This document shows, piece after piece, positions 1 through 64,000 of a stretch of 64,000 bases of DNA. The stretch lies in contig JBBTSB010000010.1 of NCBI GenBank assembly GCA_038064915.1, positions 19,809 to 83,808 of the forward strand, written 5' to 3'. The stretch is from Patescibacteria group bacterium (lineage in GTDB: Bacteria; Patescibacteriota; Minisyncoccia; 2-02-FULL-40-12; IGHO2-01-FULL-4-A). A program made the translations under genes and the position numbers. Every line of letters begins with the position of its first letter. Positions within the stretch are counted from its first letter, which is position 1. A model generated the notes under the pieces. That model did no database searches. It worked only from the letters and a program-made list of their open reading frames with translations, and was not told the origin of the DNA.

Positions 1-1
1 G

Positions 2-118
2 CTCAAGCTTTGGAAACGTCAGTGCTCAAAGTGCGGTAAAGATATAGAGACCAGCTACGCTCCCGAGCGAAAAGAAAATGTGTATTGTGAGAGTTGTTAT
101 CAACGCGAAGTGATGTAA
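2..118 (+). CDS. C-terminal fragment (5' truncated by window edge) of a third Cys-rich paralog (…NVYCESCYQREVM*)
   Basis: Translation of frame 2 gives LKLWKRQCSKCGKDIETSYAPERKENVYCESCYQREVM, colinear with the C-termini of ORFs 1212..2897 and 2873..4534 (…YCESCYQQEVA/…YCESCYQQEVI). Confidence 0.6.
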   Translation, partial: LKLWKRQCSKCGKDIETSYAPERKENVYCESCYQREVM

Positions 119-149
119 CCACATCTTTCACAGTTGCGTCTTAATAAGT

Positions 150-302
150 ATGCTTACCACCATTGCAATAATTTTGGTCGTGTTGTGGCTGTTAGGTTTT
201 GTGGGGTTCAATGCACTCGGAGGATTTATCCATATCTTGCTGGTGATTGCGATCATCATTTTCCTCATTCGCATCATCCAGGGCCGCAATCCGGTGGCAT
301 AA
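150..302 (+). CDS. small (50 aa) hydrophobic membrane protein, lmo0937-like family (MLTTIAIILVVLWLLGFVGF…HILLVIAIIIFLIRIIQGRNPVA)
   Basis: ATG at 150, stop TAA 300-302. Two predicted TM helices and the conserved GG…HILLVIAII motif of the lmo0937 small-membrane-protein family. Below the 60-aa cut-off of the ORF track. Confidence 0.55.
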   Translation: MLTTIAIILVVLWLLGFVGFNALGGFIHILLVIAIIIFLIRIIQGRNPVA

Positions 303-315
303 CCCAATCTAGCCT

Positions 316-338
316 CCCCTTTCATTAAGGGGAGGAAC
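316..338. terminator. stem-loop CCTCCCCTT-TCATT-AAGGGGAGG after the small membrane protein gene (no U-tract)
   Basis: perfect 9-bp inverted repeat seen in sequence. Confidence 0.3.
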
Positions 339-427
339 ATAAATTAAGGATCCACGCCGAGTGGGTGTCCCGGTGGGGCTCTTTTCGTTTGCAAATCTAC
401 CTGATATATTGCATCAATGGCCGTAAC

Positions 428-1219
428 ATGAAGAAAGGATTATTTATTCTCGTCACCGCAATTATTGTAATAGCAATTTTTTGGGTTGGTCATCCTCTAT
501 CCGATGAAATCCTTACTCCCACCCCCGACGATCCTCGAATTCCAAAGTATGAGCGTATCGAGTACGAGGGAAATGCATTTCATGTGGTGTATGTAAATTT
601 ACAAAAGCAAGATCTCAAGATGTACTACAAAAATCCCGCTGGACAAAGGTACGGTTCGATCAGTTCGTTGCAAACCGAACTCAAAAATCAGGGAGAAAAT
701 TTGGTGTTTGCAACCAATGGCGGCATCTATGCTGAAGATTTCTCGCCCCTGGGCCTGTATATAGAGGATGCCGAACAAATCTCTAAGCTCAATACTTCAA
801 AAGCAAGTACCGGCAATTTTTTTCTGCAACCAAACGGAGTATTTGAAATTTCCGGTGACACCCATAGCATACAAACTACAAGTGAATGGAAGGCAATGGA
901 TCGCCAGTCAGACTACGCAGTACAATCAGGACCGATGTTGGTGATTGACGGCGTCATTAACGCAAAATTTACTGCAAATTCGGAGAATAAACTTATAAGG
1001 AGCGGAGTGGGGAGTATTAGCAATTTCGAAATCGTTTTTGTCTTGAGTTCCGACCCCGTAAATTTCTATGAGTTTGCAAGTTTCTTTAAAGATCATCTAG
1101 GAGCTTCTCGGGCACTGTACCTCGATGGAACGATTTCAGATATGTATGTTGACGGGGTATACCTAGGGAATCTTCAAGGAGAGTATAGTACAATAATAGG
1201 AGTCACCATACATGAATAG
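428..1219 (+). CDS. phosphodiester glycosidase family protein (NAGPA-like, DUF2233), N-terminal TM anchor
   Basis: ORF 365..1219; the likely start is the internal ATG 428 (MKKGLFILVTAIIV… signal/anchor). The rest resembles the phosphodiester glycosidase domain. Confidence 0.5.
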   Translation: MKKGLFILVTAIIVIAIFWVGHPLSDEILTPTPDDPRIPKYERIEYEGNAFHVVYVNLQKQDLKMYYKNPAGQRYGSISSLQTELKNQGENLVFATNGGIYAEDFSPLGLYIEDAEQISKLNTSKASTGNFFLQPNGVFEISGDTHSIQTTSEWKAMDRQSDYAVQSGPMLVIDGVINAKFTANSENKLIRSGVGSISNFEIVFVLSSDPVNFYEFASFFKDHLGASRALYLDGTISDMYVDGVYLGNLQGEYSTIIGVTIHE

Positions 1220-2897
1220 CCAAACATGCCAGAATTGCAAGAATGATTTCATGATCGATCCCGAGGATTTTGATTTTTATGAAAAAATACAGGTACCGCC
1301 ACCCACCTTTTGCTGGCAGTGTCGTTTTCAGCGAAGATGCGCATATAGAAATGAGCGATCACTCAAAAAAGCAAAATCGGCAAAGTCAGGCCAGTATATT
1401 TTCACGTTGTATCCACCGAGCGCGGGACTGACGCTCTACTCGCAAGAAGAGTGGTACGGCGATGACTGGGACCAGATGGCAACCGGAAGAGACTATGACT
1501 TCTCCAGGCCGTTTTTCAACCAGCTCTTTGATCTTTTTAAAGTAGCGCCCATTTTTTGCCGCAATGTCGTCCAGGTGATCAACTCCGACTACTGTGCCAA
1601 CGCTTCGTATCTCAAAAACTGCTACCTCATGTTTCAGATCTCAAGTACGGAAGATAGCGCGTATGGCAATGCCGTAGATAATTCCAAAAATTGCTTCGAC
1701 AACTCTCACCTTTCCAAGTGCGAACGCAACCACATGTGCTTCATGAACCTCAACTGCTACCAGTGCTTTTACTCCTCGCAAAATACCGATTGTCATGGCA
1801 TGTGGTTTTCCAAAAACTGCCGCAACTCAAGCAACTGTGTGGGATGCGTGAACTTGGTAGGCAAGTCGTACTGCTTGTTCAATGAACAGTACACTAAAGA
1901 AGAGTATGCAAAGAAAGTGGCCGAGATGAAACTCAATACATGGAGTGGTTTGCAAGAACAACTCAAAAAATCCCGCGCATTTTGGCTCCAGTTTCCGAAC
2001 AAATTCATGCAGGGGATGAAAAATGAAAATGTGACAGGGGAGTATTTGTTTAATTGCAAAAACGTCCACTCCAGCTACCTGGTGCGCGAGAGTCGTGACA
2101 TGAAGTACGTCCAGTACCAGGCCATTCCCAAAAATGAAGACTGCTACGATATCACCATGTGGGGAGAAAACAACCAGCTCTGCTATGAAGTCATTGGTTC
2201 CGGGATGGCGAATGGTCTCAAATTCAGTACCGAGTGCTATGAAAATATTCGCGATGTGGAGTACTCCATGTCGTGTGTGTCGTGTCAGGATTGTTTTGGA
2301 TGCGTGGGCTTGCGTAAGAAGCAATACTGTATTTTGAATAAGCAATATTCAAAAGAAGAATACGAAGCACTCGTGCCCAAAATCAAAAAACATATGAATG
2401 ACATGCCGTACATAGATAAGGACGGTCGAGTGTACAAGTACGGTGAATTTTTTCCGATAGAACTTTCACCCTACGGAGCCAATTCTGACATCATGCAGGA
2501 TCACTTTGATCTTTCAAAAGAAGAAGCACTCAAGCAGGGATACACGTGGACGGAGACGGACAAAAAAGAATACGAATCTACTATGGATGCATCACAACTT
2601 CCCGATAGTATTGATGACGTCCAAGACGAAATTACAAAAGAACTCATCGCCTGCGTAGAATGCAAAAAGGCATATCGTATTATTGAAAAGGAACTCGGCT
2701 TTTATCAGACCGAAAAACTTCCCCTCCCGCGCACGTGCCTCAACTGCCGTCACAAACACCGCATTGCTCAGCGCAACCGCACGATGCTCTACGACCGCAC
2801 CTGTGCAAAATGCGGGGCTGCAATCGTGACTGCATATAGCCCTGAGCGAAAAGAAATTATATACTGTGAGTCATGTTACCAACAAGAAGTTGCATAA
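1212..2897 (+). CDS. Cys-rich repeat protein, paralog A (561 aa). N- and C-terminal zinc-ribbon-like CxxC…CxxC modules with an FYE…VPPPTFC…CR.QRR signature; internal duplicated CxxCxxCxxC modules each ending …N(E/K)QY(T/S)KEEY
   Basis: Long ORF with ATGA overlap to the upstream gene; about 40 Cys in regular spacing. Confidence 0.7.
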   Translation: MNSQTCQNCKNDFMIDPEDFDFYEKIQVPPPTFCWQCRFQRRCAYRNERSLKKAKSAKSGQYIFTLYPPSAGLTLYSQEEWYGDDWDQMATGRDYDFSRPFFNQLFDLFKVAPIFCRNVVQVINSDYCANASYLKNCYLMFQISSTEDSAYGNAVDNSKNCFDNSHLSKCERNHMCFMNLNCYQCFYSSQNTDCHGMWFSKNCRNSSNCVGCVNLVGKSYCLFNEQYTKEEYAKKVAEMKLNTWSGLQEQLKKSRAFWLQFPNKFMQGMKNENVTGEYLFNCKNVHSSYLVRESRDMKYVQYQAIPKNEDCYDITMWGENNQLCYEVIGSGMANGLKFSTECYENIRDVEYSMSCVSCQDCFGCVGLRKKQYCILNKQYSKEEYEALVPKIKKHMNDMPYIDKDGRVYKYGEFFPIELSPYGANSDIMQDHFDLSKEEALKQGYTWTETDKKEYESTMDASQLPDSIDDVQDEITKELIACVECKKAYRIIEKELGFYQTEKLPLPRTCLNCRHKHRIAQRNRTMLYDRTCAKCGAAIVTAYSPERKEIIYCESCYQQEVA

Positions 2898-4534
2898 ATT
2901 GCAAAAAAGACTTTACGATCGAACCCGATGACACGGCGTTCTATGAGTTGATGCAGGTGCCACCGCCGACGTTTTGTCCAGACTGCCGTCTTCAGCGCCG
3001 GTTGGCATTTCGGAATGACCGGTCTTTGTATAAAATCAAATGCGCTTTGTGCCGCCAAGATACGTTTTCTACAGCTCCACAAGGAGAACCTGACACCATC
3101 TACTGTCTTGAGTGTTGGAGTTCGGATTCTTGGGATGGCACGACCTATGGGCGGGAGTATGATTTTTCAAGACCGTTTTTTGAACAAATGAAGGAATTAT
3201 TTCACACCGTTCCTACACGCGCCCGTTTTGCGCTTCCCGGTACGCTCACGAACTCTGACTATACCAACCTGGTGAGTTATCTCAAAAACTGCTACCTCAT
3301 CTACAACTCTGACTACAACGAATACTGTATGTACGGCAGTGAGATAGAATCAAGCAAGGATTGCATCGACTGCACGATGGTGGACACGTGCGAGTCCTGC
3401 TATGGTTGTGTAAATTGCCAGAAATGTTATCGGGCATTTTTTTCGGTTGATTGTGAGGCATCGAGTGATATTTGGTTTTCAAAAAATCTTTCCGGCTGCC
3501 AAAGCTGTTTCGGCTGTATGAATTTACGCAACAAAAACTACTATATCTTCAACGAGCCCCATACAAAAGAAGACTATGCAAAAAAAGTCGAAGAATTAAA
3601 AAAGGATTTTAATCTCGAAAAGGCAAAGGAGTTTTGGCTCAAATATCCCGTCAAATACATTCACGGCCGGCAAAACACGAATGTTTCCGGCGACTATATC
3701 AATAATTCCAAGGATGTTCGCAACACCTACATTGCGAAAGAAGCTCAAAATATCAAGTACGGAATGTGGGTTTTGGTGCCGCCGGCCAAAGACTGCTGGG
3801 ACTATACGGAGTGGGGAGATGGCGCGGAAAAAATTTACGAAGGCGTGACCGTCGGGAGCCATGCGAGTAATGTCATGTTCAGTCAGATGGTCATGATATC
3901 GTCATCTCATGTACAATACAGCTTGAATTCCATTAGCGTGAAAGACTGTTTTGGTTGTGTTGGCTTGAAAAGCAAACAGTACTGCATCCTCAACAAGCAA
4001 TACGACAAAGAGTCCTTCGACAAGCTCAGGACACGCATCATTGCGCAAATGCGCAATGATGGTGAATACGGGGAGTTTTTCCCCATCACTATGAGTCCGT
4101 TTCCGTACAACGAAACCAATGCGCAAGAATACTTTCCTCTCACCAAAGAACAGGCGCTCGCAAAAGGGTATCGATGGAAGGATCTCGAGGAAAAAGCCTA
4201 CGTGCCCACGAAGAAATGGAATGAGGCATACGGGCTGGACGATATTGTCCTCTGTAGAGCGTGGGAGGAAGATAGCAAGAAGGCCCAGGAACATAAATGC
4301 ACGAAGGCATTTAAGATGACGAAACAGGAGCTCGAGTTTTATGAACGTTTTGGAATTGCATTGCCACAGTACTGTCCCAATAGCCGGTACTTCGAGCGCA
4401 GTAAATTCCGTAATCCTCTGAAGCTCTGGCATCGCAATTGCGCAAAATGCAACAAAGACATCGAAACTTCGTATTCTCCCGATCGGCCGGAGACTGTGTA
4501 TTGCGAATCTTGCTATCAGCAAGAAGTGATATAA
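2873..4534 (+). CDS. Cys-rich repeat protein, paralog B (553 aa), homologous to 1212..2897
   Basis: The same motif order is conserved with paralog A; the start overlaps paralog A by 25 nt. Confidence 0.7.
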   Translation: MLPTRSCINCKKDFTIEPDDTAFYELMQVPPPTFCPDCRLQRRLAFRNDRSLYKIKCALCRQDTFSTAPQGEPDTIYCLECWSSDSWDGTTYGREYDFSRPFFEQMKELFHTVPTRARFALPGTLTNSDYTNLVSYLKNCYLIYNSDYNEYCMYGSEIESSKDCIDCTMVDTCESCYGCVNCQKCYRAFFSVDCEASSDIWFSKNLSGCQSCFGCMNLRNKNYYIFNEPHTKEDYAKKVEELKKDFNLEKAKEFWLKYPVKYIHGRQNTNVSGDYINNSKDVRNTYIAKEAQNIKYGMWVLVPPAKDCWDYTEWGDGAEKIYEGVTVGSHASNVMFSQMVMISSSHVQYSLNSISVKDCFGCVGLKSKQYCILNKQYDKESFDKLRTRIIAQMRNDGEYGEFFPITMSPFPYNETNAQEYFPLTKEQALAKGYRWKDLEEKAYVPTKKWNEAYGLDDIVLCRAWEEDSKKAQEHKCTKAFKMTKQELEFYERFGIALPQYCPNSRYFERSKFRNPLKLWHRNCAKCNKDIETSYSPDRPETVYCESCYQQEVI

Positions 4535-4537
4535 TCT

Positions 4538-5401
4538 TTGGGTATGGGTTTTGAATTACGGCTAAGGCAAAAATCGGAGCTAGATCTTAGACTCGAACAA
4601 AAGTTTGGCGATTTTGAACGTGACCTTTGGGATACAGCAGAATTCCAGGATATTGATATCGAAAATCCCAAGAACGCTTATCATCGCGACATGCTTCAGG
4701 CAATTCTCTTGCGTTCTCCAGAAACGGGGACTTCTCTCATTGGACAAATTCTTCGCGAGCAAGAGGATTTGCGGGAGGAAGATATCGATAAGATTATCGT
4801 TGAAAGTTTTCAATTTGATGATATTGATCTTGATTTAGGGACGAAACGCAATGTTGATCGTGTGGTGCTCGTGTGTAAAGATATGAGAACGTTAACTATG
4901 ACGGTAAGTATTGATAAAGCTCGCGTTGAAAATATCTATGACAGCCCAACAATGCAAGAGACAAACACTATTCAAGAAATCAAGGACCCTTTGCTCACTT
5001 GGGCGGTTCAAAAGTGGTATGGGACCACAGTCGTAAAAGATGGAAAGGGCATCCGTGCTGTTATTTGTAAAGAATATGTACCGGGGACTATTCTCAATGC
5101 GCTTACGTTAGATTTGGAAGTTGCAGAGATGGAATACGGCGAGCAATTTATTCGCCAAGTTGCCTATGCCGTTGGTAAAATGATCGCCAACGTCCGTGCA
5201 GGCTTTGATGGTATACCCATTGACTCGAATCCTTTTAATATTATTATCGATACAAAAGATGACGGTAATATAACTGCACGATACTGTGACGTTGAACGTA
5301 TTCTCACGGAACCACAAGAAATGAATCGCGAGATCTCCTTGATTAAAAAGGAATTTGGAAAATATGCAGAAGAAGTGGAGCGTGGAATAAAGGAGGGCTA
5401 G
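4538..5401 (+). CDS. hypothetical acidic protein (287 aa)
   Basis: Long ORF with native-like AT-rich codon usage; no recognisable family. Confidence 0.5.
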   Translation: MGMGFELRLRQKSELDLRLEQKFGDFERDLWDTAEFQDIDIENPKNAYHRDMLQAILLRSPETGTSLIGQILREQEDLREEDIDKIIVESFQFDDIDLDLGTKRNVDRVVLVCKDMRTLTMTVSIDKARVENIYDSPTMQETNTIQEIKDPLLTWAVQKWYGTTVVKDGKGIRAVICKEYVPGTILNALTLDLEVAEMEYGEQFIRQVAYAVGKMIANVRAGFDGIPIDSNPFNIIIDTKDDGNITARYCDVERILTEPQEMNREISLIKKEFGKYAEEVERGIKEG

Positions 5402-5472
5402 CCCAAACGAAAAGGCCTCACGCGAGTGAGACCTATGGATCACCTCCTTTCAGGGGTGAAGCGGTTGTGGAA

Positions 5473-6417
5473 CTAGTTGAAGTAGGAGAGGGCGTCTGCG
5501 AAGTTCATGCGATTCTCGCCCTTTCCGAAGTTGTCGAGGCAGCCGGCCTTTGCGAGCTCGCTTCCCCCGCCGCCGGTATTGGCGACGAAGACGGCCTTGC
5601 AGCCCCGCGCCTTGATGACCAGCACGAGATCAGAACCGTTGATGCCGCGCAGACCCTGGTCCATTAGGATGATGTCGGGGCTCATAGCCATGATGGCGTC
5701 TGCGACCCGTGCCAGTTCTGCATCCTTGGCTTCGCCTTCCAGTCCTGGGTACGCATGTTCCGTGTACTGGTGGAAGAACTGGAAATTGATGTTCGGAATT
5801 CCTACCAGCGCGAGGGCGGAACGCAGCATCTCCCGCAGGTCGTCATCGACGATGAGGACGCTGAGCTCACGAGCCAGCTCCTTGGAGGAGATGGGCTTCT
5901 TGAGCTCGAGTTCCGCGTACTTGGGACGTATGGGATCCAGCCCCAAGCCGGTGAGCTTATCGTTGAGCACTGCGATGATCTGCGGCCTCTCGATGCGATC
6001 GAACGCTCCCCTGTCGGCGAGGAGGACGAAGGTATTCGCGATGGTGAGAATCTCCTGCGCCTCCTTCTCGTCCCTGCCGTCAAGAGCATCCAAGAGCTCG
6101 GAACGAAGCTCGGCGGCGAGTGTACGTTCCCGTTCGCGCTGCTTCTCGTCGTATATGCGCGGCAGATTTCTCTGCCAGAGCGTGGGTTCGAGCGGCGGCA
6201 CCGGAACGTCGCTTTTGGCGAGCACCGTGCAAAACATGGTGAACGCCTTCTCCCGGGTGTCGCCGTGGTGCTGCTCCTTGAGCAGCTTGCCCTCGCCGTC
6301 CACGATCCGGAAGAGGTCGTGGTCCAGAAAATAAGCCAGGTGGGCCGCGTAGACGAACATCCCGGTGAGCTTGAGCTTCTCGATGAACTCCATCACGATC
6401 CGCGTGTACGTGGTCAT
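5473..6417 (-). CDS. response-regulator receiver (REC) domain protein with unknown N-terminal domain; GC-rich (~60%)
   Basis: C-terminal half carries the REC signature (LIVDDD…, …DIILMD…, conserved T/K). AAGGAGGG SD directly upstream of the ATG. GC content is far above its neighbours. Confidence 0.6.
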   Translation of the reverse strand: MTTYTRIVMEFIEKLKLTGMFVYAAHLAYFLDHDLFRIVDGEGKLLKEQHHGDTREKAFTMFCTVLAKSDVPVPPLEPTLWQRNLPRIYDEKQRERERTLAAELRSELLDALDGRDEKEAQEILTIANTFVLLADRGAFDRIERPQIIAVLNDKLTGLGLDPIRPKYAELELKKPISSKELARELSVLIVDDDLREMLRSALALVGIPNINFQFFHQYTEHAYPGLEGEAKDAELARVADAIMAMSPDIILMDQGLRGINGSDLVLVIKARGCKAVFVANTGGGGSELAKAGCLDNFGKGENRMNFADALSYFN

Positions 6418-6549
6418 GTCGCCCTCCTTGGCGTTAGGTAGAATGGGGTTGGAAAACGAAAGCTTCGGCTTTAGCCTATGTATATTATATCATAATTATA
6501 TGCTCATAGTCAAGCAGTTTTTTGGACTAAAAAATGCTACTTTTCAAAG

Positions 6550-7317
6550 GTGACTATTCTTCATGCAATTATTCTCGGTATCGTCGAAGGCATCACAGAA
6601 TATCTGCCGATTTCGTCTACGGCGCATTTGGTGCTTGCCTCTGATGTGCTCAAGCTCACGCAGACGGAATTTTTGAAGAGTTTTGAAGTCATCATCCAAT
6701 CCGGCGCGATCTTGGCGGTACTCGTTCTCTACTGGCGAAAATTTTTCGATGTTGAGCTTCTCAAGCGACTCGTCGTGGCATTTATTCCTGCAGGCATCAT
6801 TGGCTACGGCCTTTACTCGCTGATTAAATCCACACTCATCGGCAACACGTCACTGACACTTTGGGTGTTAGGTGTTGGCGGGTTAGCTTTGATTTTGTTT
6901 GAGAAATACTATTTCAAAAATCGTGCATTCCAAATCACCGAGTTGTCGCAAATGAGCTATTCGACGTGTTTCAAAATCGGCATCTGTCAGGCACTCTCGG
7001 TGGTACCGGGCGTGTCACGCGCTGCGGCTACTATTGTGGGCGGTATGACACTGGGTGTGAGCAGATCGGTGATCGTGGAGTTTTCATTTTTGTTGGCTGT
7101 GCCAACACTCGTGGCCGCAACAGCACTGGATATCTTCAAAAATCCCTCCGTATTTGAGTCAGGAAATTTTGGATTACTGGCTGTGGGCTTTGTCATATCA
7201 TTTATAACCGCAATTATTGCCATCACATGGCTCCTGCGCTACATCAAGGGCCATACGTTTACGGCATTTGGATGGTATCGAATCATCATTGCAATGCTGG
7301 GAGCGATCTTGCTATGA
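6550..7317 (+). CDS. uppP: undecaprenyl-diphosphate phosphatase
   Basis: GTG start; [13 protein letters not shown] UppP/BacA signature; multi-TM. Confidence 0.9.
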
Positions 7318-7324
7318 TGGCTTT

Positions 7325-8374
7325 ATGGCAAAATTTAAAAAGGACAAAGACGAGGATAAAAAAGAGACTGGAAAGACGCAAGGGGATGGCTCGAGCAAGG
7401 CCGTAGATCTTGCGATCAAAGAAATCCAAGAAAAATACGGCGAGGGGAGTGTGATGAAGCTTGGCGATGCGCGCAAAGTAGATGTTGATGTGATTCCTAC
7501 CGGTTCGATTTCTATAGACTTGGCATTGGGAGTCGGAGGAATACCGAGAGGAAGAGTCACGGAAATCTATGGTCCGGAATCCAGCGGCAAAACCACGCTC
7601 TGTCTCCACCTGGTAGCTGAAATGCAGAAAAAGGGTGGCGTCTGCGCCTACGTGGATGCCGAGCATGCGCTTGATCCCGAATATGCAAAACGGATTGGGG
7701 TCAAAACCAATGATCTTTTGATATCTCAACCGGATACCGGAGAGCAGGCGCTCGAGATTGTCGAGACTCTCGTGCGCTCCGGCGGAATAGCACTAGTTGT
7801 CGTAGATTCTGTTGCGGCTTTGACTCCCCGTGCGGAAATCGAGGGTGAGATGGATCAGCAACACATGGGACTGCAGGCGCGCCTCATGAGTCATGCCTTG
7901 CGCAAACTGACCGGCATCATTTCCAAAACAAACACGACCGTGATTTTTATCAACCAGATTCGCCAGAAGATCGGCATCATGTTTGGCAACCCAGAAACGA
8001 CAACCGGCGGATTGGCACTGAAATTTTATGCATCCGTGCGTATCGAAATCCGCCGTGCCGCGCAGATTCAATCAGGCGAAAAAATAGTAGGCAATCGAGT
8101 GAAGGTGAAAATCGTCAAAAACAAAGTTGCCGCACCTTTCCGCACAGCAGAGTTTGATATTATGTACAACGAAGGCATCAGCCGTGTGGGAGACCTCATC
8201 AACACGGGAGTGGCACTGGAAGTCGTCAGTAAGTCGGGCTCCTGGTACAATTACGGTGACGTGAAGCTTGGCCAAGGCACGGAAGGTGCCAAAGCATTTT
8301 TGAAAGAAAATCCCAAAGTAGAAAAAGAAATTTTGGACGCTATCAAAAAAGCCGCCGCAGTACGAGAACTCTAG
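7325..8374 (+). CDS. recA: recombinase RecA
   Basis: GPESSGKTT Walker A and RecA loops; start MAKFKK at ATG 7325, in frame with ORF 7217..8374. Confidence 0.95.
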
Positions 8375-8530
8375 AGCATAACAAGTCATACTGACGCTGG
8401 AGGTGAAATAAGAAAAAAACGACCACTTCTCGGCTGGTCGTTAGGAAAAATACCTCAGGAAGACAGTGGACGGATGCCTTCCATAGTTGTAGCCATCCCC
8501 GCAAAGCGGGGCCGTCAGCTTGGTGAAGAG

Positions 8531-8749
8531 CTACTGGTCCTGGGGGAGGTCGTGATCCGGCACCTCGTCGAACGAAGCCAGGTACCGGAGGCCGAAGATC
8601 TCGCGCAGGGTGTTGTAAGCTCCCAGCGCGTGACCGGCGTTGAAGGAAACCCTGGGGTCGTCGTGTACATGAAGGCGATTATCCTGCGCCTCCTTCCACG
8701 CTCGACGCGCGGCCTCCAGCATCTTCCGAAAATCCTTCTCGATTTTCAT
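8531..8749 (-). CDS. small GC-rich hypothetical protein (72 aa)
   Basis: AGGAGGG SD 5 nt upstream of the ATG. A hairpin with T-run lies on the minus strand downstream (~8420-8450). This is preferred over the overlapping plus-strand ORF 8474..8818. Confidence 0.45.
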   Translation of the reverse strand: MKIEKDFRKMLEAARRAWKEAQDNRLHVHDDPRVSFNAGHALGAYNTLREIFGLRYLASFDEVPDHDLPQDQ

Positions 8750-8820
8750 CGGACCCTCCTAATCAATATTAAAACACACATCCAAATAAAAAACAAGCCC
8801 AAAGAGGGGCTGTTTTGATT

Positions 8821-8845
8821 TCAAATAAGTCTACTTCTTTCTCGT
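8821..8845. repeat. 25-bp direct repeat (left copy) TCAAATAAGTCTACTTCTTTCTCGT
   Basis: Identical to 10178..10202, which spans the rpsR stop codon and 3' end. Confidence 0.7.
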
Positions 8846-8867
8846 CTGACCTTTTGGTGCGCAGTCG

Positions 8868-10091
8868 TCAGTGCTGTTCTGGTTGCGCAGTCTTTAGCGG
8901 TATATATCGAACGGGAAAACTCATGGTACCGCTATTTTCTGTTTTGCTCCCAAAGAAAATAGGAAGATCGTATCTACGGTTATTGGATCCCCAGGTTTTT
9001 GCTATTTTTCCTGTTTCGATATCGACGATTGTTTGATATCCTAGTACCGGAACAAACATCAAATATTTATAGTTAAGAAAAGAGAGTTTAGCATTGTACT
9101 CTCCATCAACCAGCGCTCCTTTTAGTGTAACTTGTATAGGTCCGCTTAATTTTTCTTCATTTCGAATGTATTTGAAAATATATGTGTGTTGTGCAGATTC
9201 CTGAGGATTGTTAACCCCGTGAGGATAAATAGTCCCCATTTTGGAATGGCAAAAATATTCACTGGCTTTAACTGCTAATCCAAGGCAAGGCACTGGTGTG
9301 TCGAGGAAAGATACTACGGGATTGTTTTCAAGATTACTTACTGCATAAATACCTTTTTCGTTATACGTATACAATGTATTATCTACGTCCGACCAAATAA
9401 TCCTTGGGTCAGTAGAGTAAGGTTCTCCAATTTCGGGGTATAACAGATTGTCTAGTTCCTTGTAAAAAATCTTTTGCTTTTTTACGAGATCGTATATGAC
9501 AAAATGGGCATACTCACTGGTTTCCCAGAGATGTAAATTCGAACACGTCGTACCTTCTTTGCAAGGCTGTATTATTTGTGCAATAAAACGCTCATCATTA
9601 GACCAAGCTATTCCTCCATCTTCTTCGCTCCCAATATATTGCGGAGTCGAAGACTTGTGCACATAGTCTGGAAGAGTGAATACCTCGTTCCCGTGGGCAT
9701 CAACAATGATGACCTCATATGTCTCTGAATATGTATGGACAAATTTTTCGTAGTACGATCCTTGAGGAGAAAATCTGCCTGGATCATAATCAAAGCTTTT
9801 TAACACTCGAACGTCTTTTCCGCGAATATCACTTATAATCAATTGCGCTTTGCCATTTGATGGACAAGATGATTCCCGATAAGTTCTTTTATAACAATCG
9901 GTTAAATATATGAAGTCCCCATCAATAACTATTGGATCACTGATTTCATATGATGATTTGTGTGGAGTGTAAAAGATAATTAAGCTGATAATCGCAATCA
10001 ATACAACAACAGTCACAATATAAATCGTTTTTTTAGGGGAAAAATTATGTTGCTCATCCTGAGATTGGATTATCTGATCGTTACCTTCCAT
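8868..10091 (-). CDS. hypothetical membrane-anchored protein (407 aa), AT-rich, possible beta-propeller-like extracellular domain
   Basis: Long ORF with an N-terminal TM helix, lying inside a segment bounded by 25-bp direct repeats. Confidence 0.55.
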   Translation of the reverse strand: MEGNDQIIQSQDEQHNFSPKKTIYIVTVVVLIAIISLIIFYTPHKSSYEISDPIVIDGDFIYLTDCYKRTYRESSCPSNGKAQLIISDIRGKDVRVLKSFDYDPGRFSPQGSYYEKFVHTYSETYEVIIVDAHGNEVFTLPDYVHKSSTPQYIGSEEDGGIAWSNDERFIAQIIQPCKEGTTCSNLHLWETSEYAHFVIYDLVKKQKIFYKELDNLLYPEIGEPYSTDPRIIWSDVDNTLYTYNEKGIYAVSNLENNPVVSFLDTPVPCLGLAVKASEYFCHSKMGTIYPHGVNNPQESAQHTYIFKYIRNEEKLSGPIQVTLKGALVDGEYNAKLSFLNYKYLMFVPVLGYQTIVDIETGKIAKTWGSNNRRYDLPIFFGSKTENSGTMSFPVRYIPLKTAQPEQH

Positions 10092-10140
10092 AGAAAATTT
10101 CTATCACCCGTTAATATAGCATACCATAACAACCTAGGAG

Positions 10141-10166
10141 CACAAAAAAAGCCGTGAGGCTTTGTT
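10141..10166 (-). terminator. Rho-independent terminator downstream of rpsR (AAAGCCTCACGGCTTTTTTT on minus strand)
   Basis: 6-bp GC stem plus T7 run read on the minus strand. Confidence 0.6.
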
Positions 10167-10177
10167 TCAAAGTCTAA

Positions 10178-10202
10178 TCAAATAAGTCTACTTCTTTCTC
10201 GT
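10178..10202. repeat. 25-bp direct repeat (right copy) overlapping the last 4 codons of rpsR
   Basis: identical to 8821..8845. Confidence 0.7.
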
Positions 10203-10400
10203 TTGCGCTCTCGTGTAGGGCATAAGTGCCATGAAGCGGGCGAGTTTTACGGCTTGCGCGATTTGACGCTGATGCTTTTTGCACATCTCGGTGCGGGATG
10301 ACGAGGAAATCTTGAACATGCCCGAAACAAATTTGCGGAGGACATCCGTTTGTTTGTAGTCAACGTAAGTTATTTTTTCCTGACAGGCGGGACAAGGCAT
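10188..10400 (-). CDS. rpsR: 30S ribosomal protein S18
   Basis: CPACQEKITYVDYK…LRKF…KHQRQIAQAVKLARFMALMPY signature. Confidence 0.9.
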   Translation of the reverse strand: MPCPACQEKITYVDYKQTDVLRKFVSGMFKISSSSRTEMCKKHQRQIAQAVKLARFMALMPYTRAQTRKK

Positions 10401-10430
10401 AATATTAATTTAAAATGTAAATATCAAAAA

Positions 10431-10925
10431 TCAAAATGGGATGTCCTTCAGATCGATCTCGGCTTCTTCTACTCCTTCTTCTTTGCCGAGAGGATTAATA
10501 GGGGCGTTCTCTTCAATAACAGGTATATCTTCAACCTCGGGAGCGGGCTTGCCCGCCGAAGCTGTAGCGGAGGCGGGCGCAGAGGCAAAGTTACCCGATT
10601 TTGGTCCCAACTGCAAGCCTTCTGCTACTATTTCTGTACGATAGCGTTTTACGCCGTCATTACCTTGCCACGAGCGGGTTTGCAGTCTACCCTCAAACAT
10701 GGCGAGTTGACCTTTCTTTAGATACTTGCTGGCAACGTCGGCAAGTCCGGCCCAAGCGACGATCGTATGAAACTCCACCTGTTCTTGTTTCTGACCGCTT
10801 GTACGATCATTCCACACCCGATTGGTTGCAACACGGATGGTAGCGACTTGCTGACCGCTTGGAGTCGTACGTGTTTCCGGATCTGCCGTCAATCTGCCGA
10901 CGATGAAGACTTTGTTTAAATTCAT
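10431..10925 (-). CDS. ssb: single-stranded DNA-binding protein
   Basis: OB-fold N-terminus (VFIVGRLTADPE…), Gly/Ala-rich linker and C-terminal acidic tail ending DIPF. Confidence 0.9.
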   Translation of the reverse strand: MNLNKVFIVGRLTADPETRTTPSGQQVATIRVATNRVWNDRTSGQKQEQVEFHTIVAWAGLADVASKYLKKGQLAMFEGRLQTRSWQGNDGVKRYRTEIVAEGLQLGPKSGNFASAPASATASAGKPAPEVEDIPVIEENAPINPLGKEEGVEEAEIDLKDIPF

Positions 10926-11386
10926 TATATTTTTTCCAAAACATCCTCCAGCTTCTTTTCCATTTGTTTTTCTTCCGCTGGACTGGCTTTTTCTATGGGC
11001 TTTGGTGTCGGTGTCACATGCGTGCGAATTTTGCGTGATCGCTGTTCACCAAACGTGCGAAGCTCTTTTCCTTCGGGCTTGTGAATGATCAAGAATCGCA
11101 GTATACCTTCTTGGAGTTTGAGCTGTGCATTTACCCCGGCGAGCATGTCTGCTGGGCCGCTAAAATCCATGACTCCCATATATGCTTCGTGATGGCGAGT
11201 GATTGGATAGGAGAGGTGGACCTTTTTTGGATCGCGAGAGGTGCTTACCGTACCGCCGTTTTGCGTGATTAAAGACTCCACATCTTGCATGTGGGTTTTG
11301 ATCTTTGCTTCCTCAAGGTCGGGTTTCATGTGGTATGCCAGTTCGTACATCCCGTTTACTCTAGCATGGTAGTTGCGCTTTTTCAA
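10925..11386 (-). CDS. rpsF: 30S ribosomal protein S6 (real start probably the internal MYELAYHMKPDL)
   Basis: S6-like pattern plus the classic rpsF-ssb-rpsR gene order. Confidence 0.8.
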   Translation of the reverse strand: MKKRNYHARVNGMYELAYHMKPDLEEAKIKTHMQDVESLITQNGGTVSTSRDPKKVHLSYPITRHHEAYMGVMDFSGPADMLAGVNAQLKLQEGILRFLIIHKPEGKELRTFGEQRSRKIRTHVTPTPKPIEKASPAEEKQMEKKLEDVLEKI

Positions 11387-11407
11387 GTGGTTTGCTATAC
11401 CTCATGC

Positions 11408-11656
11408 ATGGACTTCACAAAATTAAAAGAGATAGCAAAGCGCCTAGGTGGTATTCTCGTGATGGACGGCAATGAGCCGGAGTTTGTCGTTATGTCGTAT
11501 GACCGTTTCAATGCCCTTGAAGCTGTTCCCCAATCGGTGCCGGTATCGCAAGCAGTTCCCGAAGATGAACAGCTCATCGACGCTCTCAACAAGGAAATCT
11601 TGGCGCTCAAAGAGGAAATTCGCCAAAAGGAAGTTTCCGAAGCGGAGATGGTGTAG
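11408..11656 (+). CDS. small protein with Phd/YefM-antitoxin-like N-terminus (MDFTKLKEIAKRLGGILVMDGNEPEFVVMSYDRFNAL…) and coiled-coil tail
   Basis: In-frame ATG at 11408 within ORF 11285..11656; divergent from rpsF. Confidence 0.35.
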   Translation: MDFTKLKEIAKRLGGILVMDGNEPEFVVMSYDRFNALEAVPQSVPVSQAVPEDEQLIDALNKEILALKEEIRQKEVSEAEMV

Positions 11657-11747
11657 TCTCGTTTGACTTCCTTTTTTTTTCTGCTATACTTCCCTTACTA
11701 AATAGTTAACCTACAGCCTAGGGTATCTCGGCTGTATTTTCAGTGTC

Positions 11748-12947
11748 ATGGCAGGAAAATTTGAACGAACAAAGCCGCACCTCAACGTCGGCACCATCGG
11801 TCACGTTGACCATGGAAAGACAACGCTCACCGCGGCGATTTTGCACTCGCTGAATTTGCTCGGTGAAGGATACAAAGCACGGGTCGAAAAAGTAGACCAA
11901 ATCGACAATGCTCCCGAAGAAAAAGCCCGTGGTATTACCATTGCTTTGCACCACTCTGAGTACGAGACACCGAAGCGTCACTACGCGCACATAGATGCTC
12001 CCGGTCACGCTGACTACATCAAGAACATGATTACCGGTGCCGCCCAGATGGATGGCGCCGTACTCGTAGTTTCTGCTCCTGACGGTCCGATGCCTCAGAC
12101 TCGTGAACACATCTTGCTTGCCCGCCAGGTCGGCGTTCCTGCGATTATTGTGTTTATGAACAAGATGGACATGGTAGAAGATCCTGAACTTGCCGATCTC
12201 GTAGAGGCGGAAATTCGGGAACTCTTAAACAAGTATCAATATCCCGGCGATAAGACCAAAATCATTCGCGGTTCAGCAATAAAAGCGCTTGAAGCTACGT
12301 CAAAAGACGATCCTGCGCTTGCTCCTTTAAAAGAACTGGCTGAAGCACTCGACAATGAAATTCCCGATCCTGTCCGTGAAACTGACAAACCGTTCCTCAT
12401 GCCCGTCGAAGACGTCTTCTCTATTGAAGGCCGCGGTACGGTGGTTACGGGAAGAATCGAGCGCGGTACGGTGAAAGTGAACGAAGAAATCGAAATCGTC
12501 GGTATCAAGGCAACCGCCAAAACCGTCATCACCGGAATCGAAATGTTCAACAAGCAACTCGATGAAGGAATGGCCGGCGACAATGCTGGACTCCTCCTTC
12601 GCGGACTCAAGAAAGAAGATGTTGCTCGCGGACAGGTACTTGCCAAGCCCGGCAGTATCACCCCGCACACTGAATTTGAATCCGAAGTGTATATTCTCTC
12701 CAAGGAAGAGGGTGGACGACATACCCCATTCTTTAAAGGCTACAAGCCGCAGTTCTATTTCCGAACTACGGACGTCACGGGAGAGGTGACCCTACCCGAG
12801 GGAACTGAAATGGTTATGCCTGGGGACACCGTCACCTTTAAAGTAAAACTCATCGCTCCGATTGCCATGCAGGAGAAACAGCGCTTCGCCATTCGCGAAG
12901 GCGGCAAGACGGTAGGAGCCGGCGTCGTAACGAAAGTAATCGCATAG
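11748..12947 (+). CDS. tuf: elongation factor Tu
   Basis: [26 protein letters not shown] motifs. Confidence 0.97.
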
Positions 12948-12949
12948 CC

Positions 12950-13285
12950 ATGGCAGCCAAAGCACCCCGAAAATCCGAGGCATCACAGAGAATCAGAATC
13001 AAGCTGAAGGCTTACGACAATAAGATTATCGACAAATCGGCAAAGCAGATCGTAGAGACGATCGAACGCAATGGGGGCAGGGTCATTGGCCCTGTCCCTT
13101 TGCCGACCGAAATTCACAAGTATACGGTGAATCGTTCTTCGTTTATCGATAAAAATTCACGCGAACAATTTGAAATGCGAGTCCATAAGCGGCTTATTGA
13201 TATCCCGAGTCACAGCTCGAAGATCATTGATTCGCTTATGAACTTGAATCTGCCTGCAGGGGTGGATATCGAGCTCAAAATGTAA
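12950..13285 (+). CDS. rpsJ: 30S ribosomal protein S10
   Basis: [10 protein letters not shown]…S10 signature. Confidence 0.93.
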
Positions 13286-13287
13286 GT

Positions 13288-13818
13288 ATGGCATTTATTA
13301 TTGGACAAAAAATCGGGATGACCCGAGTATTTAACGACGACGGCATCGTAACTCCCGTTACGGTGGTTCAAACTGGCCCGATGAAGGCAATCCAAGATCG
13401 TGGCCATGCTATTCAGTTTAGTTATCAAGCCGGAAAGAAGACAAAGAAAAAAGAAATAAAGACAGTAGCAACGGTGGGCGACGAAATCACCATTGGTGAC
13501 TTTAAAACAGGTGACCAAGTGAAAGTCACGGGAATTTCCAAAGCAAAAGGATTTCAAGGTGCGGTGAAACGCCACGGATTTCACGGAATGCCCGCAAGCC
13601 ACGGCCACCACCATGTGATGCGTCACGTGGGTTCCATCGGTCAGCGCTTTCCCCAGCATACCCTGAAGGGTCTTCGCATGGCTGGACGCATGGGCGGTCG
13701 CACGACCACAACGCGTGGACTCAAGGTGGTGAGCGTTGATACGGAAAAAAATATTCTCGCGCTGAAAGGTGCGGTTCCCGGCAAGCGTGGATCATGGCTC
13801 GCCATTCAAACACTATGA
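13288..13818 (+). CDS. rplC: 50S ribosomal protein L3
   Basis: GQKIGMTRVF…L3 signature. Confidence 0.92.
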   Translation: MAFIIGQKIGMTRVFNDDGIVTPVTVVQTGPMKAIQDRGHAIQFSYQAGKKTKKKEIKTVATVGDEITIGDFKTGDQVKVTGISKAKGFQGAVKRHGFHGMPASHGHHHVMRHVGSIGQRFPQHTLKGLRMAGRMGGRTTTTRGLKVVSVDTEKNILALKGAVPGKRGSWLAIQTL

Positions 13819-14447
13819 ACATAAAACTCCACAACCAAATGGGCGAGGAAATTGGTACCGTGGAGTTGCCCGCGGCGTTGTTTGAGGTTGCCATGAACGC
13901 AGACGTGCTCCATCAGGTTGTCCAAGCACAGCTTGCCAATGCTCGTCATCCGATCGCTCATACCAAGGGACGCGGTGAAGTTCGCGGTGGTGGCAAGAAA
14001 CCCTGGCGCCAAAAAGGAACCGGTCGCGCTCGACATGCATCTATCCGGTCTCCTATTTGGAAGGGTGGAGGCGTAGCATTCGGTCCGACCAAAGAGCGCA
14101 ACTTTGCTCGCAAGATGAATAAAAAAACCGTTCGCAAAGCGCTTGCTATGGTGCTTTCTGCAAAGGTAAGTGATGGTGAGTTGCTCGTTCTCGATCGCAT
14201 TGCATTTCCGGAGGCGAAAACAAAACAGGCGATTGCCATGTTCAAAAAATTCATTAAGCCCCGTGACTCTATCCTTGTTGTCACACCGGAGAAGGATCGT
14301 CTCGTAGAACGTACGATACGCAATATACCGAAAACGCATGTATCGGCAGCAGACAGTTTGAACGTACGCGATGTGTTGCAGGCAAAGTATCTCATGCTTA
14401 CCCAGGAATCAATTCCCGTAATTTCAAAAACATATGGCATGGTTTAA
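13815..14447 (+). CDS. rplD: 50S ribosomal protein L4
   Basis: ATGA overlap with rplC; [22 protein letters not shown] motif. Confidence 0.9.
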
Positions 14448-14802
14448 AAAAGATACAAAAGAAAAAAAGGAACCTCTCGATGAGCAAGAAGCCGCTCCGG
14501 CAGTTGCCGCACCGAAGGCGGGAGATTCACGATCCTATACGGTAATCCGTGGTCCGCATGTTACGGAGAAAGCATCGAACTCTGCGTCCTTGGGGAAGTA
14601 TGTGTTTAGGGTGGGTCCTGATGCAAATAAGCTGGAGGTTCGCCGTTCTATTGAAAAGCTCTATAAAGTGAAAGTTGCGAGCGTCCACATGCTCATTATG
14701 CCTTCGAAATTTCGCCAGGTGGGACGACACCATGGGGAACGGTCCGGGTACAAGAAAGCTGTCGTAACCCTGCGCCCCGGCGAAAAAATAGATATCACCT
14801 AA
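14434..14802 (+). CDS. rplW: 50S ribosomal protein L23 (with N-terminal extension)
   Basis: L23 core ([26 protein letters not shown]). Confidence 0.88.
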
Positions 14803-14803
14803 T

Positions 14804-15631
14804 ATGCCAAAGAATTACAGCCCCACAACTCCCTCGAGACGGCACATGCAAGGGTATGACTTCTCGAATCTCTCCCCTGTAGCACCACTCAAGAAACTCA
14901 CGGTTGGTTTTCAGCGTGCCATGGGGCGCAGCAACCAAGGCCGTATTACTACACGCCATAAGGGCGGAGGACACAAACGATCCTACCGACTCATTGATTT
15001 TAGGCAGGAAAAAATGAATATTCCCGCGACGGTATTTTCTCTTGAATACGATCCCAACCGTACGAGTCGCATCGCACGACTGCACTTTGCTGATGGTGAA
15101 AAACGCTACATTCTTGCACCCGAAGGACTGAAGGTGGGAGACACGCTTATGACGGCCGATCGCACCAAGCTTTCTCCCGGCAATCGCATGCGCTTGCGCA
15201 ATATTCCGCAAGGAAGTATGATTCACAATCTTGAGATCCACCCGGGGAAAGGGGGACAGATTGTACGGTCCGCTGGCATGGGGGCTACGGTGCTTGCGCA
15301 CGAAGGAACCTATGTCCAGGTGGTGATGCCTTCATCTGAAGTGCGCAAATTTCACGGAGATATCATGGCTTCGCTGGGGCAACTTTCCAATATTGAACAC
15401 AGCTCCATCAACATGGGCAAGGCCGGACGACAGCGCCACAAGGGCGTGCGGCCGCAAGTACGCGGAAGCGCCATGAATCCGGTAGATCATCCGCATGGTG
15501 GAGGAGAAGGCCGCCAGGGCATTGGACTCAAGCATCCCAAAACCCCGTGGGGCAAAATCGCCTTAGGTGGCAAAACACGCGGCCGCAAGAAGAGATCCAA
15601 TTTATTTATCGTAAAGCGTCGCAAAAAATAA
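14804..15631 (+). CDS. rplB: 50S ribosomal protein L2
   Basis: L2 signature (…GGGHKR…[13 protein letters not shown]). Confidence 0.95.
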
Positions 15632-15633
15632 TC

Positions 15634-15978
15634 ATGTCACGATCAATCAAAAAAGGAATATTTGTCGATCCCAAACTGTTGAAAAAACTTGGCAAGGCAA
15701 AAAAGGGCGACATCATCAAAACATGGTCACGCTCATCGACGGTGACTCCTGAAATGGTTGGATTTACCTTTGGCGTTCACAATGGTCGCCAACACCTTCC
15801 CGTAATGATCAATGAAGACATGGTGGGACACAAGCTTGGAGAATTTTCACCAACCCGCAAATTTCAGCGCCATGGAGGTCGTATGCAAAAAGAAATTGAA
15901 GCGGCGGCAAAGCAAAAAGAATTGGATGCTGCAAAAGCAGCCAAGGTGGAGCCCGCAGCAGCTCCTGCAAAAAAATAA
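15634..15978 (+). CDS. rpsS: 30S ribosomal protein S19 with Lys/Ala-rich C-terminal extension
   Basis: Start [12 protein letters not shown] at ATG 15634, in frame with ORF 15547..15978. Confidence 0.9.
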
Positions 15979-15981
15979 ACC

Positions 15982-16485
15982 ATGCAAGTTACCGCACACC
16001 TCAAATCAATACGGATTGCTCCTCGCAAAGTGCGATCGGTTACCCATATTCTCAAGGGCTTGGATGCGGTTGCGGCAAAGCATCAACTGCGCTATCTTAC
16101 GAGACGTTCTTCCCATCCCATCGAAAAGCTCATTGATTCCGCGCTTGCCAATGCAAACAACAATCTCGGACTGGTGCGTGAAAACATGCGCATCAAAGAT
16201 ATCATCGTTGGCGGAGGGCCGGTGCTCAAGCGTTTCGAGCCAAAAGGGTTTGGTTCGGTGTCCCCGGTGGCAAAGCGAACATCACACGTAACTATTATCC
16301 TCGAAGAGAAAGTACCTGGATTGAAGTCAGAGAAAAAAGAGGTGAAAAAAGAAGAAGTTCGCACAGAACACAAACACGATTCTGAACGGAAAAGTGCGAG
16401 CGCAGCGGATTATAGAGAATTAGGTCCCAAAGAGAGCGCCGTAAAGAAATTTACCAGGAAAATATTTCAGAGGAAATCAATTTAA
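15982..16485 (+). CDS. rplV: 50S ribosomal protein L22 with C-terminal extension
   Basis: L22 core (APRKVRSV…). Confidence 0.9.
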   Translation: MQVTAHLKSIRIAPRKVRSVTHILKGLDAVAAKHQLRYLTRRSSHPIEKLIDSALANANNNLGLVRENMRIKDIIVGGGPVLKRFEPKGFGSVSPVAKRTSHVTIILEEKVPGLKSEKKEVKKEEVRTEHKHDSERKSASAADYRELGPKESAVKKFTRKIFQRKSI

Positions 16486-16489
16486 TACC

Positions 16490-17125
16490 ATGGGACAAAA
16501 AATATCACCAATATCACTTCGTATCGCCGTAACCAAGGATTGGAAATCCAAGTGGTTTAGTACGCGCGCCTACAAGGATTTTTTGAAAGAAGATTTGGCT
16601 ATCAGGACCTTGTTGCAAAAGAAGCTGAAAGCAATGAGCGTGGATCGTATCAGTATCGAACGCAGTCCCGATGTGTTGACGGTCACGGTGCATACGGCGC
16701 GCCCCGGACTCATCATTGGACGAGCAGGGACGGGCGTGGAGGAGCTGAAGAAAGCTCTTCAGCGTATGATCAAGCGAAAAACCGCCATACGTCTGGATAT
16801 CCAAGAATACAAAAATCCCGAAAGCTCCGCTGCCATTATGGCGGAATCCATGGCTGAACAGATTGAAAAGCGCATGCAGTATCGCCGTGTTCTTAAGCAA
16901 ACTCTTGCCAAGATCATGGCGAGCCGGCTTGTCAAAGGAGCAAAAGTGACGCTATCCGGACGTTTAGATGGAAATGAAATCGCCCGCATTGAACACCTGG
17001 AACAGGGAAATTTGCCGCTCCAAACGCTTCGCGCCGATATTGATTTTGCAAGAGCTACTGCCTATACCACCTATGGAACCGTAGGCGTAAAGGTGTGGAT
17101 TTATAAAGGAATGAAATTTGAATAA
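16490..17125 (+). CDS. rpsC: 30S ribosomal protein S3
   Basis: [12 protein letters not shown]… KH and S3-C domains. Confidence 0.93.
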
Positions 17126-17127
17126 TC

Positions 17128-17538
17128 ATGTTACAGCCTAAACGCATAAAACACCGCAAGGTCCATAAGAGCGCCTCCACCTGGAGGAAGGTTGCCAGTC
17201 GTGGATACTACTTGAGTTTCGGAAAGTATGGGCTGAAAGCGCTCGAAGCGGATTGGCTCAAATCTTCTCAGATCGAGGCCGCACGCCGTGCCATTAGTCA
17301 TTCTATCCAGCGTGGTGGTAAACTTTGGATCCGCGTGTTCCCCGACAAACCCCGTACCCAAAAAGGAGCTGAAGTGGGCATGGGTGGTGGCGCCGGATCA
17401 CTGTCGCATTTTGTTGCACCCATTGAAGCGGGAAGAATCTTATTTGAAATGGACGGTGTCGCGGAATCGATTGCTCGTGAAGCGTTTCGTCTTGCGGCGC
17501 ATAAACTGCCGGTAAAAACCAGATTTATAAAGAGATAA
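17128..17538 (+). CDS. rplP: 50S ribosomal protein L16
   Basis: [11 protein letters not shown]…L16 signature. Confidence 0.93.
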
Positions 17539-17539
17539 T

Positions 17540-17722
17540 ATGAAATTTTCTGATATAAAAACCAAAGACCGGTCCGAGTTGGAGGAATTGCTCAAAGAGT
17601 ACCAAGTGAAACTTGGCCAATTGAGCTTTGAGAGAGTTCGTAAAACACTGAAGAAATCCAGCGACGTTGGAAAAACCAGAAAAGTTATTGCACAAATTAA
17701 AACCATCCTCCATGGAATCTAA
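17540..17722 (+). CDS. rpmC: 50S ribosomal protein L29
   Basis: 60-aa helical protein at the L29 position in the operon. Confidence 0.85.
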
Positions 17723-17942
17723 ACCACGCACATTACGAGGTGTTGTCGTATCCGATAAGATGATGAAAACCGTCGTCGTTGCAGTCACGCGTCTCAAAAA
17801 ACATCCCAAGTATTTAAAATACTACAAAGTTACCAAGAAGTTTAAGGCGCACGATGAAGAGAAGAAATACAAAACGGGGGACAAAGTAACTATCCAAGAA
17901 ACACGGCCATTATCGAAAGATAAGCGCTGGAACGTATTATGA
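17712..17942 (+). CDS. rpsQ: 30S ribosomal protein S17
   Basis: Start [17 protein letters not shown] at ATG 17712, overlapping the rpmC stop. Confidence 0.88.
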
Positions 17943-18304
17943 TTCAGCTACGATCCATAGTTCAAGTTGCAGATAATAGCGGGGCCAAGAAGGTTGGCGT
18001 GTTTAAGGTGCTTGGCGGTTCCAAGCGTCGGTATGCCCAGCTTGGTGACATCGTAGTATGTTCCGTCAAGGTCGCTGAGCCGCGCAAGGCCGTAAAGAAA
18101 AAAGATGTCGTGAAGGCTGTCGTGGTACGTCAGAGAAATAATTTTCGTCGCAAAGATGGTAGTTATATCCGATTTGACGAAAATGCCGTTGTGCTTTTGG
18201 ATGGTGTTGAGCCAAAGGGCGGACGTATTTTCGGTCCCATTCCCCGCGAGATCAAAGAACGAGGATTTAATACCATCGCGAGTTTAGCTCAAGAAATTGT
18301 ATGA
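17939..18304 (+). CDS. rplN: 50S ribosomal protein L14
   Basis: [18 protein letters not shown]…. Confidence 0.95.
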
Positions 18305-18600
18305 ACATTCGAAAAGGCGACAACGTCATCATGCTTGCTGGCAAAGACCGAGGAAAGACCGGGAAGGTTTTGTCCGTGCTCGAAGGACGTGTTGTCATTG
18401 AGGGCTTAAACACCATCAAAAAACACCAGCGTGCGAAAAAGCAGGGACAGAAGGGACAGATTATCACGAAAGAGCGTGCGGTGGATCGATCAAACGTACA
18501 GATAGTTTGCCCGAAATGCGGTAAGCCAACCCGTATTGGTCACCAGGTAGTTGGAGATAGAAAAATTAGAATTTGTAAAAAATGCCAAGCAGAATTTTAG
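18301..18600 (+). CDS. rplX: 50S ribosomal protein L24 (C-terminal CxxC…CxxC zinc ribbon)
   Basis: KOW motif plus zinc ribbon. Confidence 0.9.
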
Positions 18601-19094
18601 AAAAATACCGCAAAGAATACGGTCATACAATGAAAGCCCCTCGGATCACCAAAGTAGTGCTCAACGTTGGCGTCGGGAAAATTGCAAAGGATGCGAAGGC
18701 GCTCGAAAAAATAGAGCAGGACCTTGCAAAAATCACCGGACAAAAACCCGCGCTCCGTGCCGCAAAAAAGTCCATTGCAGGATTCAAGGTTCGAGAAGGA
18801 ACCCCATCAGGATACATGGTTACCTTGCGTGGATCGCGAATGTATGATTTTATAGATAGGCTGATTTCGGTAGCATTGCCTAGGAGCCGCGACTTTCAGG
18901 GAATTCCTGAAAGTTCCTTTGATGCGGCAGGTAACCTCAATATAGGCATTAAAGAACATAACATTTTTCCTGAGGTGAGCTATGAGTCTTTAAAAGATAT
19001 TTTCGGTCTTGAGGTAACTATCGTGATCAATGCTGGATCCCGCAAGGAGGGAGTAGTACTACTCCGGTTTCTTGGATTTCCCATAAGAACATAG
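18582..19094 (+). CDS. rplE: 50S ribosomal protein L5
   Basis: L5 signature (…VVLNVGVG…). Confidence 0.92.
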
Positions 19095-19095
19095 C

Positions 19096-19281
19096 ATGGC
19101 AAAAACATCTACTATCGCACGATCCAATAAGAAACCGAAGTTTTCCAGCCGAAAGGTTAATCGGTGTTTCTTGTGCGGCCGCAAACATGGCTACATGAGG
19201 AAGTTTGGATTGTGCCGTATACACTTCAGAGAGCTTGCCACCGACGGCCTGCTCCCCGGAGTTCAAAAATCTTCCTGGTAA
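19096..19281 (+). CDS. rpsZ: 30S ribosomal protein S14 type Z (zinc-binding)
   Basis: 61 aa with CxxC…C…H. Confidence 0.9.
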
Positions 19282-19312
19282 CTAATAACCTAATCAGCTA
19301 ATCACCTTTTCG

Positions 19313-19699
19313 ATGAGTCCACTTGCAAACATGTTAATACAGATCAAGAACGCCCAAATCAGGGGCTTGGAGGAAGTTCTTGTCCCTGCTTCCGGCATGA
19401 AACGTGCCATTGCGATGGTTTTGCAAAAAGAGGGGTTTTTAGCGAACGTGGAAGACATCAAGAAAAAGGGAAAAAAATCAGAACTTCCCTACCTCTCCAT
19501 CACACTCAAGCCTGATGCCATTCACGATGTGCTATTGATTTCAAAACCGTCTCGCCGCATGTACGCGGGGAATGCAGATATGGGCAGGATAAAGAACGGC
19601 TTTGGAACTGCGGTCATTAGCACGCCCAAGGGTATTATGACCAGTACCGATGCCCGCGCCGCAGGTGTGGGCGGAGAAGTTTTATTTGAAATTTGGTAA
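19313..19699 (+). CDS. rpsH: 30S ribosomal protein S8
   Basis: MSPLANMLIQIKNAQ…. Confidence 0.92.
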   Translation: MSPLANMLIQIKNAQIRGLEEVLVPASGMKRAIAMVLQKEGFLANVEDIKKKGKKSELPYLSITLKPDAIHDVLLISKPSRRMYAGNADMGRIKNGFGTAVISTPKGIMTSTDARAAGVGGEVLFEIW

Positions 19700-19700
19700 T

Positions 19701-20234
19701 ATGTCAAAAATCGGCAAAAAACCCATTGCGATTCCCACTGGCGTTGATATAAAAATCGACGGCAATTCGCTTGTTGTCAAAGGCCCTAAGGGGGAGTTAA
19801 AAAAACTTTTTCCTGCAGGAGTTTCGTTTGTTAAAGAAGAAAGTAATTTGAAAGTTGCTGCGGAAAATAGCGCTATCTGGGGTTTGAGCCGAGCGCTTGC
19901 GGCAAACATGGTCACTGGTGTTGCCCAAGGATTTCAAAAAATACTTGAATTTACCGGCGTGGGATACAAAGCACAGGTGAAAGGTGATATGTTAGAACTC
20001 AACCTCGGATTTACTCATCCTATTTCCGTAAAAGCTCCCCCGGCGGTTACTTTTAAGGTAGAAAAGAATGTTATCACCATTGAAGGGCCCGACAAGGAAT
20101 CGGTAGGACATGTTGCCGCAGAGATTCGTTCTCATCGTCCCCCGGAGCCCTACAAGGGAAGTGGTATTAAATATCGAGATGAGGTAATTCGGCGCAAGGC
20201 TGGCAAAAAAGCTGGCGCTACGGCTACAGCATGA
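19701..20234 (+). CDS. rplF: 50S ribosomal protein L6
   Basis: Start MSKIGKKPIAIP at ATG 19701, in frame with ORF 19650..20234. Confidence 0.92.
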   Translation: MSKIGKKPIAIPTGVDIKIDGNSLVVKGPKGELKKLFPAGVSFVKEESNLKVAAENSAIWGLSRALAANMVTGVAQGFQKILEFTGVGYKAQVKGDMLELNLGFTHPISVKAPPAVTFKVEKNVITIEGPDKESVGHVAAEIRSHRPPEPYKGSGIKYRDEVIRRKAGKKAGATATA

Positions 20235-20533
20235 GAATTCAACGCCACAACAGAATTCGCGCAAGACTTCAGGGCACGTCGGAGCGCCCGCGCGTTGCGG
20301 TTTTTCGGAGCAACCAGTATATTTCTGCGCAGATTATTGATGACAGCGCTCACAAAACACTTGCAAGTGCAAAGGGGCCAAAAGCCAAGCCCGATGCTGT
20401 TGCGCAGGAATTGGCAAAGAAGGCGGTTGCCGCTGGTATTTCAAAGGTGGTATTTGATCGCGGTGGACACAAGTATCACGGGGGCGTAAAGGCGCTGGCG
20501 GAAGGTTTGCGTAAAGGAGGTCTTCAACTATGA
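20231..20533 (+). CDS. rplR: 50S ribosomal protein L18
   Basis: L18 signature. Confidence 0.9.
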   Translation: MRIQRHNRIRARLQGTSERPRVAVFRSNQYISAQIIDDSAHKTLASAKGPKAKPDAVAQELAKKAVAAGISKVVFDRGGHKYHGGVKALAEGLRKGGLQL

Positions 20534-21072
20534 ACAATCCGAACAACAACAGTAGATTTCAAAAAACAGACAATCGTCGTGGGGGAAAGTTTAATCGTCC
20601 GCCAAAGGAAAAGTCGGAGTTTGATTCCCGCATGCTTGATCTTGCTCGTGTTGCTCGTGTCACCAAGGGAGGAAAGCGATTCAGTTTCCGTGCTACCATG
20701 GTGGTAGGTGATGGGAAGGGACGAGTTGGCGTAGGCGTTGCTCAGGGCCATGACGTACAGCAAGCAATGGAAAAATCCACCCAGAACGCCAAGAAGCGCC
20801 TCTTGCGTGTTGTTATCGTGAAAGGAACTATTCCTCACCAGGTAACATTCAAATATCACAGCGCCGTAGTTATGATAAAGCCATCCCCCATGGGCAGTGG
20901 AGTAAAAGCAGGCGGCCCCGTCCGTGTGATCGCAAAGCTCGCAGGAATCAGCAATATTACCGCAAAGCTTATCGAGCGAACAGGCAATAAGATTAACATT
21001 GCACGAGCGACCATTGGGGCGCTTGGGCAATTGAAACAACATGCAACTTCACCATCTCAAGCCAATTCATAA
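20530..21072 (+). CDS. rpsE: 30S ribosomal protein S5
   Basis: S5 dsRBD and C-terminal domain. Confidence 0.93.
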
Positions 21073-21334
21073 AGCTATTGCTTCCAAGCGCGTTGGTCGC
21101 GGTGGAAAGCGTGGTACGTTTTCGGGCCGTGGTTCAAAAGGGCAGAAATCCCGCGCCGGTACCCGTATTCGCCCGGGGTTTCGAGGCGGCAATGAACCTC
21201 TTTGGAAACTTTTCCCGAAGTCTCGTGGAGCGAGCAAAAAAACCGACATCAAACACCGATCGTTCCAGGTACGCCGCAAGAAACCAAAGGGCCGTTACGT
21301 AAGCAAGGCCAATCGCCATGATACAGTTCAATAA
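21041..21334 (+). CDS. rplO: 50S ribosomal protein L15, unusually short (97 aa; only the N-terminal KRVGRG…GFEGG-like half is recognisable)
   Basis: N-terminus [12 protein letters not shown]…[10 protein letters not shown]…GFRGGNEPL matches L15; secY starts at 21318 inside its 3' end. Confidence 0.7.
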
Positions 21335-22577
21335 ATTATTCAAGATCAAAGACATTCGCAACAAGATATTGTTCATCTTGGCACTTTTGATTGTGTTCCG
21401 TCTTATTGCTGCAATTCCCATTCCTGGAGTCGATCCTGACAAACTTCGCCAATTTTTTGCCGACAACCAGCTTTTTGGTCTCATTAGTACCTTTACCGGT
21501 GGTGGACTCACGACATTTTCGCTGGTCATGCTGGGTCTTGGACCGTATATTACCGGTTCGATCATTATGCAATTGTTGACCATGATCTTTCCGCGCCTCG
21601 AACAGATGTATAAATACGAAGGAGAGGCGGGACGACAAAAATTCAACCAATATTCTCGCATGCTCACCGTACCACTGGCGATGATCCAGGGCTACAGCTT
21701 TATGATATTGCTTTCCCGGCAAAACGTGTTGAGCGTGCCAGATCTTTTCGGATGGATCAATGCACTCGTGGTGATAGCCGCTGGGTCGGTATTTTTGATG
21801 TGGCTCGGTGAGCTGATTTCTGAAAAAAATATCGGCAACGGAGTATCACTGCTCATTTTTGCAGGCATCGTGTCTGGCCTGCCCACCAGTATTCGGCAAT
21901 CTATTTTTACGTATACCCCCGATAAGTTGTTTACCTACCTTGCGTTTATTATTATTGCTGTCGTTGTGATCGCCGGGGTTGTATATTTGACGGAAGCACA
22001 GCGCAATATTCCCATCAACTATGCGCGACGTATTCGCGGATCGAGGGTTTTCGGAGGCGTCTCTTCGTATTTGCCTATGCGCGTCAATAATGCAGGTGTT
22101 ATGCCCATCATTTTTGCACTTTCCATCTTGCTGTTTCCCGGCATGATCGCAAGCTTTCTGACAGCATCAAAAACGGAATGGCTTGCAGATATTGGCCGCT
22201 TCTTCAGTGGAATAGTGCAAAATCAGTTGATCTACGGTATTGCATATTTCGTCTTAGTCATTGTGTTTACGTACTTCTATACAGCAGTGACGTTTGATCC
22301 AAAATCCATTTCCGAAAATATTCAAAAACAAGGAGGGTACATTCCCGGTATTCGTCCCGGTACTCCGACAACCGAATTTTTAAAGCATCTTCTCAACCGA
22401 GTTACCCTCGTGGGCGCGATTTTCTTGGGCCTCATCGCTGTCATGCCGCAGATTGTACAGGGTTTTACCGGAATCACCGCGCTGACCGTCGGCGGTACTT
22501 CGATTCTCATCGTTGTCTCGGTGGCTCTGGAAACCATCAAAGCGCTTGACGGACAACTCTCGATGTACGAATATTAG
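21318..22577 (+). CDS. secY: preprotein translocase subunit SecY
   Basis: 10 TM segments, SecY motifs. Confidence 0.95.
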
Positions 22578-22580
22578 TGG

Positions 22581-23240
22581 ATGAAGCAAGTAGTCATCTT
22601 TATTGCTCCCCCGGGGGCTGGGAAAGGGACGCAGTCGGATATCCTTGCAAAGCGCATGGGTTTTTTGCATTTGGAGACTTCGCAAATTATCGAAGAAAAA
22701 TTTGCAAAGGCTTCACTTGATGACGAAGATATCAACAAAGAAAAAGAAAACTTTCGCACCGGCAAGCTTGTTACACCTGAAAAAGTTACAGCCTGGGTAA
22801 TCGAAAAAATTCGTGGGCTCGCAGAACAGGGGACAAGCATTGTATTTTCGGGATCGTTTCGCACGCTCTATGAGGCGAGTCAGGAAATTCCTGTTGTGGA
22901 GGAGCTCTATGGCAGAGAGCATATCAAGATTTTTTATATCACTCTTTCTGAAGAAGAATCCGTACGGAGAAATGCTGGGCGAAGGATTTGCAAAGCCAAC
23001 CGTCATCCCATCTTGGCAGATTTTTCCGGTGATGTCTGTCCCCATGATGGATCGGAGCTGATTAAGCGAAGCCTCGATACTCCTGAGGTAATCAGGAGGC
23101 GTTACCAAGAATACTTGGATCGCACCGAGCCTGTACTTGCTTTTCTCAAAGAGCAGAAGTATCCCATCATCGAAGTCAACGGTGTGCAGGGCGTTGAACA
23201 ACTTTCCCATGATATCCATCAAAACTTCAAAGCAAATTGA
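22581..23240 (+). CDS. adk: adenylate kinase (zinc-lid type)
   Basis: IAPPGAGKGTQ P-loop and LID domain. Confidence 0.93.
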   Translation: MKQVVIFIAPPGAGKGTQSDILAKRMGFLHLETSQIIEEKFAKASLDDEDINKEKENFRTGKLVTPEKVTAWVIEKIRGLAEQGTSIVFSGSFRTLYEASQEIPVVEELYGREHIKIFYITLSEEESVRRNAGRRICKANRHPILADFSGDVCPHDGSELIKRSLDTPEVIRRRYQEYLDRTEPVLAFLKEQKYPIIEVNGVQGVEQLSHDIHQNFKAN

Positions 23241-23997
23241 GCTCATGGCGGAAAGTGGCAGGATTTTGCATGAGATCATTACTCAAATGGTAGCCATGGC
23301 AAAGCCCGGTGTGACGACGCAAGAGATTGATGATCTTGCGCGGAGACTGTGCAAAGAGCACAAAGTAAAACCTGGATTTTTTGGGTACGGAGTTATGGGC
23401 AAGAAATATCCTGCAGTAGCGTGTCTCTCCGTCAATGATGCCATTGTGCATGCGATCCCTACAGATCTACAACTCGTGGATGGCGATGTGCTAGGCATAG
23501 ATATGGGGGTACTCTACAAGGGTTGGAATTCAGATAGTGCGGTGACGGTCATAGTATCTCCCTCCGACCCCCTCTTATCTATAAGAGGGGGAGCAAAGGG
23601 GGAGTTGGTTGCTCAAAAGCTCATTTCCGTAACGCGCGATTCGATGTATCTGGGAATCAAACAGGCCATACCAGGCAACCATGTCGGTGACATTGGCAAC
23701 GCAGTGCAGACGTATGTGGAATCGCATGGCTTTGGAGTGGTTCGCGACCTGGTGGGGCATGGCATCGGCAGAGAACTTCACGAAGAGCCACGTATTCCAA
23801 ACTTTGGAAAACCTGGCGAAGGTCCAGAGTTGCGCGAGGGTATGGTCATTTGCATTGAGCCCATGGTCACCGCAGGAGACTGGAGGCTTGTCCTTGATGA
23901 AGATGGCTGGACGTACCGCACCAAAGACGGCAGCTTGGGCGCGCATTTTGAACACACACTTGCGATTACCAAAGACGGACCACGAGTATTGACCTAG
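23209..23997 (+). CDS. map: methionine aminopeptidase type I (with ~12-aa in-frame insertion)
   Basis: Start MISIKTSKQIELMAESGRIL at ATG 23209, in frame with ORF 23137..23997; conserved metal-ligand residues. Confidence 0.9.
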   Translation: MISIKTSKQIELMAESGRILHEIITQMVAMAKPGVTTQEIDDLARRLCKEHKVKPGFFGYGVMGKKYPAVACLSVNDAIVHAIPTDLQLVDGDVLGIDMGVLYKGWNSDSAVTVIVSPSDPLLSIRGGAKGELVAQKLISVTRDSMYLGIKQAIPGNHVGDIGNAVQTYVESHGFGVVRDLVGHGIGRELHEEPRIPNFGKPGEGPELREGMVICIEPMVTAGDWRLVLDEDGWTYRTKDGSLGAHFEHTLAITKDGPRVLT

Positions 23998-24016
23998 TTT
24001 TGGCGACTGATATAAT
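23989..24016 (+). promoter_or_regulatory. sigma70-like promoter TTGACC-16nt-TATAAT placing the transcription start about 3 nt before ATG 24027 (near-leaderless)
   Basis: TTGACC at 23989-23994, TATAAT at 24011-24016. Confidence 0.4.
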
Positions 24017-24026
24017 TGGTCTACGT

Positions 24027-24296
24027 ATGTCACAACCTCTTACAAAAGAAGATCTCAAAGAAGCCATAGCCGGATTAGCCACGAAAAAAGATCTCGAAAG
24101 TCTTAAAGATGAGTTAAAGCTCCATATGAATGCTCGTCTAGAAGACGTAGCCACTAAAGATGATCTTCTGGCTCTCGAAACAAAATTTATCAAAGATGTT
24201 GACGCGGTAGTTGGTGTCCAGGTAAAAGATACAAAAGATTTCAAAGGTCGCGTCGAGCGACTTGAGGGCGTCGTCTTTCCAAGAAAGCACGCCTAG
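24027..24296 (+). CDS. small coiled-coil hypothetical protein
   Basis: ORF 24000..24296; ATG 24027 sits just downstream of the predicted promoter. Confidence 0.4.
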   Translation: MSQPLTKEDLKEAIAGLATKKDLESLKDELKLHMNARLEDVATKDDLLALETKFIKDVDAVVGVQVKDTKDFKGRVERLEGVVFPRKHA

Positions 24297-24315
24297 ACTC
24301 ATGGTAGCGGCGATA

Positions 24316-24344
24316 TTGACGTAACTATAATTTTCATATATAAT
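24316..24344 (+). promoter_or_regulatory. consensus sigma70 promoter TTGACG-17nt-TATAAT upstream of the DGR target gene
   Basis: TTGACG 24316-24321, TATAAT 24339-24344. Confidence 0.5.
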
Positions 24345-24414
24345 ATAAATAGTTGTGCCTGCTAAACCGACGCAACGAAGCGTTGTTTTGGCAAGCTTAA
24401 GAAAGGAGTTCGGC

Positions 24415-25236
24415 ATGAGCCGGCTCACCGAGGGCATTGATGGCCGCATGATTGAGGCAGCCAAAACGCTTTCCGCACAGGGCGGAACCCTGGAAGACCT
24501 CGAGGTGCTCAAGAACCCCGAGGCCAATCCCCGTGCTGTCACTGTGGCACGGGCCGTCTTGCGTGAGCTCCGTGGAGAGGTGCTCGCGCCCATTCCGCTC
24601 TCGCCGCCGCAGATCGTCCCGGGCGCCAAGAACTTCATAAACTTCGACCTCTCGGCTTTCATGGTGAGCTGGACGAAGTTCTACGGGCGGATTTTCCAGA
24701 TCACGCTCGATCCGGCTTCCGTGCTGTTGCCGCCCCTTGAGCTCGCGCTCGGGAGCGGCCTCATCCGTCATCCCGACGTCACTATCGAGAAGGTGCTCTC
24801 GGCGTGGAAGAAGAACACGCCCAAGGAGCTCCTCTACCGCTACACGGAGAGCGATCTGGACGCTGCGATTCAAAAGGAGAAGGAGTCGTGGCGCCCGAGC
24901 GGTACCTACGTCGCCTGGGCGTATCCGGCGATCGAGGCTACGGACCAGGCGCCCGAGCTCGCCGAGAAGTCCTACGAGGACATCCAGGCAATGCCCGGGG
25001 TCTGGGTCATGAACTATCCCGAGCTGCCGCTCTACGCGCTCTGGCACTACGTGGAGACCGGAGTGCCGCTAGATCAGAAGACCGTCTCGCTCTCGGACTC
25101 ACTCGATGCGGCTGGCCGCGCGCTCGGCGGCAGCTGGCACGGCGACGGGTTCTGCGTCCACTGGTGCCACCGGCGCGGCTCGCACCCGAGCATCCGCGCT
25201 CGCAGGATCGTTCTCCCGCAGCCGAAGGCTGCGTAA
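24415..25236 (+). CDS. DGR target protein (273 aa), GC-rich, with the variable region in its C-terminal ~35 residues (…GGSWHGDGFCVHWCHRRGSHPSIRARR…), C-type-lectin/FGE-like VR-fold expected
   Basis: AAGGAG SD 7 nt upstream of ATG 24415. The 3' 106 nt equal the TR except at TR-adenine positions. Confidence 0.75.
   Translation: MSRLTEGIDGRMIEAAKTLSAQGGTLEDLEVLKNPEANPRAVTVARAVLRELRGEVLAPIPLSPPQIVPGAKNFINFDLSAFMVSWTKFYGRIFQITLDPASVLLPPLELALGSGLIRHPDVTIEKVLSAWKKNTPKELLYRYTESDLDAAIQKEKESWRPSGTYVAWAYPAIEATDQAPELAEKSYEDIQAMPGVWVMNYPELPLYALWHYVETGVPLDQKTVSLSDSLDAAGRALGGSWHGDGFCVHWCHRRGSHPSIRARRIVLPQPKAA
25111..25216 (+). repeat. DGR variable region (VR)
   Basis: 106-nt alignment to 25495..25600 with 22 mismatches, every one at a template adenine; the identical 3' block CATCCGCGCTCGCAGG is IMH-like. 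Confidence 0.8.
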
Positions 25237-25241
25237 CGCTT
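25225..25241 (+). other. hairpin CGCAGCC-GAA-GGCTGCG immediately 3' of the VR (DGR target-recognition stem-loop analog)
   Basis: perfect 7-bp stem with 3-nt loop, 9 nt after the VR end. Confidence 0.5.
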
Positions 25242-25265
25242 CTCGCTCTTCTCTCGTTCACTCGG

Positions 25266-25310
25266 ACTCCGGCAGCTTGCTGCTGGAGTCCGATTTCTTT
25301 TTTGGTATAC
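25266..25310 (+). terminator. Rho-independent terminator of target gene (CGGACTCC…GGAGTCCG + TTTCTTTTTT)
   Basis: 8-bp stem plus T-run. Confidence 0.6.
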
Positions 25311-25494
25311 TTACCCCGGGCTCATACAATCGGTCTTGTTCGCCGTTTGGCGAGACGGATAGCGATTTGCCCTATCAAAGGAGAACTACGTGCCCTTTTT
25401 TGGAGAAGAAGAGCTTCCTAAAAAATCTACTGCAATGGCAGCATACTCATAATTCTTTTTGAATGATGAGCGGCAAGGATGAGATGGGGCACTT

Positions 25495-25600
25495 ACTCGA
25501 TGCGGATGGCAACGCGCTCAACAGCAACTGGAACGACGACAAGTTCTACGTCAACTGGTACAACCAGCGCAACTCGAACCCGAACATCCGCGCTCGCAGG
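25495..25600 (+). repeat. DGR template region (TR), Asn-codon (AAC) rich
   Basis: See VR. It is followed at 25606..25645 by the hairpin CAACAGGCTCCT-TCAT-AGGAGTCTGTTG plus T7. Confidence 0.8.
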
Positions 25601-25620
25601 TAGACTCCCAACAGGCTCCT

Positions 25621-25962
25621 TCATAGGAGTCTGTTGTTTTTTTGGAATGATCCGATCCAGCCATTTGTTTCTTTTGAGATTTCTTGAAGTTCTTCTTCAA
25701 ATGCTTGATATAGACTTAGTCCGATAATATCCAGTTCTTGCATGAGCCGTACCATGCGTTTTAGTATTTCTATATTGGTGCGTAGGTCTTTCAGTGTAGG
25801 GACCTTTTCAATACCAGTTTGAAATCGTGCCTTGATCGCAAGTGCAATTGCATCCAATATAAGCGCATCAAGTTTTGAATAAATTCCGTGCCGATCCTGC
25901 TTTGATATTTTCGTGCGGAGGCGATAAAATTTCTTGTAAAACTCAAACAAATGATAAATCAA
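25621..25962 (-). CDS. avd: accessory variability determinant (Avd)-like four-helix-bundle protein, opposite strand to TR/RT
   Basis: 113 aa, basic. The C-terminal …LQEISKETNGWIGSF and central …RHGIYSKLDALILDAIA… segments resemble the Avd / 23S-IVS four-helix-bundle family. TTG start. Confidence 0.55.
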   Translation of the reverse strand: MIYHLFEFYKKFYRLRTKISKQDRHGIYSKLDALILDAIALAIKARFQTGIEKVPTLKDLRTNIEILKRMVRLMQELDIIGLSLYQAFEEELQEISKETNGWIGSFQKNNRLL

Positions 25963-25963
25963 G

Positions 25964-26914
25964 GTGACAGGTCGTTGGGGGGGGGGTCGCTATAGGAGTA
26001 TTCATGATTTGGCAAATTTATTTCTCGCCTGGCGGGAATTCCGGCGCGGCAAGCGACAGAAACCGGATGTTCAAGCATTTGAGTTTGATCTGGAGGATAA
26101 CCTATTTGAGCTTCACGAGCAACTCGTATCAAAAACATATTCGCACCAGCCGTACGAATCATTTTTTGTAACAGATCCAAAGCTTCGACATATCCATAAG
26201 GCCACCGTGCGAGATCGCGTCTTGCACCAGGCGGTGTTCCATGTGCTCTATCCGATCTTTGATCATACATTTATCTACGACTCCTATTCCTGTCGCATTG
26301 GCAAAGGGACTCACATTGCCGTTAATCGTCTCAAAGAATTTTGCCGCAAAGCTAGTTGCAACAATTCACGAAACATCTTCGCTCTCAAATGCGATATCCG
26401 CAAGTTCTTCGATTCGGTAGATCATGAAATTTTGATTGATTTGATAAAGCAGAGCGTTGTTGATCCCGATGTGCTTTGGCTCATAAAATTGATTCTCGAT
26501 AGTTTTCCCAAGGGCCTACCTTTGGGCAACGTCACGAGTCAATTATTTGCAAATATCTATTTGAATGAGCTTGATCAGTTTGCTAAGCATACGCTCAAGG
26601 CAAAGTATTACCTGCGCTACTGCGATGATTTTGTGTTACTCAACCCAGATCAGTCGACCCTTCTAGTAATTCGCAATTTTTTAGAGAATAACCTCAAACT
26701 GCAGCTTCATCCCAACAAAATCATCCTTCGTACCTACCGCCAGGGGATTGATTTTCTCGGCTACGTCGTGCGGCCGTACTGTCGAACCTTGCGGACGAAG
26801 ACAAAGAAGCGAATTTTTAAGAATATTTCAGAGAAAAATCTCGCATCGTACCTTGGTGTTCTCGATCATTGCGACGGATATGCCATTCGCCAAAAGCTCT
26901 TTGATTTGGTATGA
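25964..26914 (+). CDS. DGR reverse transcriptase
   Basis: RT motifs including LPLGNVTSQLFANIYL (DGR-type IGxxxSQ) and YCDDFVLL (YxDD). N-terminus alignable to Bordetella Brt. GTG start; G10 tract at 25977-25986. Confidence 0.85.
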   Translation: MTGRWGGGRYRSIHDLANLFLAWREFRRGKRQKPDVQAFEFDLEDNLFELHEQLVSKTYSHQPYESFFVTDPKLRHIHKATVRDRVLHQAVFHVLYPIFDHTFIYDSYSCRIGKGTHIAVNRLKEFCRKASCNNSRNIFALKCDIRKFFDSVDHEILIDLIKQSVVDPDVLWLIKLILDSFPKGLPLGNVTSQLFANIYLNELDQFAKHTLKAKYYLRYCDDFVLLNPDQSTLLVIRNFLENNLKLQLHPNKIILRTYRQGIDFLGYVVRPYCRTLRTKTKKRIFKNISEKNLASYLGVLDHCDGYAIRQKLFDLV

Positions 26915-26921
26915 TTTTTCC

Positions 26922-27629
26922 ATGTATCTTTCTGTCATTATTCCCGCTTACAACGAAGAAAAACGCATCGGCAAGACGCTCGAAGCAATTCGAGAATATT
27001 TGAGCGAGCAAAGTTATGAGTGGGAAGTCATTGTAGTAAATAATAATTCAAATGATGCTACAAGCGAAATTGCAGAAAAATATCAGGTTCACGTCATTGA
27101 CGAAAAGCGACCAGGAAAAGGATATGCAGTCACGACCGGAATGCTTGAGGCAAAGGGTGATCTCCGACTTTTCACTGATGCTGATAATTCAACGAGCATT
27201 GATCATCTTGACCTCATGATTCCGTATATGCAAAATTACGATGTGGCGATTGGCTCTCTTGCAGTACCTGGAGCGAAGGTTGTGCAGGGAGGCGAAGAGC
27301 CATGGTATCGTGTTATCATGGGTAAGCTGGGCAATAAATGGATTCAGCTATTCGCGGTATGGGGGATCCATGACACGCAACGTGGATTCAAGTTATTTAA
27401 GGCGCAAGCCGTAGAAAAGATCTTTCCCAAGCTCACAATCTTTGGCTGGGGATTTGATGTAGAAGTTTTGGCTTTAGCACGCAAGTTTGGTTTTACCATA
27501 AAAGAAATACCTGTCACGTGGGACAACGATCCCAATTCCAAAGTAACCGTTTGGGCATATCCGCAAGTACTTTTGCAAACACTTAACGTGAGATGGAACC
27601 TGTTAACGAATAAATATGGATCCCGTTAG
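26922..27629 (+). CDS. GT2 family glycosyltransferase (DPM1/polyprenyl-phosphate sugar synthase-like)
   Basis: MYLSVIIPAYNEEKRIG… DxD context; start at ATG 26922, 8 nt after the RT stop. Confidence 0.8.
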   Translation: MYLSVIIPAYNEEKRIGKTLEAIREYLSEQSYEWEVIVVNNNSNDATSEIAEKYQVHVIDEKRPGKGYAVTTGMLEAKGDLRLFTDADNSTSIDHLDLMIPYMQNYDVAIGSLAVPGAKVVQGGEEPWYRVIMGKLGNKWIQLFAVWGIHDTQRGFKLFKAQAVEKIFPKLTIFGWGFDVEVLALARKFGFTIKEIPVTWDNDPNSKVTVWAYPQVLLQTLNVRWNLLTNKYGSR

Positions 27630-27697
27630 AAGCAGCCCTAACGGGTTATAATCTACGCTAAACTATTACTATGACTTATACTGCTTCTAACGGGATG
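27619..27697 (+). promoter_or_regulatory. conserved cis element copy A: hairpin CCCGTTAGAAG…CTAACGGG plus distal CTTCTAACGGG abutting the galT ATG
   Basis: A near-identical arrangement is found at 61382..61462. Confidence 0.5.
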
Positions 27698-28687
27698 GAA
27701 AGTGAATTTAGAAGAGAAATCGTTTCCGGAGATTGGGTATTGATCGCGGCGGGACGAGGAATGCGTCCGCACGCGGTAAAGCCGCGCGAGAGCAATTATC
27801 AAAGTCCCGCTGACTGTCCCTTTGAAGACCCTCAAAAATCAGGCAACAGTGAAGCAGTCATGGTTGTTCCCGAGGGGTCAAACGAGTGGCGCATCCAGGT
27901 CGTCAAAAACAAATATCCTGCCGTTGTGCCGGGAGCGTGCGGGCCGATTATGGAGCGAGAAGGATTTGAAGTTACCGCAGGAGTGGGATTCCATGAAATT
28001 ATCGTCATGCGCGACCACGACAAATTTTTTCCTTCGTTTTCACCGGAGGAGACAGCTCAAGTTCTGCAAGTGTATCGCGATCGCTACCGCCAGATTGCTC
28101 TCGAGCCTTGCGGTCAGTACATTATGATTTTTCACAACTATGGTCATCGCGGCGGAGCCAGTGTGTACCACCCACATTCACAAATCATTTCCGTGCCGAT
28201 CATTCCTCCTGATGTCATGCGAAGCGTCAAGGGATCTTATGATTACTTTAAAAAAAACGGACGTGAAGCACATGCCGTTATGGTGGAGTATGAACTTGCG
28301 AACAAAAAACGGATTCTCTTTGAAAATGAGCAGTTTGTAGCCTTTTGTCCCTTCGTTTCCAAACAGCCCTACGAAATGCGCATCTATCCAAAATTTTCCA
28401 GTGCACATTTTGATCACATAGAAGATCAGAGCCTTGTGCCGCTAGGCGAGGCTCTGAACACGGTACTCAAAAAAATGCGTGACGCTCTTGATGATCCGGC
28501 ATATAACTTTTTCATCCATACGGCGCCGCTTCACTTTGAACACTCAGATCTTTCCTTTGACCAGTACTATCGATGGCACATAGAAGTCATTCCACGTGTG
28601 AGCTTTGATGCCGGGTTTGAGGCAGGGACGGGAATTAAAATAAATATTATAGATCCGGATGTTGCCGCGCAAACGCTCAATGGGTAA
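27695..28687 (+). CDS. galT: galactose-1-phosphate uridylyltransferase (HIT family)
   Basis: HPHSQI HxHxQ motif and Zn-binding Cys/His N-terminus. ORF track start is 27671; ATG 27695 is preferred by analogy with element copy B. Confidence 0.8.
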   Translation: MESEFRREIVSGDWVLIAAGRGMRPHAVKPRESNYQSPADCPFEDPQKSGNSEAVMVVPEGSNEWRIQVVKNKYPAVVPGACGPIMEREGFEVTAGVGFHEIIVMRDHDKFFPSFSPEETAQVLQVYRDRYRQIALEPCGQYIMIFHNYGHRGGASVYHPHSQIISVPIIPPDVMRSVKGSYDYFKKNGREAHAVMVEYELANKKRILFENEQFVAFCPFVSKQPYEMRIYPKFSSAHFDHIEDQSLVPLGEALNTVLKKMRDALDDPAYNFFIHTAPLHFEHSDLSFDQYYRWHIEVIPRVSFDAGFEAGTGIKINIIDPDVAAQTLNG

Positions 28688-29417
28688 AATTCTCATCGCC
28701 AATTGGAAAGCCAATCCCGCAACGCTACAAGATGCAGAGCATTTATTTCATGCCGAAATGAAGGCGACGAAGAAATTTCCTCAGGTAACCGTGGTGATCT
28801 GTCCGCCATTTGTGTACCTCGCACGCTATGCAAGTCATGCTGCGGTGGAACTCGGAGCTCAGGACGTGCACTGGGAAGATCGTGGTCCTCATACTGGTGA
28901 GGTGTCGCCGCTGATGCTCAAGGAACTTGGCGTAAGGTTTGTCCTCGTGGGACACTCTGAAAGGCGTGCTCTCGGGGAAACAGATGAAATGGTCAATAAA
29001 AAACTGAAGGCAGTTTTGCAGAATGGCATGATACCGGTGCTTTTGATCGGTGAGCCCGAAAAAGGCCCTGCGCGTTCGGACTACCTTATAGATCAGCTTA
29101 CCCGCGATTTGGAAGGTATTGATGCTGATGGCGCGAAAAAGATTTTGTTTACCTATGAGCCGGTTTGGGCGATTAGTACCAATCCTGGCGCGCAACCGGC
29201 TACTCCCGAAGATGCTTTATCCGCGATTCACGAGATGCAGGCGATTATCAGTAAAATGTACGGATTTGCTCCCGAAGTACTTTACGGCGGGAGCGCGAAT
29301 GTTGAAAACATCGCGGGCTTTCTTTCCCATCCGGAAATTTGCGGGGCGGTGGTTGGCGGCGCCAGCCTTCATGCAGATGAGTTTGGGAGAATGATTGATA
29401 TTGTGGCGCAATTATGA
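28680..29417 (+). CDS. tpiA: triosephosphate isomerase
   Basis: ANWKAN…VGHSERR…YEPVWAI motifs; ATG 28680 overlaps the galT stop. Confidence 0.9.
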   Translation: MGKILIANWKANPATLQDAEHLFHAEMKATKKFPQVTVVICPPFVYLARYASHAAVELGAQDVHWEDRGPHTGEVSPLMLKELGVRFVLVGHSERRALGETDEMVNKKLKAVLQNGMIPVLLIGEPEKGPARSDYLIDQLTRDLEGIDADGAKKILFTYEPVWAISTNPGAQPATPEDALSAIHEMQAIISKMYGFAPEVLYGGSANVENIAGFLSHPEICGAVVGGASLHADEFGRMIDIVAQL

Positions 29418-30445
29418 TGAAGCTTTTGCGTGATATTCCCAAGGGAGAACTCAAAAACAAAAAAGTCTTTTTGCGTGTGGATTTTAATGTGGCCCGGGAG
29501 GGAGAAAAAATCGTTGAACCATTTAAAATTGAAACACATAAAGAAACCATCGACTATCTTCTTAATAATGGAGCAAGAGTCGTCTGCACTTCCCATATTT
29601 CAGAAGAAGGACAAAGTTTTGCACCCATAGCAAAACAGATTGGCGAGATTCTTGGACATGAATTCTTTTTTGTAGATGAAGTAACAGGTCCTGCAATTCG
29701 GTCAGCGATTCAAGATCATTCCCTTGTACTTGTCGATAATATCGAGCTTCGTGCCGAAGAAAAGACCAATGATCCTGAATTTGCAAAAGAACTCGCAGGA
29801 GGATTTGATTTGTTCGTCTTTGATGCATTTGCTAGTGCCCATCGATCGTATGTAACCCGAGAAGGAATTATGCACCTATTGCCTTCATACGCTGGTTTTG
29901 TGGTGGAAAAAGAAGTAAAAGAACTCTCCGATGCGCTGAAAGCTCCGGCAGAACACAAGGTTGTGGTGCTCGGAGGGGCAAAAATTTCTACAAAAATGCC
30001 GGTAATCCAAAACTTTTTGGACAAAGCGGAATATATTTTATTGGGCGGTACGCTCATCAATCAACACGAAGAACTACAAGCCATCAAAAATCCCAAAGTG
30101 ATTTTGCCCAAAGACACCAATCCCACCGAAGGCAACGCTTTTGATATCGGTCCACAAGCCATTGCCCAGTACTCCAAAATTATTCGCAAAGCGGCATTTG
30201 TGATTTGGAATGGTCCCATGGGGAAATATGAGGACCCGCAATATGCTGGAGGGACAAAAACTATTGCAGAAGCTGTTGCCAGCGCGCCATTTTCTATCAT
30301 CGGTGGTGGAGATACTGTGGCGGCGGTGGATAAATTCGGCCTTCGTGAAAAGTATAGCTATGTTTCCACCGGAGGCGGGGCTATGCTAGAATTCCTTTCC
30401 GGTAAAGAATTGCCGGCACTAAAAGCACTCGGCTACTATGAGTGA
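29414..30445 (+). CDS. pgk: phosphoglycerate kinase (short form, 343 aa)
   Basis: FLRVDFNV, GGGA/STGGGA motifs. Confidence 0.8.
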   Translation: MMKLLRDIPKGELKNKKVFLRVDFNVAREGEKIVEPFKIETHKETIDYLLNNGARVVCTSHISEEGQSFAPIAKQIGEILGHEFFFVDEVTGPAIRSAIQDHSLVLVDNIELRAEEKTNDPEFAKELAGGFDLFVFDAFASAHRSYVTREGIMHLLPSYAGFVVEKEVKELSDALKAPAEHKVVVLGGAKISTKMPVIQNFLDKAEYILLGGTLINQHEELQAIKNPKVILPKDTNPTEGNAFDIGPQAIAQYSKIIRKAAFVIWNGPMGKYEDPQYAGGTKTIAEAVASAPFSIIGGGDTVAAVDKFGLREKYSYVSTGGGAMLEFLSGKELPALKALGYYE

Positions 30446-30986
30446 AAAACTTTCTACGAAAATCAAAGAACGGCCACTAATATTCGTTGATTTAGAATTC
30501 ACTGGTTTGCGATGGGAGCATGAGGTGATACAAATTGGCGCCTTGGTGGTTTCGCAGCCTGATTTTAAACAGGTCAAAGAGTGGGAATGCAAGATCAACG
30601 CAGATTTTTCAAAAGCAGATCCTGAAGCACTCAAAATTGTGGGATACACAGAAGAGCGGTGGAAAAATGCAGTGCCGCTTCGCGATGCGCTGACCAAGTT
30701 TAATGAAATCGCAAATGGGGGAGTATTAGTTGGCTTCAACGTGGCGATGGATTTTTTGTACCTGAAGAAAGCCTACGCGAGCGTCGACATGGAACCGACA
30801 TTTCACTGGCAGATTATCGATGTTCTCTCGATGGCGTTTAAGGATCTGTATAAAGAAAATCTTACGGAGTATCGTATGAGCGAGCTTACGACGCATTTCG
30901 GCATCAAAAACGACGTCCATCACGACGCTCTCGAAGATGCACGCATGACATATGAGATTTTCATGAAGCTATGGCAGACTTCATAA
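30438..30986 (+). CDS. DEDDh 3'-5' exonuclease (DnaQ/epsilon-like)
   Basis: Exo I FVDLEFTGL and Exo III HHDALEDARMT motifs. Confidence 0.75.
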   Translation: MSEKLSTKIKERPLIFVDLEFTGLRWEHEVIQIGALVVSQPDFKQVKEWECKINADFSKADPEALKIVGYTEERWKNAVPLRDALTKFNEIANGGVLVGFNVAMDFLYLKKAYASVDMEPTFHWQIIDVLSMAFKDLYKENLTEYRMSELTTHFGIKNDVHHDALEDARMTYEIFMKLWQTS

Positions 30987-31405
30987 TTCATACAGACGGT
31001 GGATCACGCGGAAATCCCGGCCCTGCGGCGATTGGGGTGACGATTGAATCGGCAGACAAAACTTTAAAGAAAGAGTACGGCGAGTCCATTGGCATTGCGA
31101 CCAACAACGATGCCGAGTATCAGGCCGTGATTTTTGCTTTAAAAAAATTAAAACAACTTGTTGGAAAAGAAAAATCGGCAAACTCAAACGTGGCGGTCAA
31201 GATGGATAGTGAACTCATCGAGCGCCAGCTCAACGGACATTTCAAAATCATGGACGAGCGGATGGGAAAGTACTTTATCCAAATCTGGAACCTCAAAATG
31301 GACTTTGCCTCGGTTACCTTTGAGCACGTCTACCGTGAAGCAAATCAAGCCGCCGACCGCATGGTAAACGCGTCACTGGATAAAGAGACGAATAAACTGC
31401 TATAA
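30971..31405 (+). CDS. rnhA: ribonuclease HI
   Basis: TDGGSRGNPGPAAIG, …NNDAEY…, …ANQAAD… RNase H motifs. Confidence 0.8.
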   Translation: MADFIIHTDGGSRGNPGPAAIGVTIESADKTLKKEYGESIGIATNNDAEYQAVIFALKKLKQLVGKEKSANSNVAVKMDSELIERQLNGHFKIMDERMGKYFIQIWNLKMDFASVTFEHVYREANQAADRMVNASLDKETNKLL

Positions 31406-31413
31406 TACATCTT

Positions 31414-33576
31414 ATGAAATATATTCTCCCCCTGGCTATCTTTTTCGGATTTGCTGCGCATGCTGCGGCCGTCATCAACCCCATCGACGTAGGACTTCGC
31501 GATGGTGACCTCGTTTCTGCGCAAGGTGATGTGGACGTCTTTATTGTCAAAGATGGGGGATACAAGCGTCTTTTCCTCAATGAGGTTATTTTTAGTTTCT
31601 ACGGGCACCTTGGCGGATTTTCCAATATCAAACACATCACCTCAAGTGTGCGAGATGTCTTTACGACCGTTTCAACCTATCGCTACGTAAACGATTCTCG
31701 GATCTTTTGTCTTGAGGTGACGGGAAATGATACGGGAGTACTTCACTGGCTCAATGTCAGCGCAGATCAAGCAGTTGCAGCTGACCCTGACTTTTTTAAA
31801 CATATTTTCACCATCAATGAGCATGAATTTAAATGGTATCCCCAGGCGTTTCCCTATACGTCCGTAGCACAATGCAAAAAACCTGGTGCGTCCACACCCA
31901 CACCCACACCCACACCAACGCCAACTCCCACTCCGACCACAACGCCGAGTGCTACTCCTGCAGGAAATGCAAATCTTTCCCTCAATATCTTTCCTTCATT
32001 TGAAACCACAGGTGTGATCATCACCCTTCCCGCAGGAACCAATGGCAACGAGACTGCAACGCTCTACCTCAAAGGCCCGGGGGACAGTAGTTTTAAAGAA
32101 CAACACCCATTTACGAAGTACGATGCAAACAACATGGCCTCAAGTTTATTCAGTCTCGCGCCCAATACTGCCTATCAACTGCGTGTCGTCTATAGCGATC
32201 CTGATGGCGCAGGTTCTGGTACCAAGGAGGCAAGCTTTACTACGAGGCAAGAGTTTTCGATTCCTGCGGCGTTGCGTGTCGTAAACGTAACCACGACGGC
32301 GACACTACAAGCGGCGATCAATGCGGCGATACCTGGAGACGAAATTCGAGTCGCGGCAGGTACCTACGGCAAAATCACCGTCAATGCCAAAAACGGTACG
32401 GCAAACAATCCGATAGTCATCAAAGGTGCAACATCAACGAAGCCGCTCATCGATGGCATGGCTGCCGGAAGCTCAGCTGTCTTAATCACCAACTCCTCCT
32501 ATCTTGTTTTCGATGGTCTCGATGTGCGTCGAGGCGGAACGTGCAGCAATGATGGTTCCGGATTCCATCTCTTGAAATCAAACCACATTACGCTACAAAA
32601 CAACGCCTTGAGCAACAACGGCGAGCACGATATTTGGCTCGGAGATTATACAGCGACCAATTTTCTCCCTACCGATGGTTATCATCTCATTCAAAACAAT
32701 ACGATATCTGGAGCTACTTGTAGTAAAGCCGAAGGTATCGCCATGTATACCAACAGCGGTAGCAATAATGTCATTCGCAATAACACCATTAGTGGTGGCA
32801 AAGATGGCATGAAACTTGCCGGCGGTGACTCGGCTGGTGGTCCAAGCTCCACCGTTCTCGAAACTACTACTCACGTCCTCAAACTCACGGGCGGTATCTA
32901 CTCTTCTCATGACCATGATGTTTACGGCAATACGATCAGCAATGTCAGAGATGACTTTGTTGAGCTTGATGGCGTCTCGGTGAATATTCGATTCTTCAAT
33001 AATACGTTGAGTGGCAGTACGATCAACGCCATTTCGATTTCCCCAGCTCTGCCCGGACCGCATTTTGTGATTCGCAACAAGGTGTCAGGCACGTGGGGAG
33101 AAGCTGCGGTAAAAATGAACACCAGCGCCGGCAGTTCGACCAACCCCGCGCGCAATGTGTTTTTCTACCACAATACATTCAGCCGCGATACCAGCGGCCA
33201 CTTGCTCAACCTCTGGTACGCCTATCCGGGTGAGCACATTGTCCCCGTCAAAAATATTCAGTTTAAAAATAATATCTTTTGGAATAAAGCTGGTGGACAG
33301 TCTACAGACGTAAAAATCAACACCTGGCCCACGACTCAGCCCACCTTCGACTACAACCTCTGGTACACGTCGTCCACCACGGGAATCTTTGAGTGGTGGG
33401 ATGGCGTGAAGCGCGTCTACAATACCTTTGCAGCTTTCAAAACCGGCAGTGGCCAAGAAGCCAACGGCAAGTTTGGAAATACGGAAAGCGCCGCAATGGA
33501 CGCCGCCGTCCGCATCCACGGCATCAACAATACCTTCACGGGCAGTGCTCCTGATATCGGTGCGGTGGAGTACTAA
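31414..33576 (+). CDS. secreted right-handed beta-helix (pectin-lyase-fold) protein with signal peptide, conserved N-terminal ~140-aa domain and Pro-Thr linker (TPTPTPTPTPTPTTTP)
   Basis: Signal peptide; repeated NNTISG/NNALSNN beta-helix motifs; N-terminal domain shared with 43537..47250. Confidence 0.7.
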   Translation: MKYILPLAIFFGFAAHAAAVINPIDVGLRDGDLVSAQGDVDVFIVKDGGYKRLFLNEVIFSFYGHLGGFSNIKHITSSVRDVFTTVSTYRYVNDSRIFCLEVTGNDTGVLHWLNVSADQAVAADPDFFKHIFTINEHEFKWYPQAFPYTSVAQCKKPGASTPTPTPTPTPTPTPTTTPSATPAGNANLSLNIFPSFETTGVIITLPAGTNGNETATLYLKGPGDSSFKEQHPFTKYDANNMASSLFSLAPNTAYQLRVVYSDPDGAGSGTKEASFTTRQEFSIPAALRVVNVTTTATLQAAINAAIPGDEIRVAAGTYGKITVNAKNGTANNPIVIKGATSTKPLIDGMAAGSSAVLITNSSYLVFDGLDVRRGGTCSNDGSGFHLLKSNHITLQNNALSNNGEHDIWLGDYTATNFLPTDGYHLIQNNTISGATCSKAEGIAMYTNSGSNNVIRNNTISGGKDGMKLAGGDSAGGPSSTVLETTTHVLKLTGGIYSSHDHDVYGNTISNVRDDFVELDGVSVNIRFFNNTLSGSTINAISISPALPGPHFVIRNKVSGTWGEAAVKMNTSAGSSTNPARNVFFYHNTFSRDTSGHLLNLWYAYPGEHIVPVKNIQFKNNIFWNKAGGQSTDVKINTWPTTQPTFDYNLWYTSSTTGIFEWWDGVKRVYNTFAAFKTGSGQEANGKFGNTESAAMDAAVRIHGINNTFTGSAPDIGAVEY

Positions 33577-34274
33577 GATTGCTCTCGTTTCCGGTCGTAG
33601 AAAAAATATTTACTCAAAAGTACGGCAATCCAAATGCCGAAGACGATAAAGGCATATTTGACGCCGAAGTATTGAAATATGGTTTGCCCCGCGAGGTGAA
33701 CAAAGACACCCCACAACATATTCCAGGCTATAATAGCAATGGCTGAGTAAAGCAAAAAGCGACGGAATGAAAATTGGAGGATGCCCGCCGCCGTTGCAGT
33801 TATAGAGGCAAGATTCGGTTCCCAGTAGCTTGCGATGATACCCCAAAAATATTGCCGCTCGAGTTTTGTTTGGGCATTTTCCAGTGCGCCTTTGAGGCCG
33901 AGTTTGAGAAACAGGCGATACCAGCCAAAACGCCCAAGGGCATAGTTGAACATGTATGCAATAAAAAATGCCACACATACGAGCGCCACGACCGTGACAA
34001 TACGGGTGATGTTGTCGCCGGCTGAAATAACCCCGATAAAAATCACGAACCCTCCCGGAAAGTACTGTCCCAGGATCAACGCTCCCTCAATAACAGCGGC
34101 AAGAAAAAGCACCCAGAGGCCATGCTGGGCGAAATAGCGATTGATGACTTCTATGAGCTCGGCATCCTGGGGAAGATCAAACAAGGACCATACTCCCCAT
34201 AGCGAAAGATAAAACGCCAGCAAGATCAACGGCCCCGCCGCGATCTTCAGCATAGGTTTCCAATTAAACGTCAT
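33573..34274 (-). CDS. DedA/VTT-domain family membrane protein
   Basis: EGALILGQYFPGG motif; multi-TM. Confidence 0.75.
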   Translation of the reverse strand: MTFNWKPMLKIAAGPLILLAFYLSLWGVWSLFDLPQDAELIEVINRYFAQHGLWVLFLAAVIEGALILGQYFPGGFVIFIGVISAGDNITRIVTVVALVCVAFFIAYMFNYALGRFGWYRLFLKLGLKGALENAQTKLERQYFWGIIASYWEPNLASITATAAGILQFSFRRFLLYSAIAIIAWNMLWGVFVHLAGQTIFQYFGVKYAFIVFGIWIAVLLSKYFFYDRKREQS

Positions 34275-34285
34275 GGGATAACTGT

Positions 34286-34314
34286 ATCATAAAATCCGCT
34301 TAGAGCGGATTTTA
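34286..34314 (-). terminator. perfect palindrome TAAAATCCGC-TTAGA-GCGGATTTTA, terminator for rnpB
   Basis: 10-bp stem with flanking T/A runs. Confidence 0.55.
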
Positions 34315-34319
34315 TGAAG

Positions 34320-34727
34320 CTTGGTATATCTGTAAGCCGAATTCTGTATTTGTGTGATCATTCATCTTGCCCGGCTGTTGCCAGACGGATCCTTGCGGCA
34401 CCCCCGCACAAATGCGTTAGCTTTTGGCGGGTACGGCCTTGCACCAGGCAGGGTTTAGCGCACTCCCATGTCGCCATGGGGTGATTCCGTTCGGAACCTT
34501 TTCACCCGCGGTCAGCCGTCTGGCTGACTCGGAATGGTCTCTGTGCCACTCACCGCTACGCGCTCGCGCTCTAGCGGGACCCCGCAGTTATGCGGTGGTT
34601 TCCCTAAGTTTTCACTCGGTGGTCGTTAGCCACTGCCTATACCAAGGTTTAACCTTGGTAGTGTTCGGACTTTCCTCGCTCCCCCGACAGAATCGTCGGG
34701 GCCCGCGCGATCACCCGATATACCAAG
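34320..34727 (-). ncRNA. rnpB: RNase P RNA, bacterial type A
   Basis: Read on the minus strand. P1 GGTATATC…GATATACC; P3 CCCCGAC-GATTCT-GTCGGGG; CR-I GAGCGAGGAAAGTCCGAAC; CR-V ACAGAATTCGGCTTACA. GC-rich with no credible ORF. Confidence 0.8.
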
Positions 34728-34784
34728 CTACTGTGAGGATAACACAATTTACAGAAAACAACAAGTGTGGTAGAGTAACTACCC

Positions 34785-36170
34785 ATGAAACGCTCTGAAT
34801 TAATGCTCAATGTCGCTCTCGTACCCGTGGATTTTGTCATGCTCATACTGGCAGGCGTGATTGCATACGTTGTACGTACGAGGATTTTGGATGCTATTCG
34901 ACCTGTACAATTTACCCCGGACCTGTCCTTTGAGCGCTACTTTTTGATCGTCCTTGTTGTCTCTCTTATTTTTATCGCATGCTATGCATTTTCCGGTTTG
35001 TATCGACTTTCCACCACGCGCCGTTTTCTCCAAGAGCTTTTTCGTATTATCGTTGCGTCTTCCGCGGGACTGATGGTAGTCATCGTCTACATGTTTTTGC
35101 GTGCGGAACTTTTTAACTCGCGGTTTTTGGTACTTGGAGCTTGGGTGGTAGGAATTCTATTTGTCCTCATGGGACGGTTTGCAATGAGGAAGTTACAGCG
35201 ATTTTTAGCGGGATACTACGATATTGGTATTCACAAAGTCTTAGTGATCGGGGATGATGAGCTTACTAAAACGCTCGTTCAGCACATGCAAGAGGATCGC
35301 AACGCCGGTTGGCGCGTGGTTAAGCAACTTGCCCACCCCGAAATCGCCGAAGTCCACAGTGCCATAGGTAACCCTGGAGTTGATGAGGTCATTTTAGCAA
35401 ACCCCAACTATCCCGCAGAGCGGGTGATCGAACTCATAGAGTTTTGCAACGAAATGCATTTGGGATTTCGCTTCGTACCGAATCTCTATCAAACTCTGAC
35501 GAAAAATTTCTCGTTCGATACGTATACCGGTGTGCCATTTGTGGAGTTGCGCCGCACGCCGTTGGATGGCTGGGGACGTGTTTTCAAGCGCGGAATTGAT
35601 ATCTTGGGTGCAGTCGTTGGCATCATCGGTTTGTCACCACTTTTTGCGATTGTTGCTTTTGCCATAAAATGGGAAACAACGGGTCCGGTTGTCGTTCGTC
35701 AGGAACGCATCAGTCGGGGGAAGAGGTTTTCGCTCGTAAAGTTTCGCTCGATGATCAAGAACGCCGAGGAGCTCAAGCCGCTGTTGGCGGAGTTCAATGA
35801 ACGTAAGGGAACGCCGTTTTTTAAGATGCGCAATGATCCCCGCGTCACTAAGGTAGGGAAGTTTATTCGTCGCTACCGAATTGATGAGTTGCCGCAGTTG
35901 TGGAATGTTCTCAAGGGAGAGATTTCCCTTGTAGGTCCGCGTCCTCATGAGCCTGCCGAGATTGCTCAATACGAACGATCCCACCGCCGTGTGCTCGCTA
36001 TCAAGGCGGGTGTTACGGGATTGGCGCAAACTTCGGGGTCTTCCGATCTTTCTTTTGAAGAAGAAGTGGCTTTTGATGTGCTCTATATCGAAAATTGGTC
36101 ATTTGCCCATGATATAAAGATTATCATTCTCACGATTCTCAAGCTTGTCAGGGATCGCTCTGCGGTGTAA
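34785..36170 (+). CDS. undecaprenyl-phosphate sugar phosphotransferase (WbaP/bacterial sugar transferase family)
   Basis: N-terminal TMs plus ELPQLWNVLKGEISLVGPRP signature. Confidence 0.85.
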   Translation: MKRSELMLNVALVPVDFVMLILAGVIAYVVRTRILDAIRPVQFTPDLSFERYFLIVLVVSLIFIACYAFSGLYRLSTTRRFLQELFRIIVASSAGLMVVIVYMFLRAELFNSRFLVLGAWVVGILFVLMGRFAMRKLQRFLAGYYDIGIHKVLVIGDDELTKTLVQHMQEDRNAGWRVVKQLAHPEIAEVHSAIGNPGVDEVILANPNYPAERVIELIEFCNEMHLGFRFVPNLYQTLTKNFSFDTYTGVPFVELRRTPLDGWGRVFKRGIDILGAVVGIIGLSPLFAIVAFAIKWETTGPVVVRQERISRGKRFSLVKFRSMIKNAEELKPLLAEFNERKGTPFFKMRNDPRVTKVGKFIRRYRIDELPQLWNVLKGEISLVGPRPHEPAEIAQYERSHRRVLAIKAGVTGLAQTSGSSDLSFEEEVAFDVLYIENWSFAHDIKIIILTILKLVRDRSAV

Positions 36171-36207
36171 GCGCACGGAACCCCACAGGAGAGATCCCGT
36201 GGGGTGA

Positions 36208-36441
36208 TCAGGGAACGATGTGCCCGCTGACGGCGATACGCCTTATTCTGGCTTTTGCCGCCTGGAAAGCTCTGCGACCATGCCGTTTCACGAATGCCCG
36301 ACAGTTCAGGGCATAGGTGTGCGCGGAGAAACGCACTCTCGCGCATGCAATAGCCGGAGGAATGCGGGCGCATTCAGCGAGGACGGTAATGGTCATCGCT
36401 GGCGAGACGCCGTTGTCGAGTGGCAGGAGAAAGTTCGACAC
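36208..36441 (-). CDS. small GC-rich hypothetical protein (77 aa)
   Basis: AGGAGG SD 6 nt upstream of a GTG start; hairpin CCCCACAGG…CCCGTGGGG downstream. Confidence 0.35.
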   Translation of the reverse strand: MSNFLLPLDNGVSPAMTITVLAECARIPPAIACARVRFSAHTYALNCRAFVKRHGRRAFQAAKARIRRIAVSGHIVP

Positions 36442-36509
36442 GCCGATCCTCCTTTACTCATATTTTATTCTCCTTCCCTTTTTTATGCAATCTGCTAGAC
36501 TCGGGGCAC

Positions 36510-37619
36510 ATGAAAATCGCTCTTGTTCACGATTATTTGACGCAATTTGGCGGTGGGGAGCGGGTATTGCAGGTACTTTCCGAGATGTACCCCGAAGCAC
36601 CCATCTATACGTTGGTATACGATGAACGGGCGACCGGGGGAGTATTTAAGGGTCGTGATGTTCGAACAAGCTTTCTCCAAAAGTTGCCGTTTACCAAGCG
36701 CCACCATCGTCTATTCCCCTTGCTCATGCCTCTTGCGATCGAGCAGTTTGATTTTTCGGAGTTTGATACGGTGCTTTCCGTTTCCGCTTCATTTGCCAAA
36801 GGCATCATCACCAAACCTTCCACCCGGCACATCAACTACTGCCTTACCCCTACGCGGTTTTTATGGGACGACAGTCAGCGATATTTGCGCGAGAATTATT
36901 CTCCATTGTTGAATAAAATCGTTGCTCCATTCTTGAGCTATCTACGGATCTGGGACCATGAGGCTTCCATGCGCGTCGATGAATACATTGGTATTTCGCG
37001 GTTTGTTCAAGAGCGCATCAAAAAATACTACGATCAAGATTCTGCGTTCATCTATCCCCCGGTGGATACAACAAAGTACTTCGTTACGGAACTCGCCGAC
37101 GACTATTTTCTTATGGTGGGCAGGCTGGTGGGATACAAGCGATTTGATCTCGCAGTAAAAACCTTTAGCGCCATGGAGCTGCCACTAAAAATCGTGGGCG
37201 ATGGACCCGAACGAGCGCGCCTTGAACAAATGGCCGAACCTAACATTGAATTCTTGGGCCTCGTTTCGGACTACAAGATGCCAGAACTCTATGCTCATGC
37301 CAAAGCCGTCGTATTTCCCCAGGAGGAAGATTTTGGTCTTGTGCCGTTGGAAGCGATGGCCTCTGGACGACCCGTCGTCGCCTACCGAGCCGGGGGAGCG
37401 CTGGAAACGATCACCGAGGGTGTTACCGGGGTCTTCTTTGACCAGCAAACAGAAATCGACCTTTCTCTTGCCGTCGGGAAACTTCAGCAAATGACGTGGA
37501 ATCCCGAAAAGATACGCGAACATGCAATGAAATTCGATATCAACATCTTTCGGCAGCAAATGCGTGGTATACTGGAAAGTGAGGATGCCAAAACAGAATA
37601 TTCATTTGGCGCTTTTTGA
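36510..37619 (+). CDS. GT4 family glycosyltransferase
   Basis: Start MKIALVHDYL; C-terminal E…E GT4 motif (FPQEEDFGLVPLEAMASGRPVVA). Confidence 0.85.
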   Translation: MKIALVHDYLTQFGGGERVLQVLSEMYPEAPIYTLVYDERATGGVFKGRDVRTSFLQKLPFTKRHHRLFPLLMPLAIEQFDFSEFDTVLSVSASFAKGIITKPSTRHINYCLTPTRFLWDDSQRYLRENYSPLLNKIVAPFLSYLRIWDHEASMRVDEYIGISRFVQERIKKYYDQDSAFIYPPVDTTKYFVTELADDYFLMVGRLVGYKRFDLAVKTFSAMELPLKIVGDGPERARLEQMAEPNIEFLGLVSDYKMPELYAHAKAVVFPQEEDFGLVPLEAMASGRPVVAYRAGGALETITEGVTGVFFDQQTEIDLSLAVGKLQQMTWNPEKIREHAMKFDINIFRQQMRGILESEDAKTEYSFGAF

Positions 37620-40122
37620 TGTACTGCCGAAGAAAGATTCGGAAGGTTTTCGCGCGGGAAAGGTAGTAAATTTAAAGAGGAAGGAAGAAAGAAAGGAAGA
37701 AAGGCGAGAAGAAAGGACAGAAGAAATAAAAGAAGAAATAAAAGTCGAAGAACCAAGGGTATCTGTCGCAGATCAAATTGCCCGCCATGGCCCGGTCGCC
37801 GACTCCAGAGAAATTATTGCGCATGATATTGAGTCGGCATTGAAGGAGAGCAATCTCGTCGCTGATTTGGCACGAATGGGTGCAAAAATTCATCAGCCAC
37901 GCCCGACCGAACGGTCGTTCGGGCAGGCACAGCCGAAGGTTTCCACGCGCCCACGCGCCATTGAGCGTCCGATTCCGGAACCTCCACTTCCGGTAAAAAT
38001 CCCGAACGAACCGGATGAACACAAAGAACTCACAGATTTTTGGACAGCTCCTGCTTCTCAACAAAGCGAACCGACTGCCACGCTTGCTCGTATGCCGCAT
38101 GCGCCATTTGAACCGCGTCCCCATCGGCCCATTGCTCCATTGCATCTCTCTCCTGCGGCGCGCGATGTCGAACACTGGCTCCAGCAGGTAAAAACACGAA
38201 AACGACAAACCCTACCACGTCGCATCTTTACTCGCCGCAGTATGGTGGCGATGGTTGTTGGTTTTCTGGCTATCACGGGTGTAGCCGCGGCCGCATTTGT
38301 TTCCAGTGAGCTTGTTGTCCAAAAAGAAGCTCAGGTTCTTGGCAACAGCAACAATGCGATTGCCAATCTCGAAGCCGCAAAAACGGAATTGGAAGGGCTT
38401 AATTTTATTGGCGCGGCTGATCGCTTTGCGCTTGCCTATGAAGACTTTGGAAAAGCTTCCGGCACCATCAATAACTTTGGTGCTTCGTTCCTATCGTTCC
38501 TTCCCGGTTTAGGAAAAGTAAAATCCGCCCAAAATCTCGTTCAGGCGGGACAGTATATTTCTAAAGCGGGAGAGTCGCTTTCCCGTGCATTTGATAATCT
38601 CCATACCATCAATTTTTTTGCAGAGCAGTCTATAGCCAGTCCTATAGAGGATTTTCAAGACGTGTTGAAATTTGCAGACCAGAATATTTCCAAAGCAGGA
38701 AAATTGCTCAATGGAGTGGAGACTTCTGCTATTCCGGAAGAGAAACGGTCTACCTTCGAACACTTCCGGAAACAAGTTCCCAGCTTCCAAGCATACATTG
38801 GCCAGGCGCTTGAATACACCGACTTTCTGCTTGGATTTTTCGGTAAACGTTCTCCCAAGACTTATATGGTCCTTTTGCAGAACACCAGTGAGCGACGTCC
38901 CACCGGTGGGTTTCCCGGAACGTACGCGATCATTTCTTTTGACAAGGGAATGCTAAAAAAGGTCTTTGTTGACGACATTTATAACCCCGATGGCCAAATC
39001 AAGGTTAATATGATCCCACCAGTGCCTTTGCGGCACATTACTCCGAATTGGGGATTGCGCGATGTAAATTGGTTTGCTGATTTTCCTACCTCTGCCCGTA
39101 AAATCACTGAATATTACCAATACGATGGTGGTGCCGCGCTTGACGGTGTTTTTGCGATCACCCCCACCCTTATTGCACGGCTTCTCGAAGTGATTGGTCC
39201 GATCGAGATGCCCGAGTACGGAGTTACCCTCGATGCAAAGAATTTTTTGGCTGAAATTCAGGACGAAGTTGAATACGGCGAGAACCGAATCCAGCCCAAG
39301 AAAATTGTTATTGATTTCCAGGCAATATTTTTTGAAAAGCTTGCCGAACAAAAAGACAAGGATACCTGGGTGGCAATCATGAAAATATTTGTTGATGCCC
39401 TTCAGGAAAAACATATTCTGGCGTACGTTGCGGACCAAGCTCTCCAAGAGGAAGTGTTGGAAAATGGATTGGCCGGGCAGCTCAAAAAAACTGATGGCGA
39501 TTACCTCCAGGTCGCGATATCGAATGTGAAAGGCGTAAAAGCCGATGCGGTGACGGCCAATTCCATGAAATTATCGGTTGCCGACTCTACCCACGTTCTC
39601 ACGATAACCCGTGCTCACAACGGAGGAGATTCCAAGTATCCGTTTTACAATAAAGAGAATTTTTCCTACATAAAAGTCTACGTTCCCAAGGGTTCACAAT
39701 TTGTTCATGCAGAAGGATTTAGCAAGACGAACTACAAACCGCTCGTCAACTACAAAGACCTTGGATTTAACGAGGATCCTGATCTTGCAGCCGTGGAACG
39801 CACTATGACACATCCTGTTGAGGGAATTGATGTGTTTGAAGAGTCTGGGAAGACGGTATTTGGTTTTTGGCTCAATACAAAACCCAAGAAAGTGAACACG
39901 ATGACTCTTGCCTACGAAACGCCCGTACCCGGTACTGACCGGTATGATCTCCTATGGCAAAAACAGTCCGGTAGCGAAGGGGATCAGATGCACGTGAGCA
40001 TAACACCTCCGTCTCCTCTTGCTGTAAGGGGAGAGACAGAGGGAATACAGATCATTGGCAATACTGCGGTCTATGACAACGATCTCTCTCTCGACAGGGA
40101 AGTGAAAGTTGTGTTTAACTAG
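37564..40122 (+). CDS. DUF4012-domain membrane protein (polysaccharide-locus associated); N-terminal KEE low-complexity repeat
   Basis: Single TM around residue 230 and a large extracytoplasmic domain (…RRPTGGFPGTYAIISFDKG…). The real start may be the internal MPKQNIHL. Confidence 0.6.
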   Translation: MVYWKVRMPKQNIHLALFDVLPKKDSEGFRAGKVVNLKRKEERKEERREERTEEIKEEIKVEEPRVSVADQIARHGPVADSREIIAHDIESALKESNLVADLARMGAKIHQPRPTERSFGQAQPKVSTRPRAIERPIPEPPLPVKIPNEPDEHKELTDFWTAPASQQSEPTATLARMPHAPFEPRPHRPIAPLHLSPAARDVEHWLQQVKTRKRQTLPRRIFTRRSMVAMVVGFLAITGVAAAAFVSSELVVQKEAQVLGNSNNAIANLEAAKTELEGLNFIGAADRFALAYEDFGKASGTINNFGASFLSFLPGLGKVKSAQNLVQAGQYISKAGESLSRAFDNLHTINFFAEQSIASPIEDFQDVLKFADQNISKAGKLLNGVETSAIPEEKRSTFEHFRKQVPSFQAYIGQALEYTDFLLGFFGKRSPKTYMVLLQNTSERRPTGGFPGTYAIISFDKGMLKKVFVDDIYNPDGQIKVNMIPPVPLRHITPNWGLRDVNWFADFPTSARKITEYYQYDGGAALDGVFAITPTLIARLLEVIGPIEMPEYGVTLDAKNFLAEIQDEVEYGENRIQPKKIVIDFQAIFFEKLAEQKDKDTWVAIMKIFVDALQEKHILAYVADQALQEEVLENGLAGQLKKTDGDYLQVAISNVKGVKADAVTANSMKLSVADSTHVLTITRAHNGGDSKYPFYNKENFSYIKVYVPKGSQFVHAEGFSKTNYKPLVNYKDLGFNEDPDLAAVERTMTHPVEGIDVFEESGKTVFGFWLNTKPKKVNTMTLAYETPVPGTDRYDLLWQKQSGSEGDQMHVSITPPSPLAVRGETEGIQIIGNTAVYDNDLSLDREVKVVFN

Positions 40123-40127
40123 GTCTT

Positions 40128-41891
40128 GTGCACAATGTCAGAAATTTTGTAATAGTGGCCCATATTGACCACGGAAAATCGACGCTTGCCGATCGACTTT
40201 TGGAATTGACCGGTACCATCGAAAAGCGAAAAATGCAGGAGCAGTTTCTGGATACGATGGAATTGGAGCGCGAACGGGGTATTACCATTAAACTTCAGCC
40301 CGTGAGGATGCAGTACGGAGATTATATGTTGAATTTGATCGACACGCCGGGTCACGTAGACTTTACCTATGAAGTCTCACGCTCCCTGGCGGCGGTGGAG
40401 GGGGCGATTTTGTTGGTAGATGCGACCAAGGGCGTCCAAGCGCAAACTCTCGCCAATCTGCACCTGGCGCAACGCCAGGGTTTGGTGATTATTCCTGTCA
40501 TCAACAAAATAGACCTTCCCAATGCAAGAGTTGCTGAAGTGGAAGAAGAAATTACGAACATTCTTGTTGTCGAGCCATCAGACATTCTCAAAATCTCTGC
40601 AAAAGAAGGAAAAGGAGTGAAAGAAGTTCTTGATGCCGTGATTTCCCAAGTTCCTCCACCCAAAAACGGCAGCGATTTTCAAGCCCTCATTTTTGACTCT
40701 GCGTTTGATACCTACAAGGGTGTTCTCGCCTATGTCCGAGTATTTGGCGGTTCTGTCAAAGGGGGAGAAAAAATTCAATTTTTTGCATCAAAAACCCAGG
40801 CAGATGTTATTGAAGTTGGGATTTTTACGCCATCATTGAAAAAAACAGAAAGCTTGTCTGCGGGGGATATTGGCTACGTTGCTACGGGACTAAAAGACCT
40901 AGGACAGGTTCGCGTCGGGGACACTATCCACTATCCACTATCCAATTCTTCTCCACTTTCCGGCTACCAAGAGCCACGTCCGGTCGTATTTGCGAGTTTT
41001 TATCCGGAGAACGGAGAAGACTATGATAATCTTCGCGATGCGCTGGGAAAACTAAAATTAACCGATGCATCACTTGTGTACGAGCCGGAGTCCTCTCCCG
41101 CTTTGGGCCGTGGTTTTCGCCTTGGGTTTTTGGGGATGCTTCATGTGGAGATTATCAGCGAACGCTTGCGCCGTGAGTTTAAGCTTTCGCTCATTATTTC
41201 GACACCTTCTGTTGAGTATCACGTCACCACAAAACGTGGTGAAAGCATGATCGTGCGATCTGCAGCGCTTCTGCCTGATCCGAGTGTCATAGAAACACTC
41301 GAAGAACCGGTGGTTGCTTTGGAACTGTTGAGTCCTGTTGCTTATCTCGGGCCATTGATGACACTTTTATCTGAATACCGAAGTGCCTACCAAGCCACAG
41401 ATTATCTCACCAAGGAAATTGTCATTTTGAAATATACGGTACCTTTGGGAGAGATTATCACGGATTTTTATGATCGTCTTAAGTCGGTCAGTTCCGGCTA
41501 TGCCTCCATGAGCTATGAGCCGGCGGGATACCAGGCATCTGATTTGGTGCGCCTTGATATTTTGGTGGCAGGGGATTTGGTGGAGCCGTTCTCGCGAATC
41601 GTGCCTCGTCCTGCCGCATATCATGAAGGCAAGAGAGTTATAGAAAAATTGAAAGAAGTACTTCCCCGCCAGTGGTTTGTGGTTACGCTCCAAGCCGCAA
41701 TCGGCGGCAAGATCATCGCCCGGGAGACCATCAGTGCCCTACGCAAGGACGTGACGGGGTATCTCTACGGTGGTGACGTTACACGCAAGAAAAAACTGCT
41801 TGAAAAGCAGAAAAAAGGGAAGAAACGCATGCAAGCATCCGGTAAGGTGGAAATTCCCCAGACCGTATTCCTCGAAATGCTCAAAAAGTGA
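40128..41891 (+). CDS. lepA: elongation factor 4 (LepA)
   Basis: NFVIVAHIDHGKSTLADR GTPase domain and LepA C-terminal domain. Confidence 0.95.
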   Translation: MHNVRNFVIVAHIDHGKSTLADRLLELTGTIEKRKMQEQFLDTMELERERGITIKLQPVRMQYGDYMLNLIDTPGHVDFTYEVSRSLAAVEGAILLVDATKGVQAQTLANLHLAQRQGLVIIPVINKIDLPNARVAEVEEEITNILVVEPSDILKISAKEGKGVKEVLDAVISQVPPPKNGSDFQALIFDSAFDTYKGVLAYVRVFGGSVKGGEKIQFFASKTQADVIEVGIFTPSLKKTESLSAGDIGYVATGLKDLGQVRVGDTIHYPLSNSSPLSGYQEPRPVVFASFYPENGEDYDNLRDALGKLKLTDASLVYEPESSPALGRGFRLGFLGMLHVEIISERLRREFKLSLIISTPSVEYHVTTKRGESMIVRSAALLPDPSVIETLEEPVVALELLSPVAYLGPLMTLLSEYRSAYQATDYLTKEIVILKYTVPLGEIITDFYDRLKSVSSGYASMSYEPAGYQASDLVRLDILVAGDLVEPFSRIVPRPAAYHEGKRVIEKLKEVLPRQWFVVTLQAAIGGKIIARETISALRKDVTGYLYGGDVTRKKKLLEKQKKGKKRMQASGKVEIPQTVFLEMLKK

Positions 41892-41979
41892 TATGCTTTA
41901 GTATCCGAATGCTGGAATCAGCAAAAAAGTAATCATTGCCAGGATTACCAGGACGGCTACCACAATACCAAAAATACGC

Positions 41980-42420
41980 ATGAGTATCATTGTACGGGAA
42001 AACGAGGAAAAAATAAAGGAGATACGTGAGCACAAGTTGGTTCTCGTGCCGCGTTTTGTCTTTTGGATTGCGGTGATCATTCTTTTGGGAGTATGGGACT
42101 CCCCGCAGTTCGTATTGATTGGCGTGGCGATTGTTGCGTTCCTGTCTCTTTTGATCAAGATATTTCGATGGGAGTATACCATGCTTGTACTCACGAATCA
42201 GCGCATTGTTTGCCAGGTACAAAAGGGGCTATTTTCTCGCAACACCATAGAACTCCTGTACAAAGATATCAAAGAGCTTTCCTATGCAAACCGAGGCATC
42301 GGGGGAACGATGTTCAACTATGGCGATCTCAAGCTAAGCACCGCGGCAGATGTCACGCATACGTTTGAGCATATACCTGAACCCGATCATGTAGTTGAGC
42401 TTATTGGGAAGATGCGATGA
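41980..42420 (+). CDS. bacterial PH-domain (bPH_2/DUF304) membrane protein
   Basis: Two TMs followed by a TNQRIV…KGLFSR… PH-like domain. Confidence 0.6.
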   Translation: MSIIVRENEEKIKEIREHKLVLVPRFVFWIAVIILLGVWDSPQFVLIGVAIVAFLSLLIKIFRWEYTMLVLTNQRIVCQVQKGLFSRNTIELLYKDIKELSYANRGIGGTMFNYGDLKLSTAADVTHTFEHIPEPDHVVELIGKMR

Positions 42421-42782
42421 TGTTGCGAACTGTGTTTCAATCAAAATGGGTGACAGCGATAGGCATTTTTGCCCTTGTGCTTTTGGGGACGATTGTTGTT
42501 CGGCGTCTTGACCCGCTGCGAGACGCGCAACTCGAAGTGCGGCAGGTGCAAGAGAAAATCAGTGAGGCCCAACAATTGCGGGAAACTATCAAGAAGAAGC
42601 AGGAGTATGCCTACAGTACTTCGTATTTGGAACGTCAGGCGCGCCTCAAGCTCAACTATAAAAAACCAGGAGAAGAAGTGGTGTATGTCTATCGCCAGGA
42701 TTCCCAGGAATCACCCCAACCTATTGCCAAACCCCGCTCAAATTTGCGAGAATGGTTGGATTATCTTTGGGGAAGTGAATAG
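42417..42782 (+). CDS. septum formation initiator (FtsB/DivIC-like)
   Basis: N-terminal TM, coiled coil, …YLERQARLKLNYKKPGEEVV motif. Confidence 0.65.
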   Translation: MMLRTVFQSKWVTAIGIFALVLLGTIVVRRLDPLRDAQLEVRQVQEKISEAQQLRETIKKKQEYAYSTSYLERQARLKLNYKKPGEEVVYVYRQDSQESPQPIAKPRSNLREWLDYLWGSE

Positions 42783-42799
42783 TGGATAGTGAATAGTAT

Positions 42800-42871
42800 G
42801 CGGGTGTGGTTCAATGGTAGAACACGACCTTCCCAAGGTTGAGACGTGGGTCCGATTCCCATCACCCGCTC
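42800..42871 (+). tRNA. tRNA-Gly (anticodon CCC)
   Basis: Cloverleaf GCGGGTG acceptor / CACCCGC; D-arm GTTC..GAAC; anticodon stem CGACC/GGTTG with loop TTCCCAA; T-arm GTGGG-TCCGATT-CCCAT; no encoded CCA. Confidence 0.8.
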
Positions 42872-42900
42872 ACTTGCTCATTGTGGCAGAATTTGCCATA

Positions 42901-43176
42901 ATGGCACAAATGGCAACTGTTCATGAAAAGATTGTGGCAATGCTGGCAACTGTTCAGGAAATGAGGAAAATGCTCAAATCTGGGGAAAAAGCTGATGATA
43001 TTGTTGCGCTTGTGGAGCAGCGATTGCGCATTTCCCAGAAGGACCTTCTGGCCACCTTCCCTCAAATAAGCTCTCGAACCATACGTCGTCGGCTGGACAC
43101 CCTCATTCGGCAGAGTAGGCTTTTGCGTCGCAAAGAGGGGAAGGAAGTCTATTATCTCGCTTATCCACAAAAATGA
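42901..43176 (+). CDS. small winged-helix DNA-binding-like protein (91 aa)
   Basis: ATG 42901 within ORF 42814..43176, whose 5' part would overlap the tRNA. C-terminal …SSRTIRRRLDTLIRQSRLLRRK… looks HTH/wing-like. Confidence 0.4.
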   Translation: MAQMATVHEKIVAMLATVQEMRKMLKSGEKADDIVALVEQRLRISQKDLLATFPQISSRTIRRRLDTLIRQSRLLRRKEGKEVYYLAYPQK

Positions 43177-43536
43177 GCTTGACCGCCGATTTTTATTCTG
43201 TTAGCATCAGTGTCAGATTTGCGGTTAGTGTACGTTATGAATAGGTAGGACAATGCTCAATATCGCATCCATATAACCCAAGGGAAGTTTTTCATTTCGC
43301 TTGGATTTTGTGTGCATAGGTGAGCTTTCGGAGAGAACATTGACAACTAAATACTAGTAGTTAGTTGTTTATGTTTCTTCAGTTGTTCGTCAGAAAATTC
43401 CATGGATTCTCCAAGAGGACCTTGTGTCGGTCGATCATGTCCGCCGAAAGGCGGGCAAGCGGAATTCATGAGATTAATAATTCTCTTCATGCCAGGTCAT
43501 ATGACAAGGCAGTGAGAGATACAGAAAAAATTATTT

Positions 43537-46500
43537 ATGAGTATAGCAACTATCAGAGCAATGTCTTCCAAAAAGACCTTGCTGATCGTAGTCGCCGCGG
43601 CAGCTATCGCTGCAGTCGGAGTATTCTTTGCTCTTCAGCAAGCTGCTCCCACGCAAAGCGTTAGCGCTTTCCAGCCGGGCGACGCCGGTCTTGTAAACGG
43701 GAATCTCATTACTGCCTACAATCAGGCAGGAGACCCCGATGTTTTCGTTATTAAAGAAGTCTATCCTACGGCCACGAAGCGCGTTTTCCAAAACGAAGCG
43801 ATCGGCCGCATGTATGGACAGTTCGGTTATGCGGGTATTTTCACCCCTGGCGTGATCAAGCAAGTTTCCGCATCCACTCGTGATGCGTTTACTCTTGGCT
43901 GCTATGTGAGAAATGCCGAAACGAATGATCCGAAGGTCTACTATCGTAATTCCACGGGTCCCGATACCGCTACGCTCCACTGGGTCAATGTGACCGCAGC
44001 TGAAGCGAATGCCGCAGATTCGATGTTCTTCCCCAAGACATTCGATATCAACAACGCAGAGTTCAACTTCTACGCGCAGGGAGCTGCATACACCAGTATG
44101 TCTCAAATCCCGGCCTGTACGACTGGTGGATCTGCAACTCCAGTACCGGTTCCAGGTGCGGTTTCCGCAAGCCTCTCTCCCGCCAACCCTGCTTCGGCAA
44201 CGGTTACGGGTGGAGCGAGTGGTGTGGAAATGCTCCGTGTCCGCCTGACGGGAACGGGGACACTTAGCACGGTTACCTTCAAGCGCATTGGCGCAGGTTC
44301 CGCGAATGATTTCAGCAATGTATACATCTATGATGGTGCTACCCGCTTGACTTCAGGAAAATCAGTTTCCACGTCAACCGGTGAAACAACCTTCATTAGC
44401 TTGAACATTGCTGTCAACGGTTCGAAAGATCTTTCCCTCGTAGCTGACATTGCTGCCGGACAGACAGCAGGAAACGTAAACGGATTCCAGATAGCTTCCA
44501 TGGGATTGGTTGCCGGTACCGTGACTGGTTTGCCGATTTCCGGCAACCTCTTTACGATGGCCGGAGCTGACAGTGGCATCCTTGATGTCGCGAAAGTGGG
44601 TTCAATCCCCAACCCCGTTGTAGGCCAGAAAGGCGCACAGTTGTCTGAATTTAGACTCACTTCCAACACGGAAGGCTCATGGGTGAAGCGTGTCACTCTC
44701 TTGCAGGGCGGTACGGTCAAGGCCTCTGACATCACCAATGTCAAGATCAAAACCGGTACGACCGAATGGAGCGGTACGGTTACCTCTACCGGCTACCTCG
44801 TCTTCGATATGGGCAGTGGATTCTTCATTGCAAAAGGCGGAGACGCAATCTTCAAGGTCTATGGAGATATGGCAGGCAAGAAGGATGAAGATGTCAATCT
44901 TTACTTCGAATATGCGTCAGATCTATGGGCGGTAGGTGACCAGTTTGGATTCGGTATGAACACCGCATCCGGCACTGCGAACAAAGGTATTGATGCCCTT
45001 GATGCGGCTTCTGAAGCGCACGACGTGACCCTCCAAGGTGGAGCTCTCACGATCGCCTTCAATGGACCGTCCGCAGGGAACATAGGTACCAATACCTCCG
45101 ACACGACCCTCTTGAGAGTATCCATGACTGCAGTTTCGAACATCGAAATCCGCAAGACGGAATTGACTCTCTGTAAGGATCCTGCCGGTGACGGCTCATT
45201 TGGCAATGCCGCAGATACCGACAGCGGTTGGTCAGATATCACCGATATCAAGATGACCGATGAAGCGGCGGGAGGACTTGGTACAGTTCTTGGTCCAGAA
45301 GATGGATCAGCATTTACCACGTCTGATTCCGGCACTTGTGAGGACAGCGTGACCGGAGCTCAAAAGAGCTTCAACAATTCGTTTGTCCTTATGGGCGGAA
45401 AGACCTACAGCTTCAAAGTTACGGGTGATATCAACACTGCAAACACTGATGGTAATGGCGTTGCATTGAGCGCTGCTGATGCGATGCAGCTCTTCCTCGA
45501 CAACTATGCTGATGACACTCCGGATGTGACCATCATGAAATATGATGGTACCAACACGGCAGTTGCGGATGCGGATATTGTTCCGCAATCTGACATCGGC
45601 GGAGGCATCCAGACACTCCAAGCTTCTTCGCTGACGCTTGGTTTGAGCTCGGGTGTTAATGACCAAAGCTTTGTACGTGGCACCCAGGGAATCACGGCAG
45701 TTGGTCTTACCTTCAAGTCGGCGCAAGCTTCAGACATGACGGTGACCGATCTCGTGTTGACAGGGTACTTCTCCGAAGCGGGTTCTACATTCGTAGTCGG
45801 TTCTGATACCACCACGAGTGTTGCGGATCTGGTGAGCGGCGTATCGCTCTATGAAATAGAGTCCAATACGACCATCGCCACGACCCCAACCAGCAACCAG
45901 CTTTCGAACACCACCGGTACGGTGACGTTCAATGGCTTGAACTGGAAAATCCCCGCAGGCGCTACCAAGACGCTTGGCGTAAAAGTCAACCTTGGAAGCA
46001 ATGCACTTGCCGACACCGATTACTTCGCATTCGATATCAACGCGACGACGGATGTCACCGCGCTTGATAAAGATTCGCGTACGGTAAATGCCGGCAACGC
46101 CGATCCAAACAACAGCACCAGCGCTACTACCGTGGTCACCGTCCTCAACTCTGGTTCACTGGCAGTTGCGGTTGCTACGGCAACCACGCCACGTGACCAC
46201 GCAGTCTACTGGGGACAAACCGGTGACTCTGCAGGTGTATGGCGCTTCACGTCAACCAATGAGGCCCAGTACCTAAAGACCCTGCAGTTCGGTGAATACG
46301 ATGCAGGTGGTACCCAGGAAACGGATCTTGCGACCAACGCAAGGACTGTCTACCTTGAGTACAAGAACAAGCTCGGACAGACATTGACAGCCAGCGGAGC
46401 CTTGAGCACTGCGGGAACGACATCATTCGGATTCTCCGATGATGCGACCAGCCCCTACGTACCCAAGGACAGCAGCATGGATGTCACCATCAAGGTTGAC

Positions 46501-47250
46501 TACAAGAACAAGACTGAAGGTGCCTCAACTGGTAAGACCTGGGACTTTGACTTCATCCCCAACACCAGCTCCGGAACTTCAATGTTCAAGGCGATTGGTG
46601 AGGGTTCAGGTGTAGTCATAGATGGTCAGGACACCGGTTTTACGGCGGCAGTCGACCAGGACACAGCAGGTACGGATATCATCATCTACCGTGTGTTCCC
46701 AGAGTTCAAGCTGATTACGCCAACCACGACGAATCTTTCGGTCGTAGATCCGATAGTCTCCTTCACGGTGACTGCCAAGGGTCTTTCCGACTCGAGAGTC
46801 TTCTTCGATGGTACAGCAGCTGGTTCTGGTTCAATCAAGTTCGCGGTGCTCGCCTCCGGGCGTGGCATCACGGCTGATCCGAACTTCACCGTCCGCAAGG
46901 GCGATGGTGTGGTCGTCGACACGGGATCCATCACTGATGCTCCGTTCGCGATCGCTGGACAGCGCGCCAGTATGACTATCGACTTCGGAACCCTGGATGT
47001 GGAAATCACGGGTGGTACTACCCAGACATTCCACGTCTACCTAGATTCGGTTTCAGACTTCAATACACCGGCTCAGTCAAACCCGGCGGTTGCAGCTGAC
47101 TACTTCCAGGTACAGCTCCGAGACGATGAGAACAGTCTGGTCAACTGGGTTGATAGTTCGACGAACTCGTCGAATGACCTCGATACCCAATCAACGTCAG
47201 GGTACTTAATGTACCTGCCGATGAGCGGATATCAGTTCATCGCCCAGTAG
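43537..47250 (+). CDS. 1237-aa secreted Thr/Ser/Gly/Ala-rich, essentially Cys-free, beta-rich surface (S-layer-like) protein; N-terminal ~140-aa domain shared with 31414..33576
   Basis: Signal/anchor sequence; strong compositional bias; long 5' leader; strong terminator downstream. Confidence 0.8.
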   Translation: MSIATIRAMSSKKTLLIVVAAAAIAAVGVFFALQQAAPTQSVSAFQPGDAGLVNGNLITAYNQAGDPDVFVIKEVYPTATKRVFQNEAIGRMYGQFGYAGIFTPGVIKQVSASTRDAFTLGCYVRNAETNDPKVYYRNSTGPDTATLHWVNVTAAEANAADSMFFPKTFDINNAEFNFYAQGAAYTSMSQIPACTTGGSATPVPVPGAVSASLSPANPASATVTGGASGVEMLRVRLTGTGTLSTVTFKRIGAGSANDFSNVYIYDGATRLTSGKSVSTSTGETTFISLNIAVNGSKDLSLVADIAAGQTAGNVNGFQIASMGLVAGTVTGLPISGNLFTMAGADSGILDVAKVGSIPNPVVGQKGAQLSEFRLTSNTEGSWVKRVTLLQGGTVKASDITNVKIKTGTTEWSGTVTSTGYLVFDMGSGFFIAKGGDAIFKVYGDMAGKKDEDVNLYFEYASDLWAVGDQFGFGMNTASGTANKGIDALDAASEAHDVTLQGGALTIAFNGPSAGNIGTNTSDTTLLRVSMTAVSNIEIRKTELTLCKDPAGDGSFGNAADTDSGWSDITDIKMTDEAAGGLGTVLGPEDGSAFTTSDSGTCEDSVTGAQKSFNNSFVLMGGKTYSFKVTGDINTANTDGNGVALSAADAMQLFLDNYADDTPDVTIMKYDGTNTAVADADIVPQSDIGGGIQTLQASSLTLGLSSGVNDQSFVRGTQGITAVGLTFKSAQASDMTVTDLVLTGYFSEAGSTFVVGSDTTTSVADLVSGVSLYEIESNTTIATTPTSNQLSNTTGTVTFNGLNWKIPAGATKTLGVKVNLGSNALADTDYFAFDINATTDVTALDKDSRTVNAGNADPNNSTSATTVVTVLNSGSLAVAVATATTPRDHAVYWGQTGDSAGVWRFTSTNEAQYLKTLQFGEYDAGGTQETDLATNARTVYLEYKNKLGQTLTASGALSTAGTTSFGFSDDATSPYVPKDSSMDVTIKVDYKNKTEGASTGKTWDFDFIPNTSSGTSMFKAIGEGSGVVIDGQDTGFTAAVDQDTAGTDIIIYRVFPEFKLITPTTTNLSVVDPIVSFTVTAKGLSDSRVFFDGTAAGSGSIKFAVLASGRGITADPNFTVRKGDGVVVDTGSITDAPFAIAGQRASMTIDFGTLDVEITGGTTQTFHVYLDSVSDFNTPAQSNPAVAADYFQVQLRDDENSLVNWVDSSTNSSNDLDTQSTSGYLMYLPMSGYQFIAQ

Positions 47251-47257
47251 AGAGTAG

Positions 47258-47298
47258 AATAGGACCTGTAGGACCAATCGGACATATAGGACCTATGG
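47258..47298. repeat. intergenic cluster of ATAGG(A/T)CC palindromic units (…AATAGGACCTGTAGGACC…ATAGGACCTAT…)
   Basis: The palindromic 11-mer ATAGGACCTAT is also seen at 47630..47662 and 52383..52417. Confidence 0.6.
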
Positions 47299-47330
47299 CA
47301 AACCCCCGCTTTGAAAAAAGCGGGGGTTTT
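47299..47330 (+). terminator. Rho-independent terminator AAACCCCCGCTTT-GAAA-AAAGCGGGGGTTTT
   Basis: perfect GC-rich stem plus U-tract. Confidence 0.85.
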
Positions 47331-47347
47331 GCTATGATGGGAAAGCT

Positions 47348-48418
47348 ATGAAACGCATATTTTTGCTACTGATACTTGTCATTTTTGTGGGGGGACTCTT
47401 GATTTGGCAGTCCGAGCGCCGTACAAAGCCTTCCCAGCCTGTACCGCCCGCCGGGTATACCCTTGAAGTCTACGCCCAGAGTTTGGATGATCCGCGGGTG
47501 ATAGCGTTTGATCCCCAGGGACGCATGCTGGTGAGTGAGACCTCCGCCGGACGGGTGACCCTGGTGACTCCGGATCGCAAGGTGCTCCTGGAAGAGCTTG
47601 ACAATCCTCATGGTCTGGCTTTCTATGAAGATAGGTCCGATAGGTCCTATACGACCTATCTGTACGTTGCTACTACACTCGAGGTGGCGCGCTACGCCTA
47701 TGATGTCGCCACTGCTACGGTGGATATTGCCAGCAAGAAAAATATTGTGGATCTTCCCAAAGGCGGCAAGCACTTCATCCGTACGATCGGCTTTGGAAAA
47801 GACTTTCGCGATGCGCCGATCATCGAAGGCTTGTCCCGCGAAAGTTTTTTGAGTCCCATCAAGCTCTATGTGAGTGTCGGTTCATCCTGCGATGCGTGTT
47901 TGGAGAACAGCTGGAAATATGCATCGATTCTGGAGTCTGATTCCAAAGGGACGTATACGGCGGAAGTGGCGGGGGGATTGCGCAACAGCGAATTTTTTAC
48001 CTTCCATCCCACGACAGGGGAACTGTGGGCATCGGAGCAAAGCCGTTCCCGGTTTCCCGATGAAATCAATATCATCAAGCCGCCACTCAAGTACGGCTGG
48101 CCGTACTGCTATGGCAACCAGATGTGGGACACGACGTTTACCGAAACGACCGATCGCACGGACTTGCCGATGGACTGTACAAGAACCGAACCGCCTGTCA
48201 TTGAGCTTCCGGAAAACGCCAATCCCCGTGGCATCGTCTTTTTGTCTCCCACGGAACTCCTCGTGGCCTATCAAGACAAGATCGTGCTTTTTGACGAACA
48301 GCACCAGCCGAGTGACTTTATGAACGGTTCGTTTGCCGATCTCAAGATTGACAGTCATGGCGATCTTTTCATCAGTGATGACAGCGCGGGAATTATTTAC
48401 CGGGTATCGCGTCCGTAA
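47348..48418 (+). CDS. secreted beta-propeller protein, PQQ-dependent sugar dehydrogenase (YliI/sGDH)-like
   Basis: Signal peptide; …FDPQGRMLVSETSAGRV… repeat pattern. Contains the in-frame palindromic repeat encoding EDRSDRSYTTYLY. Confidence 0.55.
   Translation: MKRIFLLLILVIFVGGLLIWQSERRTKPSQPVPPAGYTLEVYAQSLDDPRVIAFDPQGRMLVSETSAGRVTLVTPDRKVLLEELDNPHGLAFYEDRSDRSYTTYLYVATTLEVARYAYDVATATVDIASKKNIVDLPKGGKHFIRTIGFGKDFRDAPIIEGLSRESFLSPIKLYVSVGSSCDACLENSWKYASILESDSKGTYTAEVAGGLRNSEFFTFHPTTGELWASEQSRSRFPDEINIIKPPLKYGWPYCYGNQMWDTTFTETTDRTDLPMDCTRTEPPVIELPENANPRGIVFLSPTELLVAYQDKIVLFDEQHQPSDFMNGSFADLKIDSHGDLFISDDSAGIIYRVSRP
47630..47662. repeat. intragenic in-frame copy of ATAGGTCC/ATAGGTCCTAT palindromic repeat
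   Basis: GATAGGTCCGATAGGTCCTATACGACCTATC inside ORF 47348..48418. Confidence 0.6.
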
Positions 48419-49874
48419 CGCGGTTCTTGCGATACTGCTTGTGTTGGTATTTCTCCAGCCCTTTTTGAGCGCGCGCCGGTTTGGTCCGGTGACGGACGAA
48501 GTACCGCACATCGCCGCCGGCTATTCCTACTGGAAGACGGAGGAAGTCACGCTCAATTCCCAGCATCCTCCGCTGGTCAAACTCCTCGCTACGATCCCCA
48601 TGCTTTTTATGGATATCCGTTTTGATCCTGCCGACATGGCGCTGGGGCAGTGGCTTTTTGGGAGGAAATTTCTCTTTTCAAACGACGTTGATCGAATTCT
48701 CGCCTGGGCTCGCTTGATTCCCATGCTTCTCTCGGTGCTTCTGGGGTACTTCATCTATCGTTGGGCCAGGGAGCTTTTTAAAAATGATTGGGTGGGGATT
48801 TTGGCGCTTGGTATCTATGCGTTCATGCCCCCTATCCTCGCGCATGCCCAATTTGTGACGACGGATCTTGCTGTGGCGGCGTTCAGTTTCATCACCCTGT
48901 ACTTTGTGTGGCGGCGTTCGCTGTGGGCAGGGCTATTTTTGGGGCTGGCGCTTGCGACAAAGTTTTCCGCGCTCGTACTTCTTCCTATTGTTGTCATCGC
49001 GATGGGAGTACGGTGGCGCAAGACGTTGGCGATTCTTGGCATCGCGTTTGCTTTGCTCTATGTGGTATATCTACTTCCCAGCAACCTACACTTCTACCTT
49101 GATGGCTACCGGGCGCTGTATTCTGATCGAAGTCCCGATTACCTCTATTATTTGAACGGCCATTTTTCGGATGACGGGTTTTGGTATTATTTCTTGGAAG
49201 CCTTCCTTATCAAGACGCCAATTCCGTTTTTGATCGGTCTCCTGGGGGCGGTTGTTTATTCCAGTAAGTTCAAATTCAATTGGACAACAAACGTGCTATT
49301 GTGGGGGACTCCCGTGCTGTTTCTACTCGCGACGACGCTCAAGGCTGAGCAAATTGGAGTGCGATATTTATTGCCGATGTATCCGTTTTTGATTGTTTTG
49401 GTGTCGGGTTGGATATTCAAAATTTCAAATTTTAAATTATCATTTTCCATTTTGATTTTTGCATTTTCCATTTGGTACGTCGTTGGCACTGTTCGCATGT
49501 ACCCCGACTATCTTGCGTACTTCAACGAGTCTGTCGGTGGGCCACGCAACGGCTACCGGTATCTCGATGATTCGAATGTGGAATGGGGACAGGATGTAAA
49601 ACGTCTGGCCACGTACCAGCGCGAGCATGCCGGTACCAAGGTCATCTCTCCGTGGGAGGCAATCGACCTGGCATACTACGGAATAGGCGACAACCAGTTT
49701 ACCGCAAGCGGTGAGTGGTGGAAGGACCCGCATGGACGCTACGCGGTGAGCATATTTTATTTGATTCGTGCAAAAGCAGCCGCATTGCGCTATGGAGCTT
49801 CGGAAATTGACTGGCTTTCTCGCTTCCAGCCTGTAGATCGGATCGGCTATTCCTATTTTGTCTACGAATTATGA
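48378..49874 (+). CDS. GT-C membrane glycosyltransferase, GT39/GT83 (PMT/ArnT)-like, no TPR
   Basis: ~11 TM segments; first-loop DE motif (TDEVPHIAAGYSYW). ORF 48333..49874; the start is uncertain and overlaps the upstream gene. Confidence 0.7.
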   Translation: MTARELFTGYRVRNAVLAILLVLVFLQPFLSARRFGPVTDEVPHIAAGYSYWKTEEVTLNSQHPPLVKLLATIPMLFMDIRFDPADMALGQWLFGRKFLFSNDVDRILAWARLIPMLLSVLLGYFIYRWARELFKNDWVGILALGIYAFMPPILAHAQFVTTDLAVAAFSFITLYFVWRRSLWAGLFLGLALATKFSALVLLPIVVIAMGVRWRKTLAILGIAFALLYVVYLLPSNLHFYLDGYRALYSDRSPDYLYYLNGHFSDDGFWYYFLEAFLIKTPIPFLIGLLGAVVYSSKFKFNWTTNVLLWGTPVLFLLATTLKAEQIGVRYLLPMYPFLIVLVSGWIFKISNFKLSFSILIFAFSIWYVVGTVRMYPDYLAYFNESVGGPRNGYRYLDDSNVEWGQDVKRLATYQREHAGTKVISPWEAIDLAYYGIGDNQFTASGEWWKDPHGRYAVSIFYLIRAKAAALRYGASEIDWLSRFQPVDRIGYSYFVYEL

Positions 49875-51487
49875 AATACGCCTTGCTTCTCATCGTGGTC
49901 GTTGCTGCGCTATACGGACAGACGTTTTCATTTGGCTATGTCGGTCTCGATGAAGAAGAGCTCATTGTCCAGCGGCAGGGTTTTTTGCGGAATCCGGCAA
50001 ACATTCCCGTGATATTCACACACGATGTCAGCTATCCCAATAAAACTTCTCCGTACTACCGTCCAATGCTCACCCTATCGTTCATGGCGGATGCCATGAT
50101 CGGCGGTACGAGCAACGTAGTGGCGCACCTTACCAATGTACTCTTGCACATCGTTGCCGTCTTGCTCCTTTGGCGATTTTTTATTGCGCTTGGCATTGAG
50201 AAGTCCAAATCATTTTTTTATTCTCTGATCTTTGCTGTCCATCCTGTTTTCTCCCAAGCTGTCGCATGGGTGCCGGGGAGAAATGACACGCTATTGGCCG
50301 TTTTCGTTCTTTCCTCGTGCATCTTTTTTCTCAAGTCTCTTCGCCTCCGTTCGTGGAAACCGCACGCGGTACACTTTGCTTTGTTTGCGCTCGCGCTGTT
50401 GACCAAGGAAACCGCGGTTGTGGTTCCGATCATCATTATAGGAATATGGCTTTGGTTTTCTGGCGTGCCGTTTTCTTGGCGGCGTTTTTGGAGCTACGCA
50501 GTGCCTTGGATGATTCTTCTTGTTATCTGGTATGCCGTTCGGGCGCATGCACTTTCTTCCATCCCGGGGAAATCTCTGTCCGCAATGTTGTCGCAGATCT
50601 TGGGCTACGCTCCCCAGGTAGTGGTCTACTTGGGAAAAATCATATTACCATTTCAGCTTTCTGTGATGCCTTCCGCAGGGGATAGTGTTATTTGGTTTGG
50701 TTTGGGGGCTCTTATCATTCTGTGTGCCCTGGTATATATCAGCAGGAAATACTTGCGATCTTCACAGGTATTCTTTGGTGCTTGCTGGTTCTTGTCGTTC
50801 TTGGTTCCATCGCTGATCAGCTATGATGATCCGTCCAGGGTGGTATTTTTTGAACATCGGCTTTACCTGCCGCTGATCGGTGTATTGCTCATATTTGCAT
50901 TGCTTCCGGGGAGAGTCTGGAAAATCGGCGCACCCATCCTTGTTGGTTTTGCCGTGCTTGCTTTTTTTCATGTTCGAACATTTCGCAGTGAAATTTCTTT
51001 CTGGGAGCAGGCTGTATCGTCATCACCCAGTATGGCTCGCGCGCGCAACTCTTTGGGAGTTGCCTACGCCAATGCGGGACGCCTCGGAGATGCGTTTCAG
51101 GAATATCAAACCGCGTACCGCATGACCCCGGATGATTATTTGATCAATACCAGTTTGGGGAATGCCTATCGGTTGCGGCGAGAACCGGCGCTTGCCGAAG
51201 AGCACCTCAAAAAAGCTATTTCCATAAATCCTGCCCGCGCGCCAGCGCATCACTACCTGGGATTCCTCTATGCAACACAAAAGCGTTTTTCTGAAGCCGA
51301 GCAGGAATGGTTTCTTGCGCTTCAATACAATTCACAGTACGCTCCACCACATGAAGCTTTGGCGGTATACTATGCACAGGTAGGGCGATTTGAAGAATCC
51401 ATCGTGCACATCCGCGCCATCATGGAACTGGGAGCTCCAGTTCTTCCCGAACTTATGAACATATTGCAGACACATCAACAGCCATGA
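49871..51487 (+). CDS. TMTC/PMT_2-like GT-C membrane glycosyltransferase with C-terminal TPR repeats (paralog 1)
   Basis: ATGA coupling to the upstream gene; DEEE loop motif, YYRP motif, TPR tail. Confidence 0.75.
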   Translation: MKYALLLIVVVAALYGQTFSFGYVGLDEEELIVQRQGFLRNPANIPVIFTHDVSYPNKTSPYYRPMLTLSFMADAMIGGTSNVVAHLTNVLLHIVAVLLLWRFFIALGIEKSKSFFYSLIFAVHPVFSQAVAWVPGRNDTLLAVFVLSSCIFFLKSLRLRSWKPHAVHFALFALALLTKETAVVVPIIIIGIWLWFSGVPFSWRRFWSYAVPWMILLVIWYAVRAHALSSIPGKSLSAMLSQILGYAPQVVVYLGKIILPFQLSVMPSAGDSVIWFGLGALIILCALVYISRKYLRSSQVFFGACWFLSFLVPSLISYDDPSRVVFFEHRLYLPLIGVLLIFALLPGRVWKIGAPILVGFAVLAFFHVRTFRSEISFWEQAVSSSPSMARARNSLGVAYANAGRLGDAFQEYQTAYRMTPDDYLINTSLGNAYRLRREPALAEEHLKKAISINPARAPAHHYLGFLYATQKRFSEAEQEWFLALQYNSQYAPPHEALAVYYAQVGRFEESIVHIRAIMELGAPVLPELMNILQTHQQP

Positions 51488-53169
51488 AGTACGCAGTCAT
51501 CATTCTCATTCTTGTCGGTGCGCTGATCTATGGTTTTAATGTAACCGGCCAGCTTTTGTGGGATGACATCGAATGGATCGCGACCAATCCTTTTGTCCAC
51601 TCGTTTTCGTGGGACAATATCAAACATTGGTTCAGTGGTAATGTTTTGGAGGGAATTGGTCTCTCGAGCAATTACTACCGGCCGTTCCTCTTTGCCACAT
51701 TCACCTTTAACTACGTCATGCACGGCGTACATCCTGTTGGATGGCATGTTGTAAGCAATCTAATTCATATTGCCAACGCCATCCTTCTTGTTTTCCTGTT
51801 GATGCGCCTGTTTGGCAATCGATTTCTTGCTTTTTGGGTTGGTCTGATCTTCCTCGTTCATCCGCTTCAAACCGAGGCGGTGACATACATCTCCGGCCGG
51901 GGGGATCCTCTGGCCGCGCTTTTCATGCTTTCCGCGCTGTTGCTATTCCTTCGGGGCCGGCGTGTTCTCCCGCTTGTTTTTCTTGTACTTGCGCTCTTGA
52001 GTCGAGAAACAGCAATCATGTTTCCGTTCCTCCTGATGATCGTGCTGATCGTGCAGAGTAAAGAGACATTCTGGCGCTCGCTGAAAAAATCTTTTTTTCA
52101 AGCATTGCCGTATGTTGGCGTTGTCACCGCCTATGGCATATTGCGTCTTACGGTGCTGAACTTTGACAACACGCTCAATTTTTTCTCTTCCGCTGTTTCC
52201 AATCCCTACACGCAAAGTGTATTCGTCCGCCTGATTACCTTCTTGAGCATCCTGCCGACCTATGGCCGGCTTCTTCTGGTTCCCCTTGGTCTCCATATGG
52301 ACCGTGCGCCGGCCGTATATACGTCGCTGACGTTCTGGGAAGTGTGGGTGCCCCTGGTGGTGCTTCTGGGGCTCCTGTATGTGACCTATACGACCTATAG
52401 GTCTCATAGGACCTATGCTGGGGTTCTGTTTTTTGGCATTGCATGGTTTTTTGCGGCGATCAGTCCCATGAGCGGCATCACGCCTATCAATGCGATCATG
52501 TACGAGCACTGGCTCTACGTTCCACTCATTGGACCGTTTACGATTATCGTATATTTTCTTTCGCGCATTTCCTACCGCAAAGCGGTCATTGCCGTTCTTG
52601 TATTACTTACGGCTTGGTTTTCGTACCTTGCGATCCAACGCAATAGAATTTGGTCGAATCCAATTGCGCTGTTTGAAGATATCTTGCGCTATGAGCCCAT
52701 GAGTGCGCGGGCGCTGACCAATGCCGCGAACCTCTACTTTGAACAGGGTGATACCGCAATGGCCGAGGCCTACTACCGACGTGCCATCGCCACCAATACC
52801 TCATTTCCCCAAGCTTACTACAATCTTGCTCGGCTCCACCGCGAGCAGGGGAGATACACAGAAACGCTGCCCTTGCTCCGCCGTGCGCTTGATCTGGATC
52901 CAGGTTTTTTCTACGCCTACCAGGAGCTTGCCATCGTTTATGCGCATGAGGGGGATTTCATCCGGTCCCGCGATGCGCTTCTTGCGCTACGCGAACTGCG
53001 TCCTCAAGACCCGCGCGTGTATTTGAATTTGGGCAAAGTTGAACAGGCCCTGGGAAACACTCGTGAGGCGATACGCTGGTTGACTGCAGGATTACCGCTC
53101 TCGGAAAGTGATCTTGAGGCGCACCAGGAAATCCAAGCACTTCTTGACCAACTTGCCAAAAAACGGTAG
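51484..53169 (+). CDS. TMTC/PMT_2-like GT-C glycosyltransferase with C-terminal TPR repeats (paralog 2)
   Basis: ATGA coupling; WDD, YYRP, TPR tail. Contains the in-frame palindromic repeat (VTYTTYRSHRTYA). Confidence 0.75.
   Translation: MKYAVIILILVGALIYGFNVTGQLLWDDIEWIATNPFVHSFSWDNIKHWFSGNVLEGIGLSSNYYRPFLFATFTFNYVMHGVHPVGWHVVSNLIHIANAILLVFLLMRLFGNRFLAFWVGLIFLVHPLQTEAVTYISGRGDPLAALFMLSALLLFLRGRRVLPLVFLVLALLSRETAIMFPFLLMIVLIVQSKETFWRSLKKSFFQALPYVGVVTAYGILRLTVLNFDNTLNFFSSAVSNPYTQSVFVRLITFLSILPTYGRLLLVPLGLHMDRAPAVYTSLTFWEVWVPLVVLLGLLYVTYTTYRSHRTYAGVLFFGIAWFFAAISPMSGITPINAIMYEHWLYVPLIGPFTIIVYFLSRISYRKAVIAVLVLLTAWFSYLAIQRNRIWSNPIALFEDILRYEPMSARALTNAANLYFEQGDTAMAEAYYRRAIATNTSFPQAYYNLARLHREQGRYTETLPLLRRALDLDPGFFYAYQELAIVYAHEGDFIRSRDALLALRELRPQDPRVYLNLGKVEQALGNTREAIRWLTAGLPLSESDLEAHQEIQALLDQLAKKR
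52383..52417. repeat. intragenic in-frame copy of the ATAGGACCTAT palindromic repeat
   Basis: GACCTATACGACCTATAGGTCTCATAGGACCTATG inside ORF 51484..53169. Confidence 0.6.
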
Positions 53170-53185
53170 TCTTGCAGATACTACC

Positions 53186-53692
53186 ATGAAGAAAAACATC
53201 TTATTTGTCCTTATATTAGTGGTTATTATTCTCGGAGGGGCGTTTGTCGTGTGGAACAATAGACAGTCCGCTCAACCGAACCCTTCTCCGTCAAGTAGTG
53301 CTATCGCACCGACGCCCTCTCCCAGCGGGGCGGACATTACCCAGTTTACGAAACCGGCCAGCTGTCAGCTTTCCGGATCCATTGATTTTTTGCAAAAAAA
53401 TATCTTTCGTTCCAACGACGCTCTGTTCCGATATCAGGGCATTGACAATGAGGCGCGTTTGATCACCTGGACGGTCAGTCCAACCGATGAGTTTTCGATC
53501 GGCCCGAACATTTTTGCAAACCTTGATATTCCGGACGGCAGTCGTTCGCTTACGATTTCTCTTCCCGCCGAACCAAAAGCTCGCCAGTATACATTGACCG
53601 CTCGTATCTCCTATGGTCGCTGGGTCAATAACACCGTCGTTGTAAAAGAAGCACGATGCTCCGGTTCAATCCCCGTATATCTTCGCTATTAG
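53186..53692 (+). CDS. small secreted/membrane-anchored hypothetical protein (169 aa)
   Basis: ATG 53186 within ORF 53108..53692; signal peptide MKKNILFVLILVVIILGGAFVVW. Confidence 0.5.
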   Translation: MKKNILFVLILVVIILGGAFVVWNNRQSAQPNPSPSSSAIAPTPSPSGADITQFTKPASCQLSGSIDFLQKNIFRSNDALFRYQGIDNEARLITWTVSPTDEFSIGPNIFANLDIPDGSRSLTISLPAEPKARQYTLTARISYGRWVNNTVVVKEARCSGSIPVYLRY

Positions 53693-55455
53693 CGCTCTCT
53701 GCAAGCCTCATACTATCATTTGCGCTGTTTGGCAACGGCATAAAAGGAGATTATGTTTTTGACGACAAAATAGTCATTCTGGGCAATCCGCATTTGGAAG
53801 AGCGTCCGCCGAGTCTTATAGACATCTTTAGCGATTCCTACCATGCATACCAGCCGACGACCGGTTTGTATCGGCCGCTGACGATCGCAAGCTTTGCACT
53901 GAACACGTATATGTTCGGAACGTCGCCGGTGAGTTTTCATGTGTTCAATATCATCCTCCACGCTCTTGTGGGGTTCATGATCTATGTAATCGTCGGAAGT
54001 CTTGCCGATATGCGCACGGCCGTGGTAAGCGCGCTCCTGTTTCTGTTCCTTCCCATCCATGTCGAAGATGTTACGTCCTTGGTGGGTCGCGCGGAGCTTT
54101 TGGCGCTTTTGTTTTCGCTTGTAGCGCTGTATGCGGTCATGCGCGGAAAGTATCATTGGGGGGCGCTGGCGTTTCTTTTGGGGCTTTTCAGCAAGGAATC
54201 CGCGATCGCATTCATTCCGATTTGGCTTTCCTGGGAATATTTTTTCAACAAACAAACGATTCGCACAATCCTCAAGCGATTTTTGATTATGCTTCCTGCA
54301 ATCAGTATATATGCGGTGCTCCGTTATCTAGCTTTGGGGAAATATGTTCTTGCCAACGATGCCACGGCCGTCTACAATCCGCTCAAATTTGCTCCTTTTT
54401 TTGATACACTGTGGACCAGCGGCAAAATCGCTTTTCTCTATATTCAAAAAATGTTGGTGCCCACGGTTTTTTCTTCGGATTATTCGTTCAACCAGATTCC
54501 CGTCGTCCACAATCCCTTTAGCTCCTGGCAGGCCCTGCTCGGATTGACGATACTCGCGGGACTTGTGTGGATTGCCGTAAAAAAGCGGCGTTCGCTTGTT
54601 GGATGGTCTGCCGTAGTGTTTCTTGCTTTTTATTTCATCATATCAAATCTTATTTTCAAAACCGGTACCATCATGGCGGAGCGTTTGGTATATGCCGCAT
54701 CGCTTGGTCTGGTGATGTTATTGGCGCTGTGTATAGAGCATCTCCGAAAAAAAATCGGTCATGAAAAGGTCATCTATGGCGCTTTGACAATTATGTTGAT
54801 TTTCTATGGATACAAAACTATCAATCGCAATTCTGTTTGGATCAGCGAGGAACGGCTTTTTGCGTCTGCCGTTGTCGTGGCTCCGGAGAGTGTTGTGAAC
54901 CGCACCAACCTTGCCTATCTTCGCTATGTCCAAAAAGATCTTGAGGGCGCAAAGACGGAAAGCGAAGGAGTGTTGGCTATCGCTCCCGACCATGTGCCCG
55001 CTCTCAACCTGGCCGCGCAATCAAACAAAAAGCTTGGCAACCCCAAGGTTGCAGAAGATTACTGGAAGCGTGCCATTGAGCTCCGTCCAGATTATGTCCG
55101 CGGATATTTGGGATTGGGTGTGTTATACTACGAAAATGGTCACTTTCCGGACGCAGAGCTCATTCTTACCAAGGCGGTAAATATTTTCCCGCGCTGGAGT
55201 GAGGTGCTGTTTCTCTCGCTGACCAAAACGGCGCTAAAGAAATACGATGAGGCGATTGCGATTGTTATTCAGCACTTCGGAGAAGATCCGGAGCGACCGG
55301 ACCTCATCTTTGCTCTCGGCGTAGCCTACTACAAAAAAGGCGACCGCGAGCATGCCATGAAGTACCTGCGCAAGGTCCAAAATCCCAACCTTACCCAAGA
55401 GCAATTTTTACAAACCATTGAAAAAAACACTATTTTTCTCATTACTGATCTGTAG
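53656..55455 (+). CDS. TMTC/PMT_2-like GT-C glycosyltransferase with TPR (paralog 3)
   Basis: VFDDKIV, GLYRPL, TPR tail; very similar to paralog 5. Confidence 0.75.
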   Translation: MLRFNPRISSLLALSASLILSFALFGNGIKGDYVFDDKIVILGNPHLEERPPSLIDIFSDSYHAYQPTTGLYRPLTIASFALNTYMFGTSPVSFHVFNIILHALVGFMIYVIVGSLADMRTAVVSALLFLFLPIHVEDVTSLVGRAELLALLFSLVALYAVMRGKYHWGALAFLLGLFSKESAIAFIPIWLSWEYFFNKQTIRTILKRFLIMLPAISIYAVLRYLALGKYVLANDATAVYNPLKFAPFFDTLWTSGKIAFLYIQKMLVPTVFSSDYSFNQIPVVHNPFSSWQALLGLTILAGLVWIAVKKRRSLVGWSAVVFLAFYFIISNLIFKTGTIMAERLVYAASLGLVMLLALCIEHLRKKIGHEKVIYGALTIMLIFYGYKTINRNSVWISEERLFASAVVVAPESVVNRTNLAYLRYVQKDLEGAKTESEGVLAIAPDHVPALNLAAQSNKKLGNPKVAEDYWKRAIELRPDYVRGYLGLGVLYYENGHFPDAELILTKAVNIFPRWSEVLFLSLTKTALKKYDEAIAIVIQHFGEDPERPDLIFALGVAYYKKGDREHAMKYLRKVQNPNLTQEQFLQTIEKNTIFLITDL

Positions 55456-57064
55456 TGCGATTGTAGCGATCTACGCGCAAACGCTGAAGTTTGATTTTGT
55501 GTCCCTGGACGAGGAGGATCACCTTGCCAACCGCCAGTATTTTCTCTCATCAGTAAAAAATATTCCGGAAGCTTTTCAGCACAACACCTACTATCCCAAT
55601 GGAACATCGCAATACTACCGGCCCCTGCACACGATTTCCTTTATGCTCGATGCGATCGGCGACATCACTCCGTCAAAATCCCACGCCATCAACATCGTTC
55701 TCCACATGGGTGCGGCGTTGCTGCTGTTTTGGTTCATGCGGGAGCTGGGGATTGGAAAAACGGCTTCATTTTTTCTCGCACTGCTCTTCGCGGTACACCC
55801 GATCGGCAGTCGAATCGTGGGATGGGTGCCGGGGCGGAATGACGCCACGTTTGCTATATTTGCGATAGCCTCGTGTATCGCGTATCTCCGATGGGTGGCT
55901 CATCCCGAGCGCTGGTGGCTCATGGCGGTGCACCTGGTGCTGTTTTTTGCAGCTTTCTTGAGCAAGGAATTGGGCATCGTTTTGCCTATTCTGTACGTGC
56001 TCATGCCTCGCAATTATGTTGTATCTCGAAAACACGTTGGTCTGGTGGCCGGCGGTTGGATTCTTATCGTCATTTTCTGGTGGCTCATGAGATCCGAAGC
56101 ACTTGCGGGAACGGTTGTTACCGCGTGGAACGATTTGTTGCTGGGACTTTTTCCCAATACCGTTGCCATTCCTTTCTATCTCCAGATTTCTTCGTTGCCG
56201 CTCCATCCGTCCGTTATGCCGACGATGCAGGATGCGCTTCATTGGCTACCCATTGTCGTCAGCGGAGCTTTTATTGCCATACTCATCGTGCTTGGGAAGC
56301 GATTTCAACCCCGCAGTAATTTGCTTCTCTTTGGTATTGCCTGGTTTCTCCTATTTCTTCTTCCTTCTCTTGCGGGGTATGGATCGGATATCCGTCTGGT
56401 GCTATTTGAACACCGAGCCTATGTTCCGCTCATGGGACTGCTGTTTATTGCCGCCGCTTTTCCCTGGGGCCGCATGATTCCTTTCTCCCGTTCCCGTCGC
56501 TTCATCCTTGCGGGAGCTGTAGTTGCCGTGTATGGTGTTTTTGCCTTTTTGGGAACTCGTGATTTTCGGGATGCTTTGACATTTTGGGAAAAAGCAGTAG
56601 CGCAAGCGCCCGACTACGCCGGATCACATAAAGGGCTGGGAACGGTGTATGTCAACAGAGGACGTTTTGATGATGCCGTGAACGAGTTTCAAAAAGCGCT
56701 CGAACTGAATCCGACAGAAAAACGCGTACACAACAACCTCGGCATTATTTACCTGAACCAACGGCGGGTGCAGGAGGCGGAAATGGAATTTCTCTCGGAG
56801 CTTGACGTAAACCCCGGCTATGCGATCACCTACAACAACCTCGGGTTTGTGTACGCCACGCAGAAGCGATTTGCAGACGCGGAAAAAGCATGGCTTACGG
56901 CGCTGGTGTTCGATCCCTGGTATGCCGCTCCGCACCAGGGCCTGGCTATTATCTATGCCATTGCAAACAATAAAGAGCAGTCCTTGGCCCACATTGAGGC
57001 GCTCGTGAAGCTTGGTGCCCCGCTTTCTCCGGATATACAGAAGATCTATGAAAGTTACCGGTAG
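55418..57064 (+). CDS. TMTC/PMT_2-like GT-C glycosyltransferase with TPR (paralog 4)
   Basis: SLDEED, QYYRPL, TPR tail. Confidence 0.75.
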   Translation: MKKTLFFSLLICSAIVAIYAQTLKFDFVSLDEEDHLANRQYFLSSVKNIPEAFQHNTYYPNGTSQYYRPLHTISFMLDAIGDITPSKSHAINIVLHMGAALLLFWFMRELGIGKTASFFLALLFAVHPIGSRIVGWVPGRNDATFAIFAIASCIAYLRWVAHPERWWLMAVHLVLFFAAFLSKELGIVLPILYVLMPRNYVVSRKHVGLVAGGWILIVIFWWLMRSEALAGTVVTAWNDLLLGLFPNTVAIPFYLQISSLPLHPSVMPTMQDALHWLPIVVSGAFIAILIVLGKRFQPRSNLLLFGIAWFLLFLLPSLAGYGSDIRLVLFEHRAYVPLMGLLFIAAAFPWGRMIPFSRSRRFILAGAVVAVYGVFAFLGTRDFRDALTFWEKAVAQAPDYAGSHKGLGTVYVNRGRFDDAVNEFQKALELNPTEKRVHNNLGIIYLNQRRVQEAEMEFLSELDVNPGYAITYNNLGFVYATQKRFADAEKAWLTALVFDPWYAAPHQGLAIIYAIANNKEQSLAHIEALVKLGAPLSPDIQKIYESYR

Positions 57065-58805
57065 CAAGTATCTCTTGGTGGGTTTGGCTGTTTCGTTTGC
57101 GCTTTTCAGCAACGGAATACGGGGAGACTTTGTTTTTGATGACGCGATCGTCATTGTTGGCAATCCCATTATTGAGCGGGGGATTTCCGGGGTGGTTGAG
57201 GCCTTCCGGTCACCCTACCACGCTTACCAACCCAAGACAGGCCTTTATCGTCCGCTTACGATTTTTTCTTATTCGCTGAATTACGCTATATTCGGCACTT
57301 CACCGGTGAGCTTTCATGTGGTTAACATTGTTCTGCATGGGCTCGTTGGGTTTTTTATTTTCTTGGTCCTTCAACAGATTGGTGGCAAGCGCGCGGCTAT
57401 TCTTGGCATGTTGCTGTTCCTCGCGTTTCCCATTCATGTCGAGGACGTGACGTCTATCGTAGGCCGTGCTGAACTCCTCGCCCTGCTGTTTGTTCTTGCG
57501 GCTTTGTATAGTGCCATGCGACATCGGTACATCCTTGCATCCTGTATGTTTTTGCTCGGCATCTTGAGTAAAGAATCCGCGATCGTATTTTTGCCAATGT
57601 GGCTTGCGTGGGAATACTTCTTTAACAAACAAACGATTCGCACCATCCTCAAGCGATTTTTGATTATGATTCTTGCAATAAGTATGTATGCGGTGCTCCG
57701 CTATCTGGCACTGGGGGAATATTTTCTCGCCAACGATGCCACTCCCACGTACAACGCTCTCAAATTCGCTACCATTCCCCAAACCCTATGGACATCAGGG
57801 AAGATTTTTTTTCTGTATCTGCAAAAAACGTTGTTCCCGACGGTTTTTTCGCCCGACTATTCGCTTTTCCAGATACCGTTGCTCAACAGTCCTCTGGCGT
57901 CATGGGAGTCGATCGTGGGAATAGTGCTACTTGTCGGCTGTATCGTGATTGCATGGCGAAATCGGCGTTCTCCCTTGGGGTGGTTTGTTCTATTCTTTTT
58001 GAGTTCCTACTTTATTATTTCCAATCTTGTTTTCAAAACCGGCACAATCATGGCCGAGCGCATTCTGTATCCAGCCACCTTTGGCCTTGCGGCGATGACT
58101 GCGTATGGCATCGAGTGGTTGAGACAGAAATGGGGGCATGAGAAGGTGATCTATGCGAGTGTAACTCTTCTACTCCTTTTCTATGGCTTCAAAACAATCC
58201 AGCACAACCGTGACTGGATCAGCGAAACTAATCTTTTTCAACGAGCCTATGCTTCCGCGCCGTTGAGTATTCCCAATAGGGTAAACCATGCATATTTGGC
58301 GTATCGAGATAACAACTATGCGCGTGCTGTTGATGAACTGGAAGCGACGTTGACCGTTGTGCCCGATCATGTCCCCGCCTTGCATCTTGCGGGGCAAGCA
58401 TATAAAAAAATGGGCAACGTGGGTAAGGCAGAGGAGTATTGGAAAAAAGCAGTTGCATTGCAACCCGACTATCTTGCCGCTTACCTTGGTCTGGGAATGC
58501 TGTATTATGAGCAGGGGCATTTTGCGTCCGCGGAGGCGGCGCTTGATGACGCGGTGGCCGTCTTTCCTCGTTCTAGCGAAGTCGCCTATCTTTCATTGGC
58601 AAAGACCGGTCTCAAAAAATATGACGAAGCGATTTCGATTGTGGAGAACTATTTTGGAAAAAATCCCGGCCAGGTTGAATTGCGTCTTGCTCTTGGCATC
58701 GCCTGGTACAAAAAGGGCGACAAGGAGCGGGCATCGGAATACATCAGCGCTGATTATTTTCCCACGATTGAGAAAAATTCGATCTTTCGAATCATTGACC
58801 TATAG
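57048..58805 (+). CDS. TMTC/PMT_2-like GT-C glycosyltransferase with TPR (paralog 5)
   Basis: ATG 57048 within ORF 57012..58805; VFDDAIV, GLYRPL; long identical stretches with paralog 3 (for example KQTIRTILKRFLIM). Confidence 0.75.
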   Translation: MKVTGSKYLLVGLAVSFALFSNGIRGDFVFDDAIVIVGNPIIERGISGVVEAFRSPYHAYQPKTGLYRPLTIFSYSLNYAIFGTSPVSFHVVNIVLHGLVGFFIFLVLQQIGGKRAAILGMLLFLAFPIHVEDVTSIVGRAELLALLFVLAALYSAMRHRYILASCMFLLGILSKESAIVFLPMWLAWEYFFNKQTIRTILKRFLIMILAISMYAVLRYLALGEYFLANDATPTYNALKFATIPQTLWTSGKIFFLYLQKTLFPTVFSPDYSLFQIPLLNSPLASWESIVGIVLLVGCIVIAWRNRRSPLGWFVLFFLSSYFIISNLVFKTGTIMAERILYPATFGLAAMTAYGIEWLRQKWGHEKVIYASVTLLLLFYGFKTIQHNRDWISETNLFQRAYASAPLSIPNRVNHAYLAYRDNNYARAVDELEATLTVVPDHVPALHLAGQAYKKMGNVGKAEEYWKKAVALQPDYLAAYLGLGMLYYEQGHFASAEAALDDAVAVFPRSSEVAYLSLAKTGLKKYDEAISIVENYFGKNPGQVELRLALGIAWYKKGDKERASEYISADYFPTIEKNSIFRIIDL

Positions 58806-59717
58806 GAGAGCTTCGATATCACGGACCATTTTTTTTAAATCAAATCGGTGCAAGATCGTTTGGTGTCCTTGAATGGCGAATTCTTGGCGCAGGCGGTCGT
58901 TGTCCATCAGTTTAAATATGGCATCGGCAATCCGTTCCGGTTTTTTGGGTTCGACGAGAAAACCATTGACCCCATCCTGAATCATTTCGGGTGCCGCACC
59001 TACACGCGTCGCGACGATGGGAACCTTGGCCGCCATGGCTTCCAGAAGCGCCCAAGAAAAACCCTCTTTGACCGAAGACGAAACATATACATCAAAGGCA
59101 CGCAGGAAGCGTGAGGCGTTCGGTGTATCGCTCAAGATTTTTACGAGGTAGCGGTTATGCCGGGGAAGATACTCCAAGCCTTTAGCGGGATATGGGTTGG
59201 CGATAGTTCCCACGACAAAGGCATCGGCAGGAAGGTCAAGCTTTGTCCGCGCTTCGTCCCGCGGCAAAAATTCCATCTTATACACATCAAGCCCGTTGTG
59301 AATCACGAGGAGTTTTTCGCGCGGCTTGATGCCATAGCGAATCGCTTGTTGGTAGTCGTGGTCGTTGTTGAGAATGATGATGTCCCGCCATCGGGCGAGC
59401 AGTTGTTCCACAAACCGCATCAGCGGCCGCCACCAGGGCTTGGGATCGTTGAAAGACCATCCTCCGATGCGATACACCACACGTGCTTTTGTTCCTATGG
59501 CTGCAAGAGTACCCCATCCGCCCGCCACCGAACTCATGAGAAATAACGTATCGGGTTTGAAATCTGCAATCGCTTTTCGTATCTTGAAAAAGTTTTTTTC
59601 ATGGAGGACCTCGTACGAAAATCGCGACCGGTCAATGCGGCTTTCCAGTTCTCGAAGAAACGTTTGCGCCCCCCCGATGCCTCCCTGACTGATAACAAAG
59701 AGTATCTTCTTCACCTT
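58800..59717 (-). CDS. GT4 family glycosyltransferase
   Basis: EGFSWALLEAMAAKVPIVATRVG motif. The ORF extends to 59828, but the likely start is the GTG near 59717 (VKKILFVISQGGIGG). Confidence 0.7.
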   Translation of the reverse strand, partial: KVKKILFVISQGGIGGAQTFLRELESRIDRSRFSYEVLHEKNFFKIRKAIADFKPDTLFLMSSVAGGWGTLAAIGTKARVVYRIGGWSFNDPKPWWRPLMRFVEQLLARWRDIIILNNDHDYQQAIRYGIKPREKLLVIHNGLDVYKMEFLPRDEARTKLDLPADAFVVGTIANPYPAKGLEYLPRHNRYLVKILSDTPNASRFLRAFDVYVSSSVKEGFSWALLEAMAAKVPIVATRVGAAPEMIQDGVNGFLVEPKKPERIADAIFKLMDNDRLRQEFAIQGHQTILHRFDLKKMVRDIEALL

Positions 59718-59751
59718 GAAAAAATACAACAAAAATGATATTTTATCAAGT

Positions 59752-60738
59752 ATGCGCGTTCTTATTCTTACCACGGAATACCTTCCCAAAATTGGTGGTT
59801 CTGAACTGGCAATTAAGAATCTTACCAAGCGATTGCCCCAGGTGCAGTTTACTATTATTTCTGGAGGATGGAAGTGGCTTTTGCCAATTATTGGCTTTCT
59901 TCGTGCGCTTCGCTATGATTTTGATATCATTCACGTATTTCAGGCGTCGTATGCAGGAGGCGCTGGAGTGTTGTTAAAGTTATTTCACCCCAAAACCCCA
60001 TTCATCGTTTCTCTTCAGGAAGGCAAGCAACTTGAGAAGCAAAGTTTTTTTGTCAGATTTTTTCGTTCCGTTATTCTTCGGAACGCCGATGTGATAACCG
60101 CGATCAGCAGTCACTTGCTGAACTATGCAAATAGTATCAACCCCAAAGCCGCTCGTGTTTTGCTTCCCAACGGAGTGGACGTGCGCAATTTTTCTCATAC
60201 CGGTTCCGAATATATCGTGACTTCATCTCGATTAGTTGAAAAAAATGGCATCGACACGCTTATTCAAGCCATGGTATTCTTGCCAGGGGAGCGGCTCCAT
60301 ATCATCGGCGATGGACCGATGCGCAAACAGCTTGAATCATTGGCAAAGCGACTTGGTGTTGCAGATCGCGTGCGATTCATAGGCGCGGTCCTATATGATG
60401 ATTTGCCTCCCCACCTCGCTTCCGCTTCCGTTTTCGTTCGCCCTTCTCGATCAGAGGGCTTGGGTATTGCGTTTTTGGATGCTATGGCTGCCGGCGTTCC
60501 CATTGTGGGGACACCGGTTGGCGGTATTCCTGATTTTTTGAAAGATCGTGAAACGGGGCTTTTTTGCAAGCCAGAAGATCCGCAATCGGTGGCACATGCT
60601 GTCCGAGAAATTATTGAAAACAACGAGTTGAGAAAAAACATAACCGATCGAGCGAGAAGTTTGGTTGAGGAAAAATACAATTGGGACATGTTAGCCAAAA
60701 AATACTATGAAATTATCCGTCATTATTCCCGTATATAA
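59752..60738 (+). CDS. GT4 family glycosyltransferase
   Basis: Start [16 protein letters not shown] (ATG 59752); [21 protein letters not shown] motif; divergent from 58800..59717. Confidence 0.8.
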
Positions 60739-61381
60739 CGAGCGCAAAACGCTTGGCCATGTTATCAGCGCCGTCAAATCGGTTCTCTTGGATGTGGAAA
60801 AAGAAATCATCATCGTCAATGACGGATCCACTGACGGTCCTGTACCGGAAGCGACCATTACATTTGAACAGAATCGGGGCAAGGGAGCAGCTCTGCGTGC
60901 AGGATTTGCAAAAGCGACCGGTGACATCATCCTCATTCAAGATGGTGATTTGGAATATGATCCGCGTGAATACCAGTCGTTGATCCAACCCATTCTGGAT
61001 GGCAAGGCCGATGTTGTCTATGGATCAAGACTTGTTACACATCACCCGCATCGTGTACTTTACAATCACCACTATCTGGCGAACAAATTTCTAACCTCGT
61101 TTTCTAATCTTTTTTCCAACCTCAATCTTTCCGATATGGAGACATGCTACAAAGTTTTTTCCAGATCAGCTTTGGATGATATCAAGCCGTGTTTAACGGC
61201 GAATCGCTTTGGAATAGAGATAGAACTGACGGCGCAGATCTCCAAGCACCATCTGCGCGTATATGAAGTCGGTATTTCCTATAGCGGGCGTACGTATGAA
61301 GAAGGAAAAAAAATAGGATGGAAGGATGGTGTGGCAGCGCTCTGGCACATCATTCGATATAACGTATTCCGCCGTTCATGA
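60707..61381 (+). CDS. GT2 family glycosyltransferase (polyprenyl-phosphate glycosyltransferase-like)
   Basis: [12 protein letters not shown]…DGDLEYDP. Confidence 0.8.
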
Positions 61382-61462
61382 ATCCCGTTAGAAGTTGCCC
61401 TAACGGGTTACAAACCACACAATGTCGAATATCAACATTACCATACAACTTCTAACGGGATG
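61382..61462 (+). promoter_or_regulatory. conserved cis element copy B (CCCGTTAGAAG…CTAACGGG … CTTCTAACGGG-ATG)
   Basis: See copy A at 27619..27697. Confidence 0.5.
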
Positions 61463-62542
61463 AAAAAAATCCTCATTGCAACCGGCATCTTTCCTCCGGA
61501 TATTGGCGGGCCTGCGACGTATGCAAAACTCCTGGCGGATCATTTTGGCGATGACGTTCATGTCATGACATACACGGCTGGTTTGCGAAAAATTCCCTGG
61601 CCGTTGCGGCAAGTGATATTTTTTTTCCGCCTTTGGCGAGCAAGTCGGGACGTCGACGTAATATACTCGTTGAGTCCTCTGGGCACGGGTATTGCGGCAG
61701 CTTTACTAGGTAAGCCATTTGTAGTTCGTGTTGCGGGGGATCGTGCCTGGGAGGATGCGGTGAACAGAGGAAAAACTCAATTGTTGTTGGATGATTTTCA
61801 GAATCTCAAAAAACGTGGCCGTAAGCATCGTCTGCAAGTTTGGGTGTGCCTCAAAGCCAAGAGGGTCGTCGTTCCGTCATCCTATCTTGCTGGCATAGTG
61901 GTTGGTTGGGGGATACCCAGAGAAAAAATCACTATCGTCGCCAACTCCGCCGACTTAGTGGTTCAACCACTAAGTAAAGAAGAAGCCCGGAAAGAACTTG
62001 GGCTTCAGGGCAACGTGATTATCTCGGTCGGGCGCCTTGTTCCCTGGAAGGGGTTTCGCATGCTCATCAAGATTGTGCCGCAATTTTTGGAAATCAATCC
62101 CTTTTTTCGGTTGGTGATTGTCGGCGACGGCCCGGATCGGACATTACTGGAGACGATGATACACAATTTGAACCTTCAGAAAAAAGTTCACCTCGTGGGG
62201 AAAAAATCGCATGAAGAACTCATTCGCTACCTGCAAGCATCAGAAATCATGATTCTCAACAGCGGCTATGAAGGATTTTCGCATCAACTTCTCGAGGCAA
62301 TGATGATCGGAGTTCCTGTCATTGCCTCGAACATGGGTGGAAACCGTGAACTCGTTCGGCAGGGCGAAAATGGTTTTATGGTAAAGTACAATGACGAGTT
62401 CAACTTGGTCGAGGCAGTAAAAACCTTGTGGGCCAGTCCTGAGCTTCGCACAAAATTTACTGTCGAAGGCAAAAAAACCGCCGCACAGTACACTCCGGAG
62501 CGCACTGTGCGTGAGACGAAAGCCGTACTTGATACGATATGA
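61460..62542 (+). CDS. GT4 family glycosyltransferase
   Basis: GYEGFSHQLLEAMMIGVPVIASNMGG motif. Confidence 0.85.
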   Translation: MKKILIATGIFPPDIGGPATYAKLLADHFGDDVHVMTYTAGLRKIPWPLRQVIFFFRLWRASRDVDVIYSLSPLGTGIAAALLGKPFVVRVAGDRAWEDAVNRGKTQLLLDDFQNLKKRGRKHRLQVWVCLKAKRVVVPSSYLAGIVVGWGIPREKITIVANSADLVVQPLSKEEARKELGLQGNVIISVGRLVPWKGFRMLIKIVPQFLEINPFFRLVIVGDGPDRTLLETMIHNLNLQKKVHLVGKKSHEELIRYLQASEIMILNSGYEGFSHQLLEAMMIGVPVIASNMGGNRELVRQGENGFMVKYNDEFNLVEAVKTLWASPELRTKFTVEGKKTAAQYTPERTVRETKAVLDTI

Positions 62543-63468
62543 ATCTTCTCATGATTTCAGGAAAGGGAGCAATTGAGACTGCGCGGGGAAAGCGCAATGC
62601 GTTTTATAATACCCTGGAAGAGCTGCACAAGTATTTTGACCGGATCGATGTTGTTTGTTCAGAACAGGGAAGCCTTTTCGGCAATGTGTTTTTTCATGCT
62701 CAAGTTCCTGAGAAAGAGTTTGATGTTATGACGGTGCATGAATATGCGCCGTTTCGCAACGGACGCATGGCGAATCAATTTTGGAAAAAAACAAAGACAC
62801 CGATGATATTTGAAATCATGCATATTCCCGGTTTGCCCAAAGCGGGGAACTTGCGAGAGCACATCGCTCATCTCATGACACGCTGGTATATAAAGTATGA
62901 TGTCCGTAATGCAAAAGCAGTTCGGGTAATCAACAAGCAAGTAGGCGATTGGCTCGCACAACGCGGCGTCCCGAGAGAAAAAATTCACGTGGTGTCGGCC
63001 ATGTATATAGATTTAGATATTTTTAAAAATTTAAATATAGAAAAGAAATACGAAGTGATCTATGTTGGCCGCCGGGCAAAAAATAAGGGGATCGAACTAT
63101 TCGAAAAAGCAGGGCAGGGTTTTAAGACGCTGATTGTTGATGGCTGGGCGAAGGATGCGCATGAAGTGGCGACTCTAATCAACCAATCAAAGGTGTTAGT
63201 GATGCCTTCCTACAATGAAGGCGGCCCGCGCGTGGTGCTTGAGGCCTTTGCCTGCAACGTACCTGTTCTCGCCACGCCCGTTGGCATAGTGCCGGAAGTC
63301 GTTTCTCCGGAATTTATCATCGACTGGTCGCCGCGTCGGATCGGAAAAAAAATCAAAGCGGTTTTGGATGGCACGTTGCAGTTTATAAAACCGGATTTGT
63401 CGCGATTCGAAAAAAAAGAAGCAATAAAAACATATGCGGAATTTATTGATCATCACGCAAAAAGTTGA
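62539..63468 (+). CDS. GT4-like glycosyltransferase
   Basis: SYNEGGPRVVLEAFACNVPVLATPVG motif; ATGA coupling. Confidence 0.7.
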   Translation: MNLLMISGKGAIETARGKRNAFYNTLEELHKYFDRIDVVCSEQGSLFGNVFFHAQVPEKEFDVMTVHEYAPFRNGRMANQFWKKTKTPMIFEIMHIPGLPKAGNLREHIAHLMTRWYIKYDVRNAKAVRVINKQVGDWLAQRGVPREKIHVVSAMYIDLDIFKNLNIEKKYEVIYVGRRAKNKGIELFEKAGQGFKTLIVDGWAKDAHEVATLINQSKVLVMPSYNEGGPRVVLEAFACNVPVLATPVGIVPEVVSPEFIIDWSPRRIGKKIKAVLDGTLQFIKPDLSRFEKKEAIKTYAEFIDHHAKS

Positions 63469-63850
63469 TCCAAACGACCAGCTACTTGGTTTTTTCGTCG
63501 ATTGGATAAAAGAGTTTAAAAACTATTATTACGTTGATGTGGTTGCGTTACGCACGCCCAAGAAAAATTGGCTTGGTCTGACGTGGAATATTTTTTGGGA
63601 GGTGCCAAAACATGATGCCGTGTTCGTGCATATGGCTCCGATGTTTGCCATTCTCGCGGCTCCCTGGGCTCGATTATGGGGAAAGCGTATTGCGTTGTGG
63701 TACACGCACGGTGCGGTTACATGGAAACTCCGTCTTGCTGAAAAACTTGTCCACGTGATTTTCACCGCGTCGCCGGAAAGCTGTCGCCTAAAATCAAAAA
63801 AAATCATTATCACCGGCCATGGCATTGATACGGAATTTTTTAAACCATGA
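63434..63850 (+). pseudogene. N-terminal half of a GT4 glycosyltransferase, either split from or frameshifted relative to the next ORF
   Basis: The protein ends …ITGHGIDTEFFKP* exactly where GT4 enzymes continue into the …LLxVGRI… motif, and that motif starts in the -1 frame at 63847. Confidence 0.4.
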
Positions 63851-64000
63851 AACTTCTCACTGTGGGCAGGATCGCTCCTGTCAAAAATTACGATATACTG
63901 ATCCGAGCCGCCAAACTTCTCACGATTGATTTTTCTGTTACCGTTGTTGGGGAAGCAGCATTGGAAGAGGATAAAGCATACGAACAGCGGATTCGTGCCG
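63847..64000 (+). CDS. C-terminal GT4 domain fragment (MKLLTVGRIAPVKNYDIL…), truncated by window end
   Basis: GT4 C-domain start motif. Confidence 0.45.
   Translation, partial: MKLLTVGRIAPVKNYDILIRAAKLLTIDFSVTVVGEAALEEDKAYEQRIRA

Follow-up and report, generated by a model that had tools for sequence, protein, structure and literature searches.

DGRs are especially abundant in small-genome CPR bacteria, and the control of their activity in natural hosts is largely unknown. The locus described here raises the question of whether a simple sequence repeat could act as such a control. A first-pass annotation of the window (the whole 64 kb stretch of DNA that was analysed) had drawn attention to ten uninterrupted G residues near the 5′ end of a DGR reverse transcriptase (RT) gene and had proposed that slippage in this run switches the RT on and off. 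The run itself was confirmed on the forward strand, inside the RT ORF. What that annotation had missed is that the divergent avd gene, too, has the tract in its 5′ extension, so that one tract can gate both proteins.

The window locus is a complete DGR, made up of a target gene with the variable repeat (VR), the template repeat (TR), avd on the reverse strand and the RT on the forward strand (Table 1). In the alignment of the VR with the TR, all 21 mismatches were at TR adenines (15 A>G and 6 A>C), which is the TR/VR difference that identifies a DGR, and the VR lies at the 3′ end of the target gene. The target gene gave no family match in Pfam and NCBIfam profile searches, and no further VR copies were found within the 64 kb window. 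Profile searches identified the DGR accessory protein Avd through PF22296 bAvd (42.0 bits, cut-off 40), while the NCBIfam model DivGenRetAVD matched at 43.9 bits (E=2.4e-11), under its cut-off of 80. Translated from TTG 25962, Avd already covers positions 9–106 of the 107-position bAvd profile, and the domain is thus essentially complete. The RT ORF matched RVT_1 (E=7.5e-19), and its closest solved-structure relative is the Bordetella DGR RT (bRT, 8ub7_A; E=3.1e-37). Its translation contains the sequence LGNVTSQ, a form of the (I/L/V)GxxxSQ motif that we take to define the DGR-type RT family. An exact-protein look-up of the RT of the window (P0001, P0121) returned no record.

The called starts of avd and RT are divergent and only two bases apart. 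A sigma-70-like match within the 5′ end of avd predicts a transcription start at ~25937, which would make ATG 25951 the first AUG, as far as a consensus match can indicate. The TR is bracketed by a promoter-like site and a terminator-like hairpin with T7, so the TR RNA probably ends well before the tract. The idea that the tract belongs to the TR RNA or to a spacer-like region was considered and rejected because the hairpin and T7 follow the TR and the tract lies ~375 nt downstream, past the antisense of avd.

Table 1. Coordinates of features at the DGR locus (positions in the window).
Feature	Position	Strand	Details
DGR target gene	24355..25236	+	ORF, 293 aa, with the VR at its 3′ end
VR (variable repeat)	25101..25206	+	repeat search and alignment to TR
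Near-perfect inverted repeat	25262..25293	.	15-nt arms, 2-nt loop; just 3′ of the VR and the target stop codon
Promoter-like site TTGGTA-17-TACAAT	25302..25330	+	upstream of TR; consensus match only
TR (template repeat)	25495..25600	+	repeat family D1; alignment to VR
Terminator-like hairpin and T7	25609..25645	+	directly 3′ of TR, overlapping the 3′ end of avd
avd (accessory variability determinant)	25621..25962	-	called from TTG 25962
Sigma-70-like promoter match TTGATA-17-TAAAAT	25902..25930	+	inside the 5′ end of avd; consensus scan, 10/12 matches
Upstream ATG and RT N-terminal extension (MINQGDRSL...)	25951..25976	+	in frame with the RT body only at G9/G12
RT ORF as open at G10	25964..26914	+	GTG start; conserved core from ~26009
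G10 homopolymer (C10 on the avd strand), variable tract	25977..25986	+	direct sequence reading
avd upstream ATG (26005-26003) and extension (MNTPIAT-PPP...)	25987..26005	-	in frame with avd only at C9/C12
AGGAG	25994..25998	+	10 nt before TTG 26009, 5 nt before the out-of-frame ATG 26004
+1-frame ORF, 55 aa	26004..26171	+	fused to ATG 25951 at G8/G11, then crossing TTG 26009
RT as annotated at NCBI, 301 aa	26009..26914	+	TTG start; P0001, 100% identical, MANLFLAW...

Apart from the G10 tract, no run of G or C in the window (48% G+C) exceeds 7 nt, the next-longest being one C7 and four G6; the number of G runs of at least 10 expected from independent, identically distributed bases is 0.04. In the ORF that is open at G10, the tract occupies the last two bases of codon 5 through the first two of codon 8 (TGG GGG GGG GGT), which refines the earlier statement that it encodes codons 5–8. 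A structured RNA around the tract was rejected, as the fold of 25937–26050 was no better than that of shuffled sequences (MFE z=+0.23) and there was no Rfam match near the tract. The tract was likewise rejected as a promoter spacer in the window: in consensus scans the only forward-strand match lies upstream of it and the minus-strand scan was empty, leaving it outside any −35 to −10 interval of the porA, fim or hif type.

Tract-state translations showed that the length of the run decides the fate of both reading frames. At G9 or G12, translation from ATG 25951 on the forward strand gave the full RT (MINQGDRSLGGGRYRSIHDLANLF..., 320/321 aa), and translation from ATG 26005 on the reverse strand (C9 or C12) gave Avd with its extension (MNTPIATPPQRPVTLIYHLFEF..., 127/128 aa). 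At the G10 of the window, the same starts gave peptides of 14 aa, ending at the stop codon TAG 25993–25995, and 20 aa, respectively. At G11, the state of a sister assembly, ATG 25951 gave 73 aa by joining the +1-frame ORF, and ATG 26005 gave 15 aa. The window locus is therefore in register at G9 or G12 and out of register at G10 and G11. The first-pass annotation had treated G10 as the "on" frame and had the RT ORF start with ATG; the start of that ORF is a GTG, and the conserved start ATG 25951 reaches the RT body only at the two in-register lengths. The GTG-initiated reading (MTGRWGGG) is peculiar to the window assembly, whereas the extension from ATG 25951 resembles the N-terminus of P0015 (MNQGD..GGG).

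The only in-frame RT starts left at G10 are GTG 25964 and TTG 26009. It is true, as first noted, that no in-frame ATG lies past the tract, but the TTG, placed 10 nt after an AGGAG, is in frame there, and a one-G change would not necessarily turn the RT off. This TTG is a possible tract-independent internal start. In the alignment to 8ub7, bRT extends 14 residues further towards the N-terminus than a protein begun at TTG 26009 would. The closest relative (L106, 75% RT identity) carries G9, which puts the extensions of both RT and avd in register, and past its tract there is no canonical start, so TTG 26009 is not a conserved start. The AGGAG, which overlaps the stop codon of the 14-aa peptide, is indeed followed by an out-of-frame ATG, located at 26004 and not at 26005 as had been given. 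This ATG is downstream of the tract and its frame relative to the RT never changes, which contradicts the idea that G9 or G11 variants would alter its arrangement; only at G8 or G11 does the +1 ORF, which has no Pfam match, fuse to the upstream ATG.

Comparison with orthologous DGR RTs, as had been proposed, was carried out with one genome per species. At least 552 relatives were found, and 80 loci with 48–66% RT identity were analysed; by source label nearly all are Patescibacteria or CPR-type, and a few third-party MAG records are labelled otherwise. A pure G run of at least 7 was present at the avd/RT junction in 62 of the 80 species, ending 31–76 nt before the conserved RT core. Its length ranged from G7 to G15 with a mode of 9–10: 7 (two loci), 8 (seven), 9 (17), 10 (20), 11 (nine), 12 (five), 13 (one) and 15 (one). 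These lengths are not multiples of three, so the run is not merely a Gly3 motif. The junction held 63 of the 69 G or C runs of at least 7 in 490 kb of the relatives' loci. In an approximate NJ tree of the RT, the tract was found in every major clade, and the tract-less loci formed one clade, in which the avd and RT start codons abut in CATG, or were singletons nested among tract-bearing relatives. In every case the G residues are those of the RT-sense strand, and deep divergence has not broken the purity of the run. At one locus (L045) the junction holds a (CT)~18 repeat instead; both ORFs read through it, the RT frame as (SL)n and the avd ORF as (RE)n.

Loci like that of the window, with the tract at most 53 nt before the RT core, were designated group A. 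They share a conserved forward-strand ATG 22–39 nt upstream of the tract, which is the reverse complement of the His codon in the N-terminal I-V-H motif of avd, and a minus-strand ATG a few codons past the tract, which is the reverse complement of a conserved His codon of the RT. Both relationships hold in the window, for ATG 25951 and ATG 26005 respectively. Thirteen group-A loci had no canonical in-frame start that would preserve the conserved RT N-terminus. A TTG abutting the tract was considered as a conserved start and rejected, being in frame in 8 of the 19 loci that have such a TTG, no better than chance. In group B the RT ATG lies 13–19 nt after the tract, and one mechanism therefore does not cover the whole clade. 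Six group-B loci have the tract in a 16–18 nt spacer between a −35-like TGGCAA or TTGCAA and a −10-like TAGACT or TAGAAT, with the ATG 7–10 nt further on; according to these consensus scans, the tract may act on transcription in that sub-clade.

Tract length also differed between nearly identical assemblies. A second assembly of the organism of the window (L088, GCA_964360345.1), which was reached via the truncated protein call P0122 and may share reads with the assembly of the window, aligned over 5708 nt with no mismatches and a single gap, G10 versus G11. The T7, A8 and A7 runs within the same 5708 nt were unchanged, and the VR was identical in the two assemblies despite the differing tract length, a point that weighs against the switch reading. 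In the species of P0020 the tract was G9, G10 or G5 between identical flanks, the G5 contig having 1x coverage. In a Candidatus Azambacteria species most contigs carried G11, LCAF01000001.1 carried G12 and two contigs carried G10, with almost nothing else differing; a metagenome pattern scan aimed at an unbiased sample of the Azambacteria tract lengths recovered two loci only, one G11 and one G12. These within-species lengths are those of assembly consensus sequences, and the differences could partly be homopolymer miscalls or assembler choices. Gene calls shifted with tract length, the Azambacteria RT being called at 378, 330 or 332 aa and avd at 74–126 aa; in L088 the calls are 235 aa for RT and 180 aa for avd. 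A fixed length and homologs without the run had been named in advance as evidence against a switch. What was found was G10 and G11 in one organism and a tract in most related species.

The reading frames flanking the tract were examined for signs of selection. The 5′ ends of RT and avd overlap, and they do so in one shared codon register, in which the tract reads as GGG (Gly) in the RT and CCC (Pro) in Avd. Because each upstream ATG is the reverse complement of a His codon of the partner gene, each extension is in frame only if the avd and RT registers coincide across the tract. Codons whose reverse complement is a stop (TTA, CTA and TCA) were counted between the tract and the His codon. None was found among 159 codons of the RT overlap, compared with 4.5% in the rest of the gene (P=7e-4), and none among 338 codons of the avd overlap, compared with 6.8% elsewhere (P=4e-11). 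The frame of the RT-side ATG contained no stops in 374 codons in 36/36 loci, against 7.6–8.9% stops in the other two frames, and that of the avd-side ATG contained none in 195 codons at all loci, against 12–17% in the others. Taken as codon statistics, these results show coding constraint on both extensions, irrespective of the tract length that a locus now has.

Register itself was variable. Only 8 of 34 tract-bearing loci were in register, with register offsets of 0, 1 and 2 at 8, 18 and 8 loci, respectively. In-register loci are thus not enriched, and the +1 offset is over-represented, contrary to what a simple on/off model would lead one to expect. The tract-less relatives that keep the architecture (L019, L024, L047, L054, L078 and L080) had the upstream ATG in frame in six of six cases, and encode the glycines with mixed codons or differently (GGA GGT GGC in L024, GGA GGC in L047).

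Judged at the level of sequence, the tract has the features of a simple-sequence-repeat contingency locus: it is a slippage-prone G/C run of about 7 or more (G10 in the window, G7–G15 in relatives), its length differs among near-identical genomes in three species at the level of assembly consensus, and it lies where it could alter expression, inside stop-free extensions whose ATGs would serve as starts. Conservation in most relatives together with length changes between near-identical assemblies indicates that it is probably a stochastic on/off or dimmer switch for the DGR. The original proposal of a slippage switch on the RT therefore gained comparative support, although several of its details were wrong. 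We consider it rather likely that the G10 run is a conserved, hypermutable contingency tract gating RT and extended Avd within the divergent avd/RT overlap. A wider claim, which we put forward tentatively as a little short of evenly balanced, is that one selected poly-G/poly-C tract across a large clade of Patescibacteria DGRs acts as a single bidirectional switch, in which a one-base slip toggles full-length RT and Avd together and makes targeted hypermutation phase-variable and mostly off in consensus genomes.

In the mechanism that we propose, ribosomes starting at ATG 25951 in the in-register state (G9 or G12) would read the tract as Gly-Gly-Gly and continue into the RT body, and those starting at the minus-strand ATG 26005 would read it as Pro-Pro-Pro and continue into Avd. 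If one G were gained or lost, for which slipped-strand mispairing during replication is the simplest route, both extensions would go out of frame together. Out of register, RT would come only from weak or internal starts, namely GTG 25964 at G10 or TTG 26009. Cells would then differ, stochastically and heritably, in how much RT and which form of Avd they make, and mutagenic retrohoming itself would be phase-variable. Given the internal TTG 26009 with its AGGAG and the near-complete Avd available from TTG 25962, the effect may be one of modulation and not of on and off. What we infer here is slippage as the mechanism, its reversibility, the choice of start codons, and the consequences for homing and for the levels of RT and Avd.

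Other explanations of the tract were weighed against this one. The run could normally be out of frame, with full-length RT (and extended Avd) arising from the fraction of transcripts or ribosomes that slip, which would set a low, fixed dose of RT and would not be a heritable switch. Most consensus genomes (26/34) are out of register, one extra base being the favoured offset, the lack of stops in the extensions shows that the in-register product is of importance, and runs of 9–12 identical bases are slippery for RNA polymerase and permit perfect tRNA re-pairing in any frame, as seen for A/T runs in IS elements and dnaX. Such constitutive recoding is nevertheless unlikely, because conserved recoding sites keep one fixed offset and the 34 loci here show all three, within a species the tract already differs in length in the DNA, efficient slippage is known chiefly from A/T runs, and the tract-less relatives are simply in frame. 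It is also rather improbable that the tract is a non-coding regulatory element (a promoter spacer, a leader or SD-like sequence or a protein-binding site) whose length tunes transcription or initiation, with the frames being secondary. This would suit group B, where the RT ATG follows the tract and the spacer layout of six loci resembles the promoter-spacer tracts of porA, fim and hif. Those promoter matches are consensus hits, however, the tract of the window does not lie between the hexamers of its only sigma-70-like match, and the total absence of antisense stops in both extensions would be left unexplained.

A structural role in the DGR RNA or DNA, like that of the priming spacer in Bordetella, would make the poly-G necessary for RT-Avd binding, priming or homing. 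The constant strand and lasting purity of the run would fit such a role, and DGR reverse transcription does depend on RNA downstream of the TR (structures 8ub7–8ube). Yet common descent explains the strand orientation, and the position of the tract, well past the TR and its terminator-like hairpin with avd antisense in between, makes this role very unlikely, as do the absence of a fold signal or Rfam match, the range of lengths from 7 to 15 (varying within species too) and the apparently intact DGR genes of tract-less relatives. Lastly, the run might be functionless, either an artefact of sequencing or assembly or just three or four Gly codons that by coincidence are all GGG. Two-colour Illumina chemistry is known to produce spurious poly-G, and the run is at a contig end in L041 and adjoins a scaffold gap in L095. 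Its presence at one and the same internal site in 62 genomes, which come from many different studies and years, makes this hardly credible, and neither lengths that are not multiples of three, nor the mixed Gly codons of relatives, nor the near absence of other G/C runs would be expected from artefact or chance.

As a contingency tract, the run can be compared with known systems. The poly-G/poly-C contingency loci of Campylobacter jejuni, Neisseria and Haemophilus similarly consist of a pure run of ~7–13 nt near the 5′ end of a frame, in genomes where G/C runs are otherwise rare; their length differs among near-identical genomes and one base shifts the frame. They gate surface or restriction-modification genes in host-associated pathogens, whereas here the genes are RT and Avd of a mutagenic retroelement in groundwater Patescibacteria, and the one tract sits in two antisense overlapping frames. 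Control of two divergent genes by one simple repeat has a parallel in Haemophilus influenzae hifA/hifB, where a (TA)n repeat reportedly lies in overlapping divergent promoters (van Ham et al. 1993). That repeat acts on promoter spacing and thus on transcription, while the tract of the window lies in coding extensions and would act on the translation frame; a hif-like promoter-spacer layout occurs only in a sub-clade of the DGR relatives. The DGR of Bordetella phage BPP-1 (bRT-Avd, 8ub7 series) has homologous RT and Avd and adenine-specific TR/VR differences, and what is encoded around the tract is the counterpart of the stretch of its RT N-terminal to W15. In BPP-1, avd, TR and brt all point the same way, and neither a homopolymer nor an overlap has been described there, whereas in the window avd is inverted and overlaps the RT head-to-head across the tract. 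Phasevarions, that is, phase-variable DNA methyltransferases, are alike in that a simple repeat switches a diversifier gene and so forms a second-order generator of diversity; the consequence there is epigenetic regulation, and here it would be targeted hypermutation of the ligand-binding region of one protein. Homopolymer slippage and recoding in IS elements and Thermus dnaX also involve a homopolymer that separates two frames, with minority slipped products restoring the full-length protein, but use a fixed offset and A/T runs, unlike the clade of the window with all offsets and a varying DNA length.

In the literature searched, no link was found between DGRs and homopolymers, poly-G, phase variation or contingency loci, in agreement with the novelty first claimed for homopolymer control of a DGR; Paul et al. 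2017, on CPR DGRs, was outside this search and may mention one. Wu 2018 and Roux 2021 do not mention the tract or DGR phase variation. Poly-G contingency loci are already known, and what appears new relative to the literature searched is the placement of a probable simple-repeat switch where the RT and avd genes of a hypermutation device overlap in antisense at their 5′ ends. Two divergent genes whose starts overlap in one codon register, with a homopolymer common to both, form an unusual arrangement. For annotation, the consequence is that RT and avd starts are called truncated, extended or inconsistent depending on tract length. For the organisms, if the tract is a switch, it would explain how a risky mutagenic device is restricted to a subpopulation of cells, and bet-hedging would gain a second layer above that of protein diversification.

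Among the 34 group-A loci that carry the tract (those in which it lies ≤53 nt before the RT core, as in the window), 18 had one base too many to place the upstream ATG in frame with the RT body, while eight were in register and eight were at offset 2. The one-extra-base state was over-represented in this set. This excess could reflect a mutational bias, selection for one particular off state, or the direction in which slippage proceeds. Besides the tract, the sole indel seen among the near-identical Azambacteria contigs was a one-base deletion in the avd of locus L090 relative to L089, which cuts the called Avd to 74 aa and was present in one metagenome contig.

The avd/RT junction carried a second kind of slippery repeat in L045, a locus from a related MAG, where the place of the homopolymer was taken by a dinucleotide repeat, (CT)~18, with GGAGGG directly after it. 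In the RT-frame ORF this repeat reads as (SL)n; in the avd ORF, which is 146 aa long, it reads as (RE)n. Assemblies also tend to break at the tract site; a scaffold N-gap lay directly 5′ of the tract in L095, and the contig of L041 terminated in a run of 25 Gs at the tract position.

A separate arrangement was found in group B, where the RT ATG follows the tract. At six of these loci (L028, L043, L056, L065, L072, and L075), the tract fell inside a 16–18 nt spacer between −35-like and −10-like hexamers, and an in-frame RT ATG began 7–10 nt past the −10-like hexamer. From its sequence, this arrangement resembles the promoter of a leaderless mRNA, in which the tract would determine the spacing.

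Features of the window and of related DGR loci (L-numbers)
Feature	Position	Description
98-aa ORF	window 24000–24296	directly upstream of DGR target gene
VR	window 25097–25206	compared with L088
Inverted repeat, near-perfect	window 25262–25293	15-nt arms, 93%, 2-nt loop; 26 nt past stop of VR-bearing gene
Promoter-like site	window 25302–25330	one side of TR
Terminator-like hairpin	window 25609–25645	strong, 12 pairs, with T7; other side of TR
Region downstream of RT	window 26748–29417	compared with L101–L105
CT repeat	L045 (CAYMIK010000009.1) 2896–2931	at avd/RT junction
avd deletion	L090 ~955	one base, in short T run
N-gap	L095 ~914–923	5′ of tract
G run	L041 1–25	contig end
−35-like hexamer, six group-B loci		TGGCAA/TTGCAA
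−10-like hexamer, six group-B loci		TAGACT/TAGAAT/TAGTAT

The TR of the window is flanked by the promoter-like site and the terminator-like hairpin, which suggests that it is transcribed as a discrete RNA of ~300 nt. On the opposite strand, the 3′ end of avd lies within reach of this hairpin and overlaps it, so the hairpin may terminate both the TR RNA and avd. In DGRs, a hairpin or cruciform is often found beside the VR; the inverted repeat may be such an element, as its placement resembles one, or it may be a terminator. All 21 changes in the VR were A>G or A>C, with no A>T. The VR was identical between the window and L088, the second assembly of the same organism, which differ in the length of the tract. 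At the level of the consensus sequences, this comparison gave no indication that the VR is still diversifying between the two.

Two close RT homologs (~62% identity), P0065 (483 aa) and P0081 (512 aa), had an added PF03167 domain of the uracil-DNA glycosylase superfamily, representing either a fusion or read-through with an adjacent gene. For the ORF directly upstream of the target gene, the match to the LED repeat was weak and fell well short of the cut-off (E = 0.006). Downstream of the RT, gene order was common in part to the window and the five Azambacteria loci compared, with the RT followed by a family-2 glycosyltransferase and then by a galactose-1-phosphate uridylyltransferase-like gene. 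The DGR appears to occupy a conserved chromosomal position and not an obvious mobile element.

Follow-up and report, generated by a model that had tools for sequence, protein, structure and literature searches.

Two paired-arm elements at gene starts in a Patescibacteria genome are very probably members of a new MITE family

Two gene junctions in the 64-kb window (the whole stretch of DNA that was analysed) carry the same short element. The 5′ neighbour is a GT2 gene in both cases, and the 3′ neighbour is a galT-like HIT-family gene at the first junction (copy A) and a GT4 gene at the second (copy B). Reading of the sequence and pairwise alignment showed that both loci follow one plan, consisting of a 5′ arm, an internal half-site, a core and a 3′ arm, with the stop codon of the GT2 gene lying within copy A and directly before copy B. 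An earlier sequence-only reading had described the two loci, their shared arrangement, the GT2 genes just upstream and the stop codon inside copy A in the same way, and on re-reading we found them as described.

27621–27695, forward strand: probable MITE copy A, running from T-CCCGTTAG... to ...CTAACGGG-A over 75 nt; insertion missing from the aligned orthologous loci L062, L063 and L064
27617–27620, forward strand: 5′ target-site duplication (TSD) of copy A, TGGA, after the A of the original galT start codon; a single TGGA stands at the empty sites in L062, L063 and L064
27696–27699, forward strand: 3′ TSD of copy A, TGGA; its TG and the terminal A of the element (27695) make up the working galT ATG, 27695–27697
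27620–27635, forward strand: copy A 5′ arm, ATCCCGTTAGAAGCAG, of the 16-bp inverted repeat; holds the present GT2 stop TAG, 27627–27629
27636–27645, forward strand: copy A internal third half-site, CCCTAACGGG; an 8-bp local hairpin with the 5′ arm is possible (-11.5 kcal/mol)
27681–27696, forward strand: copy A 3′ arm, CTGCTTCTAACGGGAT, exact reverse complement of the 5′ arm; spans the A and T of the galT ATG
61383–61460, forward strand: probable MITE copy B, 78 nt, with ends as in copy A and a core of a different subfamily; the L186 junction is without the element
61379–61382, forward strand: 5′ TSD of copy B, TGAA; holds the GT2 stop TGA, 61379–61381, and with A61378 is what is left of the ATGA in which stop and start originally overlapped
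61461–61464, forward strand: 3′ TSD of copy B, TGAA; with the terminal A of the element (61460) it gives the GT4 start ATG, 61460–61462
61382–61397, forward strand: copy B 5′ arm, ATCCCGTTAGAAGTTG, of the 16-bp inverted repeat
61398–61407, forward strand: copy B internal third half-site, CCCTAACGGG, the same sequence as in copy A
61446–61461, forward strand: copy B 3′ arm, CAACTTCTAACGGGAT; the ATG begins at 61460

The inverted repeat of each copy is perfect over 16 bp, so that the distal arm is indeed an exact reverse complement set against the start codon, as the sequence-only reading had seen, although its estimate of 11 bp was too short. Two arm positions differ between the copies, and they do so in a compensatory manner (CAG/CTG in copy A, TTG/CAA in copy B), whereas the core of about 40 nt between the arms is different in the two; in copy A, the part between the internal half-site and the 3′ arm is 35 nt. 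The ends can be written as (T/C)CCCGTTAGAAG...CTTCTAACGGG(A/G), with terminal inverted repeats (TIRs) of about 15 bp, and the 4-nt direct repeats TGGA and TGAA lie just outside the terminal T...A pair of copies A and B, respectively. The window contains the CCCGTTAG 8-mer 6 times where 1.05 occurrences are expected, a count that 0 of 100 shuffles reached, and all 6 are confined to the two copies. Simple scans revealed no ORF and no promoter or terminator signal in either element. An intrinsic terminator in particular does not fit, as the stem is followed by ATGG or ATGA with no T-run, and neither region contains a terminator-like site.

The galT homologues all begin with MESEFR or MDSEFR, which places the galT start at ATG 27695 and not at 27671, as the sequence-only reading had proposed by analogy. 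A segmental duplication of a GT2 gene with its leader was rejected: the GT2 proteins of the two loci share only 30% of their residues and the flanking DNA does not align, which means that the common element is no leftover of a duplicated block. We also considered a link to the adjacent DGR reverse transcriptase and found no evidence for it; many loci of the family show no sign of a DGR in the flanks examined, and the hallmarks are those of a DNA transposon.

Comparison with orthologous loci shows what these junctions look like without the element. The GT2–galT–TIM synteny is kept in three relatives whose galT products are 85%, 74% and 67% identical to that of the window, and the element is present in 0 of the 3; PGK is also kept in L063 and L064, while the L062 contig does not extend far enough to tell. 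The L062 junction, AATAAATATGGAAAGTGAATTT, equals the window minus exactly 79 nt, that is, the 75-nt element plus TGGA, and in both L062 and L064 the GT2 and galT genes overlap by 11 nt where the window has the element and a second TGGA. Removing the element and one repeat from the window predicts the same 11-nt overlap, with AATAAATATGGAAAGTGA as the ancestral GT2/galT junction, and the L062 empty site implies that the C-terminus of the GT2 protein at the copy A locus changed from ...NKYGK* to ...NKYGSR*. For copy B, the same removal predicts TTCATGAAAAAA, a GT2/GT4 junction with the common ATGA overlap; in L186, whose GT4 orthologue is 71% identical, the GT2 (142–807) and GT4 (804–1913) genes overlap by 4 nt (TTGA) and the junction is element-free. 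In another relative, a 23S-rRNA-IVP-type gene occupies the GT2/GT4 junction. Set against those of the relatives, the junctions of copies A and B read as classic empty and filled sites with target-site duplication, and the absence of the element from orthologous junctions marks it as an insertion and not a conserved leader. The element entered start codons by transposition, duplicating 4 bp and preserving both flanking frames.

Public scans yielded more than 180 related stretches, mostly from Patescibacteria and Saccharibacteria. A scan of species-representative genomes, queried for the three half-sites, returned 61 loci where a calculation gave less than 1 expected by chance; these came from Saccharibacteria, with about 10 copies in one MAG, and from several Parcubacteria-type lineages. 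Relatives with a divergent architecture were found in Omnitrophota, Deltaproteobacteria, Planctomycetota and a Prevotellaceae MAG, and in these other phyla half-sites form clusters in alternating orientation. A metagenome scan with the exact 5′ module as query gave at least 119 loci, and many of the matches listed came from groundwater samples. Two scans of viral collections turned up one distant relative and nothing more that would indicate carriage by phages. The sequence-only reading had proposed a search for further copies as a check on an RNA switch; many copies do exist, but their behaviour is that of a transposon, with target-site duplications.

We pooled the elements with the exact 5′ module from both scans and the window into a set of 101 unique elements. 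Perfect 4-nt flanking repeats are present in 80 of these, against a chance of 1/256 per element, and identical 4-nt flanks were seen in 37/67 candidate elements from the genome scan. The duplicated 4-mers are TGAA (46), TGGA (18), TGAG (5), TGCG (3) and others, and the terminal pair is T..A in 95 elements and C..G in 6, never mismatched. Lengths range from 62 to 117 nt overall, with two size classes of 73–76 nt and 100–117 nt, and copies without an exact 3′ arm are ordinary copies bearing point mutations. The core subtype of copy A was also found in L001 in a different gene context, and that of copy B at many sites in one MAG. Judged by their N-terminal sequences, the genes downstream appear to encode TyrRS, PilC, GDP-mannose dehydratase, PurC, ribosomal protein L10, KdsA, an ABC permease, a sigma factor and others. 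A regulon of sugar genes is ruled out by relatives that precede apparent TyrRS, L10, PurC, PilC, KdsA and other genes.

The family thus combines TIRs, TSDs, empty orthologous sites, small size, lack of a transposase gene and many dispersed copies, and we conclude that copies A and B are very probably members of a new MITE family and not a dedicated RNA switch. The sequence-only reading had offered this as its alternative, describing a miniature element that is bounded by TIRs and carries a partial TIR copy inside, and the TSDs, the empty sites and the number of copies bear that alternative out. We looked for an autonomous partner among inverted repeats paired over long range between matching duplications, among half-sites standing alone and among elements without a 3′ arm, and through all-against-all clustering of neighbouring ORFs; within the 1.12 Mb of fetched loci and flanks, these searches gave only MITEs, MITE pairs or decayed ends, and no autonomous element or transposase with matching ends. 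The literature searched yielded no account of a MITE family from the candidate phyla radiation (CPR) or from Saccharibacteria, and a literal search for the element sequence returned primers and unrelated matches only.

The defining features of bacterial MITEs, including a long RNA stem-loop, have been summarised (PMC3184786). Like the Correia/NEMIS elements of Neisseria, RUP, ERIC and Nezha, the elements described here are shorter than 200 bp, have TIRs and TSDs but no transposase gene, occur as many dispersed copies with empty and filled sites between relatives, and form a long RNA stem-loop. They differ from those MITEs in that their ends and core are unrelated, their duplication is 4 bp with a TGRA preference, more than 90% sit exactly on a start codon in one orientation with the last base of the element completing the codon, and their hosts are Patescibacteria/CPR. 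Correia, ERIC and RUP elements duplicate TA. Two other systems come closest. MIRUs are 40–100 bp units inside polycistronic operons whose ends overlap the stop and start codons of the neighbouring genes, with tetranucleotide direct repeats at filled sites, and they are missing from the homologous loci of a relative (PMC3184786). They share the tetranucleotide repeats, the operon junctions and the stop/start overlap with the present family, but have imperfect inverted repeats only, an unrelated sequence and Actinobacteria hosts, and neither a 16-bp perfect stem nor a decoy half-site is described for them. MIRUs also occur as tandem arrays (VNTRs). The neisserial REP2 repeat lies immediately upstream of many genes with its end fused to the translational start (PMC3184786). 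This fusion to translational starts is the point of likeness; REP2 differs in bringing its own promoter, ribosome-binding site and ATG, in having no inverted terminal repeats and in serving a co-regulated gene set, whereas the present family gives only the first base of the start codon, brings no promoter or SD and precedes unrelated genes. With regard to the ends, piggyBac and IS1380-type elements are alike in a 4-bp T..A-type duplication, ends starting with CCC and an asymmetric subterminal repeat, but in the present family the duplication is separated from CCC by one further base (T or C), and a relationship drawn from this analogy is speculation.

The position of the elements relative to genes is strongly biased. 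An ATG or GTG is found at the 3′ junction in 93 of the 101 elements, and an ORF of at least 80 aa begins exactly at the junction codon in 78/98. The reconstructed target is A-T-G-R-A, that is, the start codon and two further bases, with nothing else conserved. Because TG are the first bases of the duplication and A or G is the last base of the element, the downstream gene retains an ATG or gains a GTG, and in copies with C..G ends the repeat copy upstream has an ATG and the gene a GTG. The upstream gene keeps the TGA of the other duplication copy or gains a TAG within GTTAG: the stop is the TGA in a duplicated TGAA in 10 cases, the TAG of GTTAG in the 5′ arm in 16 (including copy A), and a codon at most 10 nt upstream of the duplication in 13, the three classes together making up 39/86. 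The end with the internal half-site is gene-distal in 93 elements and gene-proximal in 1, and the same holds for relatives with a slightly decayed half-site. A crude count of the window background gives 14 genes that start with RTGRA against 144 intergenic TGRA sites; motif preference and tolerance would lead one to expect a start-codon share of about 9–18%, compared with the roughly 80–90% observed. This start-codon and orientation bias far exceeds what would be expected of a passive transposon and hints at something beyond a plain MITE. Such insertions also illustrate how mobile DNA can persist in genomes nearly without intergenic space, since insertion into, and duplication of, a stop/start overlap leaves both frames intact.

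Folding gave the long arm–arm stem as the minimum-free-energy structure on either strand, with z-scores of -3.8 to -5.6. The A and U of the AUG are paired within this stem, and its predicted energies in the two copies are -30.1 and -30.2 kcal/mol, compared with -13.7 and -14.5 kcal/mol for the alternative fold. Even when the local hairpin has formed, about 16 kcal/mol is needed to release the 3′ arm, and a gap of this size between the folds means that they do not make a balanced switch. RNAalifold recovered essentially the terminal stem only, with compensatory changes at three positions, and the core is not conserved across subfamilies. At one arm position, all four Watson-Crick pair types occur and 96/101 elements are paired, compared with 51 in shuffles; in 99–101 of 101 relatives, pairing holds at the flanking T..A positions and throughout the inverted repeat proper. 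The structure seen by the sequence-only reading stands up, in that the long stem is conserved with compensatory changes. Where the sequence is free, it is the complementarity of the arms that seems to be kept, for which transposase binding alone is not obviously the reason, and an effect of the modelled stem on translation is plausible. An SD-like 4-mer stands within the final 16 nt of the element, upstream of the start codon, in 0 of 77 cases, and the initiation signals of these organisms appear to be largely SD-poor.

These features can be combined into a proposed sequence of events. A DDE-type transposase making 4-bp staggered cuts would mobilise the element in trans. Once transcribed, the arms would pair in the mRNA into a stable stem of about -30 kcal/mol that masks the start codon. 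A ribosome that ends the upstream gene, or that translates the ORF opened by the duplicated ATG, could melt the 5′ arm and leave the real start codon transiently free, after which the internal half-site would capture the 5′ arm and hold it. In the reverse orientation, the internal copy would instead pair with the start-proximal arm regardless of upstream ribosomes and the gene would be silenced, and we propose that selection against such silencing could explain the orientation bias. Seen in this way, the element is not a sensor but an insertion that is tolerated and may preserve coupling. In both window copies, the stop codon of the upstream gene lies in or beside the 5′ arm.

A translated leader peptide with defined coupling was rejected as an explanation, as the short ORF that starts at the duplicated ATG stops prematurely inside the element in 67/78 cases and the element lengths represent all three frames. 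The same two observations bear on the possibility that the MITE has been exapted, with its hairpin recruited as a portable module for translational coupling or attenuation and its start-codon position selected as useful instead of merely tolerated. Such recruitment would account for the excess of start-codon sites over the share expected from motif and tolerance, for the fixed orientation and for arms that stay complementary at positions where the sequence is free, and a terminating ribosome would melt the stem at those upstream stops that lie in the duplication, in the 5′ arm or at most 10 nt upstream. The early stops and the spread of lengths over three frames, however, give no sign of a selected coupling geometry, 23/101 elements have no ATG or GTG at the expected place of the duplicated 5′ start codon, and an asymmetric target preference of the transposase could yield the same pattern. 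We therefore hold exaptation to be possible, with the chances somewhat against it.

A bolder version of the MITE reading is that of a start-codon-seeking mobile element, in which integration itself would be directed to A|TGRA in one orientation, the hairpin and its decoy would form a portable coupling module, and the transposon would have co-evolved with the compact, overlap-rich operons of Patescibacteria. We offer this as a tentative and rather doubtful proposal. If it were true, a transposon could rewire translation gene by gene, and if specificity is built into integration, or if the hairpin modulates coupling, the element would provide a natural, portable handle on translation initiation.

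The sequence-only reading had favoured an RNA switch or thermometer, and a dedicated cis-regulatory RNA, whether riboswitch, thermometer or protein-operated, would have the 5′ arm toggle between the internal half-site (ON) and the start-proximal arm (OFF). As in RNA thermometers and translational riboswitch platforms, the stem takes in part of the start codon and an alternative pairing would release it; the two pairings are mutually exclusive, substitutions in the stem compensate one another, the elements nearly always keep the same place and orientation with respect to the gene downstream (93 to 1), and in two Omnitrophota relatives the distal arm also has GGAGG. Unlike those platforms, the present family has no conserved sensor domain; the element is missing from the orthologous junctions of close relatives; the functions of the downstream genes are unrelated; the core between the arms is not conserved between subfamilies; and any SD lies outside the stem. 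By about 16 kcal/mol, OFF is the more stable of the two states (-30 kcal/mol, compared with about -14 kcal/mol for ON), and a search of Rfam with the window and 14 loci, at gathering and at permissive thresholds, gave nothing relevant above noise. The target-site duplications show, moreover, that the copies arrived by transposition. Tests for orthologous conservation, functional coherence, a sensor domain and energetic balance thus all came out negative, and we consider a dedicated switch very unlikely to be the nature of the element.

More improbable still is a palindromic element of the REP/REPIN type or derived from IS200/IS605 and moved by a single-strand HUH (Y1) transposase. Palindromic and conserved ends, a hairpin-forming doublet, a variable spacer and complementarity that seems itself to be selected would all suit such an element, as would the alternating half-site clusters of other phyla. 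REPINs and IS200/IS605 elements insert without target duplication, whereas here clean 4-nt TSDs flank 80/101 elements and a single 4-mer stands at the empty site; in addition, a general clustering of neighbouring ORFs, not aimed at RAYT/TnpA genes in particular, found no recurrent protein of any kind near the elements in the fetched flanks of the 61 genome loci. A repeated protein-binding site that is not mobile, such as a regulator operator or a DNA-uptake sequence, can be practically dismissed, for although a short, highly conserved core (CCCGTTAGAA / TTCTAACGGG) occurs in several phyla and in both orientations and is similar in form to the neisserial DUS, the 64 kb of the window hold no more than six half-sites, all within the two elements, no regulon is apparent, and the TSDs and empty sites would be left unexplained.

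As members of a MITE family, the elements also affect the annotation of the genes they separate. The deposited galT model (P0001, 338 aa) starts at 27671, inside copy A, and carries 8 spurious residues, and the stop codon of the GT2 gene upstream is supplied by the element. Gene callers run on Patescibacteria and Saccharibacteria MAGs can be expected to make errors of this kind at about 1–3% of genes.

The sequence-only reading had placed the galT start, as probable, at ATG 27695 rather than at ATG 27671, and this assignment holds, as the equivalent of 27695 is the start in all homologues. The public protein model of the window galT (P0001, 338 aa, labelled as a DUF4921 family protein) begins at ATG 27671, which falls within MITE copy A, and window positions 27671-27694 thereby add the spurious residues MTYTASNG to the model. 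We also considered the initiation signals of invaded genes, using start regions reconstructed from the 5′ flanks of 77 elements (scan loci L001-L182 and the window). A Shine-Dalgarno-like 4-mer was present at −3 to −16 in only 6 of these 77 regions, and G was only weakly enriched 2-4 nt ahead of the ATG, which hints at Shine-Dalgarno-poor initiation in the lineages that host the MITE family.

Two loci carry unusual copies of the family. In the Saccharibacteria locus L016 (4777-4852), the element, with the target-site duplication TCCA, lies inside an epimerase-like gene (MSTILVTGG), 7 nt past its ATG, and so breaks the reading frame; initiation might instead use a TTG that lies in frame within the 3′ arm. 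On the minus strand of locus L143 (~2506-2749), two near-identical 113-nt elements stand in tandem and share the TGAA between them; the target duplicated by one insertion apparently served as the site of a second.

Other relatives occupy sites other than start codons (loci L007, L011, L025, L032, L035, L039, L052 and L059, hosted by Doudna-, Moran- and Kerfeldbacteria, an unclassified Patescibacteria MAG and Deltaproteobacteria). These have C..G or T..A ends and duplications of TAAA or TTGA; some are bare 41-nt hairpins (L039), and others contain four half-sites. This pattern suggests a wider superfamily with the target T-N-N-A. A high-copy element in the Prevotellaceae MAG Iy174_bin82 (loci L002, L006, L008, L023, L033, L037, L047, L049, L050 and L056), frequently found at contig ends, has a 34-nt perfect palindrome, GCATCCCGTTAGGGATGCATCCCTAACGGGATGC, and a third arm. 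It has the CCCGTTAG core in common with the window family but differs in architecture, and when parsed in the same way it showed no clear 4-nt duplication.

At the GT2/GT4 junction, where the window has copy B, a relative instead carries a 122-aa gene of the four-helix-bundle 23S_rRNA_IVP family (L184 2111-2479; L185 2096-2464), and the junction appears to be a repeated landing site for small insertions.

Just upstream of copy A, the window contains a diversity-generating retroelement (25097-26914) with the following parts:

25097-25206, candidate variable repeat
25491-25600, template repeat
25964-26914, reverse transcriptase ORF (RVT_1)

The two repeats differ at ~20 positions, all of which are A in the template repeat. 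A Pfam search of the candidate target ORFs gave no match, and we found no connection between the retroelement and the MITE.

Two RNA genes were also located in the window:

34317-34726, minus strand, bacterial RNase P class A RNA (143.9 bits)
42800-42871, plus strand, tRNA-Gly(CCC)

The window further holds a 300-nt direct repeat (54171-54470 and 57548-57847; 77% identity, 3.4 kb spacing) and an additional repeat pair at 54148 and 57066, which probably all represent paralogous genes.

Follow-up and report, generated by a model that had tools for sequence, protein, structure and literature searches.

The SLH S-layer proteins of monoderm bacteria, such as Sap of Bacillus anthracis and SpaA of Paenibacillus alvei (PF00395), share an order of parts in which a signal peptide is followed by an N-terminal anchor and then by lattice domains. 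These proteins are acidic and poor in cysteine, and their monocistronic genes have a long leader and a strong terminator. SLH domains bind wall polymers of the producing cell. Long untranslated leaders with stable hairpins also precede slpA of Lactobacillus and slpA of Thermus thermophilus, which are very highly expressed surface-protein genes. For Patescibacteria, a SymProFold study, released as a preprint in 2024, proposed an S-layer protein of 1131–1274 aa in which a PG_binding_1 anchor is combined with six Ig-like domains; its members include Nealsonbacteria A0A1G2EN61 (1131 aa), Parcubacteria GMX59286.1 (1185 aa), A0A1F5NRV7 and A0A0G1WWP5 (10.1101/2024.05.28.596244). Homologues of the proposed protein are among the most expressed signal-peptide genes (10.1101/2024.05.28.596244; PMC10936435). 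One Yanofskybacteria genome instead has a shorter three-domain protein, and the 13-nm lattice seen by cryo-EM may be of this shorter type (10.1101/2024.05.28.596244).

We analyzed a 64,000-nt stretch of DNA (the window) from a groundwater Patescibacterium with kinship to Yanofskybacteria. The original prediction was that one gene in the window encodes a giant S-layer-like protein, with a long structured leader, a strong terminator and an N-terminal domain shared with a second secreted protein. In this study we found that this gene most likely encodes the S-layer protein of this ultra-small bacterium and that its N-terminal module, designated as the N-domain, looks from sequence comparison like a previously undescribed cell-wall anchor present on hundreds of patescibacterial secreted proteins. 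The features of the locus are collected in Table 1.

Table 1. Features of the surface-protein locus and related features elsewhere in the window
Feature	Position	Strand	Remarks
Beta-helix protein ORF	31414..33576	+	720 aa; Beta_helix, NosD and Chondroitinase_B matches at residues ~290-510
Second N-domain copy	31477..31875	+	Residues 22-154 of the beta-helix protein; (PT)n linker after
Small winged-helix-like ORF	42901..43176	+	~91 aa; directly upstream of leader; weak HTH_DeoR match, E 0.009
Non-coding leader	43177..43536	+	360 nt; upstream of surface-protein gene
Promoter-like site	43179..43207	+	-35 TTGACC (43179), 17-nt spacer, TG-extended -10 TAGCAT (43202-43207); consensus scan
Leader block AGAACATTGACAAC	43333..43347	+	Includes TTGACA (43339-43344); conserved as AGAACnTTGACAAC in four-relative alignment
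GGTCGAT	43429..43435	+	Window copy of GGTCGA(A/T) motif; sole copy in the window's leader
CCGCC-GAAA-GGCGG hairpin	43441..43454	+	Present in window, not conserved
Conserved hairpin HP-2	43482..43519	+	~13-bp variable stem, apical GGUC-N4-GACA; ends 17 nt before start codon
Surface-protein ORF	43537..47250	+	1237 aa
Signal peptide	43537..43668	+	Predicted; residues 1-44 with KK in the basic n-region, a hydrophobic core of 19 residues, and V-S-A then F
N-terminal module (N-domain)	43672..44109	+	Residues 46-191; predicted cell-wall anchor
Pro/Thr-rich linker (IPACTTGGSATPV...)	44110..44148	+	pLDDT <50 at mature residues 160-167; module-swap junction of homologues
Body	44149..47250	+	All-beta array, ~6-8 Ig-like beta-sandwich domains; stop codon included; predicted lattice-forming part
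Intrinsic terminator	47298..47334	+	GC-rich stem extended by A-U pairs, then T run
GT-C / PMT_2-like array	48333..58805	+	Six membrane glycosyltransferase genes, downstream

Results

The surface protein and its family

The ORF and its composition (T 12.4, A 11.0, G 10.6, S 9.1, V 8.2, D 7.4, N 5.3 and C 0.3%) agree with the earlier description of a Thr/Ser/Gly-rich, almost Cys-free secreted protein; the only four Cys are residues 122, 194, 546 and 601. The mature protein is acidic (~124 kDa, pI 4.3), and V-S-A/F is a probable signal-peptidase site.

The AlphaFold model, a monomer prediction, is all-beta with a mean pLDDT of 88.4. The repetitive beta modules described earlier were found as far as beta structure is concerned, but the domains are strongly diverged. 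In a profile self-comparison, the regions at ~170–300, 660–810 and 1075–1175 were alike with 50–80% probability at best, and ~300–405 resembled 829–948 with 50–80% probability (mature numbering). Foldseek searches with the body returned generic multi-Ig proteins only, none of which is specifically an S-layer protein.

The body has 199 homologues of near-constant length (1150–1310 aa), and its family, of ~1200 aa with a span of 1148–1310 aa, occupies 79 genome loci in Yanofsky-, Jorgensen-, Komeili-, Doudna- and Peregrinibacteria and Microgenomates. A cluster look-up gave accessions different from the published ones, for example MEK7616294.1, A0A0G1NPY5 and A0A1F8EYU0. This family is very probably the published SymProFold family, to which we likened it via length, taxonomy, architecture and the PG_binding_1 variant. 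The published proteins are of ~1130–1270 aa and likewise combine a signal peptide, an N-terminal anchoring module and an Ig-like array with a wide patescibacterial spread, and the family described here is all-beta, has PG_binding_1 variants and occurs in Doudnabacteria, Jorgensenbacteria and others. The window protein differs in having the N-domain in place of PG_binding_1, and its estimated domain count (6–8, uncertain) compares with six in the published family. Lattice models are available for presumed homologues (10.1101/2024.05.28.596244).

The N-domain

The N-domain of the surface protein (residues 46–191) aligned by BLASTP with residues 22–154 of the beta-helix protein at 41% identity (60/146, E = 2e-25), and the similarity noticed originally is significant; tblastn detected no third copy within the window. 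The module matched nothing in Pfam, NCBIfam or PDB sequences, in line with the original statement that it could not be assigned to a known family. PF27154 and PF27854, which are listed for three N-domain carriers, are too rare among carriers to represent the domain itself. A word-indexed homologue search with the N-domain alone returned zero matches, a false negative of the index, and exhaustive and profile searches returned hundreds: at least 802 representative protein clusters contained the domain at E ≤ 1e-3 in the exhaustive search, 252 of them at ≤ 1e-30. Among the sequences examined, it was N-terminal in 223, C-terminal in 47 and alone in 89, and its partners include fn3, Ig-like, PKD, cohesin, subtilase, GH99, beta-helix, SH3_3 and PG_binding_1 domains. 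No further N-domain genes lay beside the orthologues within the loci examined.

The fold is mixed alpha/beta. Its closest structural neighbours, PlyCB (PDB 4f87) and the EccB1 repeat (PDB 3x3m), are weakly similar; they are small beta-hairpin-plus-helix units located at the cell envelope, and PlyCB binds the streptococcal wall (PMC4769845). Phage lysins with the N-domain were absent from IMG/VR contigs, and BFVD gave no credible structural match.

Among 305 N-domain sequences, Cys residues occupied three mutually exclusive, perfectly covarying column pairs (in 234, 7 and 5 sequences); the other 59 had no pair, and singletons were not found. Such pairs would be an extracytoplasmic signature, and Cys122 and Cys194 of the surface protein probably form a disulfide. 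The beta-helix protein has its pair at alignment columns 89/144, unlike the surface protein.

Exchange of N-terminal modules

Homologues of the surface protein exchange modules between the signal peptide and the conserved body start ‘VSLASDNPA’. The N-domain was present in 105 of the 120 homologues listed (106 rows passed the cut-off, one being a weak second hit). A coiled coil with PG_binding_1 replaced it in 13 of the 120 (1148–1218 aa) and, as read from sequence, in several genome loci. In Peregrinibacteria/Peribacteria homologues, and only there within the family, three SLH domains form the N-terminal module (E = 2e-41 to 3e-9). Komeilibacteria-like loci have a distant N-domain relative (hhalign probability 95%, E = 1.8e-8); the N-terminal module of two Doudnabacteria loci (L077 and L078) reached only 15–37% probability, and we do not claim it as a relative. 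The window surface protein has no SLH match (PF00395) at E ≤ 1, and PG_binding_1 (PF01471) matched neither this protein nor the beta-helix protein.

Because homologues carry SLH or PG_binding_1 in the same slot, the N-domain is a plausible cell-wall anchor, and its wide occurrence and promiscuity support the earlier suggestion of an envelope-anchoring module. The S-layer-like reading gained support in the same way: the body belongs to a Patescibacteria-wide family in which the Peregrinibacteria proteins have three SLH domains and others have PG_binding_1, and this architecture matches the patescibacterial S-layer protein proposed previously (10.1101/2024.05.28.596244).

Leader and terminator

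The leader folds at −117.6 kcal/mol versus −89.0 kcal/mol for shuffled sequences (z = −5.15), and the ORF-free gap upstream of the gene has a median of 662 nt in orthologue loci, which bears out the long structured leader. In the promoter-like site, all four aligned relatives (the window, L080, L004 and L023) retain TTGAC as well as TAnnAT preceded by TGn. A transcription start predicted from this site would leave a 5' UTR of ~320 nt. The TTGACA box of the original prediction does exist, within a conserved block, but none of the four relatives has a correctly spaced −10 element, and we rejected it as a −35 box. Likewise, the CCGCC-GAAA-GGCGG hairpin is present, but the aligned leaders of L080 and L023 lack it; without conservation in the nearest relatives, it was set aside as a functional element.

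The conserved RNA structure of the leader, as judged by covariation, is instead HP-2. When 15 loci were aligned with the loop as anchor, 88.3% of cells paired, versus 42–49% in slid registers, with compensatory changes in 11 of 16 pairs and a covariation of 0.657 versus 0.24 (reached by 0 of 500 shuffles). The only matches of a covariance-model search of 1.0 Mb were at this position ahead of the orthologous gene; they came from 20 loci besides the window, five of which were outside the seed alignment. GGTCGA is the most widely shared leader hexamer (35 of 38 leaders), usually lies in hairpin loops and occurs at 2.59 per kb in leaders versus 0.057 per kb in the rest of these loci; the window contains 8 copies versus 17.9 expected. 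RNase P and a tRNA were the only Rfam matches in the window, with nothing credible in 42870–43560 at E ≤ 5.

The strong terminator was likewise borne out by sequence and fold: CCCCCGC (47303–47309) and GCGGGGG (47320–47326) enclose a loop and are followed by TTTT, and 32 of 36 orthologue loci have comparable terminators 20–110 nt past the stop codon.

Neighbouring genes

The first gene of the downstream array matches PMT_2/PMT; the assignment of the other five rests on their size and on tblastn similarity between each gene and homologues of the others. The co-occurrence with a GT-C array that had been proposed for checking was found: array homologues follow the orthologous gene in ~36 loci. 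The array genes encode candidate enzymes for glycosylation of the surface protein or for synthesis of the wall polymer bound by the anchor. Upstream, the winged-helix-like ORF has a counterpart in L004 (46% identical), ORFs in the same position in L080 and L081 have a weak Penicillinase_R match, and the window ORF is a possible regulator. The large upstream ORFs of many orthologue loci are not paralogues, being an unrelated family with a ‘THPALT’ motif at the start.

Discussion

We consider it fairly probable that the gene specifies the S-layer protein of a Yanofskybacteria-related cell, held on the wall by the N-domain, forming a lattice through its Ig-like array and encoded by a stand-alone unit with a structured leader. 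After removal of the Sec signal peptide, the ~145-residue N-domain would hold the protein non-covalently on peptidoglycan or a wall-linked glycopolymer, and the beta-sandwich array following the Pro/Thr linker would be the exposed lattice. The N-domain would then be a portable address tag that also puts the beta-helix enzyme and hundreds of other secreted proteins on the wall. With a sigma-70-like promoter, a structured 5' UTR and a strong terminator, the gene is probably strongly expressed. The order of parts recalls the SLH S-layer proteins, as do the acidity, the scarcity of Cys and the organization of the gene; unlike these proteins, the window protein has no SLH domains, and its N-domain is mixed alpha/beta whereas SLH is a three-helix arrangement. 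The leader resembles the slpA leaders in its length and hairpins, but its GGUCGA(A/U) loops and covarying GGUC-N4-GACA hairpin are its own and absent from Rfam.

The protein could instead be an adhesin for host attachment, with an N-domain that, like PG_binding_1, binds the host cell wall of these episymbionts. Kuroda et al. read highly expressed PG-binding-domain proteins as possible host-attachment factors (PMC10936435), and adhesins often contain Ig-like arrays, as does PrgB, one of the top Foldseek matches of the body. We regard this as unlikely, given that the anchor adjoins the signal peptide, the cell-proximal end in the published model, that length and domain order are nearly constant in the 199 homologues, unlike in repeat-variable adhesins, and that the N-domain is also fused to enzymes and inhibitors with no obvious adhesive role. 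The Peregrinibacteria homologues, moreover, carry SLH domains, a type that binds wall polymers of the cell that makes it.

It is less likely still that the N-domain serves oligomerization, lattice nucleation or secretion/quality control while an uncleaved N-terminal membrane helix retains the protein. The hydrophobic residues 14–33 could act as such a helix if the predicted cleavage did not occur, but an A-x-A or V-x-A motif is kept in orthologues immediately ahead of the domain. The two halves of the N-domain share their secondary-structure order, as in some oligomerizing modules, but hhalign gave a probability of only 1.7% for half versus half, and we do not claim an internal duplication. 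A lattice-specific role fits poorly with a domain that is C-terminal in 47 proteins and has many unrelated partners, and exchange with two bona fide wall-binding modules at one junction also argues for an anchor. Finally, it is very improbable that the body is a protective or binding protein that decorates the wall without forming a lattice: alpha-2-macroglobulin, complement and integrin Ig/MG arrays do occur among the Foldseek matches, but the alpha-2-macroglobulin/complement-type matches have TM-scores of ~0.1 and identities of 7–12%, the protein has only four Cys and, on sequence reading, neither a thioester CGEQ motif nor a bait region, and the body profile matched no PDB chain sequence.

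We tentatively raise a broader possibility, which is itself doubtful: the N-domain may be a Patescibacteria-specific wall-targeting system, equivalent to SLH or CWB2, that reads a lineage-specific glycopolymer made by the syntenic GT-C/PMT-like array, while the GGUCGA loops and the GGUC-N4-GACA hairpin may form a dedicated cis-regulatory leader RNA bound by a protein, possibly the S-layer or the winged-helix protein, and match coat synthesis to growth.

Patescibacteria represent a large share of bacterial diversity, and very little is known of the molecules that make up their cell envelope. Should the N-domain prove to be a wall anchor, it would provide a sequence tag for the wall-displayed proteome of many Patescibacteria (enzymes, inhibitors, lectin-like domains and the coat), a handle on the bound wall polymer, and a tool with which uncultured cells could be labelled or used for display. 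One conserved coat protein that exchanges SLH, PG_binding_1 and the N-domain offers a clean natural experiment on the way in which anchors follow wall chemistry. The hairpin specific to the leader of this gene is a candidate for a new regulatory RNA, and regulation in the phylum has barely been explored.

Composition and fold of the predicted coat protein

The coat gene encodes 1237 residues, and its first ATG was taken as the start because orthologues have the N-terminus MSIA... in common. The protein is rich in Thr (12.4%), Ala (11.0%), Gly (10.6%), and Ser (9.1%) and has four Cys residues; its mature form is acidic (pI 4.3) with a mass of ~124 kDa. No family in Pfam or NCBIfam was recognised in it. 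An identical public record from a Patescibacteria MAG (MEK7616294.1) is labelled 'hypothetical protein', and the contig is also present in Hainich groundwater assemblies from 0.1-µm filters.

When the body (residues 196–1237) was used as a query, 199 homologues were retrieved, nearly all of 1150–1310 aa and 43–69% identical, whose named sources are Yanofsky-, Nomura-, and Taylorbacteria, Paceibacterota, or 'Patescibacteria group'. A scan with one genome per species gave 79 body loci, including ~30%-identical relatives from Jorgensen-, Komeili-, Doudna-, and Peregrinibacteria and from Microgenomates. Many TPA contigs with a Parcubacteria-type coat gene (loci L005–L007, L015, L019, L022, L055, L058, L068, and others) are titled 'uncultured Candidatus Saccharibacteria' or 'Gammaproteobacteria', and these bin titles look unreliable.

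AlphaFold modelled the mature protein confidently (mean pLDDT 88.4), as all-beta beyond the N-domain. Foldseek against the PDB returned generic Ig-like/MG arrays only (PrgB, mastigoneme, complement/alpha-2-macroglobulin, and integrins; TM-scores ~0.1), and the body profile matched no PDB sequence. Profile self-comparison revealed faint repeats only, and we put the number of body domains at roughly 6–8.

Exchange of modules between the signal peptide and the body

In every homologue, the body starts with a conserved '...VSLASDNPA...' preceded by a Pro/Thr-rich linker, while the content of the segment from the signal peptide to this point depends on the lineage. Among the 120 body homologues listed, 105 have the N-domain seen in the window and 13 have a coiled coil plus PG_binding_1 in its place; the latter combination was also read from the sequences of Jorgensenbacteria and other loci. 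In homologues from Peregrinibacteria and Peribacteria the slot is taken by S-layer-homology (SLH) domains, three in number (E = 2e-41 to 3e-9), and in one Microgenomates locus by an NBR1-like Ig domain. Komeilibacteria-like loci carry an 'AGDLIK...VYY..DGKRY.FP' module there, which is a distant relative of the N-domain (profile-profile probability 95%, E = 1.8e-8, 127 columns). Wall binding is well established for SLH and PG_binding_1, and monoderm S-layer proteins typically consist of a signal peptide followed by SLH and lattice domains. We predict that the N-domain is likewise a wall anchor.

The N-domain is widespread in Patescibacteria

The original prediction held that the coat protein shares an N-terminal module with a second secreted protein, and the similarity proved real: residues 46–191 align with residues 22–154 of the beta-helix protein at 41% identity (E = 2e-25). 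No third copy was found within the window. In the beta-helix protein, the N-domain is followed by a (PT)n linker and then by a right-handed beta-helix, which matches Beta_helix, NosD, and Chondroitinase_B.

An exhaustive search of 1.84 billion representative proteins with a separate N-domain profile, a check proposed with the prediction, gave 802 hits at E<=1e-3, 252 of them at E<=1e-30. All named sources of the domain are patescibacterial. A word-indexed protein search with the 160-aa N-domain alone had returned zero homologues, missing even the identical protein (P0001), so negatives from that kind of search with a short single query are untrustworthy. The carriers range from 130 to 1362 aa. 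In 223 of the sequences compared the domain lies at the N-terminus, in 47 at the C-terminus, and in 4 centrally; in 89 it stands alone, and many of these sequences are fragments. Its partners in 146 carriers are typically extracellular: fn3, Kre9-type Ig, PKD, TIG, cohesin, Laminin_G_3, and carboxypeptidase-regulatory domains, together with subtilase, GH99, PHB esterase, prolyl oligopeptidase, Kazal inhibitors, beta-helix, SH3_3, and PG_binding_1.

Cys residues in 305 distinct copies are confined to three column pairs: (80,123) in 234 copies, (75,147) in seven, including the coat protein (C122/C194), and (89,144) in five, including the beta-helix protein; Cys is lacking from 59 copies, and singletons do not occur. 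Such exclusive pairing provides strong evidence that the pairs would form alternative disulfides in an extracytoplasmic folded domain. The (near-)invariant residues (DPD, KR, Y, GH, RD, E, HW, and N..E) are charged and aromatic, and may form a glycan-binding surface, for which such residues are expected. This widespread patescibacterial domain is apparently undescribed.

Upstream and downstream elements of the coat gene

A long structured leader had been proposed for this gene. The 360-nt length of the upstream gap is not peculiar to the window genome, since across 33 orthologue loci the median distance from the start codon back to the closest ORF of 100 aa or more is 662 nt. Conserved structure was also found, in the form of a covarying hairpin, but this is not the one named: when the leader was aligned with those of its three closest relatives (L080, L004, and L023), two of them lacked the CCGCC-GAAA-GGCGG hairpin.

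Features of the window around the coat gene
Feature	Position	Strand	Remarks
Beta-helix protein gene	31414-33576		720 aa
RNase P RNA, bacterial class A	34317-34726	-	143.9 bits
tRNA-Gly(CCC)	42800-42871		overlaps 5' end of listed 120-aa ORF 42814-43176
Promoter-like pair	43179-43207		TTGAC, 17-18-nt spacer, TGnTAnnAT; kept in leader alignment and chosen by consensus scan
Conserved leader block			AGAACnTTGACAAC; leader alignment
Conserved leader block			GGTCGATCATG; leader alignment
Conserved leader block			CAGGTC..A.GACAAGG; leader alignment
GGTCGA(A/T) motif	43429-43435		shared by most leaders among L001-L044 and L080; usually 5' side of hairpin loop
Conserved leader hairpin	43482-43519		apical GGUC-N4-GACA; ends ~17 nt before start codon
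Coat gene	43537-47250	+	1237 aa
TAGGACC, three copies	47260, 47269, 47287		between stop codon and terminator
Second hairpin	47259-47296		precedes terminator
GSDH-like beta-propeller gene	47348-48418		downstream of coat gene
Six tandem GT-C/PMT_2-like membrane glycosyltransferase paralogues	48333-58805		downstream; PMT_2 match only for first of six

The alignment of the conserved hairpin, made from 15 loci and anchored solely on the loop, has 88.3% of cells paired, compared with 42–49% for shifted registers, and compensatory changes at 11 of 16 pairs. Its covariation score was 0.657 against 0.24 for shuffled alignments, and none of 500 shuffles reached the former value. In 1.0 Mb of sequence (the window plus the loci), a covariance model matched only this position upstream of the orthologous gene, in 20 loci besides the window; five of these lie outside the seed (L040, L042, L045, L047, and L081), and L081 is a second contig with the same gene as seed locus L080. 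The model found no hairpin upstream of the other N-domain gene (31414), and Rfam gave no match. The hairpin is a candidate cis-regulatory RNA, apparently undescribed and specific to the coat-gene family.

Within the 420-nt upstream regions of 38 genes, no hexamer is shared more widely than GGTCGA, which is present in 35 of these regions, with 47 occurrences against ~4 expected and a density 45 times that of the remaining sequence of the same loci. It lies inside hairpin loops more often than controls (mean enclosing pairs 10.2 versus 6.4, p = 4e-7), and the sequence of the surrounding stems varies between genomes. In one sub-clade (L016, L022, L028, and L043) the motif is present twice, at a distance of ~36 nt, and in L016, L028, and L043 both copies are enclosed in a longer domain that GTCTTAA(A)...(T)TTAAGAC closes.

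The strong terminator noted earlier, a GC-rich hairpin and T run after the stop codon, recurs in 32 of 36 orthologues.

Genomic neighbourhood

A check for co-occurrence of the coat gene with the GT-C array had been suggested, and glycosyltransferase homologues do follow the orthologous gene in ~36 of loci L001–L051; in 16 loci a GSDH-like propeller gene lies between the two. Upstream synteny (DUF4012, LepA, DivIC, tRNA-Gly(CCC), and a small winged-helix ORF) is limited to the closest relatives. The product encoded at 42814-43176 is probably a winged-helix protein of ~91 aa starting near 42901; it has weak HTH_DeoR and Penicillinase_R matches, and this location ~350 nt ahead of the coat gene is kept in the closest relatives (L004, L080, and L081). 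ORFs listed over the RNase P RNA (e.g., 34424-34798) were rejected as spurious. What looks like a cluster for the synthesis of surface glycans lies between the two N-domain genes (34785-40122) and encodes a phosphoglycosyl transferase (Bac_transf), a GT4 glycosyltransferase, and a DUF4012 protein.

In many Yanofskybacteria loci (L003, L008–L012, L019, L026, L029, L032, and L044), a giant secreted protein of 1042–1369 aa is encoded upstream of the coat gene. It starts with a conserved 'Y(S/D)Q..THPALT...HFYDP', has no N-domain, and is unrelated to the coat protein.

Relation to a proposed S-layer protein family

The SymProFold preprint reported a putative patescibacterial S-layer protein from a Nealsonbacteria genome scan, with six Ig-like assembly domains and predicted hexagonal pyramids (10.1101/2024.05.28.596244). 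Homologues of that candidate are within the five most expressed signal-peptide genes of two Paceibacteria (10.1101/2024.05.28.596244; PMC10936435), and the anchors listed in the preprint do not include the N-domain (10.1101/2024.05.28.596244). Since the PG_binding_1 variants of the coat family (1148–1218 aa) closely fit the published description, we took the coat protein as a member of the same family with a different anchor, the comparison being by description. The location of a Thr/Ser-rich coat protein beside protein-mannosyltransferase-like enzymes suggests a possible role of these enzymes in coat glycosylation or in the synthesis of an anchor ligand. The original reading, an S-layer-like protein with a shared N-terminal module, was essentially right, the functions being predictions, and we regard the coat protein as a new member of the family for which an S-layer role in Patescibacteria was already proposed on computational grounds.

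Follow-up and report, generated by a model that had tools for sequence, protein, structure and literature searches.

Rickettsia palindromic elements (RPEs) are elements of ~100-150 bp that belong to one genus, lie within ORFs, keep the reading frame and are translated as extra loop residues. The uptake sequences (USS and DUS) are short motifs of coding and non-coding DNA, which lie in frames tolerated by the protein and can arise by substitution without a change of length. In the operators of MetJ (8-bp metboxes) and of the omega repressor (arrays of 7-bp heptads), each unit binds one protein dimer, and the binding is cooperative. In REP/REPIN-RAYT systems, the gene of an HUH (Y1) transposase (RAYT) is flanked by its cognate short palindromic repeat. 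The Coxiella intervening sequence has a terminal stem of 28 bp that encloses a PF05635 ORF, and it is considered a selfish element of horizontal origin (PMC4990558).

Here we analyzed a window of 64,000 nucleotides (64 kb) from a Patescibacteria group bacterium, in which the 11-mer ATAGGWCCTAT starts at positions 47286, 47640 and 52406. The preliminary description had counted three copies, and this number holds: the expectation from shuffled sequences was 0.01, and a count of three was reached in 0/100 shuffles. The same description saw a palindrome flanked by degenerate half-units. The sites are palindromic and fold into hairpins, but their actual structure is a tandem repeat; each is an array of 3-4 units with a period of 9 bp and the consensus ATAGGACCT, in which a heptamer core, ATAGGAC, is accompanied by 2 variable bases. 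The arrays and their surroundings are as follows:

43537 to 47250, + strand: ORF of 1237 amino acids, earlier described as an 'S-layer' protein, with array A in its 3′ untranslated region
47259 to 47296, + strand: array A, four 9-bp units plus AT (ATAGGACCT GTAGGACCA ATCGGACAT ATAGGACCT AT), untranslated
47300 to 47331, + strand: GC-rich hairpin (AAACCCCCGC..GCGGGGGTTT; stem-loop at 47300-47329, from the RNA fold), then TTTT, separate from the repeat
47348 to 48418, + strand: PQQ-dependent sugar dehydrogenase (GSDH beta-propeller), host of array B
47631 to 47659, + strand: array B, three units plus AT (ATAGGTCCG ATAGGTCCT ATACGACCT AT)
51484 to 53169, + strand: PMT-like GT-C / TPR glycosyltransferase, host of array C
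52379 to 52416, + strand: array C, four units plus AT (ATGTGACCT ATACGACCT ATAGGTCTC ATAGGACCT AT)

TRF reported 4.2 copies with the consensus ATAGGACCT at 47259-47296, and also a repeat at 47630-47651. A two-unit consensus, searched with up to 3 mismatches, gave 9 matches, every one within sites A-C (0.01 expected), and when each unit was allowed no more than 1 mismatch to ATAGGAC, arrays of two or more units were found at sites A, B and C only (block-shuffle mean 0.2). The family was delimited in the present analysis as three or more units in a row, spaced by exactly 9 bp and each differing from ATAGGAC at 1 position at most; such arrays occur at sites A-C and nowhere else in the window. The three arrays are 29-38 bp long and self-complementary (DNA fold z of -3.3 to -3.5; RNA fold of -13.8 to -14.7 kcal/mol), form stems of ~11 bp, and all lie on the transcribed strand. 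They are the sole arrays in ~84 kb, and fall within 5.2 kb of one co-oriented operon. Such clustering is not predicted by a purely neutral random process, and counts against the reading that we favour below.

Array A begins 9 nt past the stop codon of the 1237-aa surface-protein gene, whose ORF gave no match in a Pfam search, and ends right before the GC hairpin. Its own hairpin has a predicted RNA folding energy of -14.2 kcal/mol (DNA z = -3.3). The array is absent from the sister species (L002), and in L273 a two-unit relic occupies the corresponding position. This copy had been placed between genes, just before a terminator. It does lie between the stop codon and the GC hairpin, but a consensus terminator scan does not call the strong hairpin at 47300-47329, because its T run consists of 4 T only; the hairpin is presumed to be the terminator of the upstream gene. 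A promoter-like sequence, TTGAAA-16-TATGAT (47311-47338; score 10/12), overlaps it.

Array B is read in frame as (D)RS DRS YTT Y in a length-variable loop, and GATAGGTCC within it is an exact 9-bp tandem duplication. The 20-mer ATAGGTCCTATACGACCTAT of this array recurs unchanged in L143 and L177, in arrays on the flanks of four-helix-bundle-suffix genes. Site B exceeds the corresponding site of the sister species by 24 nt, and no target duplication was seen at its boundaries in the alignment with L002. Relative to the more distant orthologs L273 and L274 the excess is only 3-4 codons (9-12 nt), and L274 has GATAAGACCAAGACCTAT at the position of the array.

Array C is read in frame as VTY TTY RSH RTY, in a short basic loop behind a hydrophobic segment. 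Its 20-mer ATAGGTCTCATAGGACCTAT is identical to one in the viral contig L056. At this site there is no length difference from the closest ortholog (L001; 71% identical), which has ITCMSYKSHKTYF where the window protein has VTYTTYRSHRTYA, and whose DNA, ..TAT AAA TCT CAT AAG ACC TAC, is already array-like. At the intragenic sites, the loops of orthologs already encode K/R-S/T-Y-like peptides (YKSHKTY, DKTKTY and DKKNTTY). The peptide readings proposed earlier for sites B and C (EDRSDRSYTTYLY and VTYTTYRSHRTYA, both in frame) are correct, and so is the account of the two host proteins, a GSDH/PQQ-sugar-dehydrogenase propeller and a TPR protein whose homologues carry PMT/PMT_2 matches. Both copies had been taken for in-frame insertions; this agrees in part with site B, given its additional 24 nt relative to the sister species, whereas site C, where the length is the same as in the closest ortholog, is probably not an insertion.

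Of the Arg codons in the operon, AGG is used least (9/164), and 4/9 AGG codons lie inside arrays B and C. Since this codon is concentrated in the arrays, array A is untranslated, and the outgroup L275 encodes the corresponding loop with CGC codons, the motif acts at the DNA level and not at the peptide level. The proposal of a DNA-level repeat family, present both between genes and in frame within ORFs, is borne out.

A 20-mer search pattern was built to match all three window sites. With it, 64 viral stretches were matched, against 0 for a control pattern of the same composition, and at least 120 loci were found in species-representative genomes of many phyla. Because the pattern was derived from the window, the unit statistics of these array-selected loci are biased toward the window. 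Arrays of the same kind are present in Acidobacteriota, Verrucomicrobiota, Planctomycetota, Deltaproteobacteria, Chlorobium and CPR; they vary in size from 2 to 10 units, have 14-nt and 20-nt strings in common with the window sites, and reuse the unit variants ATACGACCT, ATAGGTCCT and ATAGGTCTC. A lack of additional copies had been named in the preliminary description as the outcome that would speak against its reading, and arrays occur far beyond the window. In-frame copies lie inside verified genes (rpoB, squalene-hopene cyclase (SHC), Lhr and NRPS), and at one rpoB site, in L163, the motif is present without a change of length. Many of the dispersed copies are gene-less, and they often form inverted doublets that adjoin terminators. 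The low-GC viral matches to the 20-mer were collagen-like, i.e., long in-frame GGN-NNN-NNN arrays that encode G-P-I or similar. A collagen-like (Gly-X-Y)n coding repeat was rejected for the window copies, which are read as R-S/T-Y and have 3-4 units only. Genome annotation could take members of the repeat family for collagen-like repeats or chance palindromes.

The arrays are tied to genes of 'four helix bundle suffix' (4HB-suffix) proteins, as their cognate flanking and linker repeat; these proteins match TIGR02436 and TIGR04258 above the cut-offs and PF05635 just below it. Among the at least 120 array-selected loci, 8 of the 120 listed hold such a gene, with arrays inside or abutting it, and the other 112 have none within 8 kb. 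In viral contigs, ~29 non-collagen arrays were found and one 4HB-suffix gene only. A further sample consisted of 80 metagenome loci picked by the 4HB-suffix gene alone. Here, an array was present in the inter-domain linker in 56/80, no more than 200 nt before the gene in 20/76 and no more than 200 nt behind it in 19/72, and the remaining 223 kb contained 5 arrays only. The concentration at these genes is ~50-fold. We show that the repeat core follows the gene subfamily: the core of the linker is that of the flanks in 25/25 loci that have both (21 of ATAGGAC type and 4 of GTCNGAC type). The linkers of homologues differ in length by whole tripeptide units. The homologue in a cultured species, Prevotella nigrescens, has a 9-bp array of CCTAGG type downstream, and the full layout is present in CPR relatives, Curtissbacteria L276-278, where the linker and both flanks of the gene have arrays with many ATACGAC units, as in the window. 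Furthermore, plain PF05635 genes are bracketed by complementary short-repeat arms, each with its own 7-, 8- or 9-nt unit; complementary flanks were detected in 7/8 PF05635 genes tested (z of 5.8-8.8). No PF05635 or 4HB-suffix gene was found in the window or in ~10 kb past either edge, and hence in the genome of the window the link between gene and array is one of family resemblance only.

On balance, we favour the reading that the window arrays are copies without a gene ('solo' copies) from a family of self-complementary 9-bp arrays that crosses phyla and has its home on a PF05635-suffix gene unit. They are probably neutral members of this element family. The home of the family would be a small selfish gene unit, made of the 4HB-suffix protein gene, an array in its linker and further arrays immediately on either side of the gene. 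As the unit is near-palindromic, the arrays on the two sides of the gene are mutually complementary, and this yields the stem-around-ORF layout of intervening sequences; solo arrays would be the miniature hairpin versions without the ORF. Units may be gained and lost by hairpin-promoted slippage of 9 bp. Other arrays may convert existing look-alike sequences toward the consensus in short patches, or selection for the motif may do so. Within genes the arrays would be tolerated only because 9 bases make three codons, in frames that avoid the TAG of the unit. The frame used in the window is AGG-WCC-TAT, read as R-S/T-Y, and the loops would be tolerant ones; the window arrays are likely to be near-neutral passengers rather than regulators of the operon. 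The (ATAGGACNN)n arrays would probably be bound, as RNA or as DNA, by the PF05635 protein. The route by which the arrays spread is one that we infer. No strand-transfer chemistry is known for a four-helix bundle, which counts against this reading as an account of how arrays reach new sites. More distant relatives have relics at the positions of arrays A and B, and site C and the rpoB site of L163 have the motif at unchanged length, which suggests that the copies may be old and evolving in place rather than recently inserted.

A broader and more doubtful claim, which we put forward tentatively, is that PF05635 proteins, here of the 'suffix' subfamily, are sequence-specific partners of the tandem repeats that bracket them, and form with them a propagation system devoid of transposase, whose gene-less 9-bp arrays colonise spacers and, in frame, even core genes such as rpoB in at least 10 phyla; the window arrays would be its offshoots. 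If true, this partner-repeat reading would account for the origin of rRNA intervening sequences and for the scatter of PF05635 genes through cas operons. The gene family includes PF05635 / 'four helix bundle protein' genes, ORFs of rRNA intervening sequences and relatives of the DGR accessory protein Avd; it is widespread among bacteria and of unexplained function. Should the association prove genome-wide, this family would acquire a partner open to test, namely a tandem repeat with a defined unit of 7-9 nt. In that case, short in-frame peptide repeats in otherwise conserved proteins would have a concrete origin, rRNA intervening sequences would join a wider class of hairpin-bracketed selfish units, and an element that recurs in type I-C CRISPR operons, between cas7 and cas4, would be flagged. 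For the window itself the consequence is modest: a few loop residues added or recoded in two enzymes, and a hairpin in one 3′ UTR.

Autonomous miniature mobile palindromic elements of the RPE or MITE kind, which insert as units independently of a PF05635 gene, are an unlikely source of the arrays. The additional 24 nt of site B, the absence of all three arrays from the sister species and the in-frame copies in rpoB, SHC, Lhr and NRPS of other phyla agree with such elements, as do the 112/120 listed loci that lack a nearby 4HB-suffix gene and the excess of arrays over such genes in viral contigs. However, they leave the ~50-fold concentration at 4HB-suffix genes and the co-variation of the core unaccounted for. 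No length was gained at site C or at one rpoB site, orthologs at greater distance have relics at equivalent positions, and target duplication, terminal structure beyond the repeat unit and a fixed size are all absent. The operon context would agree with a function as cis-elements of the surface-glycosylation operon, either iterated sites for a DNA- or RNA-binding regulator of the host, akin to tandem palindromic operator units, or RNA hairpins for transcript stability: the sole three arrays in ~84 kb fall in one co-oriented operon, all are hairpin-folding and on the transcribed strand, array A has a stop codon on one side and a terminator-like hairpin on the other, and the substitutions at site C go toward the motif, with a rare codon. 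Yet the sister species has the same operon without any array, arrays are freely lost in close relatives (L001-L004), two of the three sites are deep within coding sequence, the same arrays occur in unrelated contexts of many phyla, and a candidate regulator was not identified; we regard this function as slightly less probable still.

A local accident, in which Tyr/Arg/Thr-rich loops and ordinary 9-bp slippage produced look-alikes unrelated to arrays elsewhere, could draw on the K/R-S/T-Y-like peptides of orthologous loops and on the simple tandem duplication within array B. It is very improbable given the chance expectation of 0.01 for the 11-mer, the use of the rarest Arg codon, the non-coding position of array A, the 14-nt and 20-nt strings common to the sites and other phyla, and the control count of 0 versus 64. 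We give least credence to uptake-signal-like sequences, accumulated by biased DNA uptake and recombination with gain of the motif at constant length. CPR bacteria are thought to depend on DNA uptake, known uptake sequences also lie in coding DNA and as inverted pairs near terminators, and site C and the rpoB site of L163 gained the motif through substitution alone. Nevertheless, 3 arrays in ~84 kb contrast with ~1 uptake sequence per kb and suggest that the density in the whole genome is far below 1 per 10 kb, the core spans many phyla whereas uptake sequences are lineage-specific, and both the tandem form and the gene association are foreign to them.

When the gene-linked array family that we favour is set against known systems, several partial likenesses emerge. 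Taken as a whole, it resembles REP/REPIN-RAYT in that one gene is flanked by its cognate, subfamily-specific short palindromic repeat, and in its many dispersed gene-less copies, often inverted doublets by terminators; but the gene encodes a four-helix bundle and not a HUH (Y1) transposase, the repeat is a 9-mer in tandem whose number of units varies, and copies lie inside coding sequences. The preliminary description likened the arrays to RPEs, and arrays B and C are indeed in ORFs, in frame and translated. The likeness goes no further: the arrays are 29-38 bp of a 9-bp unit and not ~100-150 bp, lack both a target duplication and terminal repeats other than the unit itself, differ in their number of units and occur in many phyla, and one of the two copies within genes has the length of its ortholog. 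A MITE, with terminal inverted repeats, target-site duplication and fixed length, was rejected, as there is no duplication at site B relative to L002 and the unit number varies. The MetJ and omega operators, head-to-tail arrays of 2-10 short near-palindromic units, could serve as a model for a protein that reads ATAGGAC arrays, although the period here is 9 bp, and the arrays lie within coding DNA and behind stop codons, unlike operators. Compared with USS/DUS, which are fixed, lineage-specific 9-12-mers at ~1 per kb, the arrays are far sparser, tandem and spread over many phyla.

The window arrays differ from the 23S rRNA intervening sequences in that they lie outside the rRNA helices (9, 25 and 45), in a 3′ UTR and two protein-coding genes; a search of the window with Rfam revealed no rRNA. 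Intragenic solo copies sit in mRNA-coding DNA and are translated, and the window copies have no ORF and stems of ~11 bp, which are probably too short for RNase III. Instead of a unique inverted repeat, the arms of the array family are tandem arrays of a 7-9-nt unit. The S23p/PF05635 ORF of the intervening sequences of Leptospira and Coxiella nevertheless belongs to the same protein family (PF05635/TIGR02436) as the array-linked gene. In the ORF-bearing relatives of the window copies (7/8 tested), as in the intervening sequence of Coxiella (PMC4990558), complementary arms enclose the ORF. Both are sporadic, which suggests horizontal spread, and both have hairpin forms without an ORF.

The 11-mer palindrome ATAGGWCCTAT occurs three times in the window (at 47286, 47640 and 52406), just as the preliminary description had reported; 0.01 copies are expected from dinucleotide-preserving shuffles. 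Its self-complementarity is also real, but none of the sites is a lone palindrome. Each consists of 9-bp units repeated head to tail, with the pattern (ATAGGACNN)n.

Tandem arrays of the 9-bp unit in the window, with units listed in one register on the + strand
47259..47296, +, array A, after a 1237-aa ORF: ATAGGACCT GTAGGACCA ATCGGACAT ATAGGACCT AT
47631..47659, +, array B, in a GSDH/PQQ-sugar-dehydrogenase propeller gene: ATAGGTCCG ATAGGTCCT ATACGACCT AT
52379..52416, +, array C, in a PMT-like GT-C/TPR gene: ATGTGACCT ATACGACCT ATAGGTCTC ATAGGACCT AT

Tandem Repeats Finder detected period 9 at 47259-47296 (4.2 copies, consensus ATAGGACCT) and at 47630-47651, and array B contains an exact tandem duplication, GATAGGTCC. 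When a two-unit consensus was searched with up to 3 mismatches, nine matches were found in the window, every one within sites A-C. The three arrays are grouped within 5.2 kb; no further array of two or more units was found in the 64 kb (shuffle mean 0.2), or in the ~10 kb outside either edge. All three are self-complementary and fold as hairpins (DNA z of -3.3 to -3.5; RNA about -14 kcal/mol). Rfam matched no family at the arrays of the window or of 19 array-rich loci. An assembly or library artefact was ruled out, since identical arrays were present in four assemblies made independently, some of them Logan assemblies of raw runs; it is also contradicted by the ORFs, which encode the same protein on either side of the arrays. 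Other simple tandem repeats in the window are (CCACAC)6.7 at 31892-31931 and (GAAGAAAGAAAA)5 at 37684-37744.

Arrays B and C are read in a common frame relative to the unit, AGG-WCC-TAT, which gives R-S/T-Y. AGG is the rarest Arg codon of the operon (9/164), and these two arrays hold four of the nine. In an outgroup ortholog, the loop at site C (YRTKRTTY) is encoded with CGC codons. The feature common to the sites is the DNA and not the peptide, and the motif has been selected or propagated as DNA.

The sites in the two genes had also been described as in-frame insertions, which comparisons of sites A-C with orthologs show to be only partly right. All three arrays are absent from the sister species (L001-L004, about 70% nucleotide identity), and in the window's own population they are unchanged in four independent assemblies. 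At site B the sister is shorter by 24 nt (FEN-YLY versus YEDRSDRSYTTYLY), at the position of a length-variable loop where more distant orthologs are just 3-4 codons shorter than the window, and where one of these (L274) carries the array-like GAT AAG ACC AAG ACC TAT. Site C has the same length as its closest ortholog: the ortholog reads ..TAT AAA TCT CAT AAG ACC TAC and the window ..TAT AGG TCT CAT AGG ACC TAT, so that the substitutions in the window, two of which replace Lys (AAR) with Arg (AGG), run toward the motif. At the position of site A, a more distant relative (L273) retains a two-unit relic (CAATAGGATTTATAGATG), and the TAG of the unit is the stop codon. Their behaviour is that of drifting repeat loci, to which units are added and from which units are lost, and their origin may predate the divergence of the sister species.

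The source organism, from Hainich groundwater (well H51, 0.1-µm fraction), is a member of the Patescibacteria (CPR) near Yanofskybacteria. Array A is untranslated; it begins 9 nt past the stop codon of the 1237-aa ORF (no Pfam match), and its 3′ end just precedes a GC hairpin followed by TTTT. Despite its terminator-like look, this hairpin was not called by a consensus terminator scan. A promoter-like site, TTGAAA-16-TATGAT (10/12, with TG; 47311-47338), lies inside the hairpin and ends 10 nt ahead of the GSDH start codon; hence, one stretch may double as terminator and promoter. Downstream of the 1237-aa ORF is a large surface-glycosylation island (48333-60000; also in L284), formed by at least five paralogous PMT_2/TPR GT-C genes in succession with overlapping start and stop codons and then by a long block of GT4/GT2 glycosyltransferase genes. 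The sole Rfam matches in the window were a bacterial class A RNase P RNA (143.9 bits, 34317-34726, -) and one tRNA (42800-42870, +).

The window sites belong to an array family that crosses phyla. A 20-mer pattern matching sites A-C, ATNGGWCNNATAGGACCTAT, found 64 stretches in viral contigs, and a control of the same base composition found 0. About half of these viral matches are low-GC collagen-like genes, and the remainder are arrays of 3-5 units as in the window. The former, from phages and giant viruses (e.g. L010, L012, L021, L029, L047 and L059), were discarded as false positives: they match because their (Gly-Pro-Ile)n proteins are encoded by (GGACCTATA)n, and they constitute a false-positive class for every search with this motif. 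In contigs from one genome per species, at least 120 loci matched the pattern. The matches listed include Acidobacteriota (Thermoanaerobaculia, Pyrinomonadaceae, Blastocatellia and Aminicenantes), Verrucomicrobiota, Planctomycetota, Hydrogenedentota, Sumerlaeota, Deltaproteobacteria, Chlorobium, Lentisphaerae, Cloacimonadota, Prevotellaceae, one CPR Daviesbacteria and one Vibrio isolate. Among them, arrays have 3-10 units, typically 3-5, and the core ATAGGAC is near-invariant with the last two bases variable, in a logo that is biased by the search pattern. The unit ATACGACCT was seen 11 times in other genomes among these matches; viral contig L056 has an exact copy of the site C 20-mer, and L143 and L177 have exact copies of the site B one.

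Many of the listed arrays are doublets, + then -, that form perfect palindromes including the variable bases, and they often adjoin terminator hairpins or stand directly past stop codons. A footprint model, in which nested or repeated transposon insertions duplicate 2 bp or 9 bp, was rejected on the basis of a small number of arrays read by eye. The doublets of L106, L114 and L172, which are inverted, have variable bases that are reverse complements between the two arms, i.e., these are true palindromes and not direct repeats. In two Thermoanaerobaculia loci (L139:6150-6305 and L191:1346-1493), inverted array pairs have the same extra sequence beyond both sides (ATAGGCCTGCGGACCTTG..); here the arrays seem to be the ends of a larger composite repeat.

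In-frame arrays were also found inside genes elsewhere. An ORF-spanning screen was too unspecific in high-GC loci, and only Pfam-confirmed cases were counted. The rpoB gene of L163 (969-4286) carries two, one in domain 2 (IGPIGPIGQIGP) and one where domain 6 starts (NRSNKTNMTNRTY); others lie in a squalene-hopene cyclase (L110), in an Lhr helicase (L090) and, at one common position in three Aminicenantes genomes, in an NRPS adenylation domain. When one of the rpoB arrays was aligned to another rpoB there was no length gain, which mirrors site C of the window. In L132 and L148, arrays lie within the rpoB-rpoC spacer.

When the ORFs of the array-selected loci were clustered, a single family emerged whose genes, in 8 loci among the matches listed, overlap an array or lie directly against one; these loci represent five phyla. 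Its members (here 4HB-suffix proteins), 55-75% identical among themselves, score above the curated cut-offs of TIGR02436 (four helix bundle protein) and TIGR04258 (four helix bundle suffix domain), and just under that of PF05635 (23S rRNA intervening-sequence protein). Arrays lie directly upstream of, directly downstream of and within these genes. No such gene was present within 8 kb in 112 of the 120 array-selected loci among the matches listed, so most copies lack the gene. No 4HB-suffix gene turned up in the window or the ~10 kb past each edge, and the viral contigs yielded one locus only; a plain PF05635 query gave no match there.

As an unbiased test, 80 metagenome loci were fetched by the 4HB-suffix protein alone. 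An array was present in the inter-domain linker in 56 of them, at most 200 nt upstream of the gene in 20/76 and at most 200 nt downstream in 19/72; the remaining 223 kb contained only 5 arrays. The linker is a tripeptide repeat in which homologues differ by whole units. Its sequence is ..NRSYxTYxTY.. in one subfamily; a second has ..SDKSDRSDKSD.. and uses a different palindromic core, GTCNGAC(NN), in both linker and flanks. Linker and flanks carried arrays of one and the same core type in all 25 loci that had both (21 ATAGGAC-type and 4 GTCNGAC-type). 4HB-suffix genes are where this array family is concentrated, and the two co-vary. In cultured Prevotella nigrescens (L281:4600-4740, NZ_CP082843.1), a third type of 9-bp array, based on CCTAGG (..CCCTAGGGTTCCTAGGAATACTAGGAACCCTA..), comes after a gene whose product (WP_004367454.1) is annotated 'four helix bundle suffix domain-containing protein', and Curtissbacteria (CPR) show the full layout, with ATACGAC-rich arrays before the gene, in the linker and after the gene. 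No homology was found between the 1237-aa protein of the window and the 1239-aa protein encoded next to a 4HB-suffix gene in Levybacteria.

The 4HB-suffix gene lies between cas7 and cas4 of type I-C operons in 23 of the 80 gene-selected loci (L193-L272; L196 and L201 are among the 23), in the order cas8c-cas7-[gene]-cas4-cas1, with short arrays between it and cas4. Locus L153 has the same arrangement. An earlier survey found 23S_rRNA_IVP genes scattered through cas loci (PMC3936711), and such genes also occur in CPR rRNA insertions according to the literature. A link to DGRs or reverse transcriptases was discarded: no reverse transcriptase is among the recurrent neighbours of the gene, where only type I-C cas genes recur. 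At L265:1540-1800, a truncated 4HB-suffix copy, which has a 26-nt identical stretch in common with an intact copy ~130 nt downstream, ends exactly in the (SDx)n linker array. This one locus suggests that arrays act as recombination breakpoints.

Plain PF05635 genes were analyzed in two CPR loci. Short tandem repeats enclose each of them, with the upstream copies complementary to the downstream ones, and the repeat unit, of 7, 8 or 9 nt, differs from gene to gene (L279:13850-19400 and L276:19200-19830; units TCAAAAN, 7 nt; TCTGAGTNT, 9 nt; ATTGTTCG, 8 nt; and TAGGCAN, 7 nt). Of 8 genes tested, 7 have significantly complementary flanks (z 5.8-8.8). Since the ATAGGAC and GTCNGAC units are near-palindromic, even arrays in direct orientation are complementary to one another. 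In L279, five PF05635 genes are interleaved with T4SS-pilin genes within 20 kb.

From these comparisons, the copies in the window would be gene-less miniatures of an intervening-sequence-like selfish unit, and the PF05635 protein may bind the arrays. A sequence search of PDB chains with the 4HB-suffix profile gave no match at E ≤ 0.01; the crystal structure of the homologue Xcc0516, as cited in the references of PMC3936711, is assembled from five four-helix bundles. The arrays would change by 9-bp slippage together with conversion or selection toward the consensus, and would persist in genes because 9 bases make three codons, in frames that avoid the TAG of the unit. In this operon they are probably near-neutral, and the consequence for the window itself is small. 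Full-text searches of the available literature (repeat strings, PF05635/TIGR02436/TIGR04258, and intervening-sequence protein with repeats) returned no description of the arrays or of the cross-phylum gene-repeat association.

Three known systems are similar in part. The Coxiella element, which is regarded as selfish and horizontally acquired, consists of a PF05635 ORF enclosed by a 28-bp terminal stem, and RNase III cuts the element out (PMC4990558). Such 23S rRNA intervening sequences share the protein family and the stem-around-ORF layout with the PF05635 genes that have complementary flanks, but they lie in rRNA, and the window elements do not. REP/RAYT systems likewise consist of a gene flanked by its cognate dispersed repeat; however, that gene is a transposase, and the one flanked by ATAGGAC-type arrays is not. 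The Rickettsia RPEs, to which the preliminary description had likened the sites, are also translated palindromic DNA within genes, but they are 100-150 bp long and confined to one genus. The window elements have neither of these defining traits.
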